Origin: an uncultured Spirochaetota bacterium
Lineage (GTDB): Bacteria > Spirochaetota > UBA4802 > UBA5550
Reading direction: 5' to 3'
Assembly (NCBI GenBank): GCA_963827275.1
Contig: CAWHAA010000010.1
Coordinates: 96,001-160,000, forward strand
DNA: 64,000 nucleotides
The notes below the pieces were generated by a model. The model did no database searches, was not told the DNA's origin, and saw only the letters and a list, made by a program, of their open reading frames with translations. Made by a program: the position numbers and the translations under genes. Shown here piece after piece: positions 1-64,000 of this stretch (position 1 is its first letter; the number at the start of each line of letters is the position of its first letter).

Positions 1-715
1 GCTGAAGATTGCCGCCGGTCACCGCGTCACCTGCTACCCGATGGTCACCTTCACTTCAGCGGCGCAGGGGCGCAGGATACTCGCCTCCCCTCGTTTGATC
101 AAGGCTTCGGTGGCAACTATCACCGCCATGGCGCGGCGCGGGGGATATCCCGGCGTGCATCTCGATTTCGAGTACCTGCCCCCGGAAGACGCGCCGAAGC
201 TGGCGGAATTTCTCTCCGCGTTCCGGGCTTCTTTTAAGGGAAAAATCACCATGGCCGTCTTCCCCCCGATCGAGTTCCCTGAAAAATGGAACCGCTTCCA
301 CGACCTCACGCTCATAGCGCCGCATGTCGATGAGATCGTCATCATGTGCTACGACCTTCATGGCGCCCACACCGGCCCCGGCCCGGTCACCGATGCCGGG
401 TGGGCGGAAAGGAACATCCGTTTCGCCCTCCGGCACATGGCGAAAGGCCGCGTGTGGCTGGGAATACCCGCATACGGATACCGCTGGTGCGGCGGAAAGG
501 CCCGGGCGATCTCCGCAAGGGAGGGGATGAAGATAGCTGAGAATCAAACATACACGAGGGACCCTTCAGGTACGGTGCATTTTACCACGTCAGCCTCCGG
601 AAGGCGCTGCGAGGCGTACCTGTCGGACCGGAAGACCCGCTCGATATTAAAGCAGCTTGCTACCCGCTATGGCCTCGCCGGTACCGCGATCTGGCGCCTC
701 GGCTTTGAGGATTAA
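1..715 (+). CDS. GH18 glycoside hydrolase (YaaH/SleL-like), 5' partial
   Basis: Frame is open from base 2 into the 41..715 ORF. Motifs GVHLDFEY (catalytic DxE), IMCYDLH, LGIPAYGY and GTAIWRLGFED are typical of GH18. Confidence 0.85.
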   Translation, partial: LKIAAGHRVTCYPMVTFTSAAQGRRILASPRLIKASVATITAMARRGGYPGVHLDFEYLPPEDAPKLAEFLSAFRASFKGKITMAVFPPIEFPEKWNRFHDLTLIAPHVDEIVIMCYDLHGAHTGPGPVTDAGWAERNIRFALRHMAKGRVWLGIPAYGYRWCGGKARAISAREGMKIAENQTYTRDPSGTVHFTTSASGRRCEAYLSDRKTRSILKQLATRYGLAGTAIWRLGFED

Positions 716-826
716 TTAATTTGAACTAACATTTTTTTCATAATATATATAAAAATTAATTAATAAATTCTGCCTAAAACCGATAATAAAAATGAGACAT
801 AAACATAAACTTCTTGAGGGGCAGAC

Positions 827-1051
827 ATGGCACACAGAAAAACCAAGAAAAAAAATTTCAGGCAAATGCTGACGAAGTATCTGGATATCAAGGGGTTGGA
901 TATTATCATTGTTCTCGAAGACGGGAAAGAGATCGAACTGTACAAGAACAGGTCAATAGTGGGCGACATGATCGTCACCTTCGATATTGACAATGGGGAA
1001 AAGAAAATCCCGCTTAAAAACGTCAGGCACGTTGACATGTACGCCGCGTGA
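827..1051 (+). CDS. small hypothetical protein (74 aa), possibly Sm-like beta fold
   Basis: RBS gagggg 5 nt upstream, basic N-terminus, followed by a hairpin terminator. Confidence 0.7.
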   Translation: MAHRKTKKKNFRQMLTKYLDIKGLDIIIVLEDGKEIELYKNRSIVGDMIVTFDIDNGEKKIPLKNVRHVDMYAA

Positions 1052-1074
1052 CATCCGGCGATGAACTCATACGA

Positions 1075-1104
1075 CATCCGGCCCTGTAGCAGCAGGGCCG
1101 GATG
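1075..1104. terminator. hairpin between convergent genes (probable bidirectional terminator)
   Basis: Perfect 12-bp stem catccggccctg / cagggccggatg with a 6-nt loop. Confidence 0.6.
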
Positions 1105-1109
1105 CTTAT

Positions 1110-3053
1110 TCACACCTTTTGCACCCCCGGCAGATCGACAAAATCAAGATTCAATTTTTTCAATGTTTTCTTCTTCGGCACGCCGTTTTTGTCCCACCCT
1201 CGTAACCGGTAGTATTTCGGGAGCATTTTATCAAGACGCACCACGGATTTTTTATTGTTCGGCAGCAGCGGCTCATCGGTAAACCGCTTTGCCAGCGTAT
1301 CGTGCTCCCGGTTGATCCCCTCGCGCAGGTTAAAGAGCCTCTCCATGTTGTATCCCCTGTCGCCGATCCGGGCCCAGGTGCCGAAATCCATATGCATGCC
1401 GGTTGCCTCCTTCAACGCCTTTGAATGAGGGAGCAGGAACGGGAAGTGCACCCTGAGAAGCCAGGGGGGCAACTTTAATGTCAGGGCGAAGATCCAGCCG
1501 ATGTTGCCGAACAGGAAATTCACGAGTTTAGACAGCAGCGGTTTGCCGGGGAGCTTGAACGCGGGCCCCGGTACAAAGGTCCACCCGGTGAAGAGGCAGT
1601 TCCCGCCGGCGCTGATGACCGCCATGAGGTTCTGGCTCAAAATCGTCCAGGGGGGCTTCCCCCGGTACTTGTGCTGGTTCATGGTGACCGGCCCGGTCAC
1701 CTCGGTATAGACCTCGTACCCGGCGTCGAGGTGGCACGCGCCCCGTGACGAGGTCGCGTAACCCAGCGCCTGCGCGACCGTGCCCCGCGGCTCGTAGGCG
1801 GGGATCTCCAGCCCCTTGACATGCGGCGCGAAGTCCTCGCCGCCGTATTTTTTCGAGAGGAACCTGACGCCTTCGGCGAGGTCGTTGCCGATCCCGGTGC
1901 GGTCCGCGATGGCCCTGATCGCTTTTGAAAATGCTTTTTTATCACCCCAGGCAAGCCCGTTCTTCCAGAGGCCCTTTTCATTGAGCTCGGCGGCAAATCC
2001 CAGGATCGTACCGGTGCTGATGGTGTCCATGCCGAGGAGGTCTATCTCGTAGTTCCAGTGTATGATGGCCTCGAGGTCGTCTATGAGGAGGTTGGACCCC
2101 ATGAGGGCGAGGATCTCATATTCAGGGCCCTTCACTTCATGGCCGTTGATTTCGACGACCCTGCCGCAGCGTATGGGACACGATATGCAGCCGAAGTTTT
2201 TTACCAGATATTTTTCGGCCAGATGCTCGCCGCTAATATTGTATGCCTTATCATAAGTGCCCGTTGAAAAATTTTTTGTGGGAAGCGTGTTCCGCACCGA
2301 GAGGGGGATGAGAGAAAACGCGGTCCCCAGCCGGGGCGCGATGTCGCCCGTGGCCGGGTGCTTCTGGAGCATCTTGATCCACTTTTTGATCGTGGCCTTG
2401 AAATGCTCCGGGTCATGGATGGGGACGCTCTTCGTCCCGCGGGCCACCATCCCCTTCAAATTTTTCGATCCCATGACCGCGCCCATGCCGGTCCTGCCAT
2501 GACAGCGCTCCTGCGACACCACCGCCGCGAATTTCACCAGGTGTTCACCGGCCGGCCCGATCGCCATTGACCCGCCCTTCTTGTCATCGCCGAGCATCGC
2601 CTTCTGCGATTCCTGGGTGTCCATGCCCCAGATGTTTGCGGCGCTTTTTATTGATACCGTATCGTCCCGGATATCGATGTATACCGGCTTCTCTGCCCTT
2701 CCCCTGACTACCATCCCGTCCCATCCGGCACGTTTCAGGTTCATGCCGAAATTCCCGCCGCTGTTGGAATGACCGATCGCGCCGGTCTGGGGGCTTTTTG
2801 CCGATATGTCATACCTGCTGGTGCAGGGGCCGCCGCTGCCGGTGAGCGGCGATGTCATGACCACCAGTATATTGTCGGGGGAAAGGGGGTCCACTCCCGG
2901 CTTCAGCGCGTCCCAGAGTATCTTTGTGCTCAGGTAGCGGCCGCCAAGGAACAATTCACGGTCGGCATCGCTCACCGGGTACTCGCCCACCTGCCCCGTG
3001 GTAAGATCGATGTCCAGCATTGCGCCCATGTAGCCCTTGTATCTGCTTGTCAT
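1110..3053 (-). CDS. aor: aldehyde:ferredoxin oxidoreductase family (W/Mo-pterin)
   Basis: Start re-called at MTSRYKGY (3053). Motifs KSPQTG, SNSGG, GRTGMGAVMGSKNLK, CxxCxxxC (GCISCPIRCG), GPEYE, GMDTIS, RGACHL, YYRLRGWD. Confidence 0.9.
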   Translation of the reverse strand: MTSRYKGYMGAMLDIDLTTGQVGEYPVSDADRELFLGGRYLSTKILWDALKPGVDPLSPDNILVVMTSPLTGSGGPCTSRYDISAKSPQTGAIGHSNSGGNFGMNLKRAGWDGMVVRGRAEKPVYIDIRDDTVSIKSAANIWGMDTQESQKAMLGDDKKGGSMAIGPAGEHLVKFAAVVSQERCHGRTGMGAVMGSKNLKGMVARGTKSVPIHDPEHFKATIKKWIKMLQKHPATGDIAPRLGTAFSLIPLSVRNTLPTKNFSTGTYDKAYNISGEHLAEKYLVKNFGCISCPIRCGRVVEINGHEVKGPEYEILALMGSNLLIDDLEAIIHWNYEIDLLGMDTISTGTILGFAAELNEKGLWKNGLAWGDKKAFSKAIRAIADRTGIGNDLAEGVRFLSKKYGGEDFAPHVKGLEIPAYEPRGTVAQALGYATSSRGACHLDAGYEVYTEVTGPVTMNQHKYRGKPPWTILSQNLMAVISAGGNCLFTGWTFVPGPAFKLPGKPLLSKLVNFLFGNIGWIFALTLKLPPWLLRVHFPFLLPHSKALKEATGMHMDFGTWARIGDRGYNMERLFNLREGINREHDTLAKRFTDEPLLPNNKKSVVRLDKMLPKYYRLRGWDKNGVPKKKTLKKLNLDFVDLPGVQKV

Positions 3054-3090
3054 AGCCCGCCTCACTTCCGGCATATTGTCATAATGAAAA

Positions 3091-3543
3091 TCAGCGTTCG
3101 CCGCCACCGGGAGGGCGATCAGCCTCAACCCCGAGTATGGCGCCGAGATGTTTCACCAGGTCGACGATGACGCCGGCCTGTTCCTCGTCATAACCTTTCA
3201 GACCGGACATCGTCATCTCTACGATATACGACTCGATGTTCCCGAGCATCACTTCGCCGTCAGGGGTCATGCGTATGTAGATATTTCTCCGGTCCCTGCT
3301 GTCCCGTTTTTTCTCAATGAGCCCGATTGTTTCCATGTGGCGGATCAGGCGTGTCGCGGCAAACACGGGGATGCGCAATTCGCCCGCTATGTCGCTCACG
3401 CGAAACGGCGATTTCCGCTTCAGGAATTTCAACAGGTATATCTGCTGGTAATCGAGCTTAAACCGCTCAATGCAGTCTCTTTCATAATAGTATATCGAGC
3501 GCAGGGCATAAAAGAGAAGGTCCTCTGCCTGTGCTCGCGGCAT
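3091..3543 (-). CDS. MarR family transcriptional regulator
   Basis: Winged HTH with ATRLIRHMETIGLIEK..DSRDRR..IRMTPDG. Start uncertain (between 3543 and 3594). Confidence 0.85.
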   Translation of the reverse strand: MPRAQAEDLLFYALRSIYYYERDCIERFKLDYQQIYLLKFLKRKSPFRVSDIAGELRIPVFAATRLIRHMETIGLIEKKRDSRDRRNIYIRMTPDGEVMLGNIESYIVEMTMSGLKGYDEEQAGVIVDLVKHLGAILGVEADRPPGGGER

Positions 3544-3588
3544 ATGCCTGATGGGCGACATCCTCATGTGTATAGCCTGACATATTAG

Positions 3589-3601
3589 TTGCATTTTGCA
3601 A
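3589..3601. promoter_or_regulatory. inverted repeat TTGCA-n3-TGCAA, candidate MarR operator
   Basis: Palindrome immediately upstream of the marR-aor genes. Confidence 0.45.
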
Positions 3602-3697
3602 GCATTTTTATTACATAATTCAAATAATTAATTTCCTGAAAATGCGGCGGCCGCCCCCGGCGGATGAGAACGGAAGACGCTTTCAGCGCGGAATCTT

Positions 3698-5038
3698 TTG
3701 GACCAGTACAAAAACTTTCCTTTACAAATAAATATTATGCGCCATGATACGCGGATGGCGCGCCCGCAGCCGCCCGTGACACCACGACCAAAATGGAAAA
3801 CCAATGAAAAACTCCAGGCGAACAAAGAAAATCCCGGTGACCTGAAACCGTCCAGGAAAAGAAAGCCAATCATCACCAGGCGTTTCATTATCGCCATTTC
3901 ACTGATCTACTCGCTCCTCATCATCGGGACCGCCGCCGCGTTTCATGTCACCGCCCAGATGAACACCGCCGCCTTGAAAGACGCGCTGGCCGCGCAGTCC
4001 CATGAGCTCCTCGCCGGCAGGATCGAAAACCATGTCGGTCGCCTGCGCAGCGCGAACGCGGCAACGCCGGATGCGGTCAAAAAGGAGCTCCTCGGAAGCG
4101 CTGCGGCCCCGGGCAGCCTGCACGCGGTAATAATTTTCACCAAGACCGAGGACGAGAATTATTTCCGCATAGCCGACTCCGTCATCTTCTCACCGGACCT
4201 GAAGCTCGACCTCGCCCCCTCTGCGGTGGTCCGCGAGGGGAACAGTACCGGCTATCTGAAAAAAGGCCTCCTGCACCCCGCGGTCGACCCCGGCACCTAT
4301 TCCCAGGGCGCGTATACCTGGCAGAATGTCTATTATCCCTACGAATTCGGCAGGAGAAAGGCGGTGCTGCAATTCATGGCAGCGGCGGAGTCAACGCAGG
4401 AAACCATCGAGCGCTACGCCGAGGAGACGGGCAGGACGCGGACCTTCATGATCGCGCTCACCCTGTTCCTTGTCATCGCCGTCGCGCTCCTCTCCATCAT
4501 CTTTCTCCAAAATTACAGCCTTCTCATCAGGAACCTGTCGCGCTACATGAAAAAAGCCGCTGACGGCGATCTCAACGTAACGCTGCACCCGGCGGAGGAC
4601 GTCGAGCTGAACCAGCTCGCCCTTTCCTTCAACACCCTTATCGAAGAATTAAAAGAGAAGACCGCCCGCGGACCGGAAACACCCGCCGGCACGGGGCAGG
4701 AAGAACCGACCGGCGCCGAACCGCCGCAGGGGCCTGAAGCGGCGTCCGGGACCGAAGCCCCCCCCGAGGCGGAAGGGCCCGGGGCCATTTTCGCCGCCGG
4801 CGTCTCGCTCCTCAAGGAGAACAGGCTCGATGACGCGATCGCCATCTTCACGACCATGACGATCATCAAGCCGAACGGGTTCGGCAGCTTCTTCAACCTG
4901 GGGGTCGCGTACGCGAAAAAAAGGGACTACGATGCCGCCATACGGATGTTTGAATCGGCGCAGCGGATCAACCCCTCCTACGAGGTGACCTCCGCGTACA
5001 TCGAAAAGATCAAGCGGCTGCGTGACCCGGATGACTGA
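3698..5038 (+). CDS. membrane protein: TM-periplasmic domain-TM-HAMP-linker-TPR
   Basis: Two hydrophobic segments; HAMP motif (MKKAADGDLN...ELNQLALSFNTLIEEL); P/E/A-rich linker; TPR (FFNLGVAYAKKRDYDAAIRMFESAQRINP). Start probably at 3738 or 3756. Confidence 0.8.
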   Translation: MDQYKNFPLQINIMRHDTRMARPQPPVTPRPKWKTNEKLQANKENPGDLKPSRKRKPIITRRFIIAISLIYSLLIIGTAAAFHVTAQMNTAALKDALAAQSHELLAGRIENHVGRLRSANAATPDAVKKELLGSAAAPGSLHAVIIFTKTEDENYFRIADSVIFSPDLKLDLAPSAVVREGNSTGYLKKGLLHPAVDPGTYSQGAYTWQNVYYPYEFGRRKAVLQFMAAAESTQETIERYAEETGRTRTFMIALTLFLVIAVALLSIIFLQNYSLLIRNLSRYMKKAADGDLNVTLHPAEDVELNQLALSFNTLIEELKEKTARGPETPAGTGQEEPTGAEPPQGPEAASGTEAPPEAEGPGAIFAAGVSLLKENRLDDAIAIFTTMTIIKPNGFGSFFNLGVAYAKKRDYDAAIRMFESAQRINPSYEVTSAYIEKIKRLRDPDD

Positions 5039-6836
5039 TTTCGACGGCCTCAAAAAAAGCGTTTCGCGCTTCCCGGACCAGCCCGGCGTGTATATTATGA
5101 AAGACGGCGACGGCTCGGTCATCTACATCGGCAAGGCGTTGTCGCTGAAAAAGAGGGTCTCCTCCTATTTCCGCGCGAGCGGCCTCGACCTCAAGACGCG
5201 TGTGCTGGTGCAGATCATCCGGGACATCGAGTTCATCATCACCGACTCTGAAATCGAGGCCCTCATCCTCGAGAGCGGGCTCATCAGGAAGCACAAGCCG
5301 AAATTCAACATCCAGAAGAAAGACGACAAGCGCTATCCCTACATCGCCGTTACCATGAACGAGGAGTACCCCCGCGTCATATTCACCAGGAGCGTCCGGC
5401 ATAACGGCACCCGCTACTTCGGCCCCTACACCGACGCGCAGGCCGCACGGAACACGGTGTCGCTCATCAACGCCATTTTCAAGCTCAAGCTCTGCACCAG
5501 GGAGCTCCCCCTGAAAAAAAACGAGCGCCCCTGTATGAACGCCCAGATCAACAAGTGCGGCGGCGTCTGCACCGGCGCCGTGACCAGGGACGACTACCTG
5601 AAGATCATAGACAGCGCAGTGAAGTTCCTCGAGGGACGGATTGAGCCGGTGGTGAGGGACCTCCAGGCCATGATGAAGCGCTTCTCGGACGAGCACAGGT
5701 TCGAGAGGGCCGCCGAGATCCGCGACATGATCTTCGACATACAGAAGCTCTCCGAGACACAGAAAGTGCATGCGGCCGTCGGGATGGACCAGGACTACAT
5801 CGGCGTTGCAAAGCACGGGAGTGAGGCGATCATCATCCTCTTTGAATTCCGCGGCGGCGTGCTCCTGGGGAGAAAGATATCCATATACGACAACGCGGAG
5901 TACGCGGCCGACGAGGAGATTATCGCCGCCTTTATCACCGGCTTCTACGAGACGGCGGAGATCCCCGCGCGCATCGTCGCGGAGCGCAGGCTCGCCGACC
6001 GCGGCGTGCTGGAGCGCTACCTCACCGACAGGTCAAAACGCAGGGTGACCGTCACCGGGCCCGGGACCGCCGAAGACAGGGGGATCATCAGGCTCATCCA
6101 CAAGAACATCGACATCATCGCGGCGGAGCGTTACGCGGACCGGGAGAGCAAAAACACGCTCCAGGGCCTTGAAGAGCTGCAGCGCGTCCTGGGGCTGAAG
6201 GGGCCGCCCCGCGCCATGGAGTGCTTCGACATATCGAACCTCCAGGGGACCGACCCTGTCGCGTCGATGGTGCGGTTCCGCGACGGCAGGCCGGACCCCT
6301 CCGGCTACCGGCGTTATAAGATCAGGGGCCATGCGTCGGCCGACGACCCCGGGATGATACACGAGGCCGTGGCGCGCCGGGTCCAGCATCTTGTCAACGA
6401 GGGCGTTGAGTTCCCGGACCTGATGGTGATCGACGGCGGCAGGACCCAGCTCGCGCGGGCGATGGAAGCGGCGGCCAACTTCACAAAAGGCATCCGCATC
6501 ATATCCCTGGCAAAGCGGCTCGAAGAGATATACACCGCGCCCGGCAAACCGCCCATGAGGCTTGACGCGTCATCGCCCGCCCTGAAGATACTGACCGGCA
6601 TGCGCGACGAAGCCCACCGCTTCGCGATAACCTATCACCGGAAGCTCCGCGATAAAAAGACGACCCGCTCCGCCCTCGACGATATCGCCATCAGCGGCAG
6701 CGCCAGGAAAGCCCTCCTGGCGCATTTCAAGTCCGTCGAAGGGATACGGCAGGCGACGCGGGGCGAGCTCATGGAGGTCAGCGGGATCGGGGAAAAGGCC
6801 GCGGACAAAATCCGCGCCTTCTTCGACGGGGAGTGA
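5031..6836 (+). CDS. uvrC: excinuclease ABC subunit C
   Basis: GIY-YIG domain (PGVYIMK..IYIGKA), UVR domain, ECFDISN, DLMVIDGG, RDEAHRFAI, C-terminal HhH. Confidence 0.97.
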   Translation: MTDFDGLKKSVSRFPDQPGVYIMKDGDGSVIYIGKALSLKKRVSSYFRASGLDLKTRVLVQIIRDIEFIITDSEIEALILESGLIRKHKPKFNIQKKDDKRYPYIAVTMNEEYPRVIFTRSVRHNGTRYFGPYTDAQAARNTVSLINAIFKLKLCTRELPLKKNERPCMNAQINKCGGVCTGAVTRDDYLKIIDSAVKFLEGRIEPVVRDLQAMMKRFSDEHRFERAAEIRDMIFDIQKLSETQKVHAAVGMDQDYIGVAKHGSEAIIILFEFRGGVLLGRKISIYDNAEYAADEEIIAAFITGFYETAEIPARIVAERRLADRGVLERYLTDRSKRRVTVTGPGTAEDRGIIRLIHKNIDIIAAERYADRESKNTLQGLEELQRVLGLKGPPRAMECFDISNLQGTDPVASMVRFRDGRPDPSGYRRYKIRGHASADDPGMIHEAVARRVQHLVNEGVEFPDLMVIDGGRTQLARAMEAAANFTKGIRIISLAKRLEEIYTAPGKPPMRLDASSPALKILTGMRDEAHRFAITYHRKLRDKKTTRSALDDIAISGSARKALLAHFKSVEGIRQATRGELMEVSGIGEKAADKIRAFFDGE

Positions 6837-7568
6837 TCAGCGCTTCGGTTTCTTCGACGCCTTCACGACGAGCGCGCGAAACCGCGCGGTATTCCTGATT
6901 TTCACAAACGACTCATCTTTTTTCAACAGATCGGCGTCGCCGAACCCGGCGTCAACCGCCTTATCAAGGCTTTCAAACGCCTTCCGCGTATCGTTTGTCC
7001 GGGCATGGAAGCAGGCCAGGTTGTAATGGGCGGGATAAAAGGACCGGTCTGCGTTGACGGCCTTTTCATACATAGCGGCCGCATCGTCCCGCTTATCGAG
7101 CCGGTTATAGGCAAGCCCGCAATTGTAGTAGAATTCAGCCTGCGCGGGGTCGAGCGTGATGGCGCGCTCATAGCTTGCCGCAGCGCTCTTGAATTTGTCC
7201 ATCCTGAAAAATGCGTTGCCGCGGTTATAGTATGCGGAGGCGTACTTCCCGTTCATGAGTATCGCCCGGTTCGCGTCAGACACGGCCAGGTCGTATTTCC
7301 CCTTTTTTATGTATTCCACGCTCCTGTTGTTGTAGGCCCCTGCGCCGGGATCAATATCGATCGACTTTGTATAGGCCTGTATCGCCAGGTCGGTCTTCCC
7401 CTCCCGGCTGAACCGGACCCCTTCATTGTAATGGCGGCGCGCTTCAATGTCCAGGCTGACCATCCTTGAATTATCGAACTTCACCAGCGGGGTCGCAGTG
7501 CAGGCGATGAGCAGGGATGGAAGCAATAATAATGACAGCGAAAAGTTCTTATATACTATCATCTTCAT
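6837..7568 (-). CDS. TPR-repeat lipoprotein
   Basis: Signal peptide with lipobox LIAC; multiple TPRs; C-terminal YNLACFHA..AVDAGF..D motif. Confidence 0.85.
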   Translation of the reverse strand: MKMIVYKNFSLSLLLLPSLLIACTATPLVKFDNSRMVSLDIEARRHYNEGVRFSREGKTDLAIQAYTKSIDIDPGAGAYNNRSVEYIKKGKYDLAVSDANRAILMNGKYASAYYNRGNAFFRMDKFKSAAASYERAITLDPAQAEFYYNCGLAYNRLDKRDDAAAMYEKAVNADRSFYPAHYNLACFHARTNDTRKAFESLDKAVDAGFGDADLLKKDESFVKIRNTARFRALVVKASKKPKR

Positions 7569-7662
7569 AGATATATCCTGATACTATATGTTCAGAAGTA
7601 AAATCATTTTTGGGGGCCGGGGGCCCTGTTAACCTATATTTTTATAATATCCAGAAATTTAC

Positions 7663-7690
7663 TTTACACAGGGAACCCGTCCTGTATTGT
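7663..7690 (+). promoter_or_regulatory. putative sigma70 promoter of tRNA-Pro
   Basis: tttaca-16 nt-tattgt, 17 nt upstream of the tRNA. Confidence 0.45.
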
Positions 7691-7707
7691 GTGTTTCGAA
7701 ACTGATA

Positions 7708-7782
7708 CGGGGCGTAGCGCAGTCCGGTTAGCGCACTTGACTGGGGGTCAAGGGGTCGGAAGTTCAAATCTTCTCGCCCCGA
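7708..7782 (+). tRNA. tRNA-Pro(GGG), CCA not encoded
   Basis: Acceptor stem cggggcg/cgccccg; D arm gcgc/gcgc; anticodon arm cttga-ctGGGgg-tcaag; T loop ttcaaat. Confidence 0.95.
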
Positions 7783-7793
7783 ATAGTTTACAC

Positions 7794-7826
7794 AAAGCGG
7801 CTTTCCGAAGGGGAAGCCGCTTTTTT
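7794..7826 (+). terminator. intrinsic terminator after tRNA-Pro
   Basis: aaagcggctttcc-gaag-gggaagccgc followed by T6. Confidence 0.85.
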
Positions 7827-7972
7827 ATGTATGCCGGCAGACATAGGGCACGAGCCCCAGGTATTACATCTTCGAAATAAATACACCGGCGCCATATATA
7901 ATTCAGACATATTTTTTCTCCTGCGGCAATAATGGCATGGTTGTGTTCAGCGTCAAATTCCGCATGGCTCAA

Positions 7973-8770
7973 TTATATATACGTTATATCCCCCGACAGG
8001 ATCATCTGCCGTGACCCGCTTACGTTCATGATGACCAGCGCACCGCCCATGTCAATATCCACGACGGTCCCGAGGGTTCGCACCCCATCCTGCTCGATGC
8101 ACACCCTTCTCCCTATTATGCCGGAGTACTCCCGCCACCTGTCGAGTATGGCATCGAACCTGCCGAAGATGAACATCTCGTACCGGCGCTCAAACCGCTC
8201 AAGCAGCGATATCACGATTTCCTCGCGCGATGTTTCCCGTCCGGTTTCAATCAGCAGCGACGACGCGATGTCCCGCACCTCCGCGGGAAACCGTTCCGCC
8301 GGCGTATTCACGTTGATCCCGATCCCGACGATGACGATGGCGGCGCCGTCATCGCGCGCGTGGAGCTCGGTAAGGATCCCGCAGATCTTCCGGTTGTTTA
8401 ACAGCAGGTCATTGGGCCACTTGATGTCGGCCCTTACGCCGGCGGCCGATTCCAGGGCCTCCGCCGCCGCCACCGCGGCAACGAGCGTTATCCCCGGCAG
8501 GCTGTTCAGCGGGGCTCGTGGCGTCAGGATGATCGAAAGGTATATCCCCGTGCCGCCCGGAGAATGCCATTCCCGGTTCATGCGCCCCCGTCCCGCGGTC
8601 TGCCGATCGGCCAGCACCACGGTCCCCTCGGCGGCCCCGCCCCGCGCAAGGAGCAGGGCCCGCGTATTCGTCGAATCGGTTTCGTGAAAATGCATGATCT
8701 TTTTACCGATGACAGAGGTCCCGAGTCCCGCGGCTATCGCGTCTGTATGTATCATTGTACTGCGTGTCAT
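7973..8770 (-). CDS. birA: biotin--[acetyl-CoA-carboxylase] ligase (no N-terminal HTH)
   Basis: TDSTN, QTAGRGR, KWPND, KICGILTE, GIGINVN. Start at 8770 or 8755. Confidence 0.93.
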   Translation of the reverse strand: MTRSTMIHTDAIAAGLGTSVIGKKIMHFHETDSTNTRALLLARGGAAEGTVVLADRQTAGRGRMNREWHSPGGTGIYLSIILTPRAPLNSLPGITLVAAVAAAEALESAAGVRADIKWPNDLLLNNRKICGILTELHARDDGAAIVIVGIGINVNTPAERFPAEVRDIASSLLIETGRETSREEIVISLLERFERRYEMFIFGRFDAILDRWREYSGIIGRRVCIEQDGVRTLGTVVDIDMGGALVIMNVSGSRQMILSGDITYI

Positions 8771-9037
8771 TGGTTGGTGCCGTCGCGTCCCGTAACGGTG
8801 AGTTAGCGTTATCCATGCGACACCGCCTGTCAAGAATGAAATCGCCCGGCAATCTTCGATTTCACTGCATAAGCAGGCCTTTTCAAGGTAAAATTGCCCC
8901 CCTTCGGCAAAAACAAGTTGCAATAATCCCGGGGAGCGACTAACATGCAACCATGTATCGCGACTGCCTTCCCGCTCGACGGCGGGGGGTAATTTCAGCG
9001 AACAACCTCCAATAATTCTTCAAGATGGTGACTGCAT

Positions 9038-9856
9038 ATGGACCTGGAAGAGTTTTTTGACCGGAAGCAGATCATAAAATTGAAAATAGCCGAGAAACAG
9101 CTTGTCATAAAGGAGCTCGTCGACAAGCTCCATGACCTCGGCCGCATTAACAATAAAGAGCGCTATTACGCCCAGGTGATCCACAGGGAATCCCTTGAGA
9201 ATACCGGCATCGGGAACGGCCTGGCGATCCCCCATGCGCGCACCGAGTCCGTCTCGGACCTGATCTCGGTGTTCGGGATACTGGAAAAGCCGATCGACTA
9301 CCAGTCGATCGACGACAAGCCGGTGCGGTACGTCCTCCTGAGCATTTTCCCCACCGAGATGAGCACCAAGTACCTGTACCTCATCGGGATGATGGCACGC
9401 ATATTCTCCGACAGGCAAAAAAGAAAGATCATGGACAGCGAGCCGACGCCGGCAAAGGTGTACTCCTTCCTGAAAAAAGAAGCAAAAGCCTATTACGAGT
9501 CAATATCGGTCAAGAACAAGCCGAGGCCCGGCAAGCCCGAAAACCTGTCTGGCGTGCCCTCGTCAGACCTTGACCTCCTGATACGCCTTGACAGCCTGTA
9601 CAAGGTCCTCGATGAAGGGAACAAGAGCGAGTCGCTCGTTAAAAAGATAGACTCGATGAAAAAGCTGATCGACAACCGCTCCCTCACCTACTACGAGCGG
9701 ATGCGGAAGAAGCGGGACAATCCCTTTTCAATCGTCGAGAAAAACAGCTGCTCCGGGTGCCACATGGAGATACCGCCTTTTTATATCGAGCAGATCAAGG
9801 ACCGCAAGGGGATATCGCTCTGCACCCACTGCGGAAGGTTTTTGATACTGCTGTAA
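9038..9856 (+). CDS. PTS EIIA (Ntr/Fru-type) domain fused to a C4 zinc-ribbon domain
   Basis: RESLENTGIGNGLAIPHAR phospho-His motif; C-terminal CSGC...CTHCGRFL. Confidence 0.85.
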   Translation: MDLEEFFDRKQIIKLKIAEKQLVIKELVDKLHDLGRINNKERYYAQVIHRESLENTGIGNGLAIPHARTESVSDLISVFGILEKPIDYQSIDDKPVRYVLLSIFPTEMSTKYLYLIGMMARIFSDRQKRKIMDSEPTPAKVYSFLKKEAKAYYESISVKNKPRPGKPENLSGVPSSDLDLLIRLDSLYKVLDEGNKSESLVKKIDSMKKLIDNRSLTYYERMRKKRDNPFSIVEKNSCSGCHMEIPPFYIEQIKDRKGISLCTHCGRFLILL

Positions 9857-9978
9857 ATTCATTCCTGTCCCCGGATGGGGCGCGAAATAACATCATTCCT
9901 CGTTACTTTGCCGGGATGCCCGGCGGGCGATTAATGACGAGCGGACGCAGGCTCCTCCCTTTTTATTCCCTCAATCGT

Positions 9979-10060
9979 CGGGGGGCGAAATGGGCGGGTT
10001 GCCCGCCCAGACCTTCGCATAGGGGGGCCGTTACACGACGGCCCCCCTATGAACCCCCCG
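9979..10060. repeat. branched palindromic element
   Basis: Outer stem cgggggg/ccccccg enclosing a gcgaa..ttcgc hairpin and a perfect 14-bp hairpin cataggggggccgt/acggcccccctatg. Confidence 0.6.
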
Positions 10061-10171
10061 CGTGGTCGCTCAAACGCCGCGTCAGGCTGATGCTTATGTA
10101 GGTTACTTATTCACGCCTCGTGTGCATTTTGAATTCGGTAGCCGCTTGCAGGATTGCCAAGAGTGTAGTTA

Positions 10172-10270
10172 AGAAATTATCGGCTTTCGCTCCGGAAGCC
10201 GCATCCTGCGGCATCCTCGCATCGCCGGGCCTCCTGCCCGGCGGCTAAGCCGGTATCAACCGAAATTTCT
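10172..10270. repeat. MITE/REP-like nested palindrome
   Basis: Terminal inverted repeat agaaatt(a)tcgg / ccgaaatttct; internal hairpins gccgc-ATCCT-gcggc and cgccgggc-CTCCT-gcccggcg. Confidence 0.6.
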
Positions 10271-10271
10271 C

Positions 10272-10300
10272 TTGCAAATAATGCTTACTGCTGTTATACT
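10272..10300 (+). promoter_or_regulatory. sigma70-type promoter with extended -10
   Basis: TTGCAA-17 nt-TATACT, with TG one base upstream of the -10 box. Confidence 0.6.
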
Positions 10301-10386
10301 ATTCCACGGGTAGACATTCGTTTCGACTTTTCATAAATTTTTATCAATTTTCACGGCGCGCGCGATCTTTCGGCAGGCTCAGGACA

Positions 10387-10491
10387 AGAATTTTAAGCCT
10401 CTGTCCGGCGCTTTTTGTGCCGGAGGGGTGTCGGCTTCAGATAAAACGCATCCAGCCGCATAGGCCGCAACCTATGAGGGTGTATTTTCTT
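10387..10491 (+). repeat. dispersed island repeat, copy A (internal deletion relative to C/D)
   Basis: agaattttaagcctctgtccggcgctttttgtgccggagggg..cttcagataaaacgcat..ttttct. Confidence 0.85.
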
Positions 10492-10526
10492 ATGTATTAA
10501 ATTATTCTATTATTCGGGAGAGCGCA

Positions 10527-11918
10527 ATGATACCATGCAGGTTAAAAAGGACAGGATATGCATCTGGATTGATTATTTTTTTCATTGTATTGATGCTGGC
10601 GTTATCAGACGTACAGGCACAGACGGTAAATCCTCAAGATACCCTCAAGCAATATACTGCTGAATTAAAAAAGAATCCTGATAATTATGCCTTGCGGGAA
10701 AAAATCATCAAGCTTGCCCGAACCATAAAACCTGCACCTGCTATACCTGCCGATGCGGAAAACTCTGTCAAACGGGCGGAATCTGCATTCAATAAAGCCA
10801 AAACCGGGGCCGATTTCGCACAAGCAGCGAAGGAGTATGAGAAAGCACTCCTCGTCGCTCCATGGGTGCCTGATTACTATTATAATTGCGCAATCACCTA
10901 TGAAAAAGCTTCGAAACCGGAAGAAGCAATGCGTAATTATGAGCTCTATCTGACCGCAGTGCCCTATACTGCGGATGCGGGTGCTATACGCAAACGCATC
11001 TCGGATCTTGAGAAGCAGGCACAGGTGTCGAATTCTCGGGATGCCCTTAAACAGCATATAGCCGATTTAAAAAAGAATCCTGATAATTATGCGTTGCGGG
11101 AGAAAATAATCAAGCTTGTCAGAAGCATGACACCAGCTCCGGCCATGCCTTCTGATGCGCAAAATTATGCCAAAAGTGCGGAATCAGCATTCAACAAAGC
11201 CAAAACCGAAGCAGATTTCACACGAGCAGCGAAGGAGTATGAGAAAGCACTCCTCGTCGCACCATGGGTGCCTGACTACTATTATAATTGCGCCGTCACC
11301 TATGAAAAAGCTTCGAAACCGGAAGAAGCACTGCGTAATTATGATCTCTATCTGACCGCTGCCCCCAATACTGGGGATGCAAATGCCATACGAAAACATA
11401 TCGACGAACTTGAGAATCAGGCATATCGGGCTAAAAAATATGAAAAGGGATATGATTATAAAGAGAAAAAAAGAGACGAGCTTTTACTCCTGAACGCACA
11501 GAAATCAACCGTTGGAGCGTGGGCCATGTCATTTTTCATTGGAGCATTTACCCCCTTCCTCGGAAGCGGTCAGTACTTTGCTGAATCGTACGGGACGGCC
11601 GTATGCACTACGCTTATCGGGCTTGCTTCGTATGGAATATTCCTGGGTGGAGTGGTTCCGGAAGAAAATGCATCAGAGAATAGAATCAAGGAAAAAAGAA
11701 AACTCACGATTGCCGGTGGTGTGATATTTACCGCTGTCTGGTTTTTTGACTGGATATACGCGCCGCTGGCCACGATGAAATATAATGAGAAGTTGAAGGA
11801 AAAATTCTCGTCATCGACAGGTTCGATTGTTCCACTGTTTTCGTATGTTCCGCAATTTTCTTACAAATTATCAGATGTCGACCATGTTGTAAAGTTGGGG
11901 CTGTCTATGCGGTTTTGA
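10527..11918 (+). CDS. secreted protein with duplicated TPR module and C-terminal P13-like membrane domain
   Basis: Signal peptide; two copies of a module 402 bp apart; hydrophobic C-terminal domain with GSGQYF and YNEKLK; ends in F. Confidence 0.8.
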   Translation: MIPCRLKRTGYASGLIIFFIVLMLALSDVQAQTVNPQDTLKQYTAELKKNPDNYALREKIIKLARTIKPAPAIPADAENSVKRAESAFNKAKTGADFAQAAKEYEKALLVAPWVPDYYYNCAITYEKASKPEEAMRNYELYLTAVPYTADAGAIRKRISDLEKQAQVSNSRDALKQHIADLKKNPDNYALREKIIKLVRSMTPAPAMPSDAQNYAKSAESAFNKAKTEADFTRAAKEYEKALLVAPWVPDYYYNCAVTYEKASKPEEALRNYDLYLTAAPNTGDANAIRKHIDELENQAYRAKKYEKGYDYKEKKRDELLLLNAQKSTVGAWAMSFFIGAFTPFLGSGQYFAESYGTAVCTTLIGLASYGIFLGGVVPEENASENRIKEKRKLTIAGGVIFTAVWFFDWIYAPLATMKYNEKLKEKFSSSTGSIVPLFSYVPQFSYKLSDVDHVVKLGLSMRF

Positions 11919-12052
11919 ATTTTGAGCAGGGTGCCCCTCGGTTGGTGCTGGATTATCTAACCTCTATGAAGTATTTTAATTATCCAGGATGTTACGGCCA
12001 CACCAGCACCGCCCGATGAGTAGGGTCAGGAGATGGCGCCGTTGGCATCACC

Positions 12053-12121
12053 AGAGGGGGACATCTTCAGATAAAACGCATTCTGCCTCTTGCGACGGAA
12101 CTGATGGCAGGGCAATTTCCC
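12053..12121 (+). repeat. dispersed island repeat, copy B (3' half only)
   Basis: agagggggacatcttcagataaaacgcattctg..gaactga..tttccc aligns without gaps to the 3' part of copy A. Confidence 0.7.
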
Positions 12122-12260
12122 GGTTGATCATTAACAATTTCCATTGATTTTGAGATGATTTTTTTCATTATAATATATAATATATCAGTATCGTTTTAAC
12201 AGGCACAGTGCCCTGTTATTTTATTTATCAAATCAGATTCCACATATCTATCCAGAAAGG

Positions 12261-13361
12261 ATGAATTTTATGAAAAGAAACATTACTGCCACAATGAGAT
12301 TGTCCATCTTCTTAATGACTGCTTTGATATCGTTATTATTTTCCTTTGCCTGTAACAGAAGCGTCACCCCAGCTACCGATGATAGCGGTACCATGAATTT
12401 TTACTTTGGCAATATCCACAGTCACACCGGGCTTTCCGATGGCGAGGGCACGCCCGATGAAGCGTTCTCATGGGCGCGCGATGCGGCAAAGTATGATTTT
12501 TATATAAATACCGACCATGGCGAATACCTGTTCCAGGAACAGTGGGACAGCATCGGAGAATCTGCCGACGCATTTAATGAAGATGGAGCGTTTACGGCGA
12601 TAAGAGGATTTGAATACTCGGAGCCTCTGACCGGACACGCCTGTGTGTACAACACGGATTCCTTTACCGGGGCGGTATTAATGCCAATTTTTACGACATT
12701 CTACACATGGCTTGATCAAATAAATGGCCTCGCCGTATTCAACCATCCAGGCGATTTTGGCGATTTTAACAAATTACAATATTACGAAAAAGTCGCGGAT
12801 AATTTTTTCGGAATAGAAACAGGCAACGGCTCTGATGCCAACAATGACGGCACCTATCTTGATTACTATACGTTGGCCCTTGATAATGGATGGAGAGTGG
12901 CTCCGGTAAGCAACCAGGACAACCACTCCTTTTCCACAAACTCCCACAGGACCGTTATGGTATGTGAAAACCTGACCAGAGATGACATTTATGGCGCTAT
13001 GGCGGCTCGAAGAGTCTATTCTTCGGACGATCCCAACATGAAGATTGTTTTCAAGGCGAATGACGAATGGATGGGTTCGGAAATAAATGTTTCTGAAAAT
13101 AGCGTGGCCTTCACCGTCACTGTAACAGACGACGAGCCAATAACAAAAATGGAGCTGGTTACCGGGGAAGGAGTTGTTGCTTCGGAAATCTCATTTATTG
13201 ACAATAATGGATCGGCGGAATGGGTGCCAACGGTCGCCGTAAATGGAAGCACATACTTCTTTCTCAAGGTATACGAGACGAACCAGCTCGATGCGGATGA
13301 TCCAGGCGACGTTCAGATTGCGGTTACCGCGCCAATATGGATTACCGTATCTGGAATGTAA
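12261..13361 (+). CDS. PHP-fold metallohydrolase lipoprotein (CehA/McbA-like)
   Basis: Lipobox SFAC; GNIHSHTGLSDG, TDH, GFEY, NHP, NQDNH; beta-rich C-terminal domain. Confidence 0.8.
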   Translation: MNFMKRNITATMRLSIFLMTALISLLFSFACNRSVTPATDDSGTMNFYFGNIHSHTGLSDGEGTPDEAFSWARDAAKYDFYINTDHGEYLFQEQWDSIGESADAFNEDGAFTAIRGFEYSEPLTGHACVYNTDSFTGAVLMPIFTTFYTWLDQINGLAVFNHPGDFGDFNKLQYYEKVADNFFGIETGNGSDANNDGTYLDYYTLALDNGWRVAPVSNQDNHSFSTNSHRTVMVCENLTRDDIYGAMAARRVYSSDDPNMKIVFKANDEWMGSEINVSENSVAFTVTVTDDEPITKMELVTGEGVVASEISFIDNNGSAEWVPTVAVNGSTYFFLKVYETNQLDADDPGDVQIAVTAPIWITVSGM

Positions 13362-13582
13362 GCCGTCTGCCCAAATCTTTTTGTGTTGAAGAATCTCAGG
13401 TGCCCGGGAGAGTTCTCCTGAAGCCAATTGTGACCCCCGGGCCTCTGCTGATGAGGTCACAGCTTCATATATATTAATATGTTGTAACGATTGATATATA
13501 AAATAATTTCAATCATCGGATTTCATCGCACTATTGTTATACCGGGTGACCTGCGATATCGGTACGATAAAGTTGAAATCGG

Positions 13583-15772
13583 CTATATTGCTATGTATTT
13601 ATTAGTGTCGATTCCGTACAGTTCGAAAAATATTTGATATAATTCGTATATGCTTCTTCTCGGATCATGTTTTTTTCTTACATCGCAGGCCGCGTTTTCT
13701 GAAATTGAGCCATACAATTCAGCGTTCTCGACTATTTCTCTTAAATGTTTTACCACACTCCCTTTTTCGGGTTCGGCCCATTCGCCTCCGGTATAAATTC
13801 CAGTCGGATCCTTGACGGGGACGATTTTATAATCCACCAGCAGGGAATTGCTGTTGTTGCAAATATCCATGCACCCTCCATAGGCAGTCGTAATTACCGG
13901 TTTGCCAAGGTACATGGATTCCAGGATGCCGAGTCCAAGCCCTTCCGACCGGTGAAGGGTGACATAGCAATCCGATGCATTCAATAATGAAATCCAATCA
14001 TTCCGCGACATGTTTTCATCTATCCAGATAATTTTTTTCCTGAGCCTTGCGGAATTAATGGCATCCCTGAATTCGCCGGACATGCTCTTGAACGATTCGG
14101 AATGCACGCTTTTAAGAACAAGCTTCACATTATCTTTGGAATCGAAAGCACTATCAAAGGCCTCGATGACCTGGATAGGATTTTTACGTATCATGGAACT
14201 GTGAAAATCAAAGCTGAAAATAAACACGAATTCCCCGGGTCCGATATTCAATTTATTTCTTACAATATCACGTTCGGTAATTCTGTTCCAGTTCGGATAA
14301 AACGGGTAGGTTATTTTACTTATCTTGATTTTCGAAAAAGGTTCTATTGAAGATTTTACAAAATCAGAACAAACCAGTATTCTGTCAACATAATTGAAGC
14401 TTTCCTTGAAGGGGAAATGGTTATTGACCTCCCACCACCACACGCCAATATTATATTTATTTTCAAAATATTCCGGGTATTTATTTGCCGCAATCGGTAC
14501 CTGATCGGCGTTAATGAAAGAAAGAGTTATATCCGACAGTGGCCGGGTATGTTTGAATCTTTTTAAATATGACAATTCACATTCCGGCACCTGGGCATGC
14601 CCCGGTTCTATTACGTCCAGCAGCGTGAAATAAATTCCGGATCTGCATAAAACTTTCAAGAAAGAGCGGGCCACTTCGGAAATACCCAGAGTATGTGAAA
14701 AGTAGCCCGCAATGTTTAACTTAATCATTTTGCTGAATTCAACATAATTGTTTAAAAGGCCGATGTAATCGGCCGAAGATCCGTGCGCGCCGGTATTGTC
14801 ATATGAATGTTTCCATAGGTTGAGAAAAATATTTTTCTTTTTTGAATATTTTTCGGGTTTCTTGCAGGAAATAACATTTTGATAATTAACGAACAATTTC
14901 TTTAAATCAGGCTTTTCTTCCAATGTAAATCTATTTTGATACTTCGATATGCTGTTTAAATTATCAAGCTGGATCCCGCTGAAATGGTAAAATACGATTT
15001 TTTCTCCATCAATTGTCCATGCATTATTCTCCAGTTTTATTTCTCTTTCATGCAGATTCCAATATGCAACATTGTACTTCTTGTTCTTAAGTATTTTTAC
15101 GTTTTCAAAATAAATCGGGACGAAATCGATCCATTTTTGATCGACAAACATCCCTCCTTCAAAATTAATATAGCAAAAATTGAACAGCCGCATTTTCCAC
15201 CATAAGATGAATTTTCTTGACTCTTCGCTATTACTGATTGCGATGAATCCCAGATTATAGATTCCTGTTTTAAGAATGTCCTGTTCCGACAGCCCTTTTG
15301 AATCCAGTGGCAATTCGGTTAAAATATGCGGAGTTAAAACTATATTATGATTGGTTAAATATTCATCAATTTCATCAATTGCCGATAAGACAATGATATC
15401 CGGATCAAGGTATACAATCTTTTCATACCCCCTGGCGATGAGGTAGTCAAAAACAAACGGTTTAAACGCGGTATTTAATTCAACTATGTTATATCTGCAG
15501 AGCATATCCTCAAGCTCGGCAAATTCAAAATGTTCTCTTATGCCATAAAGAGAAACCAATTCATATCCTTTTGCATATGCTTCAACGGCTTCGACTAGAT
15601 CGTTTATGTCTTCGAATATATCTGTAATATATATCATAAAATCCCAGTGGGGATTATGTTTCAGAAATGACTCGGCGAGCACCTTTCCGAAATGCAGATA
15701 GTTTTTCGACAGGATTGTATACGCGATGCGTTTTTTTTGATCCTGGAAATCAAGGAATAGTCTGTTTTTCAT
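13583..15772 (-). CDS. bifunctional glycosyltransferase (GT-A domain + GT4-type GT-B domain)
   Basis: YLDPD, GIYNLGF, FVDQKW, YNVAYWN in the N-terminal half; RKNP and HRSEGLGLGILESMYLGKPVI in the C-terminal half. Confidence 0.88.
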   Translation of the reverse strand: MKNRLFLDFQDQKKRIAYTILSKNYLHFGKVLAESFLKHNPHWDFMIYITDIFEDINDLVEAVEAYAKGYELVSLYGIREHFEFAELEDMLCRYNIVELNTAFKPFVFDYLIARGYEKIVYLDPDIIVLSAIDEIDEYLTNHNIVLTPHILTELPLDSKGLSEQDILKTGIYNLGFIAISNSEESRKFILWWKMRLFNFCYINFEGGMFVDQKWIDFVPIYFENVKILKNKKYNVAYWNLHEREIKLENNAWTIDGEKIVFYHFSGIQLDNLNSISKYQNRFTLEEKPDLKKLFVNYQNVISCKKPEKYSKKKNIFLNLWKHSYDNTGAHGSSADYIGLLNNYVEFSKMIKLNIAGYFSHTLGISEVARSFLKVLCRSGIYFTLLDVIEPGHAQVPECELSYLKRFKHTRPLSDITLSFINADQVPIAANKYPEYFENKYNIGVWWWEVNNHFPFKESFNYVDRILVCSDFVKSSIEPFSKIKISKITYPFYPNWNRITERDIVRNKLNIGPGEFVFIFSFDFHSSMIRKNPIQVIEAFDSAFDSKDNVKLVLKSVHSESFKSMSGEFRDAINSARLRKKIIWIDENMSRNDWISLLNASDCYVTLHRSEGLGLGILESMYLGKPVITTAYGGCMDICNNSNSLLVDYKIVPVKDPTGIYTGGEWAEPEKGSVVKHLREIVENAELYGSISENAACDVRKKHDPRRSIYELYQIFFELYGIDTNKYIAI

Positions 15773-15879
15773 CCACCCCCCCTGGGCCAGATAAAATCAT
15801 ACGATTAAAATATAATAATATAAAACCTGTTCCCATATAATCAAACCGGCTGTTTCGGTATATGGTGCATCCGCCATGG

Positions 15880-17499
15880 TCATGGTTTGTACGCAATTAT
15901 TGAGTAATCCAGTTCCATGTTGAAAAGTTTTAAAAGAGGACCTGGCATATCTTCCATTTGATTTGGCATGTCGGGCGGATGCAGTCGAATTATTTCAATA
16001 TTGCCGAATCCTCTTGCTTCAGCTATGAACTTCAGGGTATTGGGAGGAATCGGATTTTTATGTGTCGGATCTGCATAGAAATTACAGGAACCCACCAGTA
16101 AATTTTCAGGATTGGGAGTCTCAAGAATAAGCATTCCTCCTGATTTGAGAATGCGTACGCATTCGTCGAGCAGTGAAATTATTGATTCAAATTGTAAATG
16201 TTCAATAATGTGAAATCCGGTAATTACGCCGAAGCTGTTTTCATTTTGATTGCGCAAATAGCCAATGGCATCGGTCTCAACAACGGAAAGGCCCCGGTCC
16301 ATGCATTCACTTATCATCAAGGTATTGGAGTCTATGCCTGTTGCAGTAAAATTGTTTTCCTTAAGCAGCTCCAGCCATTCGCCCCGTCCGCATCCTATGT
16401 CGAGGATCGGCCATTGCATTGAATAGTTTTCACGCGCCGGCAGATACGGTATATACGCCTGCGCCCGATTTTTAATAACTTCCCGGGTTCCCCTGAACCG
16501 GTCCTCGAAAGACACATACAACGCGTCATAGAGATGATTTTTTTCTTCCAGGATATTTGAAATTTGCTCTGGTGAAAAAGGCTCCGGCATTCTCTTGCTC
16601 GCCTCTTCCAGCAAAAGAGCATGCCTTCGCTGCTGGTCCAGTACGTTGCGTTTTTGATCCAATATTTCAGATTTTGTTTCCGATAATTCCTGGTTGAGTT
16701 TGATGAGTTCATTCTGCAATAATTGCTTTTCTTCCCTTAAGGATAATAACATGTCTTTTAAGGATATGATCTCATCTCCAATCATTTTAAAATTCAATTC
16801 CTGATATACTGCTTTTTCATTGAAGGTCATTTTAATTTGAATAGCATCGTGTGCCACTTTCGTGTTTAGACGATCCAGTTTGCTATGCAATTTCGGGAGC
16901 TGTACCGCTATTATAAATAATCGGGCGCAATATCCCAGGAACGGCACCATCAGTGCCTTGTTTATGAGAAACCGCCTTCTCAATCCTTTTATGTTAATGC
17001 CATGTTCTATTCCTTCCTCTGTGTAAAACCTGATTCCGGCAAGAATATCGATTTTTGTTTTTGAACCGTCTCTTAGATGCTTGAGATACCCCTGGGAGCC
17101 TATTGGGTCAGGGTCGCGTTCAAGCAGCACCCGGTATGACTGAACAATAAATTCCTCGTCGTGATATGCCAGTAATGTTTTGAGTGTGTTGGCGGTGCGG
17201 TTGTTTTTTGTGATTTTATTGATAATCCCGGAATAAAGAAGGTTGTATGTGTTATTCATTCGCAATACATGGTTGAATTTCTCAAGGGTATGCCAGATAA
17301 AGGTGCTTTTTATTGCAGAGAAATTAAAGGGAGAGTCCTGTGAATTTGGCGACGGTGTTTCGCTGATGGAATTCACTCCATCCTGAATATTTTTACAAAT
17401 TTTTAATGGAGTATAATTTTTTGTCCTCAGGGCTGCATCGAGTCGCAACTTTTTCAGAACGCTTTCGATTTTGCTGTCATCTGTTAAATATCCGAACAT
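15880..17499 (-). CDS. class I SAM methyltransferase with DUF4214-like domain and coiled coil
   Basis: EFIVQSYRVLLERDPD; heptad-rich middle; FEDRFRG, ILDIGCGRGEWL, HIIEH, LETPNP, DPTH. Confidence 0.85.
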   Translation of the reverse strand: MFGYLTDDSKIESVLKKLRLDAALRTKNYTPLKICKNIQDGVNSISETPSPNSQDSPFNFSAIKSTFIWHTLEKFNHVLRMNNTYNLLYSGIINKITKNNRTANTLKTLLAYHDEEFIVQSYRVLLERDPDPIGSQGYLKHLRDGSKTKIDILAGIRFYTEEGIEHGINIKGLRRRFLINKALMVPFLGYCARLFIIAVQLPKLHSKLDRLNTKVAHDAIQIKMTFNEKAVYQELNFKMIGDEIISLKDMLLSLREEKQLLQNELIKLNQELSETKSEILDQKRNVLDQQRRHALLLEEASKRMPEPFSPEQISNILEEKNHLYDALYVSFEDRFRGTREVIKNRAQAYIPYLPARENYSMQWPILDIGCGRGEWLELLKENNFTATGIDSNTLMISECMDRGLSVVETDAIGYLRNQNENSFGVITGFHIIEHLQFESIISLLDECVRILKSGGMLILETPNPENLLVGSCNFYADPTHKNPIPPNTLKFIAEARGFGNIEIIRLHPPDMPNQMEDMPGPLLKLFNMELDYSIIAYKP

Positions 17500-17529
17500 A
17501 ATACACCACCACTCTTCAACTTTTACACA

Positions 17530-18741
17530 TTAATTTACATCACTCATTTCTTCGAAAAACACCGAGGGGTACATTTTGCTTACTCCGATAAAGAATTCCC
17601 CGACATTGCCCGCAACTTCAAAACCGGTATAATTATCACACCAATCGATGCAATGATCTATATGCGCGGGGCCCGTATGAAGAGCTATGGATAACGTATA
17701 TTTTCCGACGCCAATATTCATATGCATCGAATACACGCACCGGTAATGCTTTCCCTTGAGCATGAATATTTCTTTTTTATAATAATGAGTATTTGTGCCG
17801 TAGATGTCACGGCCGAATACATCGTTAATTTTTATCCCGGCTGATACATTTGGAAGGTCTTCATATGATTCAATGTCGATAATTATGCTGGTTTTTTCGC
17901 CGGAGCTGATAATGTTTGATCCTGATTTCTCACCTTGAATGGTGATTTTCTTAATTCTTGCCTCGTGAGTGCCATAGGATTGATTCGTATCGCATTTTGT
18001 CTTATTTTTTGCGTCTGGTTCCGGATTTCCTGCGATTAGGAAATTATATCTATTCACCACATCTTCCGGATTTCCTTTTATGGCAATTCTTCCATGATCA
18101 AGCAGCATCGCGCTGTCGCAAAGTACCTTTATGGCATTCAAGTCGTGTGAAACAAAGATAATTGAACCGCCGCTGTTTTTGAATTCGTCGATTTTTTTTA
18201 CGCATTTTTGCTGGAATCTCGCATCGCCAACCGACAGGGCTTCATCCACCAGAAAACATCCGGGATTGGCATGAATGGCGATTGAAAACGCGAGCCTCAT
18301 TACCATCCCCGATGAATAGGTCTTGATCGCTTCATAAATAAATTCGCCCAGCTCTGTAAAATCGATTATCCGGTCTTTTATCCTGTCAATTTCTCCCCGT
18401 GACATGCCCAGAAGCAGGCCATTCATGTATATATTTTCGATCCCGCTCATTTCGAAATTAAAACCGGTGCCCAGCTCCAGGAGGCAGGTAATTTTTCCAT
18501 CGACATGAAGTGAACCGGTGTCCGGAAGATATATTCCAGTCATGATTTTCAATAACGTGGATTTGCCAGCCCCGTTTTCACCGATAACGCCGAGTATCAT
18601 GCCATTTCCCACCTCGAATGAGACGTCTCTGAGGGCCCAGAACTCCGTATGATGTGATTTACGGAAGAATAATTCCTTCAGCCGGTCAGCTGGCGACCTG
18701 TATAATTTAAATTTCTTTGAAACCGAATCAACCCGGATCAT
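17530..18741 (-). CDS. wzt: polysaccharide ABC exporter ATPase with C-terminal Wzt_C domain
   Basis: Start re-called at MIRVDSVSK. GENGAGKST, YSSGM, DEALSVGD, VSHD; ~150-aa beta-rich C-terminal extension. Confidence 0.93.
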   Translation of the reverse strand: MIRVDSVSKKFKLYRSPADRLKELFFRKSHHTEFWALRDVSFEVGNGMILGVIGENGAGKSTLLKIMTGIYLPDTGSLHVDGKITCLLELGTGFNFEMSGIENIYMNGLLLGMSRGEIDRIKDRIIDFTELGEFIYEAIKTYSSGMVMRLAFSIAIHANPGCFLVDEALSVGDARFQQKCVKKIDEFKNSGGSIIFVSHDLNAIKVLCDSAMLLDHGRIAIKGNPEDVVNRYNFLIAGNPEPDAKNKTKCDTNQSYGTHEARIKKITIQGEKSGSNIISSGEKTSIIIDIESYEDLPNVSAGIKINDVFGRDIYGTNTHYYKKEIFMLKGKHYRCVYSMHMNIGVGKYTLSIALHTGPAHIDHCIDWCDNYTGFEVAGNVGEFFIGVSKMYPSVFFEEMSDVN

Positions 18742-18913
18742 TCGGCTAACCCCTGAAATAAATATGCACAGATAAAAATCAGACAGAAATAAATGCAGCT
18801 GGCGATGATATGCCAGATGCCGCTGTATTTCCCATGCGCATATTTTTTTATTAAAAACTGCAGCAATGAGAAAACAAGTGTAACGATCACTACGCATAGT
18901 ATAAGTGTCTTGA

Positions 18914-19684
18914 TCATATGAAATCACGGATATCTTTTTCGAGTTTTTTGAAAATTACGTATGCAAATAATAAAATAACATGCCCCATAATGGCAAGTAT
19001 GATCAAATTTATGAAATCAGGGTATTTTGAGTAGACAAAAATATCGTGATATGCGGACACGAAATAATATGCCGGGTTGAATTTATTAAGCGTCTTCATG
19101 AAATCTGGTACGATATCAATTACATACACAACAGGCGTCAGCCAGAACCAGACCTGGAGAATGATATTGATGATTTCCTTGAAATCCCTGAAAAACACGA
19201 CAAGTATGCTGAAAAAAAATCCGGCGGCATAGGCAAATATCTGCTGGACCAGATAAATAAACGGCAGAAATATTATTGATTCGGATATTGGGTTGCCGGT
19301 AAGAATTAAAAAAATAAAGTATATAAAATAGGTGATGCTGAATGTGATTGTTTCTGAAAGCACCACATACAGCAGAAGAGAGGGCATCGCCAATCGTACC
19401 TTCGATATTATGCTTTTTTTATCCAGAAATACGGTGGATGAGCGGAGTATGGTGTTTACAAAAGCGGTCCAGGGGACAATGCCGGATACAAGGTATACGA
19501 CATACGGCAAACCGCTGCTTGTCCCCGGGCGTATTTTTGCTCCCATGATATTTGAGAAGACCACCGTATAAATGAGTATCATTACCAGCGGCCAGATGAA
19601 AGCCCAGAAAACACCGAGAATTGAACCGGCATACCGTTCAATAAAATCTCTTTTTGTAAATTCATAAAGCAAACGAATATTCAT
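18914..19684 (-). CDS. wzm: polysaccharide ABC exporter permease
   Basis: RYAGSILG..W..I.P, FFRD, WFWLTPVVY, NP motifs; multiple TM helices. Confidence 0.93.
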   Translation of the reverse strand: MNIRLLYEFTKRDFIERYAGSILGVFWAFIWPLVMILIYTVVFSNIMGAKIRPGTSSGLPYVVYLVSGIVPWTAFVNTILRSSTVFLDKKSIISKVRLAMPSLLLYVVLSETITFSITYFIYFIFLILTGNPISESIIFLPFIYLVQQIFAYAAGFFFSILVVFFRDFKEIINIILQVWFWLTPVVYVIDIVPDFMKTLNKFNPAYYFVSAYHDIFVYSKYPDFINLIILAIMGHVILLFAYVIFKKLEKDIRDFI

Positions 19685-20156
19685 GCGCCAACTTGCACCT
19701 ATCTGCCGTATTCTTCATCGAAATCTGTTTGATATTTTGCCCGGAATAATATTTTTTATTCAAAGGAATATATCACCCCCTATTTATTTCGGGGTTAAAT
19801 TCGGCAGTCCAATTTCCCATTTATTCTTGATTACAAGGAGGGGATTTTATTTGTCAATCAAAGATATAAATAACCACAAAAAATGCTGTATTTTTGCGTA
19901 TCACACCATGCCTTTTACAATGATACTATCAGTTACATTATGAATCAGTTTGATGTAAATATTCTGGCAATACACGCAATCGGATAAAACATGTACAAAT
20001 GTCTATTTTGTATATTGATAATTTGATGATTGAAATGGAAATATAACAGAGAAAGAGCAGTTCTATGTAATCACTGTTATTTATTCGATGAATTGATCAT
20101 GCTCAATGGGTGTTAATGATCGTAATCCAGATCCAACGTAAAAAATCCCGCCTGTA

Positions 20157-21902
20157 CTATTTGGATAATTGGCTCTTTGGGTTATTCAACAGCACCATGC
20201 TCTGGGCACGTTCAACAAATTCCAGTATCACCAGGGATGGACGTTTTTTTTCAATTATTGATGTATCGAAACCGCCAAGAACTCTCAATTCATGTATTTC
20301 TTTAATATCATTTTTTAGATAGTCAACCAGAAGCTCTCCAAAACTGTCATGAAAAAATATTGCATTTTTAATTTTTGATCGTTCTTCGTGAACTGATGAT
20401 TTTACGGGTTGAAGAAAGACTTCTTTTTCAAATTGATAGCCGGGCAATAACATCAATCGACTCAGATCAGGTATAAATGTTTTGTTTTCCAAAGAAACAA
20501 TCTGATAATTATCTATTGAATCAGGTTTAATAGAGGGAAATAGATTCGATATATATCGTTTAAGTTTAAAGTAGGCAATTAACGCTCCATATCCATTCCA
20601 ATGCGTATCTAATTTATAAAATAATGGAAATTTCGATTTTGCATTGATAAGATCATTTCTGACATCAATTATTTCAACATCAGAATTTTTCTTCATGTAC
20701 TCAACAAGCTGATCGAGCCTGGTAACGGGGAGAACTCTTTTAAAATTGTCAGGAAGATATTCCGGATAAATGGTTTCCTTGTTCGGTGCAATCAAAACTA
20801 GATACGGTATTCCTTTTTCACGAAGATAATTTCTTTGATATTCAAGATTCACTTTTATTTTTTCCAGTTCTTCTTGAGAATATGGAGAGAGGCCCATCCA
20901 ATCTTTAAAAGAATTCATTTTAGCTGAATATTTTTCTGAATAAAAGAACGACCAGCCGCTTTTACCGACAACAACATAGGAGACCGGTGATATTCCGAGA
21001 AAATGATATTTTAAAAGGCTGTTGCAAAGGATGAGGTGGTTCCTCATGCTGAAATTGTCTAAAAAATAATTTTCATATTTTCTAAAAAAATATTGAATTT
21101 TTTTGACTTCAAAATTTGGTTTAATGGCCAATGTACGGAATTCTGGATTTACAAGCTCCTTGATAAAATGAAAACCCATGTTTGTCATCGGCAGGGCAAT
21201 CATTATGAAAAATAGAACAGCAAATGATGAATTAATTACATTCACGGCTTTATTGTTGATAATTATCCAGTGTATGAAAAAGCCAGCTCCAAAACAAATC
21301 ATGAAAGTGAAAAATATGAGACTCAATTTTATCATTACCCTGTATGACAGGGGCATCATTCGGTATATTTTTCCAAAATCATTAAATGACAATTGGGGAT
21401 CTAATTTCGTTGATTTGATATATACCAGCCCATCCTTTTCAACGAATTGATCAAGTGCTTGATTGGATTTGAAATCCCTGATAATGTCACGTGAATTCCA
21501 TGTGTGTATCGAAAATACCAGGAATTTCAATGAAATTGACTTGATGATCTCTTCACCCGGCCCGGTCATTGGATCCAACCTGATTTTTCTTATGGTGCAA
21601 AAAAATGGCAGGTTAAAGCTGATTGCACCATTCATGTTATCATGGTAGCTCACTAATATCTTTTCAGAATCGGTTTCATTGATTTCATTTCCAATATCGA
21701 AGAAAAACTGAAATTCTTCTTGTTTTATAATTTTTCGTAATTCAATTTCCAGTGAAGTAATCGGTACATTATGGGATAATATGGCGTTGGAAGCCATAAC
21801 AAAAATCGCGAAAAGGATTATATATGCTCCCCGGATAATGTTTCTTTGCGTTACATACTCAATAAACAATTTTTTCATGAAATTCAATGTTCTTACCTGC
21901 AA
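20157..21902 (-). CDS. AlgJ/AlgX-family SGNH-like O-acetyltransferase (paralog 1)
   Basis: GKSGWSF, APNKETIYPE, DTHWN, HDSF, VER motifs; N-terminal TM helices. Confidence 0.82.
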   Translation of the reverse strand: MQVRTLNFMKKLFIEYVTQRNIIRGAYIILFAIFVMASNAILSHNVPITSLEIELRKIIKQEEFQFFFDIGNEINETDSEKILVSYHDNMNGAISFNLPFFCTIRKIRLDPMTGPGEEIIKSISLKFLVFSIHTWNSRDIIRDFKSNQALDQFVEKDGLVYIKSTKLDPQLSFNDFGKIYRMMPLSYRVMIKLSLIFFTFMICFGAGFFIHWIIINNKAVNVINSSFAVLFFIMIALPMTNMGFHFIKELVNPEFRTLAIKPNFEVKKIQYFFRKYENYFLDNFSMRNHLILCNSLLKYHFLGISPVSYVVVGKSGWSFFYSEKYSAKMNSFKDWMGLSPYSQEELEKIKVNLEYQRNYLREKGIPYLVLIAPNKETIYPEYLPDNFKRVLPVTRLDQLVEYMKKNSDVEIIDVRNDLINAKSKFPLFYKLDTHWNGYGALIAYFKLKRYISNLFPSIKPDSIDNYQIVSLENKTFIPDLSRLMLLPGYQFEKEVFLQPVKSSVHEERSKIKNAIFFHDSFGELLVDYLKNDIKEIHELRVLGGFDTSIIEKKRPSLVILEFVERAQSMVLLNNPKSQLSK

Positions 21903-21923
21903 TAACCGGACAACCGGAAATAA

Positions 21924-23370
21924 TTAAAACTTAAAATAAAGAAAAGGATGATAGGTGACGCTTGCCACCTGGATTACGCACAGGAATAATATGACAAGGA
22001 TAATTATATTGTATCCGATATGGACAAATAGTCCTGGCACCCTTGAATAACCGATATCAGTCTTCAATAGCAGATTGTTGATTATACTTCTTAAAAAAGG
22101 AAACAGTGAGGTTGAAAATACGATTCCAAGAATATATGCTATTATAATATTATTATCTATGAACATTCCGGCATAATAATGGTCGCTCCCGTGCGACAGC
22201 CCGGCCATGGTTTTGATGTATTGAACGGCGGATGTCAGCGATTCGGAGCGGAAAAAAACCCATCCCAGCGTGATAATGAGGATCGCATATACGTGCCGGA
22301 GTGGAGACCATAGGGAATAGATAAATTTTCCCAGGTTTGCTCCTCTCTATAATAAGAAATGTGCCATGCCAGAGTCCCCATATCGCAAAGCACCAGCTCG
22401 CACCATGCCATAATCCGCAGAGGAAAAAAACGATGAGCAGATTAATATACATCCTTGCCGGGCCGACCCTGTTGCCGCCGAGCGGAATATACAGGTAGTC
22501 CTTGAACCATGTGGAAAGTGATATATGCCATCGCTGCCAGAAATCCCTGATAGATTTTGACATATAGGGATAATTGAAGTTCTCCATAAAGCGAAATCCG
22601 AACATGCGGCCCAGCCCTATTGCCATATCAGTGTATCCGGAAAAATCAAAATATAACTGGATGGTATACCCGATGGCGCCCAGCCATGCCGCGGACATCG
22701 TTAAATCGTGAACATTTACCTTGAATATCTCATCCACAACAGGAGCAATCGTGTCGGCGATCAGGACCTTTTTCCCCAACCCTATGATGAACCGTTGAAT
22801 GCCGCCGGCTAACGTTCCGGAATCAATTTTTCTTTCTTTGAACTGGTCCGATACGTCGGGGTACCGGCTTATAGGGCCCGCCATCAATTGCGGAAAAAGC
22901 GATATATATAGTCCGACATTGACTATATTGTTATCAGCAACAATTTTTTTTCTGTAGACATCAATAATATATGACAATGCCTTGAATGTGAAAAATGATA
23001 TTCCTATGGGGAGATGATATTTCGGTATGGTGATGGTGTCGAAGCTGAGTATGGAAACAATAAAGTGCGTGTATTTGATAAATATGAGCATCCCGAGATT
23101 CGCAATTATGGCGAGGATTGTAATCGCTTTTCTTTTCTGCACGCCGGCAGTCGTATCGGTGTTATTATAATAGCTTATCCGCCGCGCGAAAAAATAGTTA
23201 AACAGTATAGAGATCATGATAATGAGAACATAATAATCCTCACCGCAGGCGTAAAAGAAAATGCTTATAACCAGAAGTAGCACGTTTCTCCATTGCTGCT
23301 TTGAGGTAAAATATATCAAAAGTACAGCCGGTAAAAACAGAAACAGGAAAATCGGGGAAGTGAATATCAT
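21924..23370 (-). pseudogene. AlgI/DltB-type MBOAT O-acyltransferase with a +1 frameshift
   Basis: LPIGISFFTF, YFDFSGYTDMAIG, FWQRWHISLS, GLWHG. The reading frame switches at a T4 run (22326-22329) and continues as SLWSPLRHVY..GWVFFRSES..HPFLYFKF. Confidence 0.85.
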
Positions 23371-23509
23371 ATGATCTTGAATTTTTCTCCTGATAAAAAA
23401 TCAGCTGATTTGCTTCAAACCCAGTTATAATGAAACAAATGAGCCGTTGCTACCATTGAAAAGTAAATGGAAAATAATCATTAATAGCTGGTGTGCGGAT
23501 GATTCAGTT

Positions 23510-25213
23510 TCATTGATTATATGTAAAATACTTCAATAGTGCTATGTTCTCCGCTCTTTCAACTATTTCCAGAATGACAATCCCGGGGCGTTCTTTTTCA
23601 ATTATGGATTTATTAAATCCATTGCCCCAGTGCAGATCGCGAATATCCTCAAAATCATTTTTTAAATATCCCGAAAGAGAGTCGCCAAAGCTGTCATGAA
23701 AAAATAGAACCTTTTTTATTTTTTTTTTATCCTGCAGTTTGGATATATTTTTATGTTCTACTATAACATTATGATCAATAAAATACTGGGGCAACAGCAT
23801 CAATCTGCTTAAATCGGAACGAAACGTTTTGCCGGTGATGGATGAAATAGTATATTCGTTATATGAAAACAGGCCAATGAAGGGAAACAGCTGCGCGATA
23901 TATTGCTTAAGCCGGGAATATGCCACAAGTGCTCCATATTCATTCCAGTGGGTATCGGTTTTAAAATATACCGGATACTTTTTTTTCGCCTCCATCAGAT
24001 CCTTTCTGATGTCAATTATATGAATGTCGGATGTATTTTTCAAATAACTTATTATCTGGTCAAGCCTGGTAGCGGGAAGAACTCTTTTAATGATGTCGGG
24101 AAGAAATTCCGGATATATGGTTTCCTTGTTCGGCGCTATTAATATCGCATACTGTATTCCCATTCCACGAAGATAATTTCTTTGGGATTCAAGACTATTT
24201 TTTATTTTTTCAAGGTCTTCCTGCGAATTTGCGGCGAGACCCATCCAGTCCCTGATTGTGATATATTCCGGTGTTCGTTTCTCGGAATAAAAAAATAACC
24301 AACCGTCCTTGCCTCTGATAACATAGGGAACCGGCGAGTTGTTAAGAAGATAATACTTGAAAAGGCTGTTGCAGAGGAGCAGATGGTTCCTGAATCCAAA
24401 GTAATCGTTAAAATATTTTTCATATTTTTTATATAGTTCAGTCATATCGCTGTTTTTAAACATTGGTTTGTGGGACAATTCGCGCTGTTCGACATTTTCA
24501 AGTTCCTTGAAAAAATGAAGTCCCATATTCATCGCTGGCAGCGAAACCAGTATGATGAATAAAACGGTCATCGATGTATTGATCACATTTCTGGCTGCCC
24601 TGTTAATAACTATTTCATGAACAAAAAAGCGGATGCCAATACACGCCAGAAATAGAAAAAATATCAGGCTCAATTTAATCAATAATTTATATGCCGCGGG
24701 AATGCCGGCATATATTTTACCCATGCCGGCATATGCAATATTAGGGTCATCCTGATTGGATTCAATATATACCTGTCCATCTTTATCGGCAAAGCTGCTG
24801 ATTGATTTATTGCAGATGAAATCTTTGACGATATTGCGTGAATCCCAGGTATACAGTGTGAGGAAGAGGTATTTCAGTGAAATTGATTTTATGACACCGG
24901 CGCTTTTCCGGGTCCATGGATCCAGTCTAAAAATTTTAATAGTTTTATAAAAAGGCAGATCAAAATTTATTTCCTGTGGTATTTTATCACGTTTGTTTAG
25001 TACTGATTTTTCACTATCGATTTCATTTAAATTCCTCCCGATATCATAGTAAACTTGAAATATATCTTTTTGTTGAAATGAGTGCAATTCAACGGACAGG
25101 GTTGTGATAGGGACATTTTTGATTATTATCCATACGGATAACACGATAAAAATGGAAACGAGAAGAAACTCGACCGCGCGAATGACTTTATTTTGATGAA
25201 ATACTACACCCAT
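23510..25213 (-). CDS. AlgJ/AlgX-family SGNH-like O-acetyltransferase (paralog 2)
   Basis: GKDGWLF, APNKETIYPE, DTHWN, HDSF; colinear with the 20157..21902 protein. Confidence 0.82.
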   Translation of the reverse strand: MGVVFHQNKVIRAVEFLLVSIFIVLSVWIIIKNVPITTLSVELHSFQQKDIFQVYYDIGRNLNEIDSEKSVLNKRDKIPQEINFDLPFYKTIKIFRLDPWTRKSAGVIKSISLKYLFLTLYTWDSRNIVKDFICNKSISSFADKDGQVYIESNQDDPNIAYAGMGKIYAGIPAAYKLLIKLSLIFFLFLACIGIRFFVHEIVINRAARNVINTSMTVLFIILVSLPAMNMGLHFFKELENVEQRELSHKPMFKNSDMTELYKKYEKYFNDYFGFRNHLLLCNSLFKYYLLNNSPVPYVIRGKDGWLFFYSEKRTPEYITIRDWMGLAANSQEDLEKIKNSLESQRNYLRGMGIQYAILIAPNKETIYPEFLPDIIKRVLPATRLDQIISYLKNTSDIHIIDIRKDLMEAKKKYPVYFKTDTHWNEYGALVAYSRLKQYIAQLFPFIGLFSYNEYTISSITGKTFRSDLSRLMLLPQYFIDHNVIVEHKNISKLQDKKKIKKVLFFHDSFGDSLSGYLKNDFEDIRDLHWGNGFNKSIIEKERPGIVILEIVERAENIALLKYFTYNQ

Positions 25214-25262
25214 TGCACTGCCCTTGCTGCATTAAATCACTCAGGAAGCGGTACTCTGTCAA

Positions 25263-25670
25263 CTATTTATTCAACATACGCTCAAATCTTCGTTTGGAGG
25301 GCATTATATGATGCGGCGTGATTCCGCTTCGCATGCAACAATATCTGGCGGAAAGGATTTTAGATTCGCTGGCAGGTACAGTGCGGATTAAGGTACGCTG
25401 GCAGGCATTGATCGCCGCTACGTCGCTCGTGGCGGGACTCCCCACCTCCTGCCCGTGATTAAAACATTCGTCGACGTCGTACCCTGCATCTTCAATGACG
25501 CTCCGAATATCGTCAATCGTTACGGTTTTATCGTCAAATTCCACGGTCACTTTTTTCGTATTCGGGTCAGCGTTGACGTTTATAATACCTGTCAGTTCAT
25601 TTACCGCATTTTCAATGATCATCTTGCAGTGGTTGCAGCTCATGTCAGGGGTGCTTAATATTTTTTTCAT
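25263..25670 (-). CDS. copZ: CopZ-like heavy-metal chaperone with a run-on C-terminus
   Basis: RBS aggagg; DMSCNHC; the HMA domain ends at AGYDV (~25473) but the frame runs on for ~69 unrelated residues. Confidence 0.75.
   Translation of the reverse strand: MKKILSTPDMSCNHCKMIIENAVNELTGIINVNADPNTKKVTVEFDDKTVTIDDIRSVIEDAGYDVDECFNHGQEVGSPATSDVAAINACQRTLIRTVPASESKILSARYCCMRSGITPHHIMPSKRRFERMLNK
25318..25470 (+). pseudogene. possible decayed PIN-domain (VapC-like) fragment
   Basis: Translates to ..ALIAATSLVAGLP.. followed by a frameshifted RD.KH-like sequence, resembling the PIN C-terminal motif. Confidence 0.4.
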
Positions 25671-25720
25671 TTGTTGTTTCCTCCTGATGATACTCTGAAC
25701 AGACTCGTTTTACAGGAATT

Positions 25721-25840
25721 CTATTTACCCGGAAATTCAACAACCTTTTTAACGATATTGTCTTTCGTGAAACCGAAATACTCCGCCAGCGCCTTTGCGG
25801 GCCCGGACACCCCGAGCTGCTCCATGGTGATGTAGAGGGC
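25721..25840 (-). pseudogene. 3' fragment of a transketolase-type gene
   Basis: ITMEQLGVSGPAKALAEYFGFTKDNIVKKV resembles the transketolase C-terminus; no upstream coding part. Confidence 0.7.
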
Positions 25841-25880
25841 GTGGGGCCGTCCTCTCCTGCGAAAAACAAGTCGTGGGTGA

Positions 25881-26000
25881 AGAAAACTTAAGCCACTATC
25901 CGGCGCTTTTTCTGCCGGAGGGGGCTTAATCTGAGAGGGGCCTGTTTCACATAAAACGCGTTGTGTCACCTGTTCATGAACTGAACAGGTAGCTTTTCCC
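25881..26000 (+). repeat. dispersed island repeat, copy C (most complete)
   Basis: agaaaacttaagccactatccggcgctttttctgccggagggggcttaatctgagagggg..ttcacataaaacgc..gaactga..ttttccc. Confidence 0.85.
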
Positions 26001-26216
26001 AATATAATAATGATAAGATTTTTTCAAGTTTATTGATCTGAGAGATTCAATATAAAGAAAAAACATTGATTTTTTAAATAATAAGCATAAGGTATAACCG
26101 ATTTATAGAATCTCATTATACATTTATAGATAGCGCCCTATTTTCTGTTTGAATATAAATAGTATATTGAGAAAAAAATTAAACAATCTGATATGTTATA
26201 TAATACCAGGAGGGAT

Positions 26217-26834
26217 ATGATGACACGTATCTTTGCGTTTTTGCTTGTAGTATCGTTTCTTGTCGGGTGCTCGTCTTTTGAAGTTGCGGTAAATGACGAT
26301 CCATTTAAAGGCACCACCTTCGTATCTGCGGACATGTGGCACAAGGTTATTGATCAAAATAAAATGGTGTTTGATAATCAGAGGTTCTTGTATGAAAAGG
26401 AGATAAAAAAAGGGAAGGTTTCAAATCCAACGGCATATTTTCTGTTCAAACTCGCGGTTGTTTCTATATTGGGATACAATGGCGAAGATTTTGAAAAAAC
26501 CGCATATATAGTGTGCGATAACAAAAATTTCAAAGCCAATATAATTGACTATAACAAGGTTGAAAGGACTAATGTATCTGGTGAAGCCAAAAGTACAATA
26601 AACTGGGTCAATAGGACAACATCTGCAGAATCAGAAATTGGTACTTCACATATTTGCACAGTTACCGGTAAAATCGTATTGACTCCAGATATTCAACAGG
26701 CAATAGCAAATTGCAGCGTATATATGATACGGTTTTATTTAGCCAAAAACAATGTGCCGGTGACTTTACAGGCAACTGATTCTCAATTAGATGCGGTTAA
26801 GAGGTTTATATCAGTGGATGCTTCAAATAAATAG
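26217..26834 (+). CDS. hypothetical lipoprotein
   Basis: RBS aggaggg; signal peptide with lipobox LVGC; no recognisable family. Confidence 0.8.
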   Translation: MMTRIFAFLLVVSFLVGCSSFEVAVNDDPFKGTTFVSADMWHKVIDQNKMVFDNQRFLYEKEIKKGKVSNPTAYFLFKLAVVSILGYNGEDFEKTAYIVCDNKNFKANIIDYNKVERTNVSGEAKSTINWVNRTTSAESEIGTSHICTVTGKIVLTPDIQQAIANCSVYMIRFYLAKNNVPVTLQATDSQLDAVKRFISVDASNK

Positions 26835-26895
26835 AAAAGCAGAAGAGTTAAATAGGGTTAATGATTCTTCTTCCGTACCGGAGATGTAGGTAAAT

Positions 26896-26983
26896 AGAAT
26901 TTTTAAGCCCCTTTCCAGCGCTTTTTCTGCCGGAGGGGGCATAATTTGAGAGGGGTTCGGCTTCTGATAAAACACATTCAGCA
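26896..26983 (+). repeat. dispersed island repeat, copy D (3' truncated)
   Basis: agaatttttaagcccctttccagcgctttttctgccggagggggcataatttgagaggggttcggcttctgataaaacacatt. Confidence 0.85.
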
Positions 26984-26984
26984 T

Positions 26985-27055
26985 TTTATCACGTGCCCCC
27001 TATGGGGGACAGGGGGTAATACTTTATCACGTGCCCCCATCGGGGGACAGGGGGG
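26985..27055. repeat. two tandem palindromic units, 38-bp period (REP-like)
   Basis: tttatcacgtgccccc-nnn-gggggacaggggg at 26985 and 27023. Confidence 0.8.
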
Positions 27056-27074
27056 CAGTCAGCGGTAACGCCGT

Positions 27075-27923
27075 TTATCTCTTCTTCGCTATATACTCTT
27101 CCAGCTCATCAAGCAACCCAGCCGGCACCGGGCACCCTTTTTGATAGTTCCCGATCGTCTCTTCCTTGTCGCCGTGGAAATCGCTCCCGCCCGTGACGAG
27201 GAGACCATACTTCCGCGCCAGGGCCTGGTACTGATCCGCCAGTTCCGGCGTATGCATTGACGCGTACGCCTCGAGCCCCTCGATGCCTGACCTGACGAAT
27301 CCCTTTAATAGTCTTTCGAACTCATCCATGTCGCGGCATTCCAGCGACACCGGGTGCGCGATGACCGGTATGCCGCCCGACGCCTTGATCAGGGCGATCG
27401 CCTCCTCGAATTCAATCCGCACCTTTTTCACGTACCCTGGCTTGCCCGGTACGAGGTAGTTCTGGAATATCTCCCGTATCGCGGGGGCATACCCGTGACT
27501 GACCATGACCCGGGCGACATGCGGACGTCCGATGGCGGCCGCCCCCGCCTCCGCCAGGACCTCGTCTATCGGGATATCGATGCCATGCTCTTTCAGGTCG
27601 TCGATGATGCGGTGGACCCGGGTGGCCCGCAACTCGGACAGGGTCTTCACCCTCTTCCGAAGATCTTCATGCCGGTAGTCCAGGTTGAGGCCGATAAGGT
27701 GAAACGAGCCGGTCGGGTACTCGATGCTGAATTCCACGCCGGGGAAAAGGCGAAACCTGACCGACGAGGCATATTCCATCGCTTCCGGCAGCCCGTCAAC
27801 CGTATCGTGGTCGGTGATTGCCATGGCGACGAGACCGCCGCTGCGCGCGAGATCTATAAGCCTGGTGGGTGTATATATCCCGTCCGAGGCGGTGGTGTGG
27901 GTGTGCAGGTCGATTTTTTTCAT
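27075..27923 (-). CDS. PHP domain phosphoesterase (TrpH/YciV-like)
   Basis: DLHTHTTASDG, ITDHD, GVE, GRPH, AHP, GGSDFHG. Confidence 0.92.
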   Translation of the reverse strand: MKKIDLHTHTTASDGIYTPTRLIDLARSGGLVAMAITDHDTVDGLPEAMEYASSVRFRLFPGVEFSIEYPTGSFHLIGLNLDYRHEDLRKRVKTLSELRATRVHRIIDDLKEHGIDIPIDEVLAEAGAAAIGRPHVARVMVSHGYAPAIREIFQNYLVPGKPGYVKKVRIEFEEAIALIKASGGIPVIAHPVSLECRDMDEFERLLKGFVRSGIEGLEAYASMHTPELADQYQALARKYGLLVTGGSDFHGDKEETIGNYQKGCPVPAGLLDELEEYIAKKR

Positions 27924-28058
27924 AGACGTCAGGTATGGAAATTTAGAATTTTATCAAGCAATTAAATTTAACGAATTCCATAATCAGTTACGTCTTACAG
28001 GTCGTCTCAAAATTTCGTCCATACGAACCATGAGTATATCACCACAGGATTACCGCGC

Positions 28059-28150
28059 GTCGGAAAAAAGCCTGTGGCCTGCGGAATCGGCGCCATCCGT
28101 GGCGCTGAAGACTGCAGGACAGTCCTCGACGCTTAGCTACGTTTTTCGAC
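28059..28150. repeat. nested palindromic element
   Basis: Ends gtc(g)gaaaaa / tttttcgac; inner cctgcgg..ctgcagg; apical gcgcc-ATCCGT-ggcgc. Confidence 0.5.
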
Positions 28151-28278
28151 ACTTCATCGATGCGCTAATTGTTACTTGCTTTTTTTGCATGGTTATCCAA
28201 ACTAATACATATCAAAATAAATTTATCGTCGCCGCCCCGGACGGGATGTACAGTATTAGTATTACAGGGAGTAGCAGC

Positions 28279-29781
28279 ATGCCATCGGCCCTCGACAGGT
28301 TCAAGGAGAGATGGGCGCGGATCAGCGTCCTCGAGCAGACCATCGCCATCCTGGGCTGGGACATGGAGACCTTCATGCCGGAGGAAGGAGTCAACGCCCG
28401 CTCCGAGCAGATCGCCCTCCTCACCGAACTGGCGCACCGCTGGCTCGTGTCAGACGAGACGGCGCGCCTCATCGGGGACGCGGAGGAGGAGGCGTCAGGA
28501 AAAGAATACTTTTCCGACGAGGCGGCCATGCTCCGGGTGGCGCGGCGTGCCTACCTGCAAAAGGTCAAGCTCCCCGAAGCGCTGGTAACGCGCCTCGCCC
28601 GCACGACCGCGAAAGCGAACAGCGTCTGGATCAGCGCACGGAAAAACGCCGACTTCGGCATGTTCGCTCCCATCCTTTCGGAGATAATCGAAATCAACCG
28701 GGAAGAGGCGGACCTGCTCGGCTACTCCGGGCACCCCTACGACGCCCTGCTTGACCTGTACGAGCCTGATTTAAAGACCGCGGAAACGGACCGTCTGTTC
28801 GCCGAGATGAAACGCGAGCTCGTTCCGCTGGTCCGCGAGATCACCGGCCGCGGCCCTGCCCCGGGAAACGCCCTGTTAACGCAGAAGTTCGACACCTCCC
28901 GGCAGGAGGCCTTCGGGCTCCGGGTATTACGTGACATGGGATATGATTTCAAAAGGGGGCGCCAGGACCGCTCCGCCCATCCCTTCACTACGTCGTTTAC
29001 GCCGTATGACGTGCGCATAACGACTCGCTTTGACGAGGGCGACCTCCTCTCCGCGCTCTTCAGCACGATCCACGAGGGGGGACACGCGCTCTATGACCAG
29101 GGCCTGCCCCTCGACCTGGTCAACACCCCGCTCTGCCAGCCCATTTCACTGGGCGTGCACGAGTCGCAGTCCCGGCTGTGGGAGAACATCGTCGGCCGCA
29201 GCAGGGGGTTCTGGCGGCACTACCTGCCCGTTTTGAAAGAGCATTTCCCCGGCCAGGTTGACGCGGTGGAGCCTGACGAGTTTTACCGCGCAGTCAACCG
29301 CGTTGCGCCCGGCTTCATCCGGGTGGAATCCGACGAGCTGACCTACAACCTGCACATCTTCATACGCTTTGAAATTGAAAAGGAGCTGGTCGCAGGATCT
29401 CTACCGGTACAGGACATCCCCGTGACCTGGAATGAAAAGTACCGGGACTATCTCGGCGTCATGCCTCCGGATGACGCGGCGGGGTGCCTCCAGGACATTC
29501 ACTGGGCGCACGGCGCCATCGGATATTTCCCCACCTACACGATCGGCAACCTTCTTTCGGCCCAGCTCTACAACAGGTCCCTTGAGGAGGTCCCGTCCAT
29601 CCCCTCCGCGATTGAAACGGGCGACTTCACCCCGCTCCTTTCGTGGCTCAGGGACCGGGTGCACAGACACGGCTCGCGGTACACTTTCAGTGAGCTGGTG
29701 CGCGCTGTCACCGGCGGAGACATACAGGTGCGGCCCTACATGGCATACCTTGCTGGCAAATTCAGGGCGATATATTCATAA
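28279..29781 (+). CDS. M32 carboxypeptidase (Taq-type)
   Basis: Start re-called at MPSALDRF. HPF, DVRITT, HEGGH, HESQ, IRVESDE, GCLQDIHW, GYFPTY. Confidence 0.95.
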   Translation: MPSALDRFKERWARISVLEQTIAILGWDMETFMPEEGVNARSEQIALLTELAHRWLVSDETARLIGDAEEEASGKEYFSDEAAMLRVARRAYLQKVKLPEALVTRLARTTAKANSVWISARKNADFGMFAPILSEIIEINREEADLLGYSGHPYDALLDLYEPDLKTAETDRLFAEMKRELVPLVREITGRGPAPGNALLTQKFDTSRQEAFGLRVLRDMGYDFKRGRQDRSAHPFTTSFTPYDVRITTRFDEGDLLSALFSTIHEGGHALYDQGLPLDLVNTPLCQPISLGVHESQSRLWENIVGRSRGFWRHYLPVLKEHFPGQVDAVEPDEFYRAVNRVAPGFIRVESDELTYNLHIFIRFEIEKELVAGSLPVQDIPVTWNEKYRDYLGVMPPDDAAGCLQDIHWAHGAIGYFPTYTIGNLLSAQLYNRSLEEVPSIPSAIETGDFTPLLSWLRDRVHRHGSRYTFSELVRAVTGGDIQVRPYMAYLAGKFRAIYS

Positions 29782-29933
29782 AAAAACATCAATAGAGCGG
29801 AAAAAAATTACTTTACATCCCGCTCATCACTTTTTCAATTTACTAAAAGTCCAGCCCGGCAGGGCTGGATTAATTGCCGTCATTTCAGCGGCGAAACAGA
29901 TATATAAAAAATATTATAAAGGGTAGACACATT

Positions 29934-30881
29934 ATGTTCATCGGTATTGATATCGGGGGATCAAAAACGAAAGGCATCCTTACGGACCGCACCGGCAAGG
30001 AGCTGAGCTTCAAGGAGATTGAAACAAAAAAGACAGCGAAAGAGATCGACGATGACCTCTACCAGATCATCGAGACGCTCGCCACGTCCGCGTCAATTTC
30101 AAAAATGGACATCACGGCGGTGGGGATCGGCACTCCCGGTCCGATTGACAAAGAAAAAGGCGTTATCCTGAAGGCGCCGAACATCCCCGCGTTCAGCAAC
30201 CATCCTATCGTGAAAAACCTTGAGGCGCGGACCGGCATACGGGTGTTCCTTGAAAACGACGCCACGGTCGCCATCCTCGGCGCCTGGTGGAAAGAGAACG
30301 TCAGCAAGTACCGCAACTGGCTCATGATAACCCTGGGGACCGGCATCGGCGGCGGCCTGATCATCGACAACAAGATTTATACCGGCCAATCGGGCAACGC
30401 GATGGAAGTGGGCCACATGACCATCGACCTGAACGGCAAGGAATGCCCCTGCGGGAACCGCGGCTGCTGGGAGCGGTACGCGTCCGGCCCGGCGCTCGTC
30501 GAGCTTGCCCTGGCCCACCTGAAAAAGCAGAAAGGCTCCTCCATCGCCGCCCGCATGAAGACCGAGGAACTGACGCCCCTCATGGTGTACGAGGAGGCCG
30601 TGAAAAAGGACGAGACGGCGCTGGCCATCTTCGAAGAATACTCGACCTACGTCGGGATCGGCATAGTCAATCTTGTGAACATCTTCAACCCGGAAGCGAT
30701 ATTCCTGGGCGGCGGGCTCTCGCAGTCCTACCGGATCATGCTCCCGACGGTCAAGCGTATCATCAAGAAAAGCGCGTGCCCCGGCTTCAAGGACAATGTC
30801 ACGCTCTACGCGATAAGCGACCCGCTGAAGATCCCGGCGTACGGCGCGGCAAAGATCGCGATCAACGCCACGGGCGCCTGA
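29934..30881 (+). CDS. ROK family sugar kinase
   Basis: GIDIGGS, LENDA, LGTGIGGG, EVGH, CPCGNRGCWE. Confidence 0.92.
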   Translation: MFIGIDIGGSKTKGILTDRTGKELSFKEIETKKTAKEIDDDLYQIIETLATSASISKMDITAVGIGTPGPIDKEKGVILKAPNIPAFSNHPIVKNLEARTGIRVFLENDATVAILGAWWKENVSKYRNWLMITLGTGIGGGLIIDNKIYTGQSGNAMEVGHMTIDLNGKECPCGNRGCWERYASGPALVELALAHLKKQKGSSIAARMKTEELTPLMVYEEAVKKDETALAIFEEYSTYVGIGIVNLVNIFNPEAIFLGGGLSQSYRIMLPTVKRIIKKSACPGFKDNVTLYAISDPLKIPAYGAAKIAINATGA

Positions 30882-30992
30882 TTCTTCCCCGTCGCCCGAG
30901 CGCCGGAGAAAAATAGTCGCATTTTTCTTGACTTTTACCCGTCGCTGGCGCTATTGGTCATAGCGCAGCAAAACAAAACGCAGTGAAACGAC

Positions 30993-32024
30993 ATGGAACA
31001 TGAACTAGGCACCATCCGCAACGAAGCGCTCGCAGCAATTAAGGCCGCACCGGACACCAACGCAATCGAGGAGATACGCATCAAGTACCTGGGCAGGAAA
31101 GGGGCCCTGACCCTCATCCTCCGCTCGCTGGGAAACATTCCCCCTGAAGAAAGGGCCCTGATGGGCAAGCTCTCCAACCAGTACAAGAATGAAATCGAGA
31201 CAGCCCTGGAGAACAGGCAGAATGACCTGGCGCGGGAAGGCGCGGACAGCCTTATCCGGGGCCAGTGGATCGACGTGACACTGGACTGCGTTCCGGCAGC
31301 AGGCATGACCGTCCCGGGCCGGCTCCATCCTATCTCGCGCATGCAGTACGAAATTGAAGATATTTTTACCTCGATGGGCTTCGAGATACACGACGGCCCC
31401 GAGGCAGAGACGGACTATTACAACTTCGAGGCGCTGAATATTCCGAAACACCACCCTGCCCGCGACATGCAGGACACGTTCTGGACCGAGGATGGCAACC
31501 TGCTGAGGACGCATACCTCCGCAATCCAGATACGGGCGATGGAAAAGGTCACGCCGCCCTTCCGCGTGGTGGGCCCCGGCAGGGTCTTCCGGTACGAGAG
31601 CACCGACGCCTCCCATGAAAACACCTTCTACCAGGTGGAAGGCATGATGGTGGACCGCGAGATAACCGTGGCGCAGCTCATCTTCTTTATGAAGGAGCTT
31701 TTGAAAGAGATATTTCATCGGGATGTTACCATCCGCCTCCGGCCCGGGTACTTCCCCTTCGTGGAACCCGGCTTCGAGCTGGACATCAACTGCCTCATCT
31801 GCGGCGGAAAGGGGTGCAGCGTGTGCAAGCAGTCAGGGTGGGTCGAGCTCCTCCCCTGCGGCCTCGTACACCCCAATGTCCTCCGCATGGGCGGGATCGA
31901 TCCTGAACAATGGTCCGGGTTCGCCTTCGGGCTCGGCCTGAACCGCCTCGTCATGATGAAATACGGCATTAACGACATTCGCCATTTCCTGAGCGGCGAT
32001 ATTCGTTTCCTGAAACAGTTTTAA
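30993..32024 (+). CDS. pheS: phenylalanine--tRNA ligase alpha subunit
   Basis: HPARDMQDTF, LLRTHTS, GRVFR, FYQVEG, YFPFVEP, GFAFG. Confidence 0.98.
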   Translation: MEHELGTIRNEALAAIKAAPDTNAIEEIRIKYLGRKGALTLILRSLGNIPPEERALMGKLSNQYKNEIETALENRQNDLAREGADSLIRGQWIDVTLDCVPAAGMTVPGRLHPISRMQYEIEDIFTSMGFEIHDGPEAETDYYNFEALNIPKHHPARDMQDTFWTEDGNLLRTHTSAIQIRAMEKVTPPFRVVGPGRVFRYESTDASHENTFYQVEGMMVDREITVAQLIFFMKELLKEIFHRDVTIRLRPGYFPFVEPGFELDINCLICGGKGCSVCKQSGWVELLPCGLVHPNVLRMGGIDPEQWSGFAFGLGLNRLVMMKYGINDIRHFLSGDIRFLKQF

Positions 32025-32036
32025 CGGAGCGCGCCC

Positions 32037-34433
32037 ATGTGGCTGTCACTGAACATACTGAACCAGATGGTTGATACGAGCGGCATTACCCCTGAAGAAT
32101 TGGCGCTCCGCCTGACGATGTCCACTGCAGAAATCGATTCAATAGAGAAGGTAAACGGGTACTTCAAGACCGTTATCGCGGCGAAGATCCTCGAGGTCAA
32201 GCGCCACCCGAACGCGGACAAGCTCACCCTCGTTGACCTGGACGCGGGCTCCCGGAAGTACCGCGTCGTATGCGGGGCCCCCAACCATAAAACAGGCGAC
32301 ATCGTGCCGCTTGCCGTGCCGGGCACCAGCTTCGGCGCGGAGATGACCATTAAAAAAACGAAGATACGGGGTGAGGAATCCGAGGGGATGCTCTGCTCCG
32401 AGCGCGAGCTCGGCCTCTCCGATGACCACTCCGGCATCATGGTACTCCCGCCTGACACGAAAATCGGGGCGTCATTCAGCGAGCTCTTTCCGCACCGCGC
32501 CGACGTCCGGTTCGAGATAGACAACAAGTCCATCACGCACCGCCCCGACCTCTGGAGCCACGAGGGCTTTGCCCGGGAGATCGGCGCGATCTTCAACAGG
32601 CCCTTCACCGGCGTGATCAAATACGAACTGCTCAAAACCCTGAAGGACGCGGAGCCGATAAAGGTCCGCATTGTCAATCCGGACGCGGCGCCCCGGTACA
32701 GCGGCCTGGTCGTCGCGGGAATTAAAATTGAAGAATCCCCCGACTGGCTCAAGGCCATGGTCGAGGCGATCGGCATGAGGCCCATAAACAACATCGTTGA
32801 CATCACCAACTATGTCATGGCGGAGATCGGCCAGCCGATGCACGCATTCGACCGGAAGAAGCTGAACGGCGGCGAGATCATCGTCCGACTGGCCGGCGAC
32901 AAGGAGCCCCTTACCACGCTGGACGGCTCCACGTTCGAGCTTATGAATGAAGACGTCGTTATCGCCGATACAAACGGCCCCATCGCACTCGCGGGCGTCA
33001 TGGGCGGCGGAAACAGTGAAATAGAGGACTCCACCACGGAGATCGTGCTGGAAGCGGCCTGCTTCAACCCGGTCAACATACGCAAGACCGCGAACCGCTA
33101 CGCCCACCGGACCGAGGCGGCCATCCGGTTCGAGAAGTCCCTCTCCCCGGAACTGACTATTCCCGCGCTCCTGCGCTGCTACGATCTCATCAAGCAGGTG
33201 CTCCCGGGGGCAGAAGCGATATCGCGCATTATCGACGTATACCCTGTTCCCCAGAATAAAGTGTCCGTGAAGACCACCACCGGTTTCATACGGAAGCGGC
33301 TCGGCCAGCAGATCGACGACGCCCGTATCATCGGGATCCTGACTTCGCTTGATTTCAAGATTTCCGAAAAAAACGGGACGCTCGACATAGATGTGCCCTA
33401 CTATCGCTCAACGAAAGACATATCCATACAGGAAGACATCGTCGAGGAAGTGGGACGAATATACGGCTACGACAATATAACTCCTGACGCGCCGTTCGTG
33501 AAATGCGCGCCGCCGGCAAAAAACAACTTCCGGCTTTTTGAGCGCGCGGTCAAGAACATCCTCTCCGGCAATTATAACATGCTCGAGGCAAGCGGATATT
33601 CGTTCACCGGGGAAGACCCGCTGACCAGGCTCGGCATCAATGACGACAGTGAACTCCGGATGCGCAACCCGCTTTCGAAGGAACAGGACCGGCTCCGTAA
33701 AAGCCTCGTCCCGAACATTGTCAACGACATCAGGACCAACAGCAGGCATACAGACGAATTCTTCATATATGAGATGGGAAGGGTTTACCTGAAAAAAGAC
33801 AGGAAGTCCAGCGACCTCGCAGCGGAAAAGACTATGGTAACGGGCGCCGTCTTCCGGAAAAAAGCGGATGCGCCGCTCTTCTACGAGGCGAAGCGCACCG
33901 TGCAGGGACTCATGAACAAGCTCCGGATAGCCGACTACAGCCTCGTCCCGGAGGAAAAGGCCCTGCCCCCCTATGCCCATCCCTACCGGTCCATGGCGCT
34001 GATTGTTGAAAAAAAAATCGCGGGACATGTATTCGAGCTTCATCCCGACACATCGCGCAATTTTGATATAACCGGCACCGCGGCCCTGTTCGACATCGAG
34101 GTTGACGCCCTGTTCGCGGCGCAGACCAGTGAGACCGTTTTTACGGAGATCCAGAAATACCCGGAAGTCCCCTTCGATGTGAGCGTTATCGCCGACCGCA
34201 AGGTCTACGCGCGGGACATCTGCTCGATTATCGAGAAAGCGGACATCGACCTGATCCAGGGGGTAGAGGTGGTTTCCGTGTATGAAGGGAGCCCGATCCC
34301 GGAAGGGAAAAAATCCGTCTCGATCAGGATTGTCTTCGCGTCGAAGGAGCGCACCCTTACAACCGAAGAGGTTGACAGGCTCCAGAAAAAGGCCATCGAC
34401 CTCCTGGGTAAAAAAGGCTACCACCTCAGGTAG
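32037..34433 (+). CDS. pheT: phenylalanine--tRNA ligase beta subunit
   Basis: HPNADKL, CGAPN, SEGMLCS, INNIVDITNY, DIVEEVGRIYGY, FDX-ACB C-terminus. Confidence 0.98.
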   Translation: MWLSLNILNQMVDTSGITPEELALRLTMSTAEIDSIEKVNGYFKTVIAAKILEVKRHPNADKLTLVDLDAGSRKYRVVCGAPNHKTGDIVPLAVPGTSFGAEMTIKKTKIRGEESEGMLCSERELGLSDDHSGIMVLPPDTKIGASFSELFPHRADVRFEIDNKSITHRPDLWSHEGFAREIGAIFNRPFTGVIKYELLKTLKDAEPIKVRIVNPDAAPRYSGLVVAGIKIEESPDWLKAMVEAIGMRPINNIVDITNYVMAEIGQPMHAFDRKKLNGGEIIVRLAGDKEPLTTLDGSTFELMNEDVVIADTNGPIALAGVMGGGNSEIEDSTTEIVLEAACFNPVNIRKTANRYAHRTEAAIRFEKSLSPELTIPALLRCYDLIKQVLPGAEAISRIIDVYPVPQNKVSVKTTTGFIRKRLGQQIDDARIIGILTSLDFKISEKNGTLDIDVPYYRSTKDISIQEDIVEEVGRIYGYDNITPDAPFVKCAPPAKNNFRLFERAVKNILSGNYNMLEASGYSFTGEDPLTRLGINDDSELRMRNPLSKEQDRLRKSLVPNIVNDIRTNSRHTDEFFIYEMGRVYLKKDRKSSDLAAEKTMVTGAVFRKKADAPLFYEAKRTVQGLMNKLRIADYSLVPEEKALPPYAHPYRSMALIVEKKIAGHVFELHPDTSRNFDITGTAALFDIEVDALFAAQTSETVFTEIQKYPEVPFDVSVIADRKVYARDICSIIEKADIDLIQGVEVVSVYEGSPIPEGKKSVSIRIVFASKERTLTTEEVDRLQKKAIDLLGKKGYHLR

Positions 34434-34436
34434 CGG

Positions 34437-35540
34437 CTACACCCGTGGGCTGGCGCCCATCACCGCCGGGTCATAGAACGCGATCCGGTTCCTGCCGTTT
34501 TTCTTGCAATAATAGAGCGCCATATCCGCCATCTCGATCAGGCTGCTCGGGTCTTTCGCGTCAAGGTCGGGAATTGTCGCGATACCGCCGGACAGGGTAA
34601 ACCGCATCGATATGTCCTCGTATTCAAGACGGCAGTTTTCGACGATCAGGCGTATGCGCTCAGCGAAGGCCATGGCCTCTTCCCTGGTAGTTTCAGGAAG
34701 GATCACCGTGTACTCCTCACCGCCGTAGCGGCAGGGGATATCGATGTTTCTGCAATTGTTATGGAGGACAATCGCGACCTCCTTGATGGCCCTGTCGCCG
34801 GCCTGGTGGCCGTAGGTGTCGTTTATGACCTTGAAATTGTCGATGTCGAAGATCACCATCGAGAGGGTATGGTTTTTCCTGCTCGAGCGGTTCCATTCTT
34901 CCTGCAGGCGCTCCCGGAAATACTTGCTGATATACAGCTTTGTCATACCGTCGCGGATCGCGTTGTTGTAAAGCGTTGCGTTATTGATGGCGATCGCTGA
35001 CTGGGTCGAGACGAACTGGAGCACCTGCATGTCAAACGCGGTAAAGCCGCCGCTGATCTTGTTGATCGCCTCTATGACCCCGATGATCTCGCCGTTTACG
35101 GTCAGGGGGACGGCGATGATTGAGCGGGTCACGGTTTTCGCCTTCTTGTCGGCCCGGTCGGAAAAACGAGGGTCATTCTGGGCGTCATTGATGAGTATGG
35201 GGATGCCGTTCTGCCATACGGTGCCGGCAATCCCCTCGCCCATGCGAAGGCTCGTATCTTTCAGAATGTCGCCCTCTTCGTCCTTGCTGAGCACGGAAAA
35301 ATTGAGCTGTTTCAGCCCCCGGTCCACCAGGAGTATACTGCTCGACTCGCAGTTGAGCAGTATCTTTGTCTGGTTCAGGATGCGCTTCAGGACCTCTTCC
35401 TTTTCAAGCGAATTGGCGATATAGGTATTTATCTCGATGAGGGTCCGCAGTTGCCTGTTTTTCCCCTCCAGATCATCGAGCTTCTCCCGCTGTTGTTCAA
35501 GCTTTTTTAACTGCTTCCGGTTAAACATCATACTCCCCAT
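34437..35540 (-). CDS. GAF-GGDEF diguanylate cyclase
   Basis: GAF with NK...F...D motif; DIDNFK.IND.YGH; RxxD I-site (RNID); active site GGEEY. Confidence 0.92.
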   Translation of the reverse strand: MGSMMFNRKQLKKLEQQREKLDDLEGKNRQLRTLIEINTYIANSLEKEEVLKRILNQTKILLNCESSSILLVDRGLKQLNFSVLSKDEEGDILKDTSLRMGEGIAGTVWQNGIPILINDAQNDPRFSDRADKKAKTVTRSIIAVPLTVNGEIIGVIEAINKISGGFTAFDMQVLQFVSTQSAIAINNATLYNNAIRDGMTKLYISKYFRERLQEEWNRSSRKNHTLSMVIFDIDNFKVINDTYGHQAGDRAIKEVAIVLHNNCRNIDIPCRYGGEEYTVILPETTREEAMAFAERIRLIVENCRLEYEDISMRFTLSGGIATIPDLDAKDPSSLIEMADMALYYCKKNGRNRIAFYDPAVMGASPRV

Positions 35541-35598
35541 TGTGTTTATTGCCGCACGCGAGGCCGCTGCATGGCCCCCGCGTGCCCGATAGAACGCG

Positions 35599-36132
35599 CT
35601 AGTTCCCGCCGACGCTGCCGTATTTCAGCTCGAGATATGACCGTTTTTCGAACCGGTCCAGCCCGAGATCCGCCGCTATCCTGAACAGGTCCTTCTCTAT
35701 CCGCTCCTGCTCCGTGCCCTTCATCTCCAGCTCAACGAAATTACCGATCCCCTCCACCCTGTCAATGCATATCTCCACCTCGCCGAGCAGGAAGATGTCC
35801 CGCTCCTTGGCGACGGTCCCCGCCGTGGTAAACCCGAGCAGGCCGAGTATACCCAGCATCTGCTCGAATCCCCCGACCGGGACCTCTTCCTCGCGGCGCG
35901 TCTTTGATGCGCCGCCGAGCCGGGGGCCCTTGTAGGTGAGCACGACCCGGTCATTTACCTGCCGCAGGCGCAGGGCCTCGTCGGTCGCCCGGAAGTCGCG
36001 TGCCGGATGGTTCAGGTAGGTATCGCGCTCGGTGCGCGTCTCCCCGCGGCGGGCGCCGAGCGCCGTGAGCCGTTCTATCACCGCCGCGTGGTCGTCGCAT
36101 GGCGACTTGATCTCGATTTCCAGCATTGCCAT
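35599..36132 (-). CDS. cyaB: CYTH family protein, class IV adenylate cyclase (CyaB)-like
   Basis: EIEIK, ERDTY, ALRLR, LTYKG, REEE, FVELE, SYLEL. Confidence 0.85.
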   Translation of the reverse strand: MAMLEIEIKSPCDDHAAVIERLTALGARRGETRTERDTYLNHPARDFRATDEALRLRQVNDRVVLTYKGPRLGGASKTRREEEVPVGGFEQMLGILGLLGFTTAGTVAKERDIFLLGEVEICIDRVEGIGNFVELEMKGTEQERIEKDLFRIAADLGLDRFEKRSYLELKYGSVGGN

Positions 36133-36986
36133 CAGTTTCTCCGGTGGAGGGGGCCCCCGATCGAGAGACCGTCGGTACCGAGGGTCTGCCGCTGCTTCCC
36201 GTTGATGGTTATCACCACGCTTCCGACGTTCGGGAACTGCGTCGCGGTATACACGATCTGGTCGATCCTGTTCAGGAGGATGCTCCCGGCAGCACCCTGC
36301 TCTATCGCGCCGTTGAAATCGATCTCTGCGACATTACCGCGGATCTTCACCCCGTTCACCCGCAGGGTGGAGGGGACGGCGGTGAGCATCCCCTTTTTCT
36401 TTTCTGTCGCCGTCGGTCCTTTGATGAGCTCCTTCATGGTGTTTTCGAGGACCGACCCGCCCGTGACCTTTCTGCCGACCGGCGCAAGGTACATCTTATC
36501 CGATTCCTCGTTTAATTTCACCAGGTAAATCCTGACGCTTTTTTCCTCTGGCGTTGGCTCCTGTTTCTTCGCCGGCTCCGGGTCTGTCCGTGCCGGCGCG
36601 CCTATCTTTTCGGGCCGGTCCGTCTTTTCGGTCTTTTCCGCCCGCTCGTTCCTCTGGCGCTCATCGTCCCGGTCCCTTCCCGCATGGGAACGCTCCTTTT
36701 CAAGCTCCTTCGTTACCGGCGCCTCCCTGGACGGCAGTACGGTTTTCAGCCCCCGCCTCAGGCCATAATGATTCACCATCAAAACAATTGCCGTGGCAAG
36801 GCCCATTATAATAAGCACATATAACGGGCTCCTGCTTCGCTCGACAGGCCGTGATTTCGGCGATGTACCGGCCGCTTTCGAGCTCTTTGCCCTTGTCCGC
36901 GGGGCCGGTTTTTTCTTCCGGCCGCTTTTACCTGTTTTCTGCGCCACCCCTTCCTTCCCTCCCTGCAATAAATCGCCTGCGCGCAC
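36132..36986 (-). CDS. GerMN domain membrane-anchored protein
   Basis: Basic N-terminus, one TM helix, charged linker; LIKGPT..E...G and QIVYTATQFPNVGSV. Confidence 0.88.
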   Translation of the reverse strand: MRAGDLLQGGKEGVAQKTGKSGRKKKPAPRTRAKSSKAAGTSPKSRPVERSRSPLYVLIIMGLATAIVLMVNHYGLRRGLKTVLPSREAPVTKELEKERSHAGRDRDDERQRNERAEKTEKTDRPEKIGAPARTDPEPAKKQEPTPEEKSVRIYLVKLNEESDKMYLAPVGRKVTGGSVLENTMKELIKGPTATEKKKGMLTAVPSTLRVNGVKIRGNVAEIDFNGAIEQGAAGSILLNRIDQIVYTATQFPNVGSVVITINGKQRQTLGTDGLSIGGPLHRRN

Positions 36987-37216
36987 CGGTCATTGATAAA
37001 TTTCTTGAAATATATGAATGTCTTTTATACATTTAATCTGACAACAAACAGTTTTTATTTCAATAATATTTTTTCTTTTTTGCGGTTTTTAGGGAGACCC
37101 GGCCGGGCCGTATTACAATGGATTCACGCAACTACATACTGACGACAGTGGCCGCACTAACGGCGTCGCTGATTGTGATCATTCCCGGGACCTGCCGAAG
37201 CGGAGGAGACACTTCC

Positions 37217-37837
37217 ATGGAACAACTTCGTGAACTCATGGTAAAAAACCAGATCGAGGCGCGCGGGGTGAGCGATGCGCGGGTGCTCGCGGCCATGAGA
37301 AGCGTGGAACGCCACAAGTTCATCCCCGGCCATCAGGCCGCGAGCGCGTATGATGACCATCCCCTGCCGATTGGCCACGGCCAGACGATCTCGCAGCCGT
37401 ATATTGTCGCCCTTATGACCGAACTGTGCGAGCTTGACGGCAATGAACGTGTCCTGGAGATCGGCACCGGCTCCGGCTACCAGGCCGCGATCCTCTCGCT
37501 CCTCGCGAAAGAGGTATACAGCATGGAGATCGTCGCGCCGCTCGCCATGGGCGCGCGCACAAAGCTCGCCGAGCTTGGATACGACAGGGTGCAGGTAATA
37601 ATCGGCGACGGGTACAGGGGATTGCCCGACAAGGCCCCCTTCGACGTGATCATCCTCACCGCTTCTCCGCCGAAGATCCCGCAGGCCCTCATTGACCAGC
37701 TCGCCGAAGGCGGCATACTCGTGGCCCCGGAAGGCGACTATTCGCAGGAGCTGGTCAGGCTCATCAAGCATAACGGCGCCATAACGAAAAAGACAGTAAC
37801 ATATGTCAGGTTTGTGCCGATGATACATGGCGATTGA
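37217..37837 (+). CDS. pcm: protein-L-isoaspartate O-methyltransferase
   Basis: AY.D.PLPIG.GQTISQP, VLEIGTGSGYQAA, APFD. RBS ggaggag before ATG 37217; alternative start at 37118. Confidence 0.95.
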   Translation: MEQLRELMVKNQIEARGVSDARVLAAMRSVERHKFIPGHQAASAYDDHPLPIGHGQTISQPYIVALMTELCELDGNERVLEIGTGSGYQAAILSLLAKEVYSMEIVAPLAMGARTKLAELGYDRVQVIIGDGYRGLPDKAPFDVIILTASPPKIPQALIDQLAEGGILVAPEGDYSQELVRLIKHNGAITKKTVTYVRFVPMIHGD

Positions 37838-38024
37838 ACGGCGTGGCAGCCCGCACGCCTGATAATCGCCCGTCCGGGCCGGTCATGCCTTCACCGGTCG
37901 CGCCCTCTGCGCCAGTAATCCCCGCCAGTAAATGTATTGACAAAAACCGCAACCGGATGCGAGCATATGAAATAAGCGTGGATACCCCGGGGCGCCGAGC
38001 GCCGCGCATCCATGTAAACACGGT

Positions 38025-39893
38025 ATGGCAAAAGAAAGCATTCAGGACAAACGGTTTCCATTCCTTCACTCCCACGTAGCGCGGGAGCCGCATATACTCG
38101 AGGTCCTTAATGAAATAATGACATACCAGAGCAATGTCCTCAAGACCGGCATCGGCCACCTGGCGACCCTTGAAGACTTGAAGACGTCCCGGAACATCAA
38201 AATTCCCTTCACCATTGCGCGAAATAAAATAATATCCAATCTTATTGATATTCTCACGAAAAACTATCCCGATATTGTCCGGTCGATCATCACGTTCTCC
38301 TTCGTGGTCGACCCGGAAACCAAGAAATTGTCCATCATCGAGAACCGGGAATTCGCCGTCCTTATCAGCAATGAGGATTTCAACCGCATCCAGTCCGAGC
38401 GCAACCAGCTGTCGGCGGACAACTTTTTGAATCTCATCTCGAAGTTCAGGCTCTTCAACCTGACGAAGCTCATCAAAAAGACGAAGGACCGCGCCCTCCT
38501 CTCCCAGGTCATCAAGATCGAGCTTGGAAAAACCATCTTTACCTACAAGAGTTACTCGGTAAACAAACAGAACATCGAAATCGCGGAGGATTTCTGCTTC
38601 CACCGCGACAACTACAACGCCGTGAAAACAACGCTCTCGCTTGAAAAATTCAACAAGGTGATCACCAACCATTCGGTGCCCCTCCTCAGGCGGCTGAAAA
38701 ATTTCGGCATCCTGAACACCGACTACAGCGACTACAGCGATTCAAAGCTCGACTATATCCTGAACATTTTTCTTCAGGACCTGTATCTTTCCCTCTCCGA
38801 TATCGAGCTGACGGTGGTAAAGAACTTTAACTCGCTCCGCTCCTGCATCCTCAAGGTGGAGACAATCATTGACCCGATCCTCACCGCCGGCAATGATTTC
38901 GTATCCTATGTGCGCGAGAACAGGATCACCGCCGTGTCGGGCCTCTCTTCGGTATTCGACAACATCCCGGAGGAAAAAATACTTGAATGGGCCGCGGAGA
39001 ACGGGCCGCATAACAGGATCGTCATGTTCCGGGACGAAGACAATATCACCTACCTCATAGACGGCGATTATCTCCTGAAGCGCCTTGACGAGCTCCATGA
39101 CCTGGTAGTAAACAAGCAGGAGACCGTCGCCGCGATGGGCCATTTCGAGAAGGACAGGATCTTCGATGAGATCAACCTCCTCTGCAACGCCGGGAAAAAA
39201 CTCCTGGAGGACGAAGACAAGTCCCGGCTCATCCTGGAAAAAGACGAAACTATATTGAAATTGAAGCGAAGAATTGACGAGTATGAAGAATACCAGCGGG
39301 GGCTTTCACTCGAAACCGCCGCCAGCAGCGAGGAACGCGCCGGCCGCAGGAGCCGGTCGATACTCGAGGCAATCTCGGATTTCTTCAGGTCGATCTTCGC
39401 GCCGAAAAAGGAGGAAGCCCAGTCCTCCGCCGTCATGAAGAGCCAGGAATACGAGGCCGGCACCTACCGGCCCGCCGCGACCGGTGAAGCAAAAAACATC
39501 CTCTTCAAGATCAAGAACAGCGGCACCCGCCTGATCCCGCTGTCAAACTACATCGAGCTCCTGCCGGCGAACGAGCCTGACATCGAGCTTATCATCAACG
39601 ATCTGCGCAAGCTCAACATGAAAATCGTGATACCGGTGTACAATGCGCGCAGGGTGCTCTATCCCAACCGGAGCCAGCAGTACCTGATATCGGACATGGA
39701 ATATCTCCTGGTGGAGCCGGAAGTGGGGCAGACGCCGGAATCGGTCCGTGAATTCACCGATTCGCTCGCGGGTGAAAAGATAAAGGATGAAAAGCTGTCG
39801 GCTCAGGCGATAATGAGCATTGAAAAATACCTGATGACACTCATAAGCCAGAAGAAGGCCCAGATGCTGAAAAAGGCGAGGTCGAAGAAATGA
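38025..39893 (+). CDS. hypothetical protein (622 aa)
   Basis: Long ORF with backbone-like codon usage; no motif recognised. Confidence 0.8.
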   Translation: MAKESIQDKRFPFLHSHVAREPHILEVLNEIMTYQSNVLKTGIGHLATLEDLKTSRNIKIPFTIARNKIISNLIDILTKNYPDIVRSIITFSFVVDPETKKLSIIENREFAVLISNEDFNRIQSERNQLSADNFLNLISKFRLFNLTKLIKKTKDRALLSQVIKIELGKTIFTYKSYSVNKQNIEIAEDFCFHRDNYNAVKTTLSLEKFNKVITNHSVPLLRRLKNFGILNTDYSDYSDSKLDYILNIFLQDLYLSLSDIELTVVKNFNSLRSCILKVETIIDPILTAGNDFVSYVRENRITAVSGLSSVFDNIPEEKILEWAAENGPHNRIVMFRDEDNITYLIDGDYLLKRLDELHDLVVNKQETVAAMGHFEKDRIFDEINLLCNAGKKLLEDEDKSRLILEKDETILKLKRRIDEYEEYQRGLSLETAASSEERAGRRSRSILEAISDFFRSIFAPKKEEAQSSAVMKSQEYEAGTYRPAATGEAKNILFKIKNSGTRLIPLSNYIELLPANEPDIELIINDLRKLNMKIVIPVYNARRVLYPNRSQQYLISDMEYLLVEPEVGQTPESVREFTDSLAGEKIKDEKLSAQAIMSIEKYLMTLISQKKAQMLKKARSKK

Positions 39894-39907
39894 TCCGCGG
39901 TCAGGCG

Positions 39908-40192
39908 TCAGTCGGAGGAGCCGCCGCCGCTGCCCGACGCCGTGCTTGATTCCGAGGCGGAAGCCGGTGCGTCGCCCGCCCCGCCCGGGGCGGCGTTCCG
40001 TTTTGTACCGCCATTCTTCTTGTAATCATTGACATAGAACCCGGAGCCCTTGAATATTATCCCGGTTGTACCGAACAGCTTGCGCACCTTCCCCTTGCAG
40101 GACGTGCACGCCTGGATGGGTTCAGCTTTAATCGATTGAAACACTTCAAAGCGCTTCTTGCATTCCAGACATTCATATTCATAGGTCGGCAT
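39908..40192 (-). CDS. FmdB family zinc-ribbon protein
   Basis: MPTYEYECLEC..FEV.Q...CTSC...FKGSGFYVNDY. Confidence 0.92.
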   Translation of the reverse strand: MPTYEYECLECKKRFEVFQSIKAEPIQACTSCKGKVRKLFGTTGIIFKGSGFYVNDYKKNGGTKRNAAPGGAGDAPASASESSTASGSGGGSSD

Positions 40193-40408
40193 ACGCTCAA
40201 CTCCCTCAGTCGGTTCATCTCACCGGGCAACGATTACATTTGAGGCATTAAAATTTATATGACCAGCGTGTCAAGATTTATTTCTTGCCGCATGCCTCAT
40301 CGCCGCCCCTTGATAATTCGTAACCATTGTCCCGTCAGGGTTACGACAAAAAATTGGCCCGGTCCGAAAAAGGGTTGCTGTAAAAGCGTCATCTGGTATC
40401 ACATTTTC

Positions 40409-41431
40409 ATGCCGAAACGACAGGTCACCATCCCGGTCTTTATCCCCCACCTTGGCTGCGGGCACCGTTGTATCTTCTGCAGCCAGTGGAACGCTACCGC
40501 CGCCCCGGAGCTGCCGACACCGGGCTCTATTGACGACCTCGTGGAGAAATACGCGCCGCACATAAAAAAGAGCGTGACGCGCGTGGAGCTGGCCTTTTTC
40601 GGCGGGAGCTTCACCGGCATACGGGACGACCTGCAGGAGGCCTATCTTGCCGCCGCCCGCAGGCACCTCGACAGCGGCCGGATCCACGGCATACGCCTTT
40701 CCACGCGGCCCGACTACATCTCGGAACGGGCCCTCGATCTTCTCCGGAAATACCGTGTCTCAACGATAGAGCTCGGCGCGCAGAGCTTCGACGACATCGT
40801 GCTCGAGGAGGCGAACAGGAACCACACCGCCGCTGACGTTGTGGCCGCGGCCGGCCTCATCGCGGACTACGGGTTTGGGCTCGTCATCCAGCTGATGCCG
40901 GGCCTGCCGCGGGAGACCCGTGAGTCCGCGCTCCGATCCGCGCGCGCCGCCGCCGGCCTCGGGCCGGGCGCGGTGCGCCTCTACCCTGCTGTCGTCCTTG
41001 CCGGCACCGCCATGGAGCGCATGTTCCGTGACAACCGGTATGTCCCGCTCTCGCTGGACGACGCTGTGGAAACCTGCACGGCCATGTACCGGGTGTTCCT
41101 GTCACGCGGCATCCCCGTCATACGCATGGGGCTCCACCCGTTTTCACCGGGGCGGGAACAGGCGATCGTGGCAGGGCCCTACCACCCCTCGTTCGGCTAC
41201 CTTGTAAAATCCCGCGCCCGGAGGGACGAAATGTCCGGCGCAATTGACGCCCACCTGAAGCGCCGGGGCCTGCAGCCACCGAGGACGCTGCGAATGGTGA
41301 TACCGGAGACCTGCAAGGAAGAATATATCGGCAATAAGAAAGAAAACATTCGATACCTGGAACGGTATTTCAACCTGTCCGTCATACAATACAGCGTCGG
41401 ACCCGTTCCCGGCATGCAGATAACCCAATAA
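40409..41431 (+). CDS. radical SAM protein (Elp3-like family)
   Basis: IPVFIPHLGCGHRCIFC, AFFGGSFT, IRLSTRPD, IELGAQS, AGPYHP. Confidence 0.9.
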   Translation: MPKRQVTIPVFIPHLGCGHRCIFCSQWNATAAPELPTPGSIDDLVEKYAPHIKKSVTRVELAFFGGSFTGIRDDLQEAYLAAARRHLDSGRIHGIRLSTRPDYISERALDLLRKYRVSTIELGAQSFDDIVLEEANRNHTAADVVAAAGLIADYGFGLVIQLMPGLPRETRESALRSARAAAGLGPGAVRLYPAVVLAGTAMERMFRDNRYVPLSLDDAVETCTAMYRVFLSRGIPVIRMGLHPFSPGREQAIVAGPYHPSFGYLVKSRARRDEMSGAIDAHLKRRGLQPPRTLRMVIPETCKEEYIGNKKENIRYLERYFNLSVIQYSVGPVPGMQITQ

Positions 41432-41465
41432 CGCCGCCCCTGCCGGCGCTGAATCGGAGGTACTG

Positions 41466-42617
41466 ATGAAACAACGACAGAAACTCGCGGGCCTCTCCAT
41501 CATGATACTGCTGGCTGCTGCGGTCATATGCGCCGCCCCGGTCGATGCCGCGCCGGCTAAAAAAGCGAATAAAGCCACAGCCGCAAAGCAGACCATCCCC
41601 GATGTTCCGCGCAAAAGGGCCGTCAATGAGTTCACGGACGCATACCAATCGCCGCCGGGCAGCAAGGTCGTCAGGATCTACCACACGGGGAAATTCACCA
41701 GGGGTTACAGGACGAGGGGCGAACAGCGCGTTCCCGTCCAGGTCCACATGATTGCACTGGAAACGCGCCTTACGGACTGCAACATTGTTCTGCGTGACAC
41801 GTGGGAGGTATATTTCTACCGGCTCGAAACGGACTGGATATTCGACGGCTTTTTACAGGTCGCATCCGTACAGCGCACCTGGCCGAAAAAAAAGCACCCT
41901 TCCCTCGCCGACGCGGCCGCGAAGAAACTGATAGCTGACGGCGTCATGGCCCAATACCCGGGCGCCCGGGTACGCGAAGTTACCGTGCTTTCCAGAAAAG
42001 CGGCATGGAAGCTCTGCACTCCGCTCTACCGGGTGAGATCGAAGGTGCTCCTGGGCCTGACGGACGACGTGTACAACACGGTGACGTCGTATGAATGCAT
42101 GGCGGCCTCGGTCATTTCGCTCCGCGACGGTTCATGGGTGCACGACTCGACCGGCTGCGTGTACCGCGGAAAGGAGGTCCCCGACTGCCATATCGGCACC
42201 ATGTGCCGACGGCTCCGGGCTGAAAGCTCCATCCCGGCGATCACTGACGACCGGGCGCTGTCACTCCTCCGCCGGGCATTCGAAGATGAATACGGACTGA
42301 AAAAAAACAATGTCGCCGTGGAGGAATTCGTGATAATCGAACGCCTGCCGCCTGAAAATTACGGGAAGAATATACCCGTCATCGTCCGCGCGAACTTCGT
42401 GATCGACGAGATGAAGGAGAGCGTCACCGGCAGGTCACGGAGCGCGTCCCCGGTGCGCACCGCCTACGAGTGCGCCGTGCACGGCCACCTCCTATACTCC
42501 GCCGGCAGCGGCGAATGGACGGCGACCATCGATTCATGCTGCCCGCCGGGGTCCGGGCGGTGCGGCCATTCCTGCTCGTCCCCGGTGAAAGGCTGCAGGC
42601 GTCTCGGCGAGAAATAG
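41466..42617 (+). CDS. secreted Cys-rich hypothetical protein with internal repeats
   Basis: RBS ggagg; signal peptide; two or three related modules. Confidence 0.75.
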   Translation: MKQRQKLAGLSIMILLAAAVICAAPVDAAPAKKANKATAAKQTIPDVPRKRAVNEFTDAYQSPPGSKVVRIYHTGKFTRGYRTRGEQRVPVQVHMIALETRLTDCNIVLRDTWEVYFYRLETDWIFDGFLQVASVQRTWPKKKHPSLADAAAKKLIADGVMAQYPGARVREVTVLSRKAAWKLCTPLYRVRSKVLLGLTDDVYNTVTSYECMAASVISLRDGSWVHDSTGCVYRGKEVPDCHIGTMCRRLRAESSIPAITDDRALSLLRRAFEDEYGLKKNNVAVEEFVIIERLPPENYGKNIPVIVRANFVIDEMKESVTGRSRSASPVRTAYECAVHGHLLYSAGSGEWTATIDSCCPPGSGRCGHSCSSPVKGCRRLGEK

Positions 42618-42655
42618 CCGCAGCTCCGCTGCCGGGGGCGCCCCACGTCCCGGGG

Positions 42656-43519
42656 CTACTTCATGTTCTTGCGGATCTTTTCAAGCTGGATGCTGTTCTT
42701 CCGTATGCCGAGGACCCGTTCCGGCAGCCCCATGCTGAGGCCCAGGAGCTGGGTGTACAATAGCGCCGGTACCGTCACTGCCTCCCCGGCCGCTTTTTCG
42801 GACGCCTGGACCGCGTCAAACTGCATCTGGCAATAGGTGCACGCGGTACAGATGCAGTCCGCCCCGGATTCCGCCGCGTCACCGACCTTGCTTCGCATGA
42901 GGTCGAGCGAGATGGCGTCGTTCTTTCCCAGGAGCGGGTTCCCGCAGCAATCGAGCCGGCGCGGCCAGTCAACCGGCCGCGCACCGGTCGCCGCTATGAG
43001 TTCTTCGAAGATCGACGGCGCCAGCGGATCGTCGAAATGGACGATCTCGCTGGGACGAAGTGCGTGGCAGCCGTAATGCGCGGCGACGGACACGTCCCCG
43101 AGCGGGATTTTTATGCTGGCGTAGAGCGCCGGCAGGCCGATGTCATCGCAGAGCACCGTCAGCAGGTGCTTCACGCGGATCGTGTTGTTCCACGACAGGC
43201 CCTCTTTCGCAAGCTCGGCGTCGATGGCCCGGCGCAGGCTCTCGTGCTCGTGCAGGTAATGGACGGCGTGCTTCAGCGAGCCGTAGCAGCACTTGCAGGG
43301 CGTGAGGATGTCGAGACGCTTTTTTTCGGCAAGGGCGAGGTTCCTCGCCGCGGAGAGGATGTACGATTCAAAGCTGATGTCGCGGTTCGGGTAGCCGCAG
43401 CAGCCGAAATCGAGGTCCACGAGCTTGACCCTGAATGTCTTCAGAACGGCGCGGGTGGACGTCCCGTACTGTTCGAGATAGAAGGGGATCTTGCATCCTT
43501 TAAAAAAAGCGAATTTCAT
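42656..43519 (-). CDS. hdrB: heterodisulfide reductase subunit B-like (CCG domains)
   Basis: FKGC, CCGYP, TPCKCC, HYGCH, CCGNP, TACTYCQMQFD. Confidence 0.88.
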   Translation of the reverse strand: MKFAFFKGCKIPFYLEQYGTSTRAVLKTFRVKLVDLDFGCCGYPNRDISFESYILSAARNLALAEKKRLDILTPCKCCYGSLKHAVHYLHEHESLRRAIDAELAKEGLSWNNTIRVKHLLTVLCDDIGLPALYASIKIPLGDVSVAAHYGCHALRPSEIVHFDDPLAPSIFEELIAATGARPVDWPRRLDCCGNPLLGKNDAISLDLMRSKVGDAAESGADCICTACTYCQMQFDAVQASEKAAGEAVTVPALLYTQLLGLSMGLPERVLGIRKNSIQLEKIRKNMK

Positions 43520-43561
43520 GGCACCCGTTCCTGGCTGATGGACCGCATGGCTGACCGCCGG

Positions 43562-45295
43562 TCATTCGCATGCGCCGTCACTGGTTTTGTTTCCTTCGCG
43601 GTCAATATGCTTGTAGCGCGCATACGCACGGTTTTTCAGATCGTATATGATTTCAGTCACCCGTATGCCCTGGGGGCAGTTCTCCTGGCACTGGTAACAG
43701 GTCGCGCAGTCCCATACCATCCGGGAGCCCATGGCCAGGTCGTCCAGCCCGAGCCTGAGCAGGTTCATGATTTTCTGCGGCGTGATATCTACCGCGTTCT
43801 CCTGCCCGACCCGCGACGCCACGACCGGGCACACGTTGGTGCAGGTCTGGCACTGGATGCAGTGCGCGAATACCGAGGAATCGGCGGTGAGGTTGTAGTA
43901 GCGCCCCTTCACGGCGCCGGCTTCCGCCGCTGCACCCCGCATCGAGACGGCCCTGTCGGACCACTCGGACGAGCTGAACTTTTTTATCCAGACATGCGGC
44001 AGGGGAAATCCCCGTTCCGCGAGGAGCTCTTTCGATGCGGCCCACTGGTCCTGCAGGTTGATGCCGGCCGGGCATACCTCGGTGCATTTAAAGCACGAGG
44101 TGCAGGCAAACGCGCCCTCCGAGATACGCTGCATCTCCGCGGCATCAATCGCCGCTCCCGAAGCCAGCCGGCGCACCGTTCGCAGCTTGTCCATCGGGAG
44201 CACCTCCCGGTTATGCATCATCCTGAACAGCGGGGCGACGGAACAATGCCTGCTGCAGGTGCCGCAGGCGGTACAGGCATCAAGTTCAAGCGCCCTCCGC
44301 GGCATCGCGGCGGCACCTCCCGCCCGCTTTTTATCAGACATGCCGTTGACCAGTATGCTGAGGGGATCGGTGACAAGATGGAACATCTTGCTGAAGGGGA
44401 GGTATGCCAGGCCGATAAAGCAGGCAAGCACGTGTATGTAGTAGAGTATGAGATCGGCCTTGACCGCGTCCATGGACGCGGCCGCGGGCTTCATGGCGCG
44501 TGCGACGGAAAAAGAGACAAACGCGGTCCGTGTCGGTGAATGGCACGCGGAGCAGCTCTGTTCGTTCAGTTCCCTCCCTCTCGTCACCAGGACGCCGGGC
44601 AGTGCCGCCTTCATGCCGGAAAATACGGCGCCGTATTCCTCCGACCAGAAGGCCCTGAGGGCTTCTTCATCCCCGGGCCCGCCCGCGGGAGAATAGTCCT
44701 TCATCATTCTGTTGAATACGCGTTCCGACGTCATCTTCGCGCTCTCGACGAGAAAGCCCGTCGTGATGATCACCGCGAGCAGGATGATCGCGTAGCGGTC
44801 CGCATATCTCGTCGCCAGCATGGGGCCGCGGAGCCGGATGCGCCGGTAGACGGCGATCATCACCCCGATGACGACCATGAGGCCGAAGATGTTTCTCAGG
44901 GACTGGAACGGGTCGATCGTCGAATAATAGCCGTCAAATATTTTTTTCGTAACCAGCTCGTCCATGGCGTGCATGAGGAGCAGGAGGGTAAAGCCGGCAA
45001 AGAGACAAAAATGCATGAGCCAGCGGGAGAAATCGGTCCGGATGATCCTTGTCTGGAGAAACACATCGAGGAAAAACAGCTTGAAGAAGCGAAAGATCTT
45101 CAGGCTGAAGAACGAGGCTAAAAATCCCCTGAGCGCCGCCGCGAATCTCGCCGGCACCGGCGTTCTTCCCGCACGGGGCCCGGTTTCGATAAAGAACCAG
45201 CGGAGCGCGCGGACAAGGATACCGGTCGCGCACACGCCGATCGAAAGATACAGGCACAGGTAAAGGAATGTAGAGCCGAGCAGCGGTTCCAGCAT
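43562..45295 (-). CDS. NarI-type cytochrome b + CxxCH loop + two 4Fe-4S dicluster (HdrC-like) fusion
   Basis: Start MLEPLLG overlaps the glpB stop (TAATG). Four TM His (RWLMH, LLMH, YYIH, SKMFH); CSACH; four CxxCxxCxxxC motifs. Confidence 0.85.
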   Translation of the reverse strand: MLEPLLGSTFLYLCLYLSIGVCATGILVRALRWFFIETGPRAGRTPVPARFAAALRGFLASFFSLKIFRFFKLFFLDVFLQTRIIRTDFSRWLMHFCLFAGFTLLLLMHAMDELVTKKIFDGYYSTIDPFQSLRNIFGLMVVIGVMIAVYRRIRLRGPMLATRYADRYAIILLAVIITTGFLVESAKMTSERVFNRMMKDYSPAGGPGDEEALRAFWSEEYGAVFSGMKAALPGVLVTRGRELNEQSCSACHSPTRTAFVSFSVARAMKPAAASMDAVKADLILYYIHVLACFIGLAYLPFSKMFHLVTDPLSILVNGMSDKKRAGGAAAMPRRALELDACTACGTCSRHCSVAPLFRMMHNREVLPMDKLRTVRRLASGAAIDAAEMQRISEGAFACTSCFKCTEVCPAGINLQDQWAASKELLAERGFPLPHVWIKKFSSSEWSDRAVSMRGAAAEAGAVKGRYYNLTADSSVFAHCIQCQTCTNVCPVVASRVGQENAVDITPQKIMNLLRLGLDDLAMGSRMVWDCATCYQCQENCPQGIRVTEIIYDLKNRAYARYKHIDREGNKTSDGACE

Positions 45296-46620
45296 TACTT
45301 GTTCTCCCCGTCTGATTTTGCGATGGTACTGATACAGGCATTGACCGCCGCGTAGGCGGTCGCGACCGCCAGCCCCGAACCGCATTTCATCCTCATCCAG
45401 TCCTGGTGCGCCAGTATTGAGCCGGCGGCGAACAGGTTCCCGTGCACGACATTCCCCGCCCCGTCAACGGGCCGGAAGCATTCATCGACCTCCACGCCGG
45501 CCCTGTTGACCGGGTGCCCTCCCCGGTAGAGGAACTCCTGGTGGTGCCATGCGGGCCTTCCATCCGGCTGATGGAGCGGGAGGCCGAAAATCGGCTCGTG
45601 GATCCGTTCCCTGTCCGAGACGAGCCCCTTCCCCATGAAGCGCCCCGTGGCGAGAATGACCGCCCGGGCCTGTATCAGCACGGCCCCGTCATCGCCGCCG
45701 ATCGCAAGCAGGAAGTTCCCGTTGTCCATGCGATCGACCGATTCCACGCGCTTGTCAATCAGCCGCAGGAGGCCCCTGCGCGGCAGTGCCGAATCGAACA
45801 CCTCTTTCAGCCGGAACCCGGGGACCGACGCGGGCATCATCGGGATTTCGAACACCGGGACGCCGAGCAGCTTTTTAAGGTGCTCCAGGATGACCGGTGT
45901 CCTCTTGATGCCCAGCACCGCGGGGAACCCGACATACCACGCGTCGCCGATCTCTGGTTTTATTGCCTCCGCCAGCGCCTCCCTGACGCCGGACAGCTCC
46001 AGCGCCCGCGCCAGGTGCGCGGCATGCACCTCGTTCCGCCCCTCGGTGCCCGGGAAAAGGACGCGGAGGGTGCGGAGCGCCGGCCATTCGCCGCTGAGCG
46101 CCGACGCGATCTGCCGCGCGCTGAATTCCTTGAGCCCCCTGAAATCGACAATCAGGCACGGGTCCTTCCGCTCAAGGGCATCCACGCAGTGCCACATCGA
46201 TTCAGGGACGCAATAGGTGTCCTTCACGGTGCCCATCGATGTAATGACCTGGAGGTTGCGGCCTTTATCGCAGCGGAACGTCATCCCCTCGTTGCCCAGG
46301 AACCCGGTGAATTCCTCGAACGCGGCGTTGATGTCTTCATTGCTCACGCGGACGTACGGATGGCGCGAGCCGTCGCCGCGCATGCGGTCAATGGCTTCCC
46401 ACGGGTTCCGCCACTGTTTCTTTTCCTCGAGCGGATACACGCCCATCAGGTCAAGGAGCCCGCTGGTGAAAAGGGTCCCTCCCGCGCTCCCTGCCTGGAC
46501 GGTCGAGAGCTTTCGGTCCACGGCAAAAAGTGAGGCGGCCATGCCGGAGATGCCCGAACCGATGACCATGACGTCAAAGACATGCGTGGGATCGTAGTTG
46601 TGCGATTTCGGCAGCGTCAT
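45295..46620 (-). CDS. glpB: anaerobic glycerol-3-phosphate dehydrogenase subunit B
   Basis: VIGSGISG, SG.LDL, FPAVLG, FEIP..PASVPG.RL, LATGRF, G.G.AVATAY. Confidence 0.9.
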   Translation of the reverse strand: MTLPKSHNYDPTHVFDVMVIGSGISGMAASLFAVDRKLSTVQAGSAGGTLFTSGLLDLMGVYPLEEKKQWRNPWEAIDRMRGDGSRHPYVRVSNEDINAAFEEFTGFLGNEGMTFRCDKGRNLQVITSMGTVKDTYCVPESMWHCVDALERKDPCLIVDFRGLKEFSARQIASALSGEWPALRTLRVLFPGTEGRNEVHAAHLARALELSGVREALAEAIKPEIGDAWYVGFPAVLGIKRTPVILEHLKKLLGVPVFEIPMMPASVPGFRLKEVFDSALPRRGLLRLIDKRVESVDRMDNGNFLLAIGGDDGAVLIQARAVILATGRFMGKGLVSDRERIHEPIFGLPLHQPDGRPAWHHQEFLYRGGHPVNRAGVEVDECFRPVDGAGNVVHGNLFAAGSILAHQDWMRMKCGSGLAVATAYAAVNACISTIAKSDGENK

Positions 46621-46635
46621 GCGCGGTCGCTCTCC

Positions 46636-48189
46636 TCATTTATCCGGCGTGTATAATTCTTCATCGAACAGGCCGCAGTGGATCGACTCCATCAGCTCCG
46701 CCTGTATAAGCTGGTCGCCCCAGAGGATCGAATGGATCCCCTTCCAGCGTTCCTGGTAAAATTTTCCGATATCCACAAGGCCGTCAAGGCCTTCATACTC
46801 GCCGCGCTCGTAGAGATAGGCGAGCGCCCGTGGCCCGCAAAACGCGCCCTGGCAGGCGCCCCGCCCCAGCCGGGTCCTCATGCATATGTCGATGAGCCCC
46901 GGCCGTTCGTTGTTGGCCTTCAGCGATTCCCGTATTTCGTCGATCGCCGTCTTCGTCACCATTTCGCACTCGCAGATCACGATGTCATCCGGCTCATGCG
47001 AGCGCATCCACCGCTTCGGCGAGATCCCCGGCTCGGTCCACCGGCAGTCGTCAAGGACCGGGAGCGGCTCTGTCCTGGTGCGGCAGGGGGCGGTGATCCC
47101 CATCTTTTTGCATACCAGGTCGGCCGTCCTCTCGGCCATCAGCCTGAAGGTGGTAAGCTTCCCGCCGGTGATGGTGGTGAAATTTTCGATGTTTTCGCCG
47201 GAATGATCGAGAAGCGCGAAGCCGCGGCTTACGGCCCTGCCGTCCCCGCTCCCCTTGCCGAACAGGGGCCGTACGCCGCAGTAGGCGCGGACAAACCTGC
47301 TCCGCTCGAGTACCGGCACCATGGCGGCCCCTTCCCTCACGATGTGGTCGGTCTCCCCGACCGTCGGGTACACCGCGTCCGGGTCTTCAACCGGCGTGGA
47401 GGTGGTGCCCAGTATTGAAACGGTCCCGCCCGGGACAAGGATATCGGCGTCCGAGGGACGCCGGAGGCGGTTGATAATCCGGTAATTGATCCTGTCATTC
47501 GTGACGAGGAGGGTCCCCTTGGAATAGGTCATGGGGATATCAATGCCGGCCAGCCGCGAAACCTGCCCTGCCCAGGCGCCGGCGGCGTTGACCACCTGCT
47601 CCGCTTCTATGAAGTATTCTTCACCGGAATCGATGTTCCGCACCCGTACCCGCGCAATGGCGGCATCATGCAGCTCAAAGCCCGTGACTTTCGTTCTTCT
47701 CAAAAGCCGTGAACCGAGTGAGACCGCCTGCGTCATGTTGAGAAGAGTCAGCTTGAAGGGATCTATTGACGCGTCTTCAACCCTGTAGGCCGCGATGACC
47801 TTTTCAGAGAGGGCCGGCTCAAGGAAGCAGGCCTCTTCCGGTGAGATCTGCTCGCTGGGCACACCGCACCGGGCGCAGTATGCCGGGTATTCCGCGATGA
47901 AGCGCTCATCATCGCCCTCAACGGCAACGAATATCCCGCCCGTGTCTTCCACGCACTGCGGCATCAGGCGCTTTATGATGTCGCCTTCCTGCTTGCATTC
48001 ACGCGCCGCTTCCTGGTCGTTTGACACATAGCGCCCGCCGCTGTGGAGCAGGCCATGGTTCCCGCCGGACGCGCCCGCGTTAAGGTCCCCTTTTTCCACA
48101 AGGATACTACGGACCCCGCGCAGCGCGAGGTCCCGTGCAATTGCGGTCCCCGTTGCGCCGCCGCCGATTATGAGCACCTGTGTCTGCAC
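46636..48189 (-). CDS. glpA: anaerobic glycerol-3-phosphate dehydrogenase subunit A
   Basis: IIGGGATG, NHGLLHSGGRY, GVRPL, GGKLTTFRLMAE; C-terminal BFD-like CECE...G.CQG.FC. GTG start. Confidence 0.93.
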   Translation of the reverse strand: MQTQVLIIGGGATGTAIARDLALRGVRSILVEKGDLNAGASGGNHGLLHSGGRYVSNDQEAARECKQEGDIIKRLMPQCVEDTGGIFVAVEGDDERFIAEYPAYCARCGVPSEQISPEEACFLEPALSEKVIAAYRVEDASIDPFKLTLLNMTQAVSLGSRLLRRTKVTGFELHDAAIARVRVRNIDSGEEYFIEAEQVVNAAGAWAGQVSRLAGIDIPMTYSKGTLLVTNDRINYRIINRLRRPSDADILVPGGTVSILGTTSTPVEDPDAVYPTVGETDHIVREGAAMVPVLERSRFVRAYCGVRPLFGKGSGDGRAVSRGFALLDHSGENIENFTTITGGKLTTFRLMAERTADLVCKKMGITAPCRTRTEPLPVLDDCRWTEPGISPKRWMRSHEPDDIVICECEMVTKTAIDEIRESLKANNERPGLIDICMRTRLGRGACQGAFCGPRALAYLYERGEYEGLDGLVDIGKFYQERWKGIHSILWGDQLIQAELMESIHCGLFDEELYTPDK

Positions 48190-48371
48190 TGTCCCGTCCC
48201 TGTCTTCGTGGTGTATCAGGAACCGCGCCCGTAAGCGCCGCCCGGCTCCTCTGGTGATTAAATAGTAGAATTATATATGCTGAAATTGGCAAGTGATAAT
48301 TCAATAATAATAATGGAATCGTACATTTTTTTTATTCAAATTGAAACAGGAAATCATTCATGATATTCTTT

Positions 48372-48400
48372 TTGACAAAAATTATCGTATGCCCTAAAAT
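48372..48400 (+). promoter_or_regulatory. sigma70 promoter of yjbQ-tatD
   Basis: TTGACA-17 nt-TAAAAT. Confidence 0.7.
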
Positions 48401-48443
48401 ACATATTAATAAAATTACTCAGGGAAATACCGGGAGCGCCGCC

Positions 48444-48863
48444 ATGAAGTCATTGACAGAACACCTCGTATTCAACACGAAAACCCGAAGGGAATATATC
48501 AACATTACCGATACGGTGGAAAAGCTGGTGAAAAAAAGCGGCGTCATGGAAGGCCTCTGCCTCGTGAACGCCATGCATATCACCGCGTCGGTATACATCA
48601 ACGACGCGGAGAGCGGCCTTCTCCGCGACTTCGATGATTTCCTTGAACGCCTTGCGCCGCACGAACCGGTGTCCGGCTATCGCCACAACAGAACGGGCGA
48701 GGACAACGGCGACGCACATATCAAGAGGACCATCATGGGCAGGGAAGTGGTCGTTGCGATCACCGCCGGCAAGCTCGATTTCGGCCCCTGGGAGCAGATC
48801 TATTACGGCGAATTCGACGGCGGCCGCCCGAAGCGGGTGCTGGTCAAAATAATAGGGGAATGA
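48444..48863 (+). CDS. yjbQ: YjbQ family (secondary thiamine-phosphate synthase)
   Basis: [31 protein letters not shown]. Confidence 0.93.
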
Positions 48864-48866
48864 TCC

Positions 48867-49637
48867 ATGCGGATCGTTGATGCGCACTGCCACCTTGAAA
48901 GCGGACATTTCAGCCGGGACCTTGACGGCATCATGGCGCTCGCGCGCGGCGCAGGCATCGTGAAGCTGATCACCGCATCAATCGAGCCGGGGCAGTGGCC
49001 GCAATCGAGGGAGCTGGCACGGCGCTACCCTGAAATTGAATTCGCCATGGGAATACATCCCTGGTATATCAGGAAGGAGTATAGCGGCGATATTCCCGCG
49101 CTTGCCGGGGCGAAAGCCCTCGGCGCGGCTGCCATCGGTGAGATTGGGCTGGACAGGAAGAGCGAAATCGTCCCCTTCGATCTTCAAACGGTTTTTTTCG
49201 AGCAGCAGCTCGCCATCGCGCGCGAGACCGGCCTGCCGGTGGTCATTCACTGCCGGGGGGCCTTCAACGAGCTGCTCCTCTCCCTGAAGCGGGTCGGCCC
49301 CCCCGCGGCGGGCGGCATCATACATTCCTTTTCCGGGAGCCCGGAGCTGGCCGAAGATCTCATGCGGTACGGGCTGAGCTTCTCCATGGGGGGCACCCTT
49401 ACCTTCCACAACAGCAAAAAAAGAGCGGCCGTGCTCAAGAAAATCTATCCCGGGCACTTCCTGTTGGAGACAGACAGCCCGGACATCCCGCCCGTGCAAA
49501 AGCATGGCGAGATAAACTATCCCCACTATATAACGTACAATCTCCAGGCGGCGGCTGAAATCATGGGGGAATCGATCGAGGCGGTCGCGGAGCAGACGAC
49601 GGGAAACGCCGCGCGCATTTTCAGTCTGAAATTATGA
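48867..49637 (+). CDS. tatD: TatD family hydrolase
   Basis: DAHCHL, GIHPW, IGEIGLD, IHCR, HSFSG, LETDSP. Confidence 0.95.
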   Translation: MRIVDAHCHLESGHFSRDLDGIMALARGAGIVKLITASIEPGQWPQSRELARRYPEIEFAMGIHPWYIRKEYSGDIPALAGAKALGAAAIGEIGLDRKSEIVPFDLQTVFFEQQLAIARETGLPVVIHCRGAFNELLLSLKRVGPPAAGGIIHSFSGSPELAEDLMRYGLSFSMGGTLTFHNSKKRAAVLKKIYPGHFLLETDSPDIPPVQKHGEINYPHYITYNLQAAAEIMGESIEAVAEQTTGNAARIFSLKL

Positions 49638-49667
49638 AACCCACCCGCCGTGCCGGCGGGGACGGCG

Positions 49668-50990
49668 TCAGTTCCTGCCTATTGAATAATATGAGAAGCC
49701 CATCTCCTTCATCTTCTCCGGTTCGTACTGGTTCCTGCCGTCGAAAATGACAGGGGCCTTCATAAGGGACTTCATCTTGTCGAAATCAGGTTTTCTGAAA
49801 TGGTGCCATTCGGTCAGGAGCAGCAGCGCGTCCACCCCCTTGAGCGCGTCGTAGTTGTTCTTGACGTACTCAATTCTCTCGTCGCCGATCATCCTGCGCG
49901 CGTTTTCGACCGCGATCGGGTCATAGGCCTTGAAGGAAGCCCCGCGCGTGCGGAGCCCGTTTATGATGTCGATGGCAGGGGCCTCGCGCATGTCATCGGT
50001 CTGCGGCTTGAACGCCAGGCCCCATACGGCGAAGGTTTTGCCGGCGAGGTTCTCGCCCATGTGCTTGATTACCCGGTCGACAAAATAGGCGCGCTGGAGC
50101 TTATTGACGGACTCGACTGCCGAAAGTATCCGGGCCTCGAAGCCGTAATCCTTGAGCGTGTATATAAGCGCCTTGACGTCTTTCGGGAAGCAGGAACCGC
50201 CGTACCCGATCCCGCCGTACAGAAACGCGTTCCCGATCCTGCTGTCGGAGCCGATGCCGCGCCGGACGCTCTCTATGTCGGCGCCGGTCACCTCGCAGAG
50301 GTGGGCCAGCTCGTTCATGAAGCTGATCCGCGTGGCAAGCATCGCGTTGGCCGCGTATTTCGTCAGCTCCGCCGAGGGTATGTCCATCAGCATCACCCGG
50401 TCGCCCTTGCGCACGAAGGTGGAATAGAGGTCGCGCATATGCTCCGCGGCCCGCTCGTTATCGGCGCCGATGATGACGCGGTCGGGCCGTATAAAGTCCT
50501 CAACCGCGTTTCCCTCCTTGAGGAACTCCGGGTTCGATACGACGTCAAACGCAACGTCGGTCCTGCCCCGCTTCTCAAGCTCTTCACGGACCGCCTGGCG
50601 CACCTTTTCCGCGGTGCCGACCGGGACGGTTGATTTATCGACGATGATCAGGTATTTTTCCATGCACCTGCCGATCTGCCGCGCGACCTCGATAACATGC
50701 TGCAGGTCAGCGGAGCCGTCCTCATCGGACGGCGTCCCGACCGCGATGAAGGCGTACAGGGATTCTTTGATCCCCTCGGTCAGGTTCGTGGTGAACCTCA
50801 AACGGCCTTCAGCATAATTCCGTTTAACCATCTCCTCCAGGCCCGGCTCGAATATCGGCAGTATGCCCTTCTTCAGGTCCTGGATCTTCTTCTCGTCTAT
50901 GTCGATGCACCAGACGTCGTTGCCCATGTCGGCAAAGCAGGTCCCGGTAACGAGGCCGACATACCCGGTGCCGATAACTGATAGTTTCAT
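49668..50990 (-). CDS. ugd: UDP-glucose 6-dehydrogenase
   Basis: GTGYVGL, KSTVPVGT, SNPEFLKEG, GYGGSCFPKD, AFKPQTDDMRE, DGRN. Confidence 0.95.
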   Translation of the reverse strand: MKLSVIGTGYVGLVTGTCFADMGNDVWCIDIDEKKIQDLKKGILPIFEPGLEEMVKRNYAEGRLRFTTNLTEGIKESLYAFIAVGTPSDEDGSADLQHVIEVARQIGRCMEKYLIIVDKSTVPVGTAEKVRQAVREELEKRGRTDVAFDVVSNPEFLKEGNAVEDFIRPDRVIIGADNERAAEHMRDLYSTFVRKGDRVMLMDIPSAELTKYAANAMLATRISFMNELAHLCEVTGADIESVRRGIGSDSRIGNAFLYGGIGYGGSCFPKDVKALIYTLKDYGFEARILSAVESVNKLQRAYFVDRVIKHMGENLAGKTFAVWGLAFKPQTDDMREAPAIDIINGLRTRGASFKAYDPIAVENARRMIGDERIEYVKNNYDALKGVDALLLLTEWHHFRKPDFDKMKSLMKAPVIFDGRNQYEPEKMKEMGFSYYSIGRN

Positions 50991-51206
50991 TTTAATCTCC
51001 GGAAAAATTATTAAATCATGGAACGCCGAATTATGACGTGTGATAATTGCTGACCGCAATTCGCACGGCGCGTCCCGCGCAGGTACGATTTACAGAATAA
51101 GATAAAAAGTTTTCCGCCGTTACGTGTCAACACATTAATATTATTTAACCGGGACGGAAGCATGATCGACCCGCCGATGACCATGCCGGCCCGGCATGAA
51201 TACAGA

Positions 51207-51233
51207 AAATGCCGCTTTTTCAGGGCGGCATTT
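51207..51233 (-). terminator. intrinsic terminator downstream of the fcpB-like gene
   Basis: Stem aaatgccgc / gcggcattt; on the minus strand it ends in a T-rich run. Confidence 0.7.
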
Positions 51234-51262
51234 GCTTTGCTGATGTCCCGGCAAGACGCCAG

Positions 51263-51958
51263 TTAATATTTTTTCGATCTTTTGAGAAATTCGTTCATCC
51301 CCGCTTCGGAATCCTTGAATCCCTTCATGTACGACTCGGCTATGAACAGCATCGAGCTCAGGAAGTAGGTCATGTGCGGAACGAGGAAATCGCGCTTCAG
51401 ATCATTTCGGATGGCATAGGCCGTGGAATTTTTCACATCCCCGAGCTTCTTGTTCTCAAGGTAGAGCTTCCCGTTGACCGCGTGAGTGAAGACCACATCA
51501 TCGGTGTTTTCCGTTGTCGGGCTCGGATCGATGATCCGCACGATGTTCGTGGTGCCGGCCCAGTAATTGTGGTCGTATATCTCGGATTCTATCTTTGAAA
51601 TCGACTGGCCGTTGGTGTATATTTTTATTTTTTTACTCTGTACGCCGACGATGTCTTTCTCGAAAATTTCTTCCTTGATGAAGCTGTACTTGTTGATTTC
51701 TATGAAATCATCACCCTGCACGAAGGTCGTCTGGTACGGGATCACCCTGATATCGGTGGCCTTCAGCAGATTATATTTTTTTATCACATCCGCCATCTTG
51801 TTCGCAAGGGTGGCGATCTGCGCATCCAGATTCTTCCCGCGCTGGTCAATCTGTTCGGACGTCAGCTTATATTTTTGCTCCTCCGCCTTCTTCTCCTGGG
51901 CGGCGGAGACCGCAATCATCAGCAGCATGCCCGCAAGAACCAGAAGCCCCTTTTTCAT
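51263..51958 (-). CDS. fcpB: FcpB-like periplasmic flagellar sheath (coiling) protein
   Basis: Signal peptide, RBS ggagg. LD..I..L, IRVIPYQT, ISKIES.IY..N, D.SP, L..V.N....IRN.LK..F...H and C-terminal LK.S..Y match Leptospira FcpB as I recall it. Confidence 0.65.
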   Translation of the reverse strand: MKKGLLVLAGMLLMIAVSAAQEKKAEEQKYKLTSEQIDQRGKNLDAQIATLANKMADVIKKYNLLKATDIRVIPYQTTFVQGDDFIEINKYSFIKEEIFEKDIVGVQSKKIKIYTNGQSISKIESEIYDHNYWAGTTNIVRIIDPSPTTENTDDVVFTHAVNGKLYLENKKLGDVKNSTAYAIRNDLKRDFLVPHMTYFLSSMLFIAESYMKGFKDSEAGMNEFLKRSKKY

Positions 51959-52159
51959 TATGTCCTCCAACATGAGAGAATTGATGCCGCATGCCCCGTG
52001 TAAACGGCCGCATGAAAGCGCACCGGTCCAATTAATATAGTATTTCATTTTTATTTTCGGTGAGGGCAAGGCTTTTTCTGTAGTTTTTTTATATTTTTCT
52101 TGATTTTATCCCCTTCAACCGGATGAATATCACCGCACGTAATGCCAGGGACGATAACC

Positions 52160-53113
52160 ATGCACAGAGTTCTGATAGTCGATTATTCTTCCTATAAGGA
52201 CGCCATCGCCGCGATGTTCAGCGAGGGCGGGTACCAGGTTGACCTGTGCGAATCGGCCTTTGACGCCATGAAGAAGCTGAATGCCCTCGAGTATGACCTC
52301 GTGGTTTCGGAAGTCGAGCTGCCCGGCGACAATGCCTTTGACCTGTACCACTACATAGCGAGCACCTATCCCTACATCCCCGCGATCATGACCACTGAAA
52401 AGAATATCGACACGTTTTTCGATATGATCTTCGAACAGGGCATCGGCAATGTCCTGTGCAAGCCGATTAAAAAAGACGAGGTGCTGAACCTGGCCGACAA
52501 GCTGATAAATAAAACCAATATTTTCGGCATCGGCAACTATCTCCCCGGCACCATCGAAACGAAGAGGATACGCATCAGCAATTCACGGCAGATAAAGAAC
52601 GCGATAGCCGCCATCATTGAGCAGGTCCAGGCGTGGGGCTTCACGGTCGGGAACAGGTACACGCTGAACCTCATCCTCAACGAAATGACGATAAACGCGG
52701 TATACCATTCCCACGGCCTGACCAACGAGAAAAAAGAGCGCATCGCCGTGCGTCTCCAGGAGGGAGAATACGTTGACATGTTCTTCGCCCGGTCGCGCGA
52801 CAGGTACGGCATCGCCATCAACGACTACAACGGCAATCTCACAAAGATGAAGATACTGGACAGCATCAACAAAGTGATTGAGCAGAACGAGCTGCTGGTC
52901 CAGGCGTCGGAAAACGGCGCGGACGTTTCGGAATTCATCTCGGAGACCGGGCGCGGCATCGACCTGGTAAGGAAGCTCGCCGGGGAGTATTATTTCATCA
53001 TACAGAAGGACGTGCGCACGGAGATCATCCTCCTTTTCGATGCGCAGGCCGGTGAAAGCGCAGGACCGGGACATTCCTCCCTGAAAATCATCGAGGCCGT
53101 CGCGAAGGAATGA
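52160..53113 (+). CDS. atypical receiver domain + HATPase_c (RsbW-like) domain protein
   Basis: RVLIVD..YDLVVSEVELPG..LCKP; then NEMTINAVYH, NDYNG, GRGIDLV. Confidence 0.82.
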   Translation: MHRVLIVDYSSYKDAIAAMFSEGGYQVDLCESAFDAMKKLNALEYDLVVSEVELPGDNAFDLYHYIASTYPYIPAIMTTEKNIDTFFDMIFEQGIGNVLCKPIKKDEVLNLADKLINKTNIFGIGNYLPGTIETKRIRISNSRQIKNAIAAIIEQVQAWGFTVGNRYTLNLILNEMTINAVYHSHGLTNEKKERIAVRLQEGEYVDMFFARSRDRYGIAINDYNGNLTKMKILDSINKVIEQNELLVQASENGADVSEFISETGRGIDLVRKLAGEYYFIIQKDVRTEIILLFDAQAGESAGPGHSSLKIIEAVAKE

Positions 53114-53122
53114 CCGCGCCGC

Positions 53123-54544
53123 CTATCGCTTCATGACCGCGTTCAGCGCCGATCCGACCAGCAGCGACACGCTGAAACCGATCGGCACGAACCATGGCCA
53201 GAACAGATCGCAGCCGAAAAACACCCCCAGGACCGAGGCGATGCTCGCCGCCACTCCGGCGATAGCGGCGCGGTCGCTGAAGTTCCTGAAAAGCGCCCCC
53301 TGGATGAATATCCCCAGCATCCCGCCGTAGGTAATCGACGCGATGCTCAGCCCGAGCTCCACGAGCGGGCTTTTCGTGTTCTGCAGGAAAAAAGCGATGC
53401 CCATCATCACGCAGGACCATGCCAGCGAGATGCAGCGCGAGACCAGGAGCCTGCGCCGGTCCGTCATGTCCCTTTCCGGAAGCCGGAGGATGTCCATCAC
53501 CGTCGATGACGATATGGAGTTGATCGACGCGCTGATGGTGGACATCGCGGCGGCGAAAATCCCCGCCAGCATCAGCCCCTTGATCCCCGGGGGAACATGA
53601 TGTATGATGAAATAGGGCATGATGGTGTCGGGGATATCGAACGTTTTACCGCCGAGGAGGACGTATATGAAAAGCCCCAGGACAAGGAAGAGCCCAAACT
53701 GTATAAACACCAGGAGGCCGCTCCATATCATCGCCTTGCGGGCGGCGGCCAGGTTGCGGCAGGAAAGAATGCGCTGCACGATCAGGTGATCGGTGCCATG
53801 GGAGGCGAAGGAAAGGATCGCGCCGCCGATGATCCCGGAAAAGATATTGTACGACCCGAACACGCCGCGCCATCCCCCCGACATGCCGGTCGAGAACAGC
53901 TCCCTCCCCGCTTCAGGGACCGAGCGGTACACCTCCAGGACCGGCATGCCGAGGATATGGGAGATAACGAAGATCCCCGCGACGGCGCTTACCAGGTAAA
54001 CGCCCAGCTGTATGGAATCGGTGATCGCCACCGACCGTATGCCGCCGTAGAGCGTGTACACGAAGGTCGTGAGGCCGACGATCAGTATGGCCGGCCAGTA
54101 GCTGTCAAAGCCCATGAGGAGGGAGAGCGGGATGGCGGTCGCGAACAGACGGATGGAATCAGCGAGGAGCCGGGTGACATGGAATACGACGGCCATGATG
54201 CGCCTGCTCGAAAGACCGAAGCGGCTCTGCAAAAACTCGTACGCGGTCTCCAGGTTGCCGGCGAAATACCGCGGTAGGAGCACGGCGGCGACGAGGACCC
54301 GGCCCAGGACGTACCCGAGGGCCACCTGCATGAATCCCAGATTTGAGATGTATGCCAGCCCCGGTATCGATATGAAAGTGAGGGAGCTCGTTTCTGTCGC
54401 CACTATAGAAAAGCAGGCGATCGGCCAGGGGATCGTCCTGTTGCCGAGAAAGTAGTCGTTGATTGAGCCGACCCTGGCGCACGCTATGCCGATGACATTG
54501 ATGGCCAGCATGTAGACGATTATCACCGCGATATCAATCGTCAT
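53123..54544 (-). CDS. sodium:solute symporter
   Basis: DYFLGNR, SIVATETS..TFISIPG, YE.L..RFG, GG..SV..TD..Q, AAAMST; ATGA overlap with namZ. Confidence 0.92.
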   Translation of the reverse strand: MTIDIAVIIVYMLAINVIGIACARVGSINDYFLGNRTIPWPIACFSIVATETSSLTFISIPGLAYISNLGFMQVALGYVLGRVLVAAVLLPRYFAGNLETAYEFLQSRFGLSSRRIMAVVFHVTRLLADSIRLFATAIPLSLLMGFDSYWPAILIVGLTTFVYTLYGGIRSVAITDSIQLGVYLVSAVAGIFVISHILGMPVLEVYRSVPEAGRELFSTGMSGGWRGVFGSYNIFSGIIGGAILSFASHGTDHLIVQRILSCRNLAAARKAMIWSGLLVFIQFGLFLVLGLFIYVLLGGKTFDIPDTIMPYFIIHHVPPGIKGLMLAGIFAAAMSTISASINSISSSTVMDILRLPERDMTDRRRLLVSRCISLAWSCVMMGIAFFLQNTKSPLVELGLSIASITYGGMLGIFIQGALFRNFSDRAAIAGVAASIASVLGVFFGCDLFWPWFVPIGFSVSLLVGSALNAVMKR

Positions 54545-55710
54545 GCGCGGGTCCCGTATATGCGGTATTCTTCGGTGATACCGGCGAAGACTTTTTCCTC
54601 CTTGCTCCATCCATCGGCGATGCGCTCGAAGGGCGCCCCGTTGATGATCATCTCACGGATAGCCGCGCTGCCGGTCAGAAGGTCAAAGGCGGGGTGGGCG
54701 GTATTGAACTCGTACACCCCGTCCAGGAAACGGAAACCGGGCACGATATCATAGAGGGTGCGCACCATGGCGACGCCGGTGTAAAACGGCCTGAAGCCGG
54801 CCGCGTCCGTTACATGGATGCCGACACCGCCGATCGTCTCGTCCCGATACTTGTTGAAGGTCGGCCGGAACCAGAGCGGACGGAAGCGCACGCCCGGCAG
54901 GCCGAGTCCATTGAGCGCCTCTGCGGCACTGCGGGGCTCGAGCCCCGGCGCCCCGATCACCTCGAACGGCGTGGTGGTGCCCCTGCCCTCGGACACGCTC
55001 GTGCCTTCAAAAAGGCAGGTGCCGGGATACACGAGCGCCGTGGCCGGCGTGGGCATGTTCGGCGACGGGGGCACCCACGGCAGGCCGGTTTCACGGTATG
55101 ACATCTTCCTCCGCCAGCCCGTCATCTCGATTATCGTGAGGTTCACGTCCAGCTTGAAGTAGTCAGCGGCGAGACGCGCCAGCTCGCCGGCGGTGAGGCC
55201 GTGCCGCACCGCTACCGGGAGCGCCCCCACGAAGGAGTCGAACCCCTTCTTTAACACCGGGCCTTCCACCAGGAGCCCGCCGAGGGGATTGGGCCTGTCA
55301 AGCACGATGAATTCGATATCACGCCCGCTGAGGGCCTTCATGAAATATACCATGGTATTGACATAGGTGTAATATCGCGCCCCCACGTCCTGGATATCGA
55401 ACAGTACGCAGTCTATGTCATGGAGGTGTCCTTCGACCGGGGCCAGGGTTTCGAACGATTCGCCGTACAGGCTTACGATATCAAACGGCAGGCCGGCGGC
55501 GGTTGAGACCGGCACCTGGTCCTGCTCGGTGCCGAAGAGGCCATGCTCGGGGGAAAATATCTTTACAACTGCAGCGCCCGAGGCGGGGAGGAGGTCCCAG
55601 CTGTATCGAAGTTCTCTGTCAACCGATGTATGATTGGCAATGATGCCGATCCGCCTGTTCCTGACATGGTCGATCCGCGCCAGGAGCCGTTCCAATCCGG
55701 TTGTTACCAT
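54541..55710 (-). CDS. namZ: exo-beta-N-acetylmuramidase NamZ (DUF1343)
   Basis: FSPEHG, SLYG, FDIQDVGARYYTY, LDRPNP, RHGLT.GE, PSPNMP, SEGRGT..PFE. Confidence 0.93.
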   Translation of the reverse strand: MVTTGLERLLARIDHVRNRRIGIIANHTSVDRELRYSWDLLPASGAAVVKIFSPEHGLFGTEQDQVPVSTAAGLPFDIVSLYGESFETLAPVEGHLHDIDCVLFDIQDVGARYYTYVNTMVYFMKALSGRDIEFIVLDRPNPLGGLLVEGPVLKKGFDSFVGALPVAVRHGLTAGELARLAADYFKLDVNLTIIEMTGWRRKMSYRETGLPWVPPSPNMPTPATALVYPGTCLFEGTSVSEGRGTTTPFEVIGAPGLEPRSAAEALNGLGLPGVRFRPLWFRPTFNKYRDETIGGVGIHVTDAAGFRPFYTGVAMVRTLYDIVPGFRFLDGVYEFNTAHPAFDLLTGSAAIREMIINGAPFERIADGWSKEEKVFAGITEEYRIYGTRA

Positions 55711-55756
55711 GGGCCCCGCATGCAATCATGAAATAGGTACGCGACGCGCACCGCTG

Positions 55757-56107
55757 TTATTGTTCGATTGTGCCGTTCGGCGTGACTTTGTCAATGAGCT
55801 TCGGCAGCAGGTCTTTCAGGATCACCGCCGTCTGTTCGGAGGAGAGGCCCGCCATCTCCGCGATTTCTGAAATCTTGCCGGAGCCAAGGACTTTCTGGAT
55901 GTTTGCGGCGGTGATAGGCTTGTTGGCGCCCTTGCTGATCCAGGATTTGACGACTTCTTCCAGCTCGCCGCCTTTGACGCCTTCGAGTATGGTGCGCATC
56001 CCGTCGCCCTTGAGCAGTTCGGCCACGCCGTTGACAAGGCTCTGGTTCACGCCCATTTCCCTGCCTATCGCGGCGGCGGCATCGACAACAGCGTCAAACA
56101 ATCCCAT
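55757..56107 (-). CDS. YidB (DUF937) family protein
   Basis: V.SWIS.G.N.PI, LP.LIDK.TP.G. Confidence 0.88.
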   Translation of the reverse strand: MGLFDAVVDAAAAIGREMGVNQSLVNGVAELLKGDGMRTILEGVKGGELEEVVKSWISKGANKPITAANIQKVLGSGKISEIAEMAGLSSEQTAVILKDLLPKLIDKVTPNGTIEQ

Positions 56108-56233
56108 GGCAAGCCCCCCTTGCTGAATATGTCCGTCATGCAGCGTCCCGCGCGCGAATTATTATGCCGGCAACAATGCAGGGCACCGGCCCGGCATAAT
56201 ACTTTCGGTGCGGGTCCCTCGCCGCACCACGCG

Positions 56234-56437
56234 TTAATCCGTGTACTTGAATGACACCCGCAGCTTGATCCGGTATATGAGCCTGCCATCGTCCACGCTG
56301 ATGTCCATCTCTTTCACTTCTGCGACACGGATGTCCTTAAGCGCTTTCGATGCGGTCTCTATCGCGTTCCGGGCCGCGTCTTCCCACGACTTATCGCTGG
56401 TCCCGATTATCTCAATGACCTTGTATACGCTGTTCAT
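56234..56437 (-). CDS. dodecin family flavin-binding protein
   Basis: VYKVIEIIGTS..SWEDAA..A...A, Y.....SFKY. Confidence 0.9.
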   Translation of the reverse strand: MNSVYKVIEIIGTSDKSWEDAARNAIETASKALKDIRVAEVKEMDISVDDGRLIYRIKLRVSFKYTD

Positions 56438-56617
56438 CTACGTCCTCCCTCCGGATGCACGGATTGTCCGGCATGCGGAAATAAATTGATATAGTTGACC
56501 TCATCCGAGGTTAATTTCAAGTATTTTTTCACGCACCTCATTATTATGCTCCCCCGCTCCGCCGGCGATGCGGGAAAGCCATTCAGCCAGGTAACCGACC
56601 GGCGGGCCGTTCCCGGT

Positions 56618-56875
56618 CTACAGCTTTACGAGATACACCACGTCATGCTCACGGACCCGGTCTTTCACCTTGATCCCGATAGACGAGCCTTTTTCCGCGA
56701 CGCTCACCGTTGCGTGCTCGATCTGCATCGATTCGATCTGCTGCTGGAAATCCGTGCTGTGGCCATGGATCCGGATGGTATCGCCAACCTTGAGAGACCC
56801 GTCGGTCAGCTCGATGGCCGCAACGTTCGGCTTGGCGAAGTACTTGACGATGATGCCTATCTTTGTTTCTTCCAT
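56618..56875 (-). CDS. translation elongation factor-like beta-barrel protein
   Basis: IG....YF....VA..EL..G.LKVGD.I.I.G..TDF.Q.I.SMQ...G.KV...VR..D.VY; RBS aggagg. Confidence 0.82.
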   Translation of the reverse strand: MEETKIGIIVKYFAKPNVAAIELTDGSLKVGDTIRIHGHSTDFQQQIESMQIEHATVSVAEKGSSIGIKVKDRVREHDVVYLVKL

Positions 56876-57037
56876 GATAACCTCCTGGATGGCTCCGGAC
56901 AAAGAGTACAAAACCGGCGGATTATACGTCAAGAAAATTAAAAAATATTATCACCGGCATGCAAAAAGAGAGTTTCAAGGCCGCATACCGCAAATATATG
57001 ATTGACCGGGCGCACTCTGCCAATGCAGAGTAGAGGC

Positions 57038-57637
57038 ATGATTCGTGCCGGTATAGTTAAAAAAAGGGTCTTCTGCGCCGCTGCGGCAGCGGCGCTGGCG
57101 CTTCTCTGCGTTGACTGCCGCAGGTATTACATCAAGAGCCTGCTGATCGGCAAACGGCTTGAGGGGGCCAATTTCTCCGGGATGGACTTCTACAACTTGA
57201 ATTTACAGAAGGCCAATTTGTCGAAGGCGAAGCTCGTCAGGACCAATTTCAGTTTTTCCAACCTCGCTGGCTCGAAATTCATAAACGCCGACCTGAGAAA
57301 CGCGGACCTGAGCGGGACCAACCTGTCCGGGGCAGACCTGCGCGGCGCCAACCTCAGGAACGCTGACCTCCGCAACGCGATCATGAAGAACGCCAACCTG
57401 GTTGACGCCTATTGTTACGGGGCAGACCTGAGCGGCGCCGATCTCAGGGGCGCCCTCCTGGCAACCGGCCGCGCCGAGGTTCCGGGGACGGCCCCGGCGC
57501 CCGGAGGGACCGGGTGGTCATACTATGTCCACTTGAGAAACGCCGATTGCGCCGGGACTGCGATCAGCGTCACGATGAAAGATTTCATCAAACGACAGGA
57601 AGTTAAAAACTTCAATAAGATCATATGGGCGAAATGA
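57038..57637 (+). CDS. pentapeptide repeat protein, probably exported
   Basis: Tandem A(D/N)Lxx repeats; hydrophobic N-terminus. Confidence 0.88.
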   Translation: MIRAGIVKKRVFCAAAAAALALLCVDCRRYYIKSLLIGKRLEGANFSGMDFYNLNLQKANLSKAKLVRTNFSFSNLAGSKFINADLRNADLSGTNLSGADLRGANLRNADLRNAIMKNANLVDAYCYGADLSGADLRGALLATGRAEVPGTAPAPGGTGWSYYVHLRNADCAGTAISVTMKDFIKRQEVKNFNKIIWAK

Positions 57638-57664
57638 TCCCGCGAGGACCGGCACCCATCACCG

Positions 57665-58774
57665 CTAAAACGGAAAAGTATATCCCTTCAGCTTGAGCCC
57701 GTCCCGCAGGGCAATGATGTCCTCCTGGAGGCTCCTGTTCACCGGCACTCCCCGGTCCTTTCTCTCCAGCCATGCCAGGTATTCCTTTTCTCCGGCCGTG
57801 TAGATCCGGTCCTGTCCCGGCATCTTTTTCGATGCCCTGATCTCCCTCAGTATGTCGCCCGCGGTTTTTTTAAAGCTTGCTACGTCGATGAAGCTGGCGA
57901 TGTCAATGGCGATGAAAAAATGCCCGAGATTATACGGGACCTTTTTGCCGTTTTCAATGCCGGTGAGCATCTTCATGAATCCGCCCGCCTGGAGGGCGGC
58001 GCTGAGTATCTCAACCACCGTGGCGTATCCGTACCCCTTGTAGCCGCCGCCATCTTCGCCGATGCCGCCAAGCGGGGTCAGAGCCGCGGTGCCGTCAACC
58101 AGCTGTTTGAGCGCCTTGTTCGCGTCGGTGGTAGAATTGCCGTCGGCGTCCACCACCCATCCTTCAGGCATGACCTTCCCCTGGCGCGCGTAGACCTCTA
58201 TTTTCCCGCGCTGTGTTATCGAGGTGGCGCAGTCGATGACGAAGGGGAACTCCTCATCGGTGGGGATGCCGAATACCAGGGGGTTCGTGCCAAGCATGTT
58301 TTCGACGCCGAATGTCGGCGCGATGCTCGGGCGCGCGTTCGTCCCGGTGATGCCGATCATGTTTTCATTGGCCGCCATGATCGTAAAATACCCTGCAATG
58401 CCGTAGTGGGATGAATTCCGCACCGTGACCATGCCCAGGCCGTACGTGCGCGCCTTCTCGATGGCGATCGCCATCGACTTTTTCCCTATCACGTGGCCCA
58501 TGCCGTTATGGCCGTCCACCACGGCGGTCGCCGGGCCTTCTTTGACGATCTCCATCCTGGTCACCGGATTGAGTATCCCGTCCTTTATACGGTCGATATA
58601 TATCGGTTTGAGCCGGTTAATGCCGTGTGAATCGATGCCCCGCTTGTCGGAAGTGATGAGTATGTCGGCGCAGATCTTCGCGTCCTCTTCCGGCACGCCG
58701 ACGGCCTTCAGCGCGTCTCTCATGAAGCGCTCCATCGTGTCAAAATCAATCCAGAAAATCTTCGAATCCTCCAT
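57665..58774 (-). CDS. Ldh_2 family oxidoreductase (malate/L-lactate/sulfolactate dehydrogenase-like)
   Basis: GIDSHG..RL, DGHNGMG, NSSHYG, GTNP, D.ATS, PLGG, YKGYG. Confidence 0.92.
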   Translation of the reverse strand: MEDSKIFWIDFDTMERFMRDALKAVGVPEEDAKICADILITSDKRGIDSHGINRLKPIYIDRIKDGILNPVTRMEIVKEGPATAVVDGHNGMGHVIGKKSMAIAIEKARTYGLGMVTVRNSSHYGIAGYFTIMAANENMIGITGTNARPSIAPTFGVENMLGTNPLVFGIPTDEEFPFVIDCATSITQRGKIEVYARQGKVMPEGWVVDADGNSTTDANKALKQLVDGTAALTPLGGIGEDGGGYKGYGYATVVEILSAALQAGGFMKMLTGIENGKKVPYNLGHFFIAIDIASFIDVASFKKTAGDILREIRASKKMPGQDRIYTAGEKEYLAWLERKDRGVPVNRSLQEDIIALRDGLKLKGYTFPF

Positions 58775-58882
58775 CTCAGTCTCCTTTTTACATAATAGGT
58801 CGTTGTCGCGCAATGGTAACGGGATGCAACATTAGCCCCCTCGCGGTCAGCGCGCAAGCGGGATTCATCCCCGCCAAAAAAT

Positions 58883-58907
58883 AAAGGGGCTGTTTCACCA
58901 GCCCCTT
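58883..58907 (-). terminator. intrinsic terminator after PFOR
   Basis: aaggggctg-tttcac-cagcccctt, followed on the minus strand by a T-rich run. Confidence 0.75.
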
Positions 58908-58933
58908 GTTGCTCTCATGCGACCGAGGTACTT

Positions 58934-62477
<3,544 letters not shown>

Positions 62478-62803
62478 CTAAGATCTCCTCATGAAATTTT
62501 TTATATCCACATATTGCCATTTATTCGGCAATTTTGAAAGATAAGCAGACGAACCGATTTTGATATTTTTTTTCAAATTAGTAAACAGCTCAATTTTCGT
62601 CAAGCCAAAGAAATAAACAGCGGCATTTCACGACACGGCAAGCGGACAATAAAAAAGCCGGCGTCATGTTCCTCTATTTGATTTCAAAGAAGAAGATGGC
62701 GTCGGCTTGTTCATGGGTACCACCCGATACAATTAATATAATCCGTAAGCCTACATAGCTGCTTTTTCAGAATAGCGACATGACCCGGCAACCGTCCGCC
62801 GCA

Positions 62804-63808
62804 TCACTGTTCCTGTATTGTTTCGTCAACCGCCATTCCGAAGTGGCGGCCGCCCTTTTCGACATGGCCGAGGACGCGGTCGCCCGGTTTGAGCGACGCG
62901 ACGCTTACGGCTTTCCCGTCAGGTGCGGTAAGCCGGATCGTCTCCGCGTTCTGGAGCACCACCGAATATTCGATCCCCTCAGCGTCTTTGGCATAGACCA
63001 CCAGCATCGGCCGTTTTTCGATCTTCGACCGGCCCACGCTTGACACATAGGTACCGCCGTTTTTGTCCACGATCAGCACCGGGTCACCCGTTTCAAGCTC
63101 GCCAAGGTATCTCGTCGCGTCGCCGGGCACTCTGATATATGAATGCACCGCTCCCGCGTTGATCCTGAACGGGCGGGGCGCGACATAGGGATTTTCGATA
63201 TTTTCCGCGTGCACGAGGAACATCCCGCGGCTGCTGTTGCCGACGAGAAGACCCTCACCCTGCCCGATATTGCTGCAGGTATCGACACAGACGCGGTCGC
63301 CGACGCCGATGTTTTTGATGCCGGTGATCTCCAGGGTGACCATGCCGAACGCCTCGCTTGCCAGCTCCCTGACAAAACGTACGACCTTCGATATTTCGGC
63401 CGGATCGTCAGTTTCAAGCACCACCCCGGCGACGCCCTTCTCCATTATGCCCGTGGCCACCTTCGCGTCCTCGAGATTGCGCACAAAGCTGTAGAGGCGC
63501 TCGCCTCCCCGCGGGATCAGGTTTTCGATCGGGATGATGTCCCAGTCGGTGGTGCGGACCGCGACGGCGCGCGTCTTCAGCGCGGCAGCCGCCTTCAGTT
63601 CATCGTCCTTGTTTTTTATTATGACAATTTCAACATCGTCAGGGACCTTCCGGTCGCCCAGCTCGGGCGCGATGACGGTGATGCGGCCCAGCTCCTTGAT
63701 CTTCGCGACGTGTTCCGGCAGCGTGAGTATCGCGTCAACGCCGGATTCCAGTGATTCGGTGACCAGCTTCTTGTTCCACGTCGGGAGATGCAGCCATATC
63801 TCCTTCAT
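62804..63808 (-). CDS. 3-dehydroquinate synthase II (AroB')
   Basis: Start re-called at [66 protein letters not shown]. Confidence 0.93.
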
Positions 63809-64000
63809 TTTGCTTTCCCGTGTACGATCTCGGATATCTTGCGCACGATGATCTCCGGGTTCTTGTGCTGGAACACGTTTCGGCCTATGGAAACGCCGGC
63901 GCCGCCGGCCCTGATGGAGCCCCTGACCATGTCGAGTATCTCCTTGTCGGTCTCCATCTTTTCGCCCCCGGCAATCACCACCGGGACCGGGCACCCTTCG
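63805..64000 (-). CDS. DhnA-type class I aldolase (AroA'-like), 3' part only; not in the ORF track
   Basis: Translates [14 protein letters not shown]...[16 protein letters not shown]...I..IVH; ATGA overlap with aroB'. Confidence 0.88.

Follow-up and report, generated by a model that had tools for sequence, protein, structure and literature searches.

The origin of integron cassettes and of dif modules is an open question, as is the way in which genes reach the oriIS side of ISCR elements, which have a single catalytic tyrosine. Elements of the IS91/IS801 type target a tetranucleotide whose third top-strand base is A and do not duplicate it, as described in sections of PMC13181058 and PMC3189936; in PMC3189936, miniature IS801 right ends begin at a target-like tetranucleotide, and most IS801 fragments are argued to come from rearrangements. 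In ISCR elements an outward promoter lies in the oriIS region and, as of 2018, no ISCR had been shown to transpose (both from a section of PMC6218425), while ISCR28 captures DNA between two sequential oriIS ends (cited in a section of PMC12772301). In Acinetobacter, gene modules form linear arrays in which many dif-like sites (pdif/xrs), variable in their central regions, lie between the modules (a section of PMC12907356). According to a section of PMC11705084, exchange between these sites needs matching central regions and proceeds via cointegrates, poor recombination accompanies divergence from ATAA-spacer-TTAT, and directly repeated sites did not excise.

The window analysed here, 64,000 nucleotides from an uncultured Spirochaetota bacterium, contains five co-oriented copies (A, B, E, C and D) of a repeat of about 128 bp per full copy, and one inverted fragment, whose oriIS-type end faces cargo 1 (Table 1). 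The original prediction had placed copies A to D correctly, all on the same strand, but overlooked copy E and the inverted fragment. As it stated, the GC-rich backbone of the window lacks further copies (next best match E=0.47), and A to D delimit an island whose segments have a GC content of 0.34-0.45 versus 0.57-0.58 in the flanks. A profile search of the 4.13-Mb genome gave 66 copies at E<=0.01 (best match in the reversed genome, E=0.33), many of them flanking low-GC genes as anticipated. The repeat is present in 16 of 16 genomes of the genus, with 28-118 matches per genome in five congeners. Short REP-like repeats directly follow copy D.

Table 1. Features of the island and its flanks (positions in the window).
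Feature	Position	Strand	Remarks
Left backbone gene, PTS EIIA + zinc ribbon (Pfam)	9038..9856	+	left flank of empty site
Head spacer	10256..10365	+	aligns with post-transposase region of transposase loci
Candidate outward sigma-70-type promoter	10272..10300	+	TTGCAA-17-TATACT, 9/12, extended -10
Copy A	10388..10497	+	head copy, 15-nt internal deletion; oriIS-type end at 10497, then TAAA
dif-mimic core of copy A (11-6-11)	10434..10461	+	
Cargo 1, TPR-repeat protein gene	10527..11918	+	GC 0.45; Pfam, TPR domains only
Inverted 3' repeat fragment	11977..12020	-	model positions 85-128; E=0.002 in window
Last 35 bp of group II intron	12018..12052	-	35/35 identical to intron end G000:C4:458246-458280
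Copy B, 3' two-thirds only	12043..12127	+	dif core 12064-12091; degenerate oriIS end
Cargo 2, CehA/McbA-family metallohydrolase gene	12261..13361	+	NF038032 over cut-off
Copy E, diverged	13354..13474	+	E=8.5e-18; then TAAT
Cargo 3, surface-polysaccharide block + HMA gene	13583..25670	-	GC 0.39
Two rearranged transketolase fragments	25721..25883	-	cut at 5' edge of copy C
Copy C, complete	25883..26007	+	dif core 25944-25971; oriIS-type end at 26007, then TAAT
Cargo 4, gene of no known family	26193..26834	+	N-terminal lipobox LVGC (sequence); GC 0.34
Copy D	26898..26981	+	positions 1-83; stops at intron insertion point
Right backbone gene, PHP domain	27075..27923	-	right flank of empty site

The repeat is linked to a transposase. 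All three Y2_Tnp matches in genome G000 lie directly 5' of a repeat copy on the same strand, and the copies 3' of the two transposase genes that are most intact share 100% identity with the head copy. Among 21 related transposase loci in 12 MAGs, 19 had downstream DNA, and in 16 of these a same-strand copy begins 128-181 bp past the match. Around these loci, 51 copies lie downstream in 128 kb (45 on the same strand) and three upstream in 194 kb. A copy beside an HUH transposase had been predicted as support. The accompanying statement that no recombinase is encoded holds for the window, which contains none of the acting enzymes; the transposase and Xer genes are located elsewhere in the genome. 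None of the six Y1_Tnp matches (REP/RAYT, IS200/IS605 partners) or four phage-integrase matches in the genome adjoins a copy.

The 3' end of the repeat reads TTCCTAGATAA followed by TWAW (60 unique ends; A at flank position 3 in 87%), and parallels TTCC(T/C)ATACGT followed by GAAC, taken from two plasmid IS91-type ends. Downstream of the transposase gene, this oriIS end is followed by the tetranucleotide target without target duplication, while the 5' edge of the module is sharp. A match to a known IS end had been named as an argument against gene capture; the 3' end does fit the IS91-type motif, which identifies the element but does not refute gene capture. Upstream of the transposase, where IS91 elements carry a terIS with a subterminal palindrome, 18 loci showed no conservation past about 60 bp, with a GC-rich hairpin in some.

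The element resembles IS91, IS801 and IS1294 in its oriIS end motif, a four-base target with A in third place, the lack of target duplication and its membership of NF033538 (intact transposase 154 bits, cut-off 125; Pfam Y2_Tnp and Zn_Tnp_IS91; HVH motif). It differs in its target (TWAW, not GAAC/CAAG), in a protein identity of about 25% to proteins of these types, and in having RxxxY instead of the YxxxY pair required by IS91: R264/Y268 align with YxxxY of two IS91-type proteins, and RxxxY occurs in 12 of the 13 close relatives that cover the motif. Like IS801 miniatures the modules begin at a target-like tetranucleotide, but they have one fixed length and form arrays with imported blocks. 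As in ISCR elements of the IS91 family (ISCR1, ISCR28), an HUH transposase has its oriIS shortly downstream, and variable genes lie on the oriIS side, also between two sequential oriIS ends as in ISCR28. No conserved terIS was seen in the 18 loci compared. A candidate outward promoter near oriIS, a consensus match only (two sites versus 0.7 expected in shuffles), would be a further likeness. In contrast to ISCR, the transposase stays far under the cut-off of the clade Ia model NF052416 (32.5 bits versus 925), the end is a discrete 128-bp module that occurs alone tens of times in each genome, and it includes a dif mimic, of which the ISCR descriptions compared make no mention in the sections concerned.

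We consider it probable, judging from sequence comparisons, that the repeat is the right-end module of an IS91-family rolling-circle element, serving both as oriIS and as a portable dif-type site, so that the transposase would tag DNA and XerCD would dock and reshuffle it. An HUH transposase, in cis or in trans, would nick oriIS and usually stop at the 5' edge of the module; hence solo modules would be pasted at TWAW targets, incoming foreign DNA included, whereas read-through past the 5' edge would move module, cargo and module as one unit. Because a pasted copy would share the 6-bp spacer of its parent, the host's XerC and XerD could recombine the two and so join the tagged DNA to the resident array. 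Blocks would be reshuffled by further Xer exchanges wherever copies are compatible, with hybrid copies as the result, and the first cargo gene may be expressed from the candidate outward promoter of the head spacer. Several findings count against this reading: the RxxxY motif of the transposase, the lack of a nearby copy at 19 other loci with cargo-4 homologues, the inverted orientation of one cargo shared by G000 and G009, and a bounded segment of another genome whose homologue in G000 has no copy beside it. The core of the original prediction, that the repeats serve a non-autonomous element with variable cargo as its ends or recombination sites, with an HUH-type enzyme acting in trans, is supported.

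The middle of the repeat holds an 11-6-11 mimic of the chromosomal dif site of the genus, and the earlier claim that the repeats are not dif sites is wrong for this part. Our candidate for chromosomal dif is the best non-repeat match of the core matrix (29.1 bits; next 21.4), a single site 13.5 kb from a GC-skew maximum and 7 kb from xerD, and is exact in 13 of 17 genomes of the genus (reversed control, 0). Of the 11 positions in each arm, the repeats share 8.0 and 7.7 with it; its spacer is present in none of 137 copies. The genome has xerD over the cut-off and a xerC-like gene below it. A dif-like site formed by joined 3' and 5' ends was also considered, and dropped since the core was found mid-repeat. 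As in the Acinetobacter dif-module islands, dif-like sites with variable centres lie between gene modules. Those islands have bare 28-bp sites, mostly in inverted pairs, whereas here neighbouring copies are direct in 33 of 39 cases and every site forms part of a transposon end, which can be copied into further DNA.

The main alternative, which we regard as possible but rather unlikely, is that the transposase acts without Xer. The modules would then be IS801-type miniature right ends that hop to each other's ends and into AT-rich DNA, cargo would be moved by read-through between two oriIS ends, hybrids would stem from RecA recombination or gene conversion, and the dif likeness would serve the transposon's own replication or be a relic. 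The IS801 miniatures and ISCR28 capture introduced above offer precedents for it. Several arrangements need no Xer: a 1607-bp unit with exact edges, running from the 5' edge to the oriIS end, which occurs twice in genome G008 (99.25% identical), a repeat copy that lies within a transposase gene, and copies separated by a few bases that face each other or stand back to back. The duplicated unit equally belongs to the evidence for the favoured reading. The inner ATAA-spacer-TTAT motif is not intact as a family feature in the 137 copies: the left ATAA is kept at 87-94% per position, but the right arm has diverged (TT at 89 and 94%, a third-position A in 10% of copies). This poor right-arm TTAT, together with the findings of PMC11705084, counts against Xer use of the repeats. 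On the other hand, both arms are conserved around a variable 6-bp spacer across these copies, and the two classical IS91-type ends examined lack such a core.

The hybrid copies, which had been expected as support for recombination, also speak for Xer. There are only seven independent groups of half-identical copies, four of them from one genome, but all seven switch parent at positions 73-82 (spacer 73-78), which stands out even against homology-weighted nulls (uniform 0.24, homology-weighted 0.36-0.45; p<=0.0035), and one switch is confined to positions 77-80. Another 44 part-identical pairs, with breaks at 29-46 or 96-102, were set aside as conserved tips. Furthermore, free hopping would scatter identical copies, yet these were found only within arrays: identity of at least 95% occurred in 13 of 39 near pairs versus 0 of 907 distant pairs. 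One array with near-identical copies (C8) brackets a second, non-syntenic tRNA-Val(CAC) and half a gene, which indicates that blocks were imported. That this array arose by local hopping into native DNA is made less likely by the native tRNA-Val(CAC), which is on C5, syntenic with four of four congeners. For a half AMP-binding gene cargo we looked for circular permutation and found none; hence this cargo is not a simple circle opened once. Copies showed a replication-strand bias (44 of 61) that was not significant by cluster (17 of 25 versus GC skew, p=0.11).

The island itself is missing in 15 of 16 congeners, where the PTS EIIA and zinc ribbon gene adjoins the PHP gene. The head spacer elsewhere lies between the transposase stop and the first repeat (10 genome copies, nine directly before a repeat), and the window is best read as an older array that lost its transposase gene. 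Cargo 1 had a DNA match in one of 121 other genomes of the order, and the TAA stop of cargo 2 falls inside the start of copy E. Cargo 3 encodes a glycosyltransferase, a methyltransferase, Wzt/Wzm, two AlgX-like proteins, an MBOAT protein and a heavy-metal-binding (HMA) protein. The truncated transketolase noted in the original prediction is real and reaches the edge of copy C; its fragments have 82-84% nucleotide identity to the genome's own gene on C1. Among contigs from four of 24 listed runs, cargo 1-3 lacked coverage in X2-X4 and cargo 4 in X1, which suggests strain variation, although contigs cannot show absence. Cargo 4 and its flanking repeat ends lie on a single contig in run X3 (25903-27014, one difference). 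Joints 10391>25888 (two runs) and 10416>25914 (three runs) fall within repeats with 26-45 letters on the short side, and thus do not prove A/C hybrids; no circle or excision read was seen in these contigs. A search of JGI metagenomes for conspecific contigs gave none with a flank pattern and two with a repeat pattern. The repeat matched no viral contigs or plasmids, and the transposase no viral contigs.

It is improbable that the modules are passive debris that piled up in AT-rich islands arrived by other means, with no role in acquisition. The TWAW target is commoner in AT-rich DNA, and at 19 other loci homologues of cargo 4 have no copy nearer than 1.5 kb; the argued origin of most IS801 fragments from rearrangements also fits debris. 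However, islands run from the head spacer to a module adjoining backbone genes, shared units have module-exact ends, and identical copies separate blocks with GC contents of 0.34-0.55. Moreover, cargo and one module of G009 lie where G000 has an empty gap.

The original prediction relied on a conserved bulged hairpin, which is not a family feature: RNAalifold gave no consensus pairs over 53 copies, and only three of 11 single copies folded with z<-2 (copy C, -3.5; transposase-adjacent copy, +0.4), so that the argument from hairpins to HUH or integron-type enzymes is not supported. Its own alternative of a multi-copy structured RNA, like the reading as an attC-type single-strand hairpin for an integron integrase, is largely refuted and very improbable: copy C does fold well, an IntI-like gene lies on C5, and elsewhere in the genome repeat position 83/84 is the insertion point of a group II intron, just as attC is the target of IIC-attC introns, but an Rfam scan of 8000-29000 gave three weak matches (best E=0.064), none on a copy, the copies lack RYYYAAC/GTTRRRY ends, as the prediction had rightly held in rejecting attC, and this best IntI-like candidate is about 98 kb from the nearest copy, with no match in the genome over the TIGR02249 cut-off. 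A broken integrase lies at C5:300 kb.

The rows of blocks nevertheless point to an integron-like gene collection, here by a transposase and host Xer recombinases. Like integrons, the arrays start with an enzyme gene and a candidate outward promoter, their cargo blocks are separated by repeats and their content varies between strains; 16 of 34 array segments hold one called gene. Unlike integrons, they have no attC structure or linked IntI, and their cargo lies in either orientation, reaches 12 kb and often includes cut genes. We see about an even chance that this is a two-enzyme cassette system without an integrase of its own, in which a single-tyrosine IS91-type transposase would write fresh dif sites, matched in their spacers, into foreign DNA. 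Host XerCD would then dock this DNA at the promoter-bearing head and reshuffle it, so that a genome's arrays reach up to about 100 sites. Drift of spacers would lock old cassettes in place.

Our literature search, mainly of freely readable text, gave no paper that combines IS91-type ends and dif sites. Here one 128-bp sequence joins both systems, with transposase, host recombinases, host dif, target motif and crossover point all defined, which makes this route to new cassettes directly testable. Throughout this spirochaete genus, the module also shows where accessory-gene blocks, tens of them in each genome, are joined; attC-based integron searches would not report these. If the two-enzyme reading is true, the same design could explain the origin of dif modules and the captured genes on the oriIS side of ISCR elements.

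The module of ~128 bp was found in far more places than the window. Copies A to D, which the original prediction had described as hairpin repeats, were confirmed in the sequence at their predicted positions. A profile built from strong genome hits (threshold E ≤ 0.01) detected 66 copies in the whole genome, and 73 with a broader model, while the best match in the reversed genome reached only E 0.33. The profile also located a fifth copy and an inverted fragment in the window (see table). The hairpin did not hold up as a family trait, as the consensus of 53 copies contained no base pairs and only 3 of 11 folded copies gave z < -2. No Rfam match fell on any copy.

The copies are clustered. In total, 56 of the 66 copies had a neighbour within 15 kb, compared with a maximum of 38 in 1000 random placements, and 33 of 39 neighbour pairs shared the same orientation. 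The 34 inter-copy segments had a median GC content of 0.45 vs 0.57 for random segments, and 16 contained one gene according to a rough gene caller. Across the order, the repeat model matched 39 of 122 genomes, including all 16 congeners; five congeners contained at least 28-118 matches per genome (lower bounds). A REP-like short palindrome stood directly 5' of several head copies (window 10366-10387, G000:C10:167440, C10:169860, C4:452610 and L065:6072), and one of ~20 bp was also seen within the left arm of some copies. Furthermore, a ParE/Phd toxin-antitoxin pair lay directly upstream of one copy (L030:6041-6819), and an IS256-family transposase (L025:5093-6274) within the array at 154-161 kb of contig C8.

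Features associated with the repeat (G000, whole genome; C, contig; L, locus)
Feature	Location	Remarks
Copy E	window 13354-13474	fifth copy, co-oriented with A-D; profile search
Inverted 3' fragment of repeat	window 11977-12020	opposite to copies A-E; profile search
Intact transposase gene	G000:C8:82117-83349	410 aa; passes IS91-family model
Group II intron	G000:C4:456331-458280 (L016)	RT/maturase TIGR04416 over cut-off; repeat position 83/84
Group II intron	L059:8826	repeat position 83/84
Group II intron	L106:1740-2592	repeat position 83/84
Group II intron remnant	window 12018-12052	
Second tRNA-Val(CAC), then integrase remnant	G000:C8:71697-71770	within C8 array; non-syntenic; native copy C5:381847

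All three Y2_Tnp matches in the genome lay directly upstream of a repeat copy on the same strand. The intact transposase contains the HUH motif, and its RxxxY aligns where two plasmid IS91-type proteins carry YxxxY; both tyrosines are required by IS91, according to a passage of PMC5714925. Relatives of the transposase occurred in 54 of the 122 genomes of the order. Of 21 loci with related transposases, from 12 Spirochaetota MAGs, 19 had downstream DNA. In 16 of these 19, a same-strand copy began 128-181 bp past the transposase match; in two the first such copy was farther downstream, and in one (58% identity) no downstream copy was detected. Overall, 51 copies were found downstream of the related transposases and three upstream. 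Copy A in the window is preceded by the post-transposase spacer with a promoter-like site, the transposase gene itself being absent there. Before this spacer, 318 bp of short repeats (window 9917-10234) were skipped by the contigs of the public runs X2, X3 and X4. At L050:9887-10342, a repeat copy lay within the gene of a same-family transposase.

The module has defined ends. Information dropped to about zero immediately 5' of AAAT (88 edges), and the 3' end reads TTCCTAGATAA followed by TWAW (88 ends, of which 27 failed the anchor pattern and one was a duplicate, leaving 60 that were unique). The end of two plasmid IS91-type elements, ~165-170 bp past the stop codon, reads TTCC(T/C)ATACGT, followed by GAAC. 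According to PMC13181058, the target is a tetranucleotide whose second bottom-strand base is T and it is not duplicated, 82 bp of the right end suffice, and one-ended transposition is frequent; PMC3189936 describes mobile right-end miniatures of IS801 that begin at a target-like tetranucleotide. The ends of the repeat are consistent with both descriptions, and by its model score and end motif the element belongs to the IS91 family.

Several comparisons bear on cargo movement. In 15 of 16 congeners, 4-38 bp separate the two genes that flank the island; the remaining genome, G009, has them on separate contigs, and a repeat copy adjoins the PHP gene. G009 and G010 carry different blocks at orthologous sites, and in G009 2 kb plus one module fill a gap left empty in G000. 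In two transposase-headed arrays, four and two downstream copies were 100% identical to the head copy, an identity of ≥95% being reached by none of 907 distant copy pairs; the blocks between these identical copies have GC contents of 0.34-0.55. The C8 block with the second tRNA-Val(CAC) also has a gene cut at a module edge, which resembles the truncation of the transketolase pieces at copy C. In congener G008 (20 stretches with 109 copies, chosen for holding repeat hits), a 1607-bp unit spanning 5' edge to oriIS end was present twice at 99.25% identity, and another shared unit began at about position 80 in one copy and extended to position 79 in the following one. A ~14 kb block with several copies occurred there in two arrays (L103 and L107-L108) at 96-99% identity, which could alternatively be an assembly overlap. 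Cargo 4 was almost unchanged on contigs of X3 and X2. Three observations count against movement: homologues of cargo 4 occur at 19 other loci with no repeat copy nearby, one shared cargo is flipped with respect to the module, and the G000 homologue of one module-bounded segment lacks bounding modules.

Other features of the window and genome were recorded. The TPR gene contains an internal 402-bp duplication (window 10614-11315; 84%), two AlgX-like genes (window 20157-25213) are paralogues (~72%), and a tRNA-Pro(GGG) at window 7708-7782, 2.6 kb left of the island, is not its start point. A 400-aa tyrosine recombinase (G000:C5:39542-40744, L120) had an integron integrase model as best bacterial match, below cut-off. 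An alanyl-tRNA synthetase frame was split (L024:4442-5806; 454 aa vs open frames of ~900 aa in five relatives) and conspecific contigs carry single-base insertions (window 8983 and 27935-28015), which implies that the assembly has indel errors, and hence some 'broken' genes may be artefacts.

Positions 62-89 of the repeat form an 11-6-11 core. When the genome was scanned with the core matrix, spacer masked, a single non-repeat match stood out (C6:270024, 29.1 bits; next 21.4), lying 13.5 kb from its contig's GC-skew maximum and 7 kb from xerD. Of 17 genus genomes, 13 contained its 28-mer unchanged and one more had it with a single mismatch; the reversed control contained none. Position, conservation and layout point to this site as the chromosomal dif. 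Two congeners also had a second dif-like site that differs at 1-2 arm bases and in its spacer (G011:C42:11638 and G002:C248:598). Among 137 unique full copies, the arms of the core match the candidate dif at 8.0 and 7.7 of 11 bases, its spacer occurs in none, and the right arm departs from TTAT at the third base in 90%. Such a core was absent from the two classical IS91-type ends examined.

Part-identical copies point to exchange at the core. Among the 137 copies, 62 pairs share one near-identical part; the 44 pairs breaking at 29-46 or 96-102 were set aside as conserved tips, and all remaining 18 break at positions 73-82. These 18 form seven independent groups (four from G008, two from G000 and one from a related transposase locus). 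Simulated expectations for 73-82 were 24% of crossovers if uniform and 36-45% if homology-weighted (p 4e-5 to 0.0035). In one hybrid with both parents present, the switch is bounded to positions 77-80, the junction of spacer and right arm. The main rival explanation is a transposase-only system, with hybrids produced by RecA.

In the mechanism that we propose, the transposase would most likely paste the module into available DNA, and would either end at the module's 5' edge or continue past it as far as an earlier module. Since the new copy would carry its parent's spacer, XerCD could then fuse the DNA tagged in this way with the resident array, and the hybrids would arise through subsequent exchanges between copies. 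Joining at matching spacers would agree with the Acinetobacter sites in passages of PMC11705084, which recombine, by cointegration, only if their central regions are closely related; the paper also cautions that sites with an altered inner motif can recombine poorly and that excision did not occur between direct repeats.

The arrays resemble integrons and the dif-module islands described in PMC12907356. In all three intron loci, the group II intron sits within the dif mimic's right arm; attC sites are likewise targeted by group II introns (PMC7923331). The element would work like the ISCR elements in PMC6218425; for ISCR28, capture between two oriIS is cited in part of PMC12772301. Our literature search retrieved no publication that connects oriIS with dif. 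We score the arrays and the element as a variant of already known kinds, and give an even chance that the repeat arrays represent a distinct cassette system.
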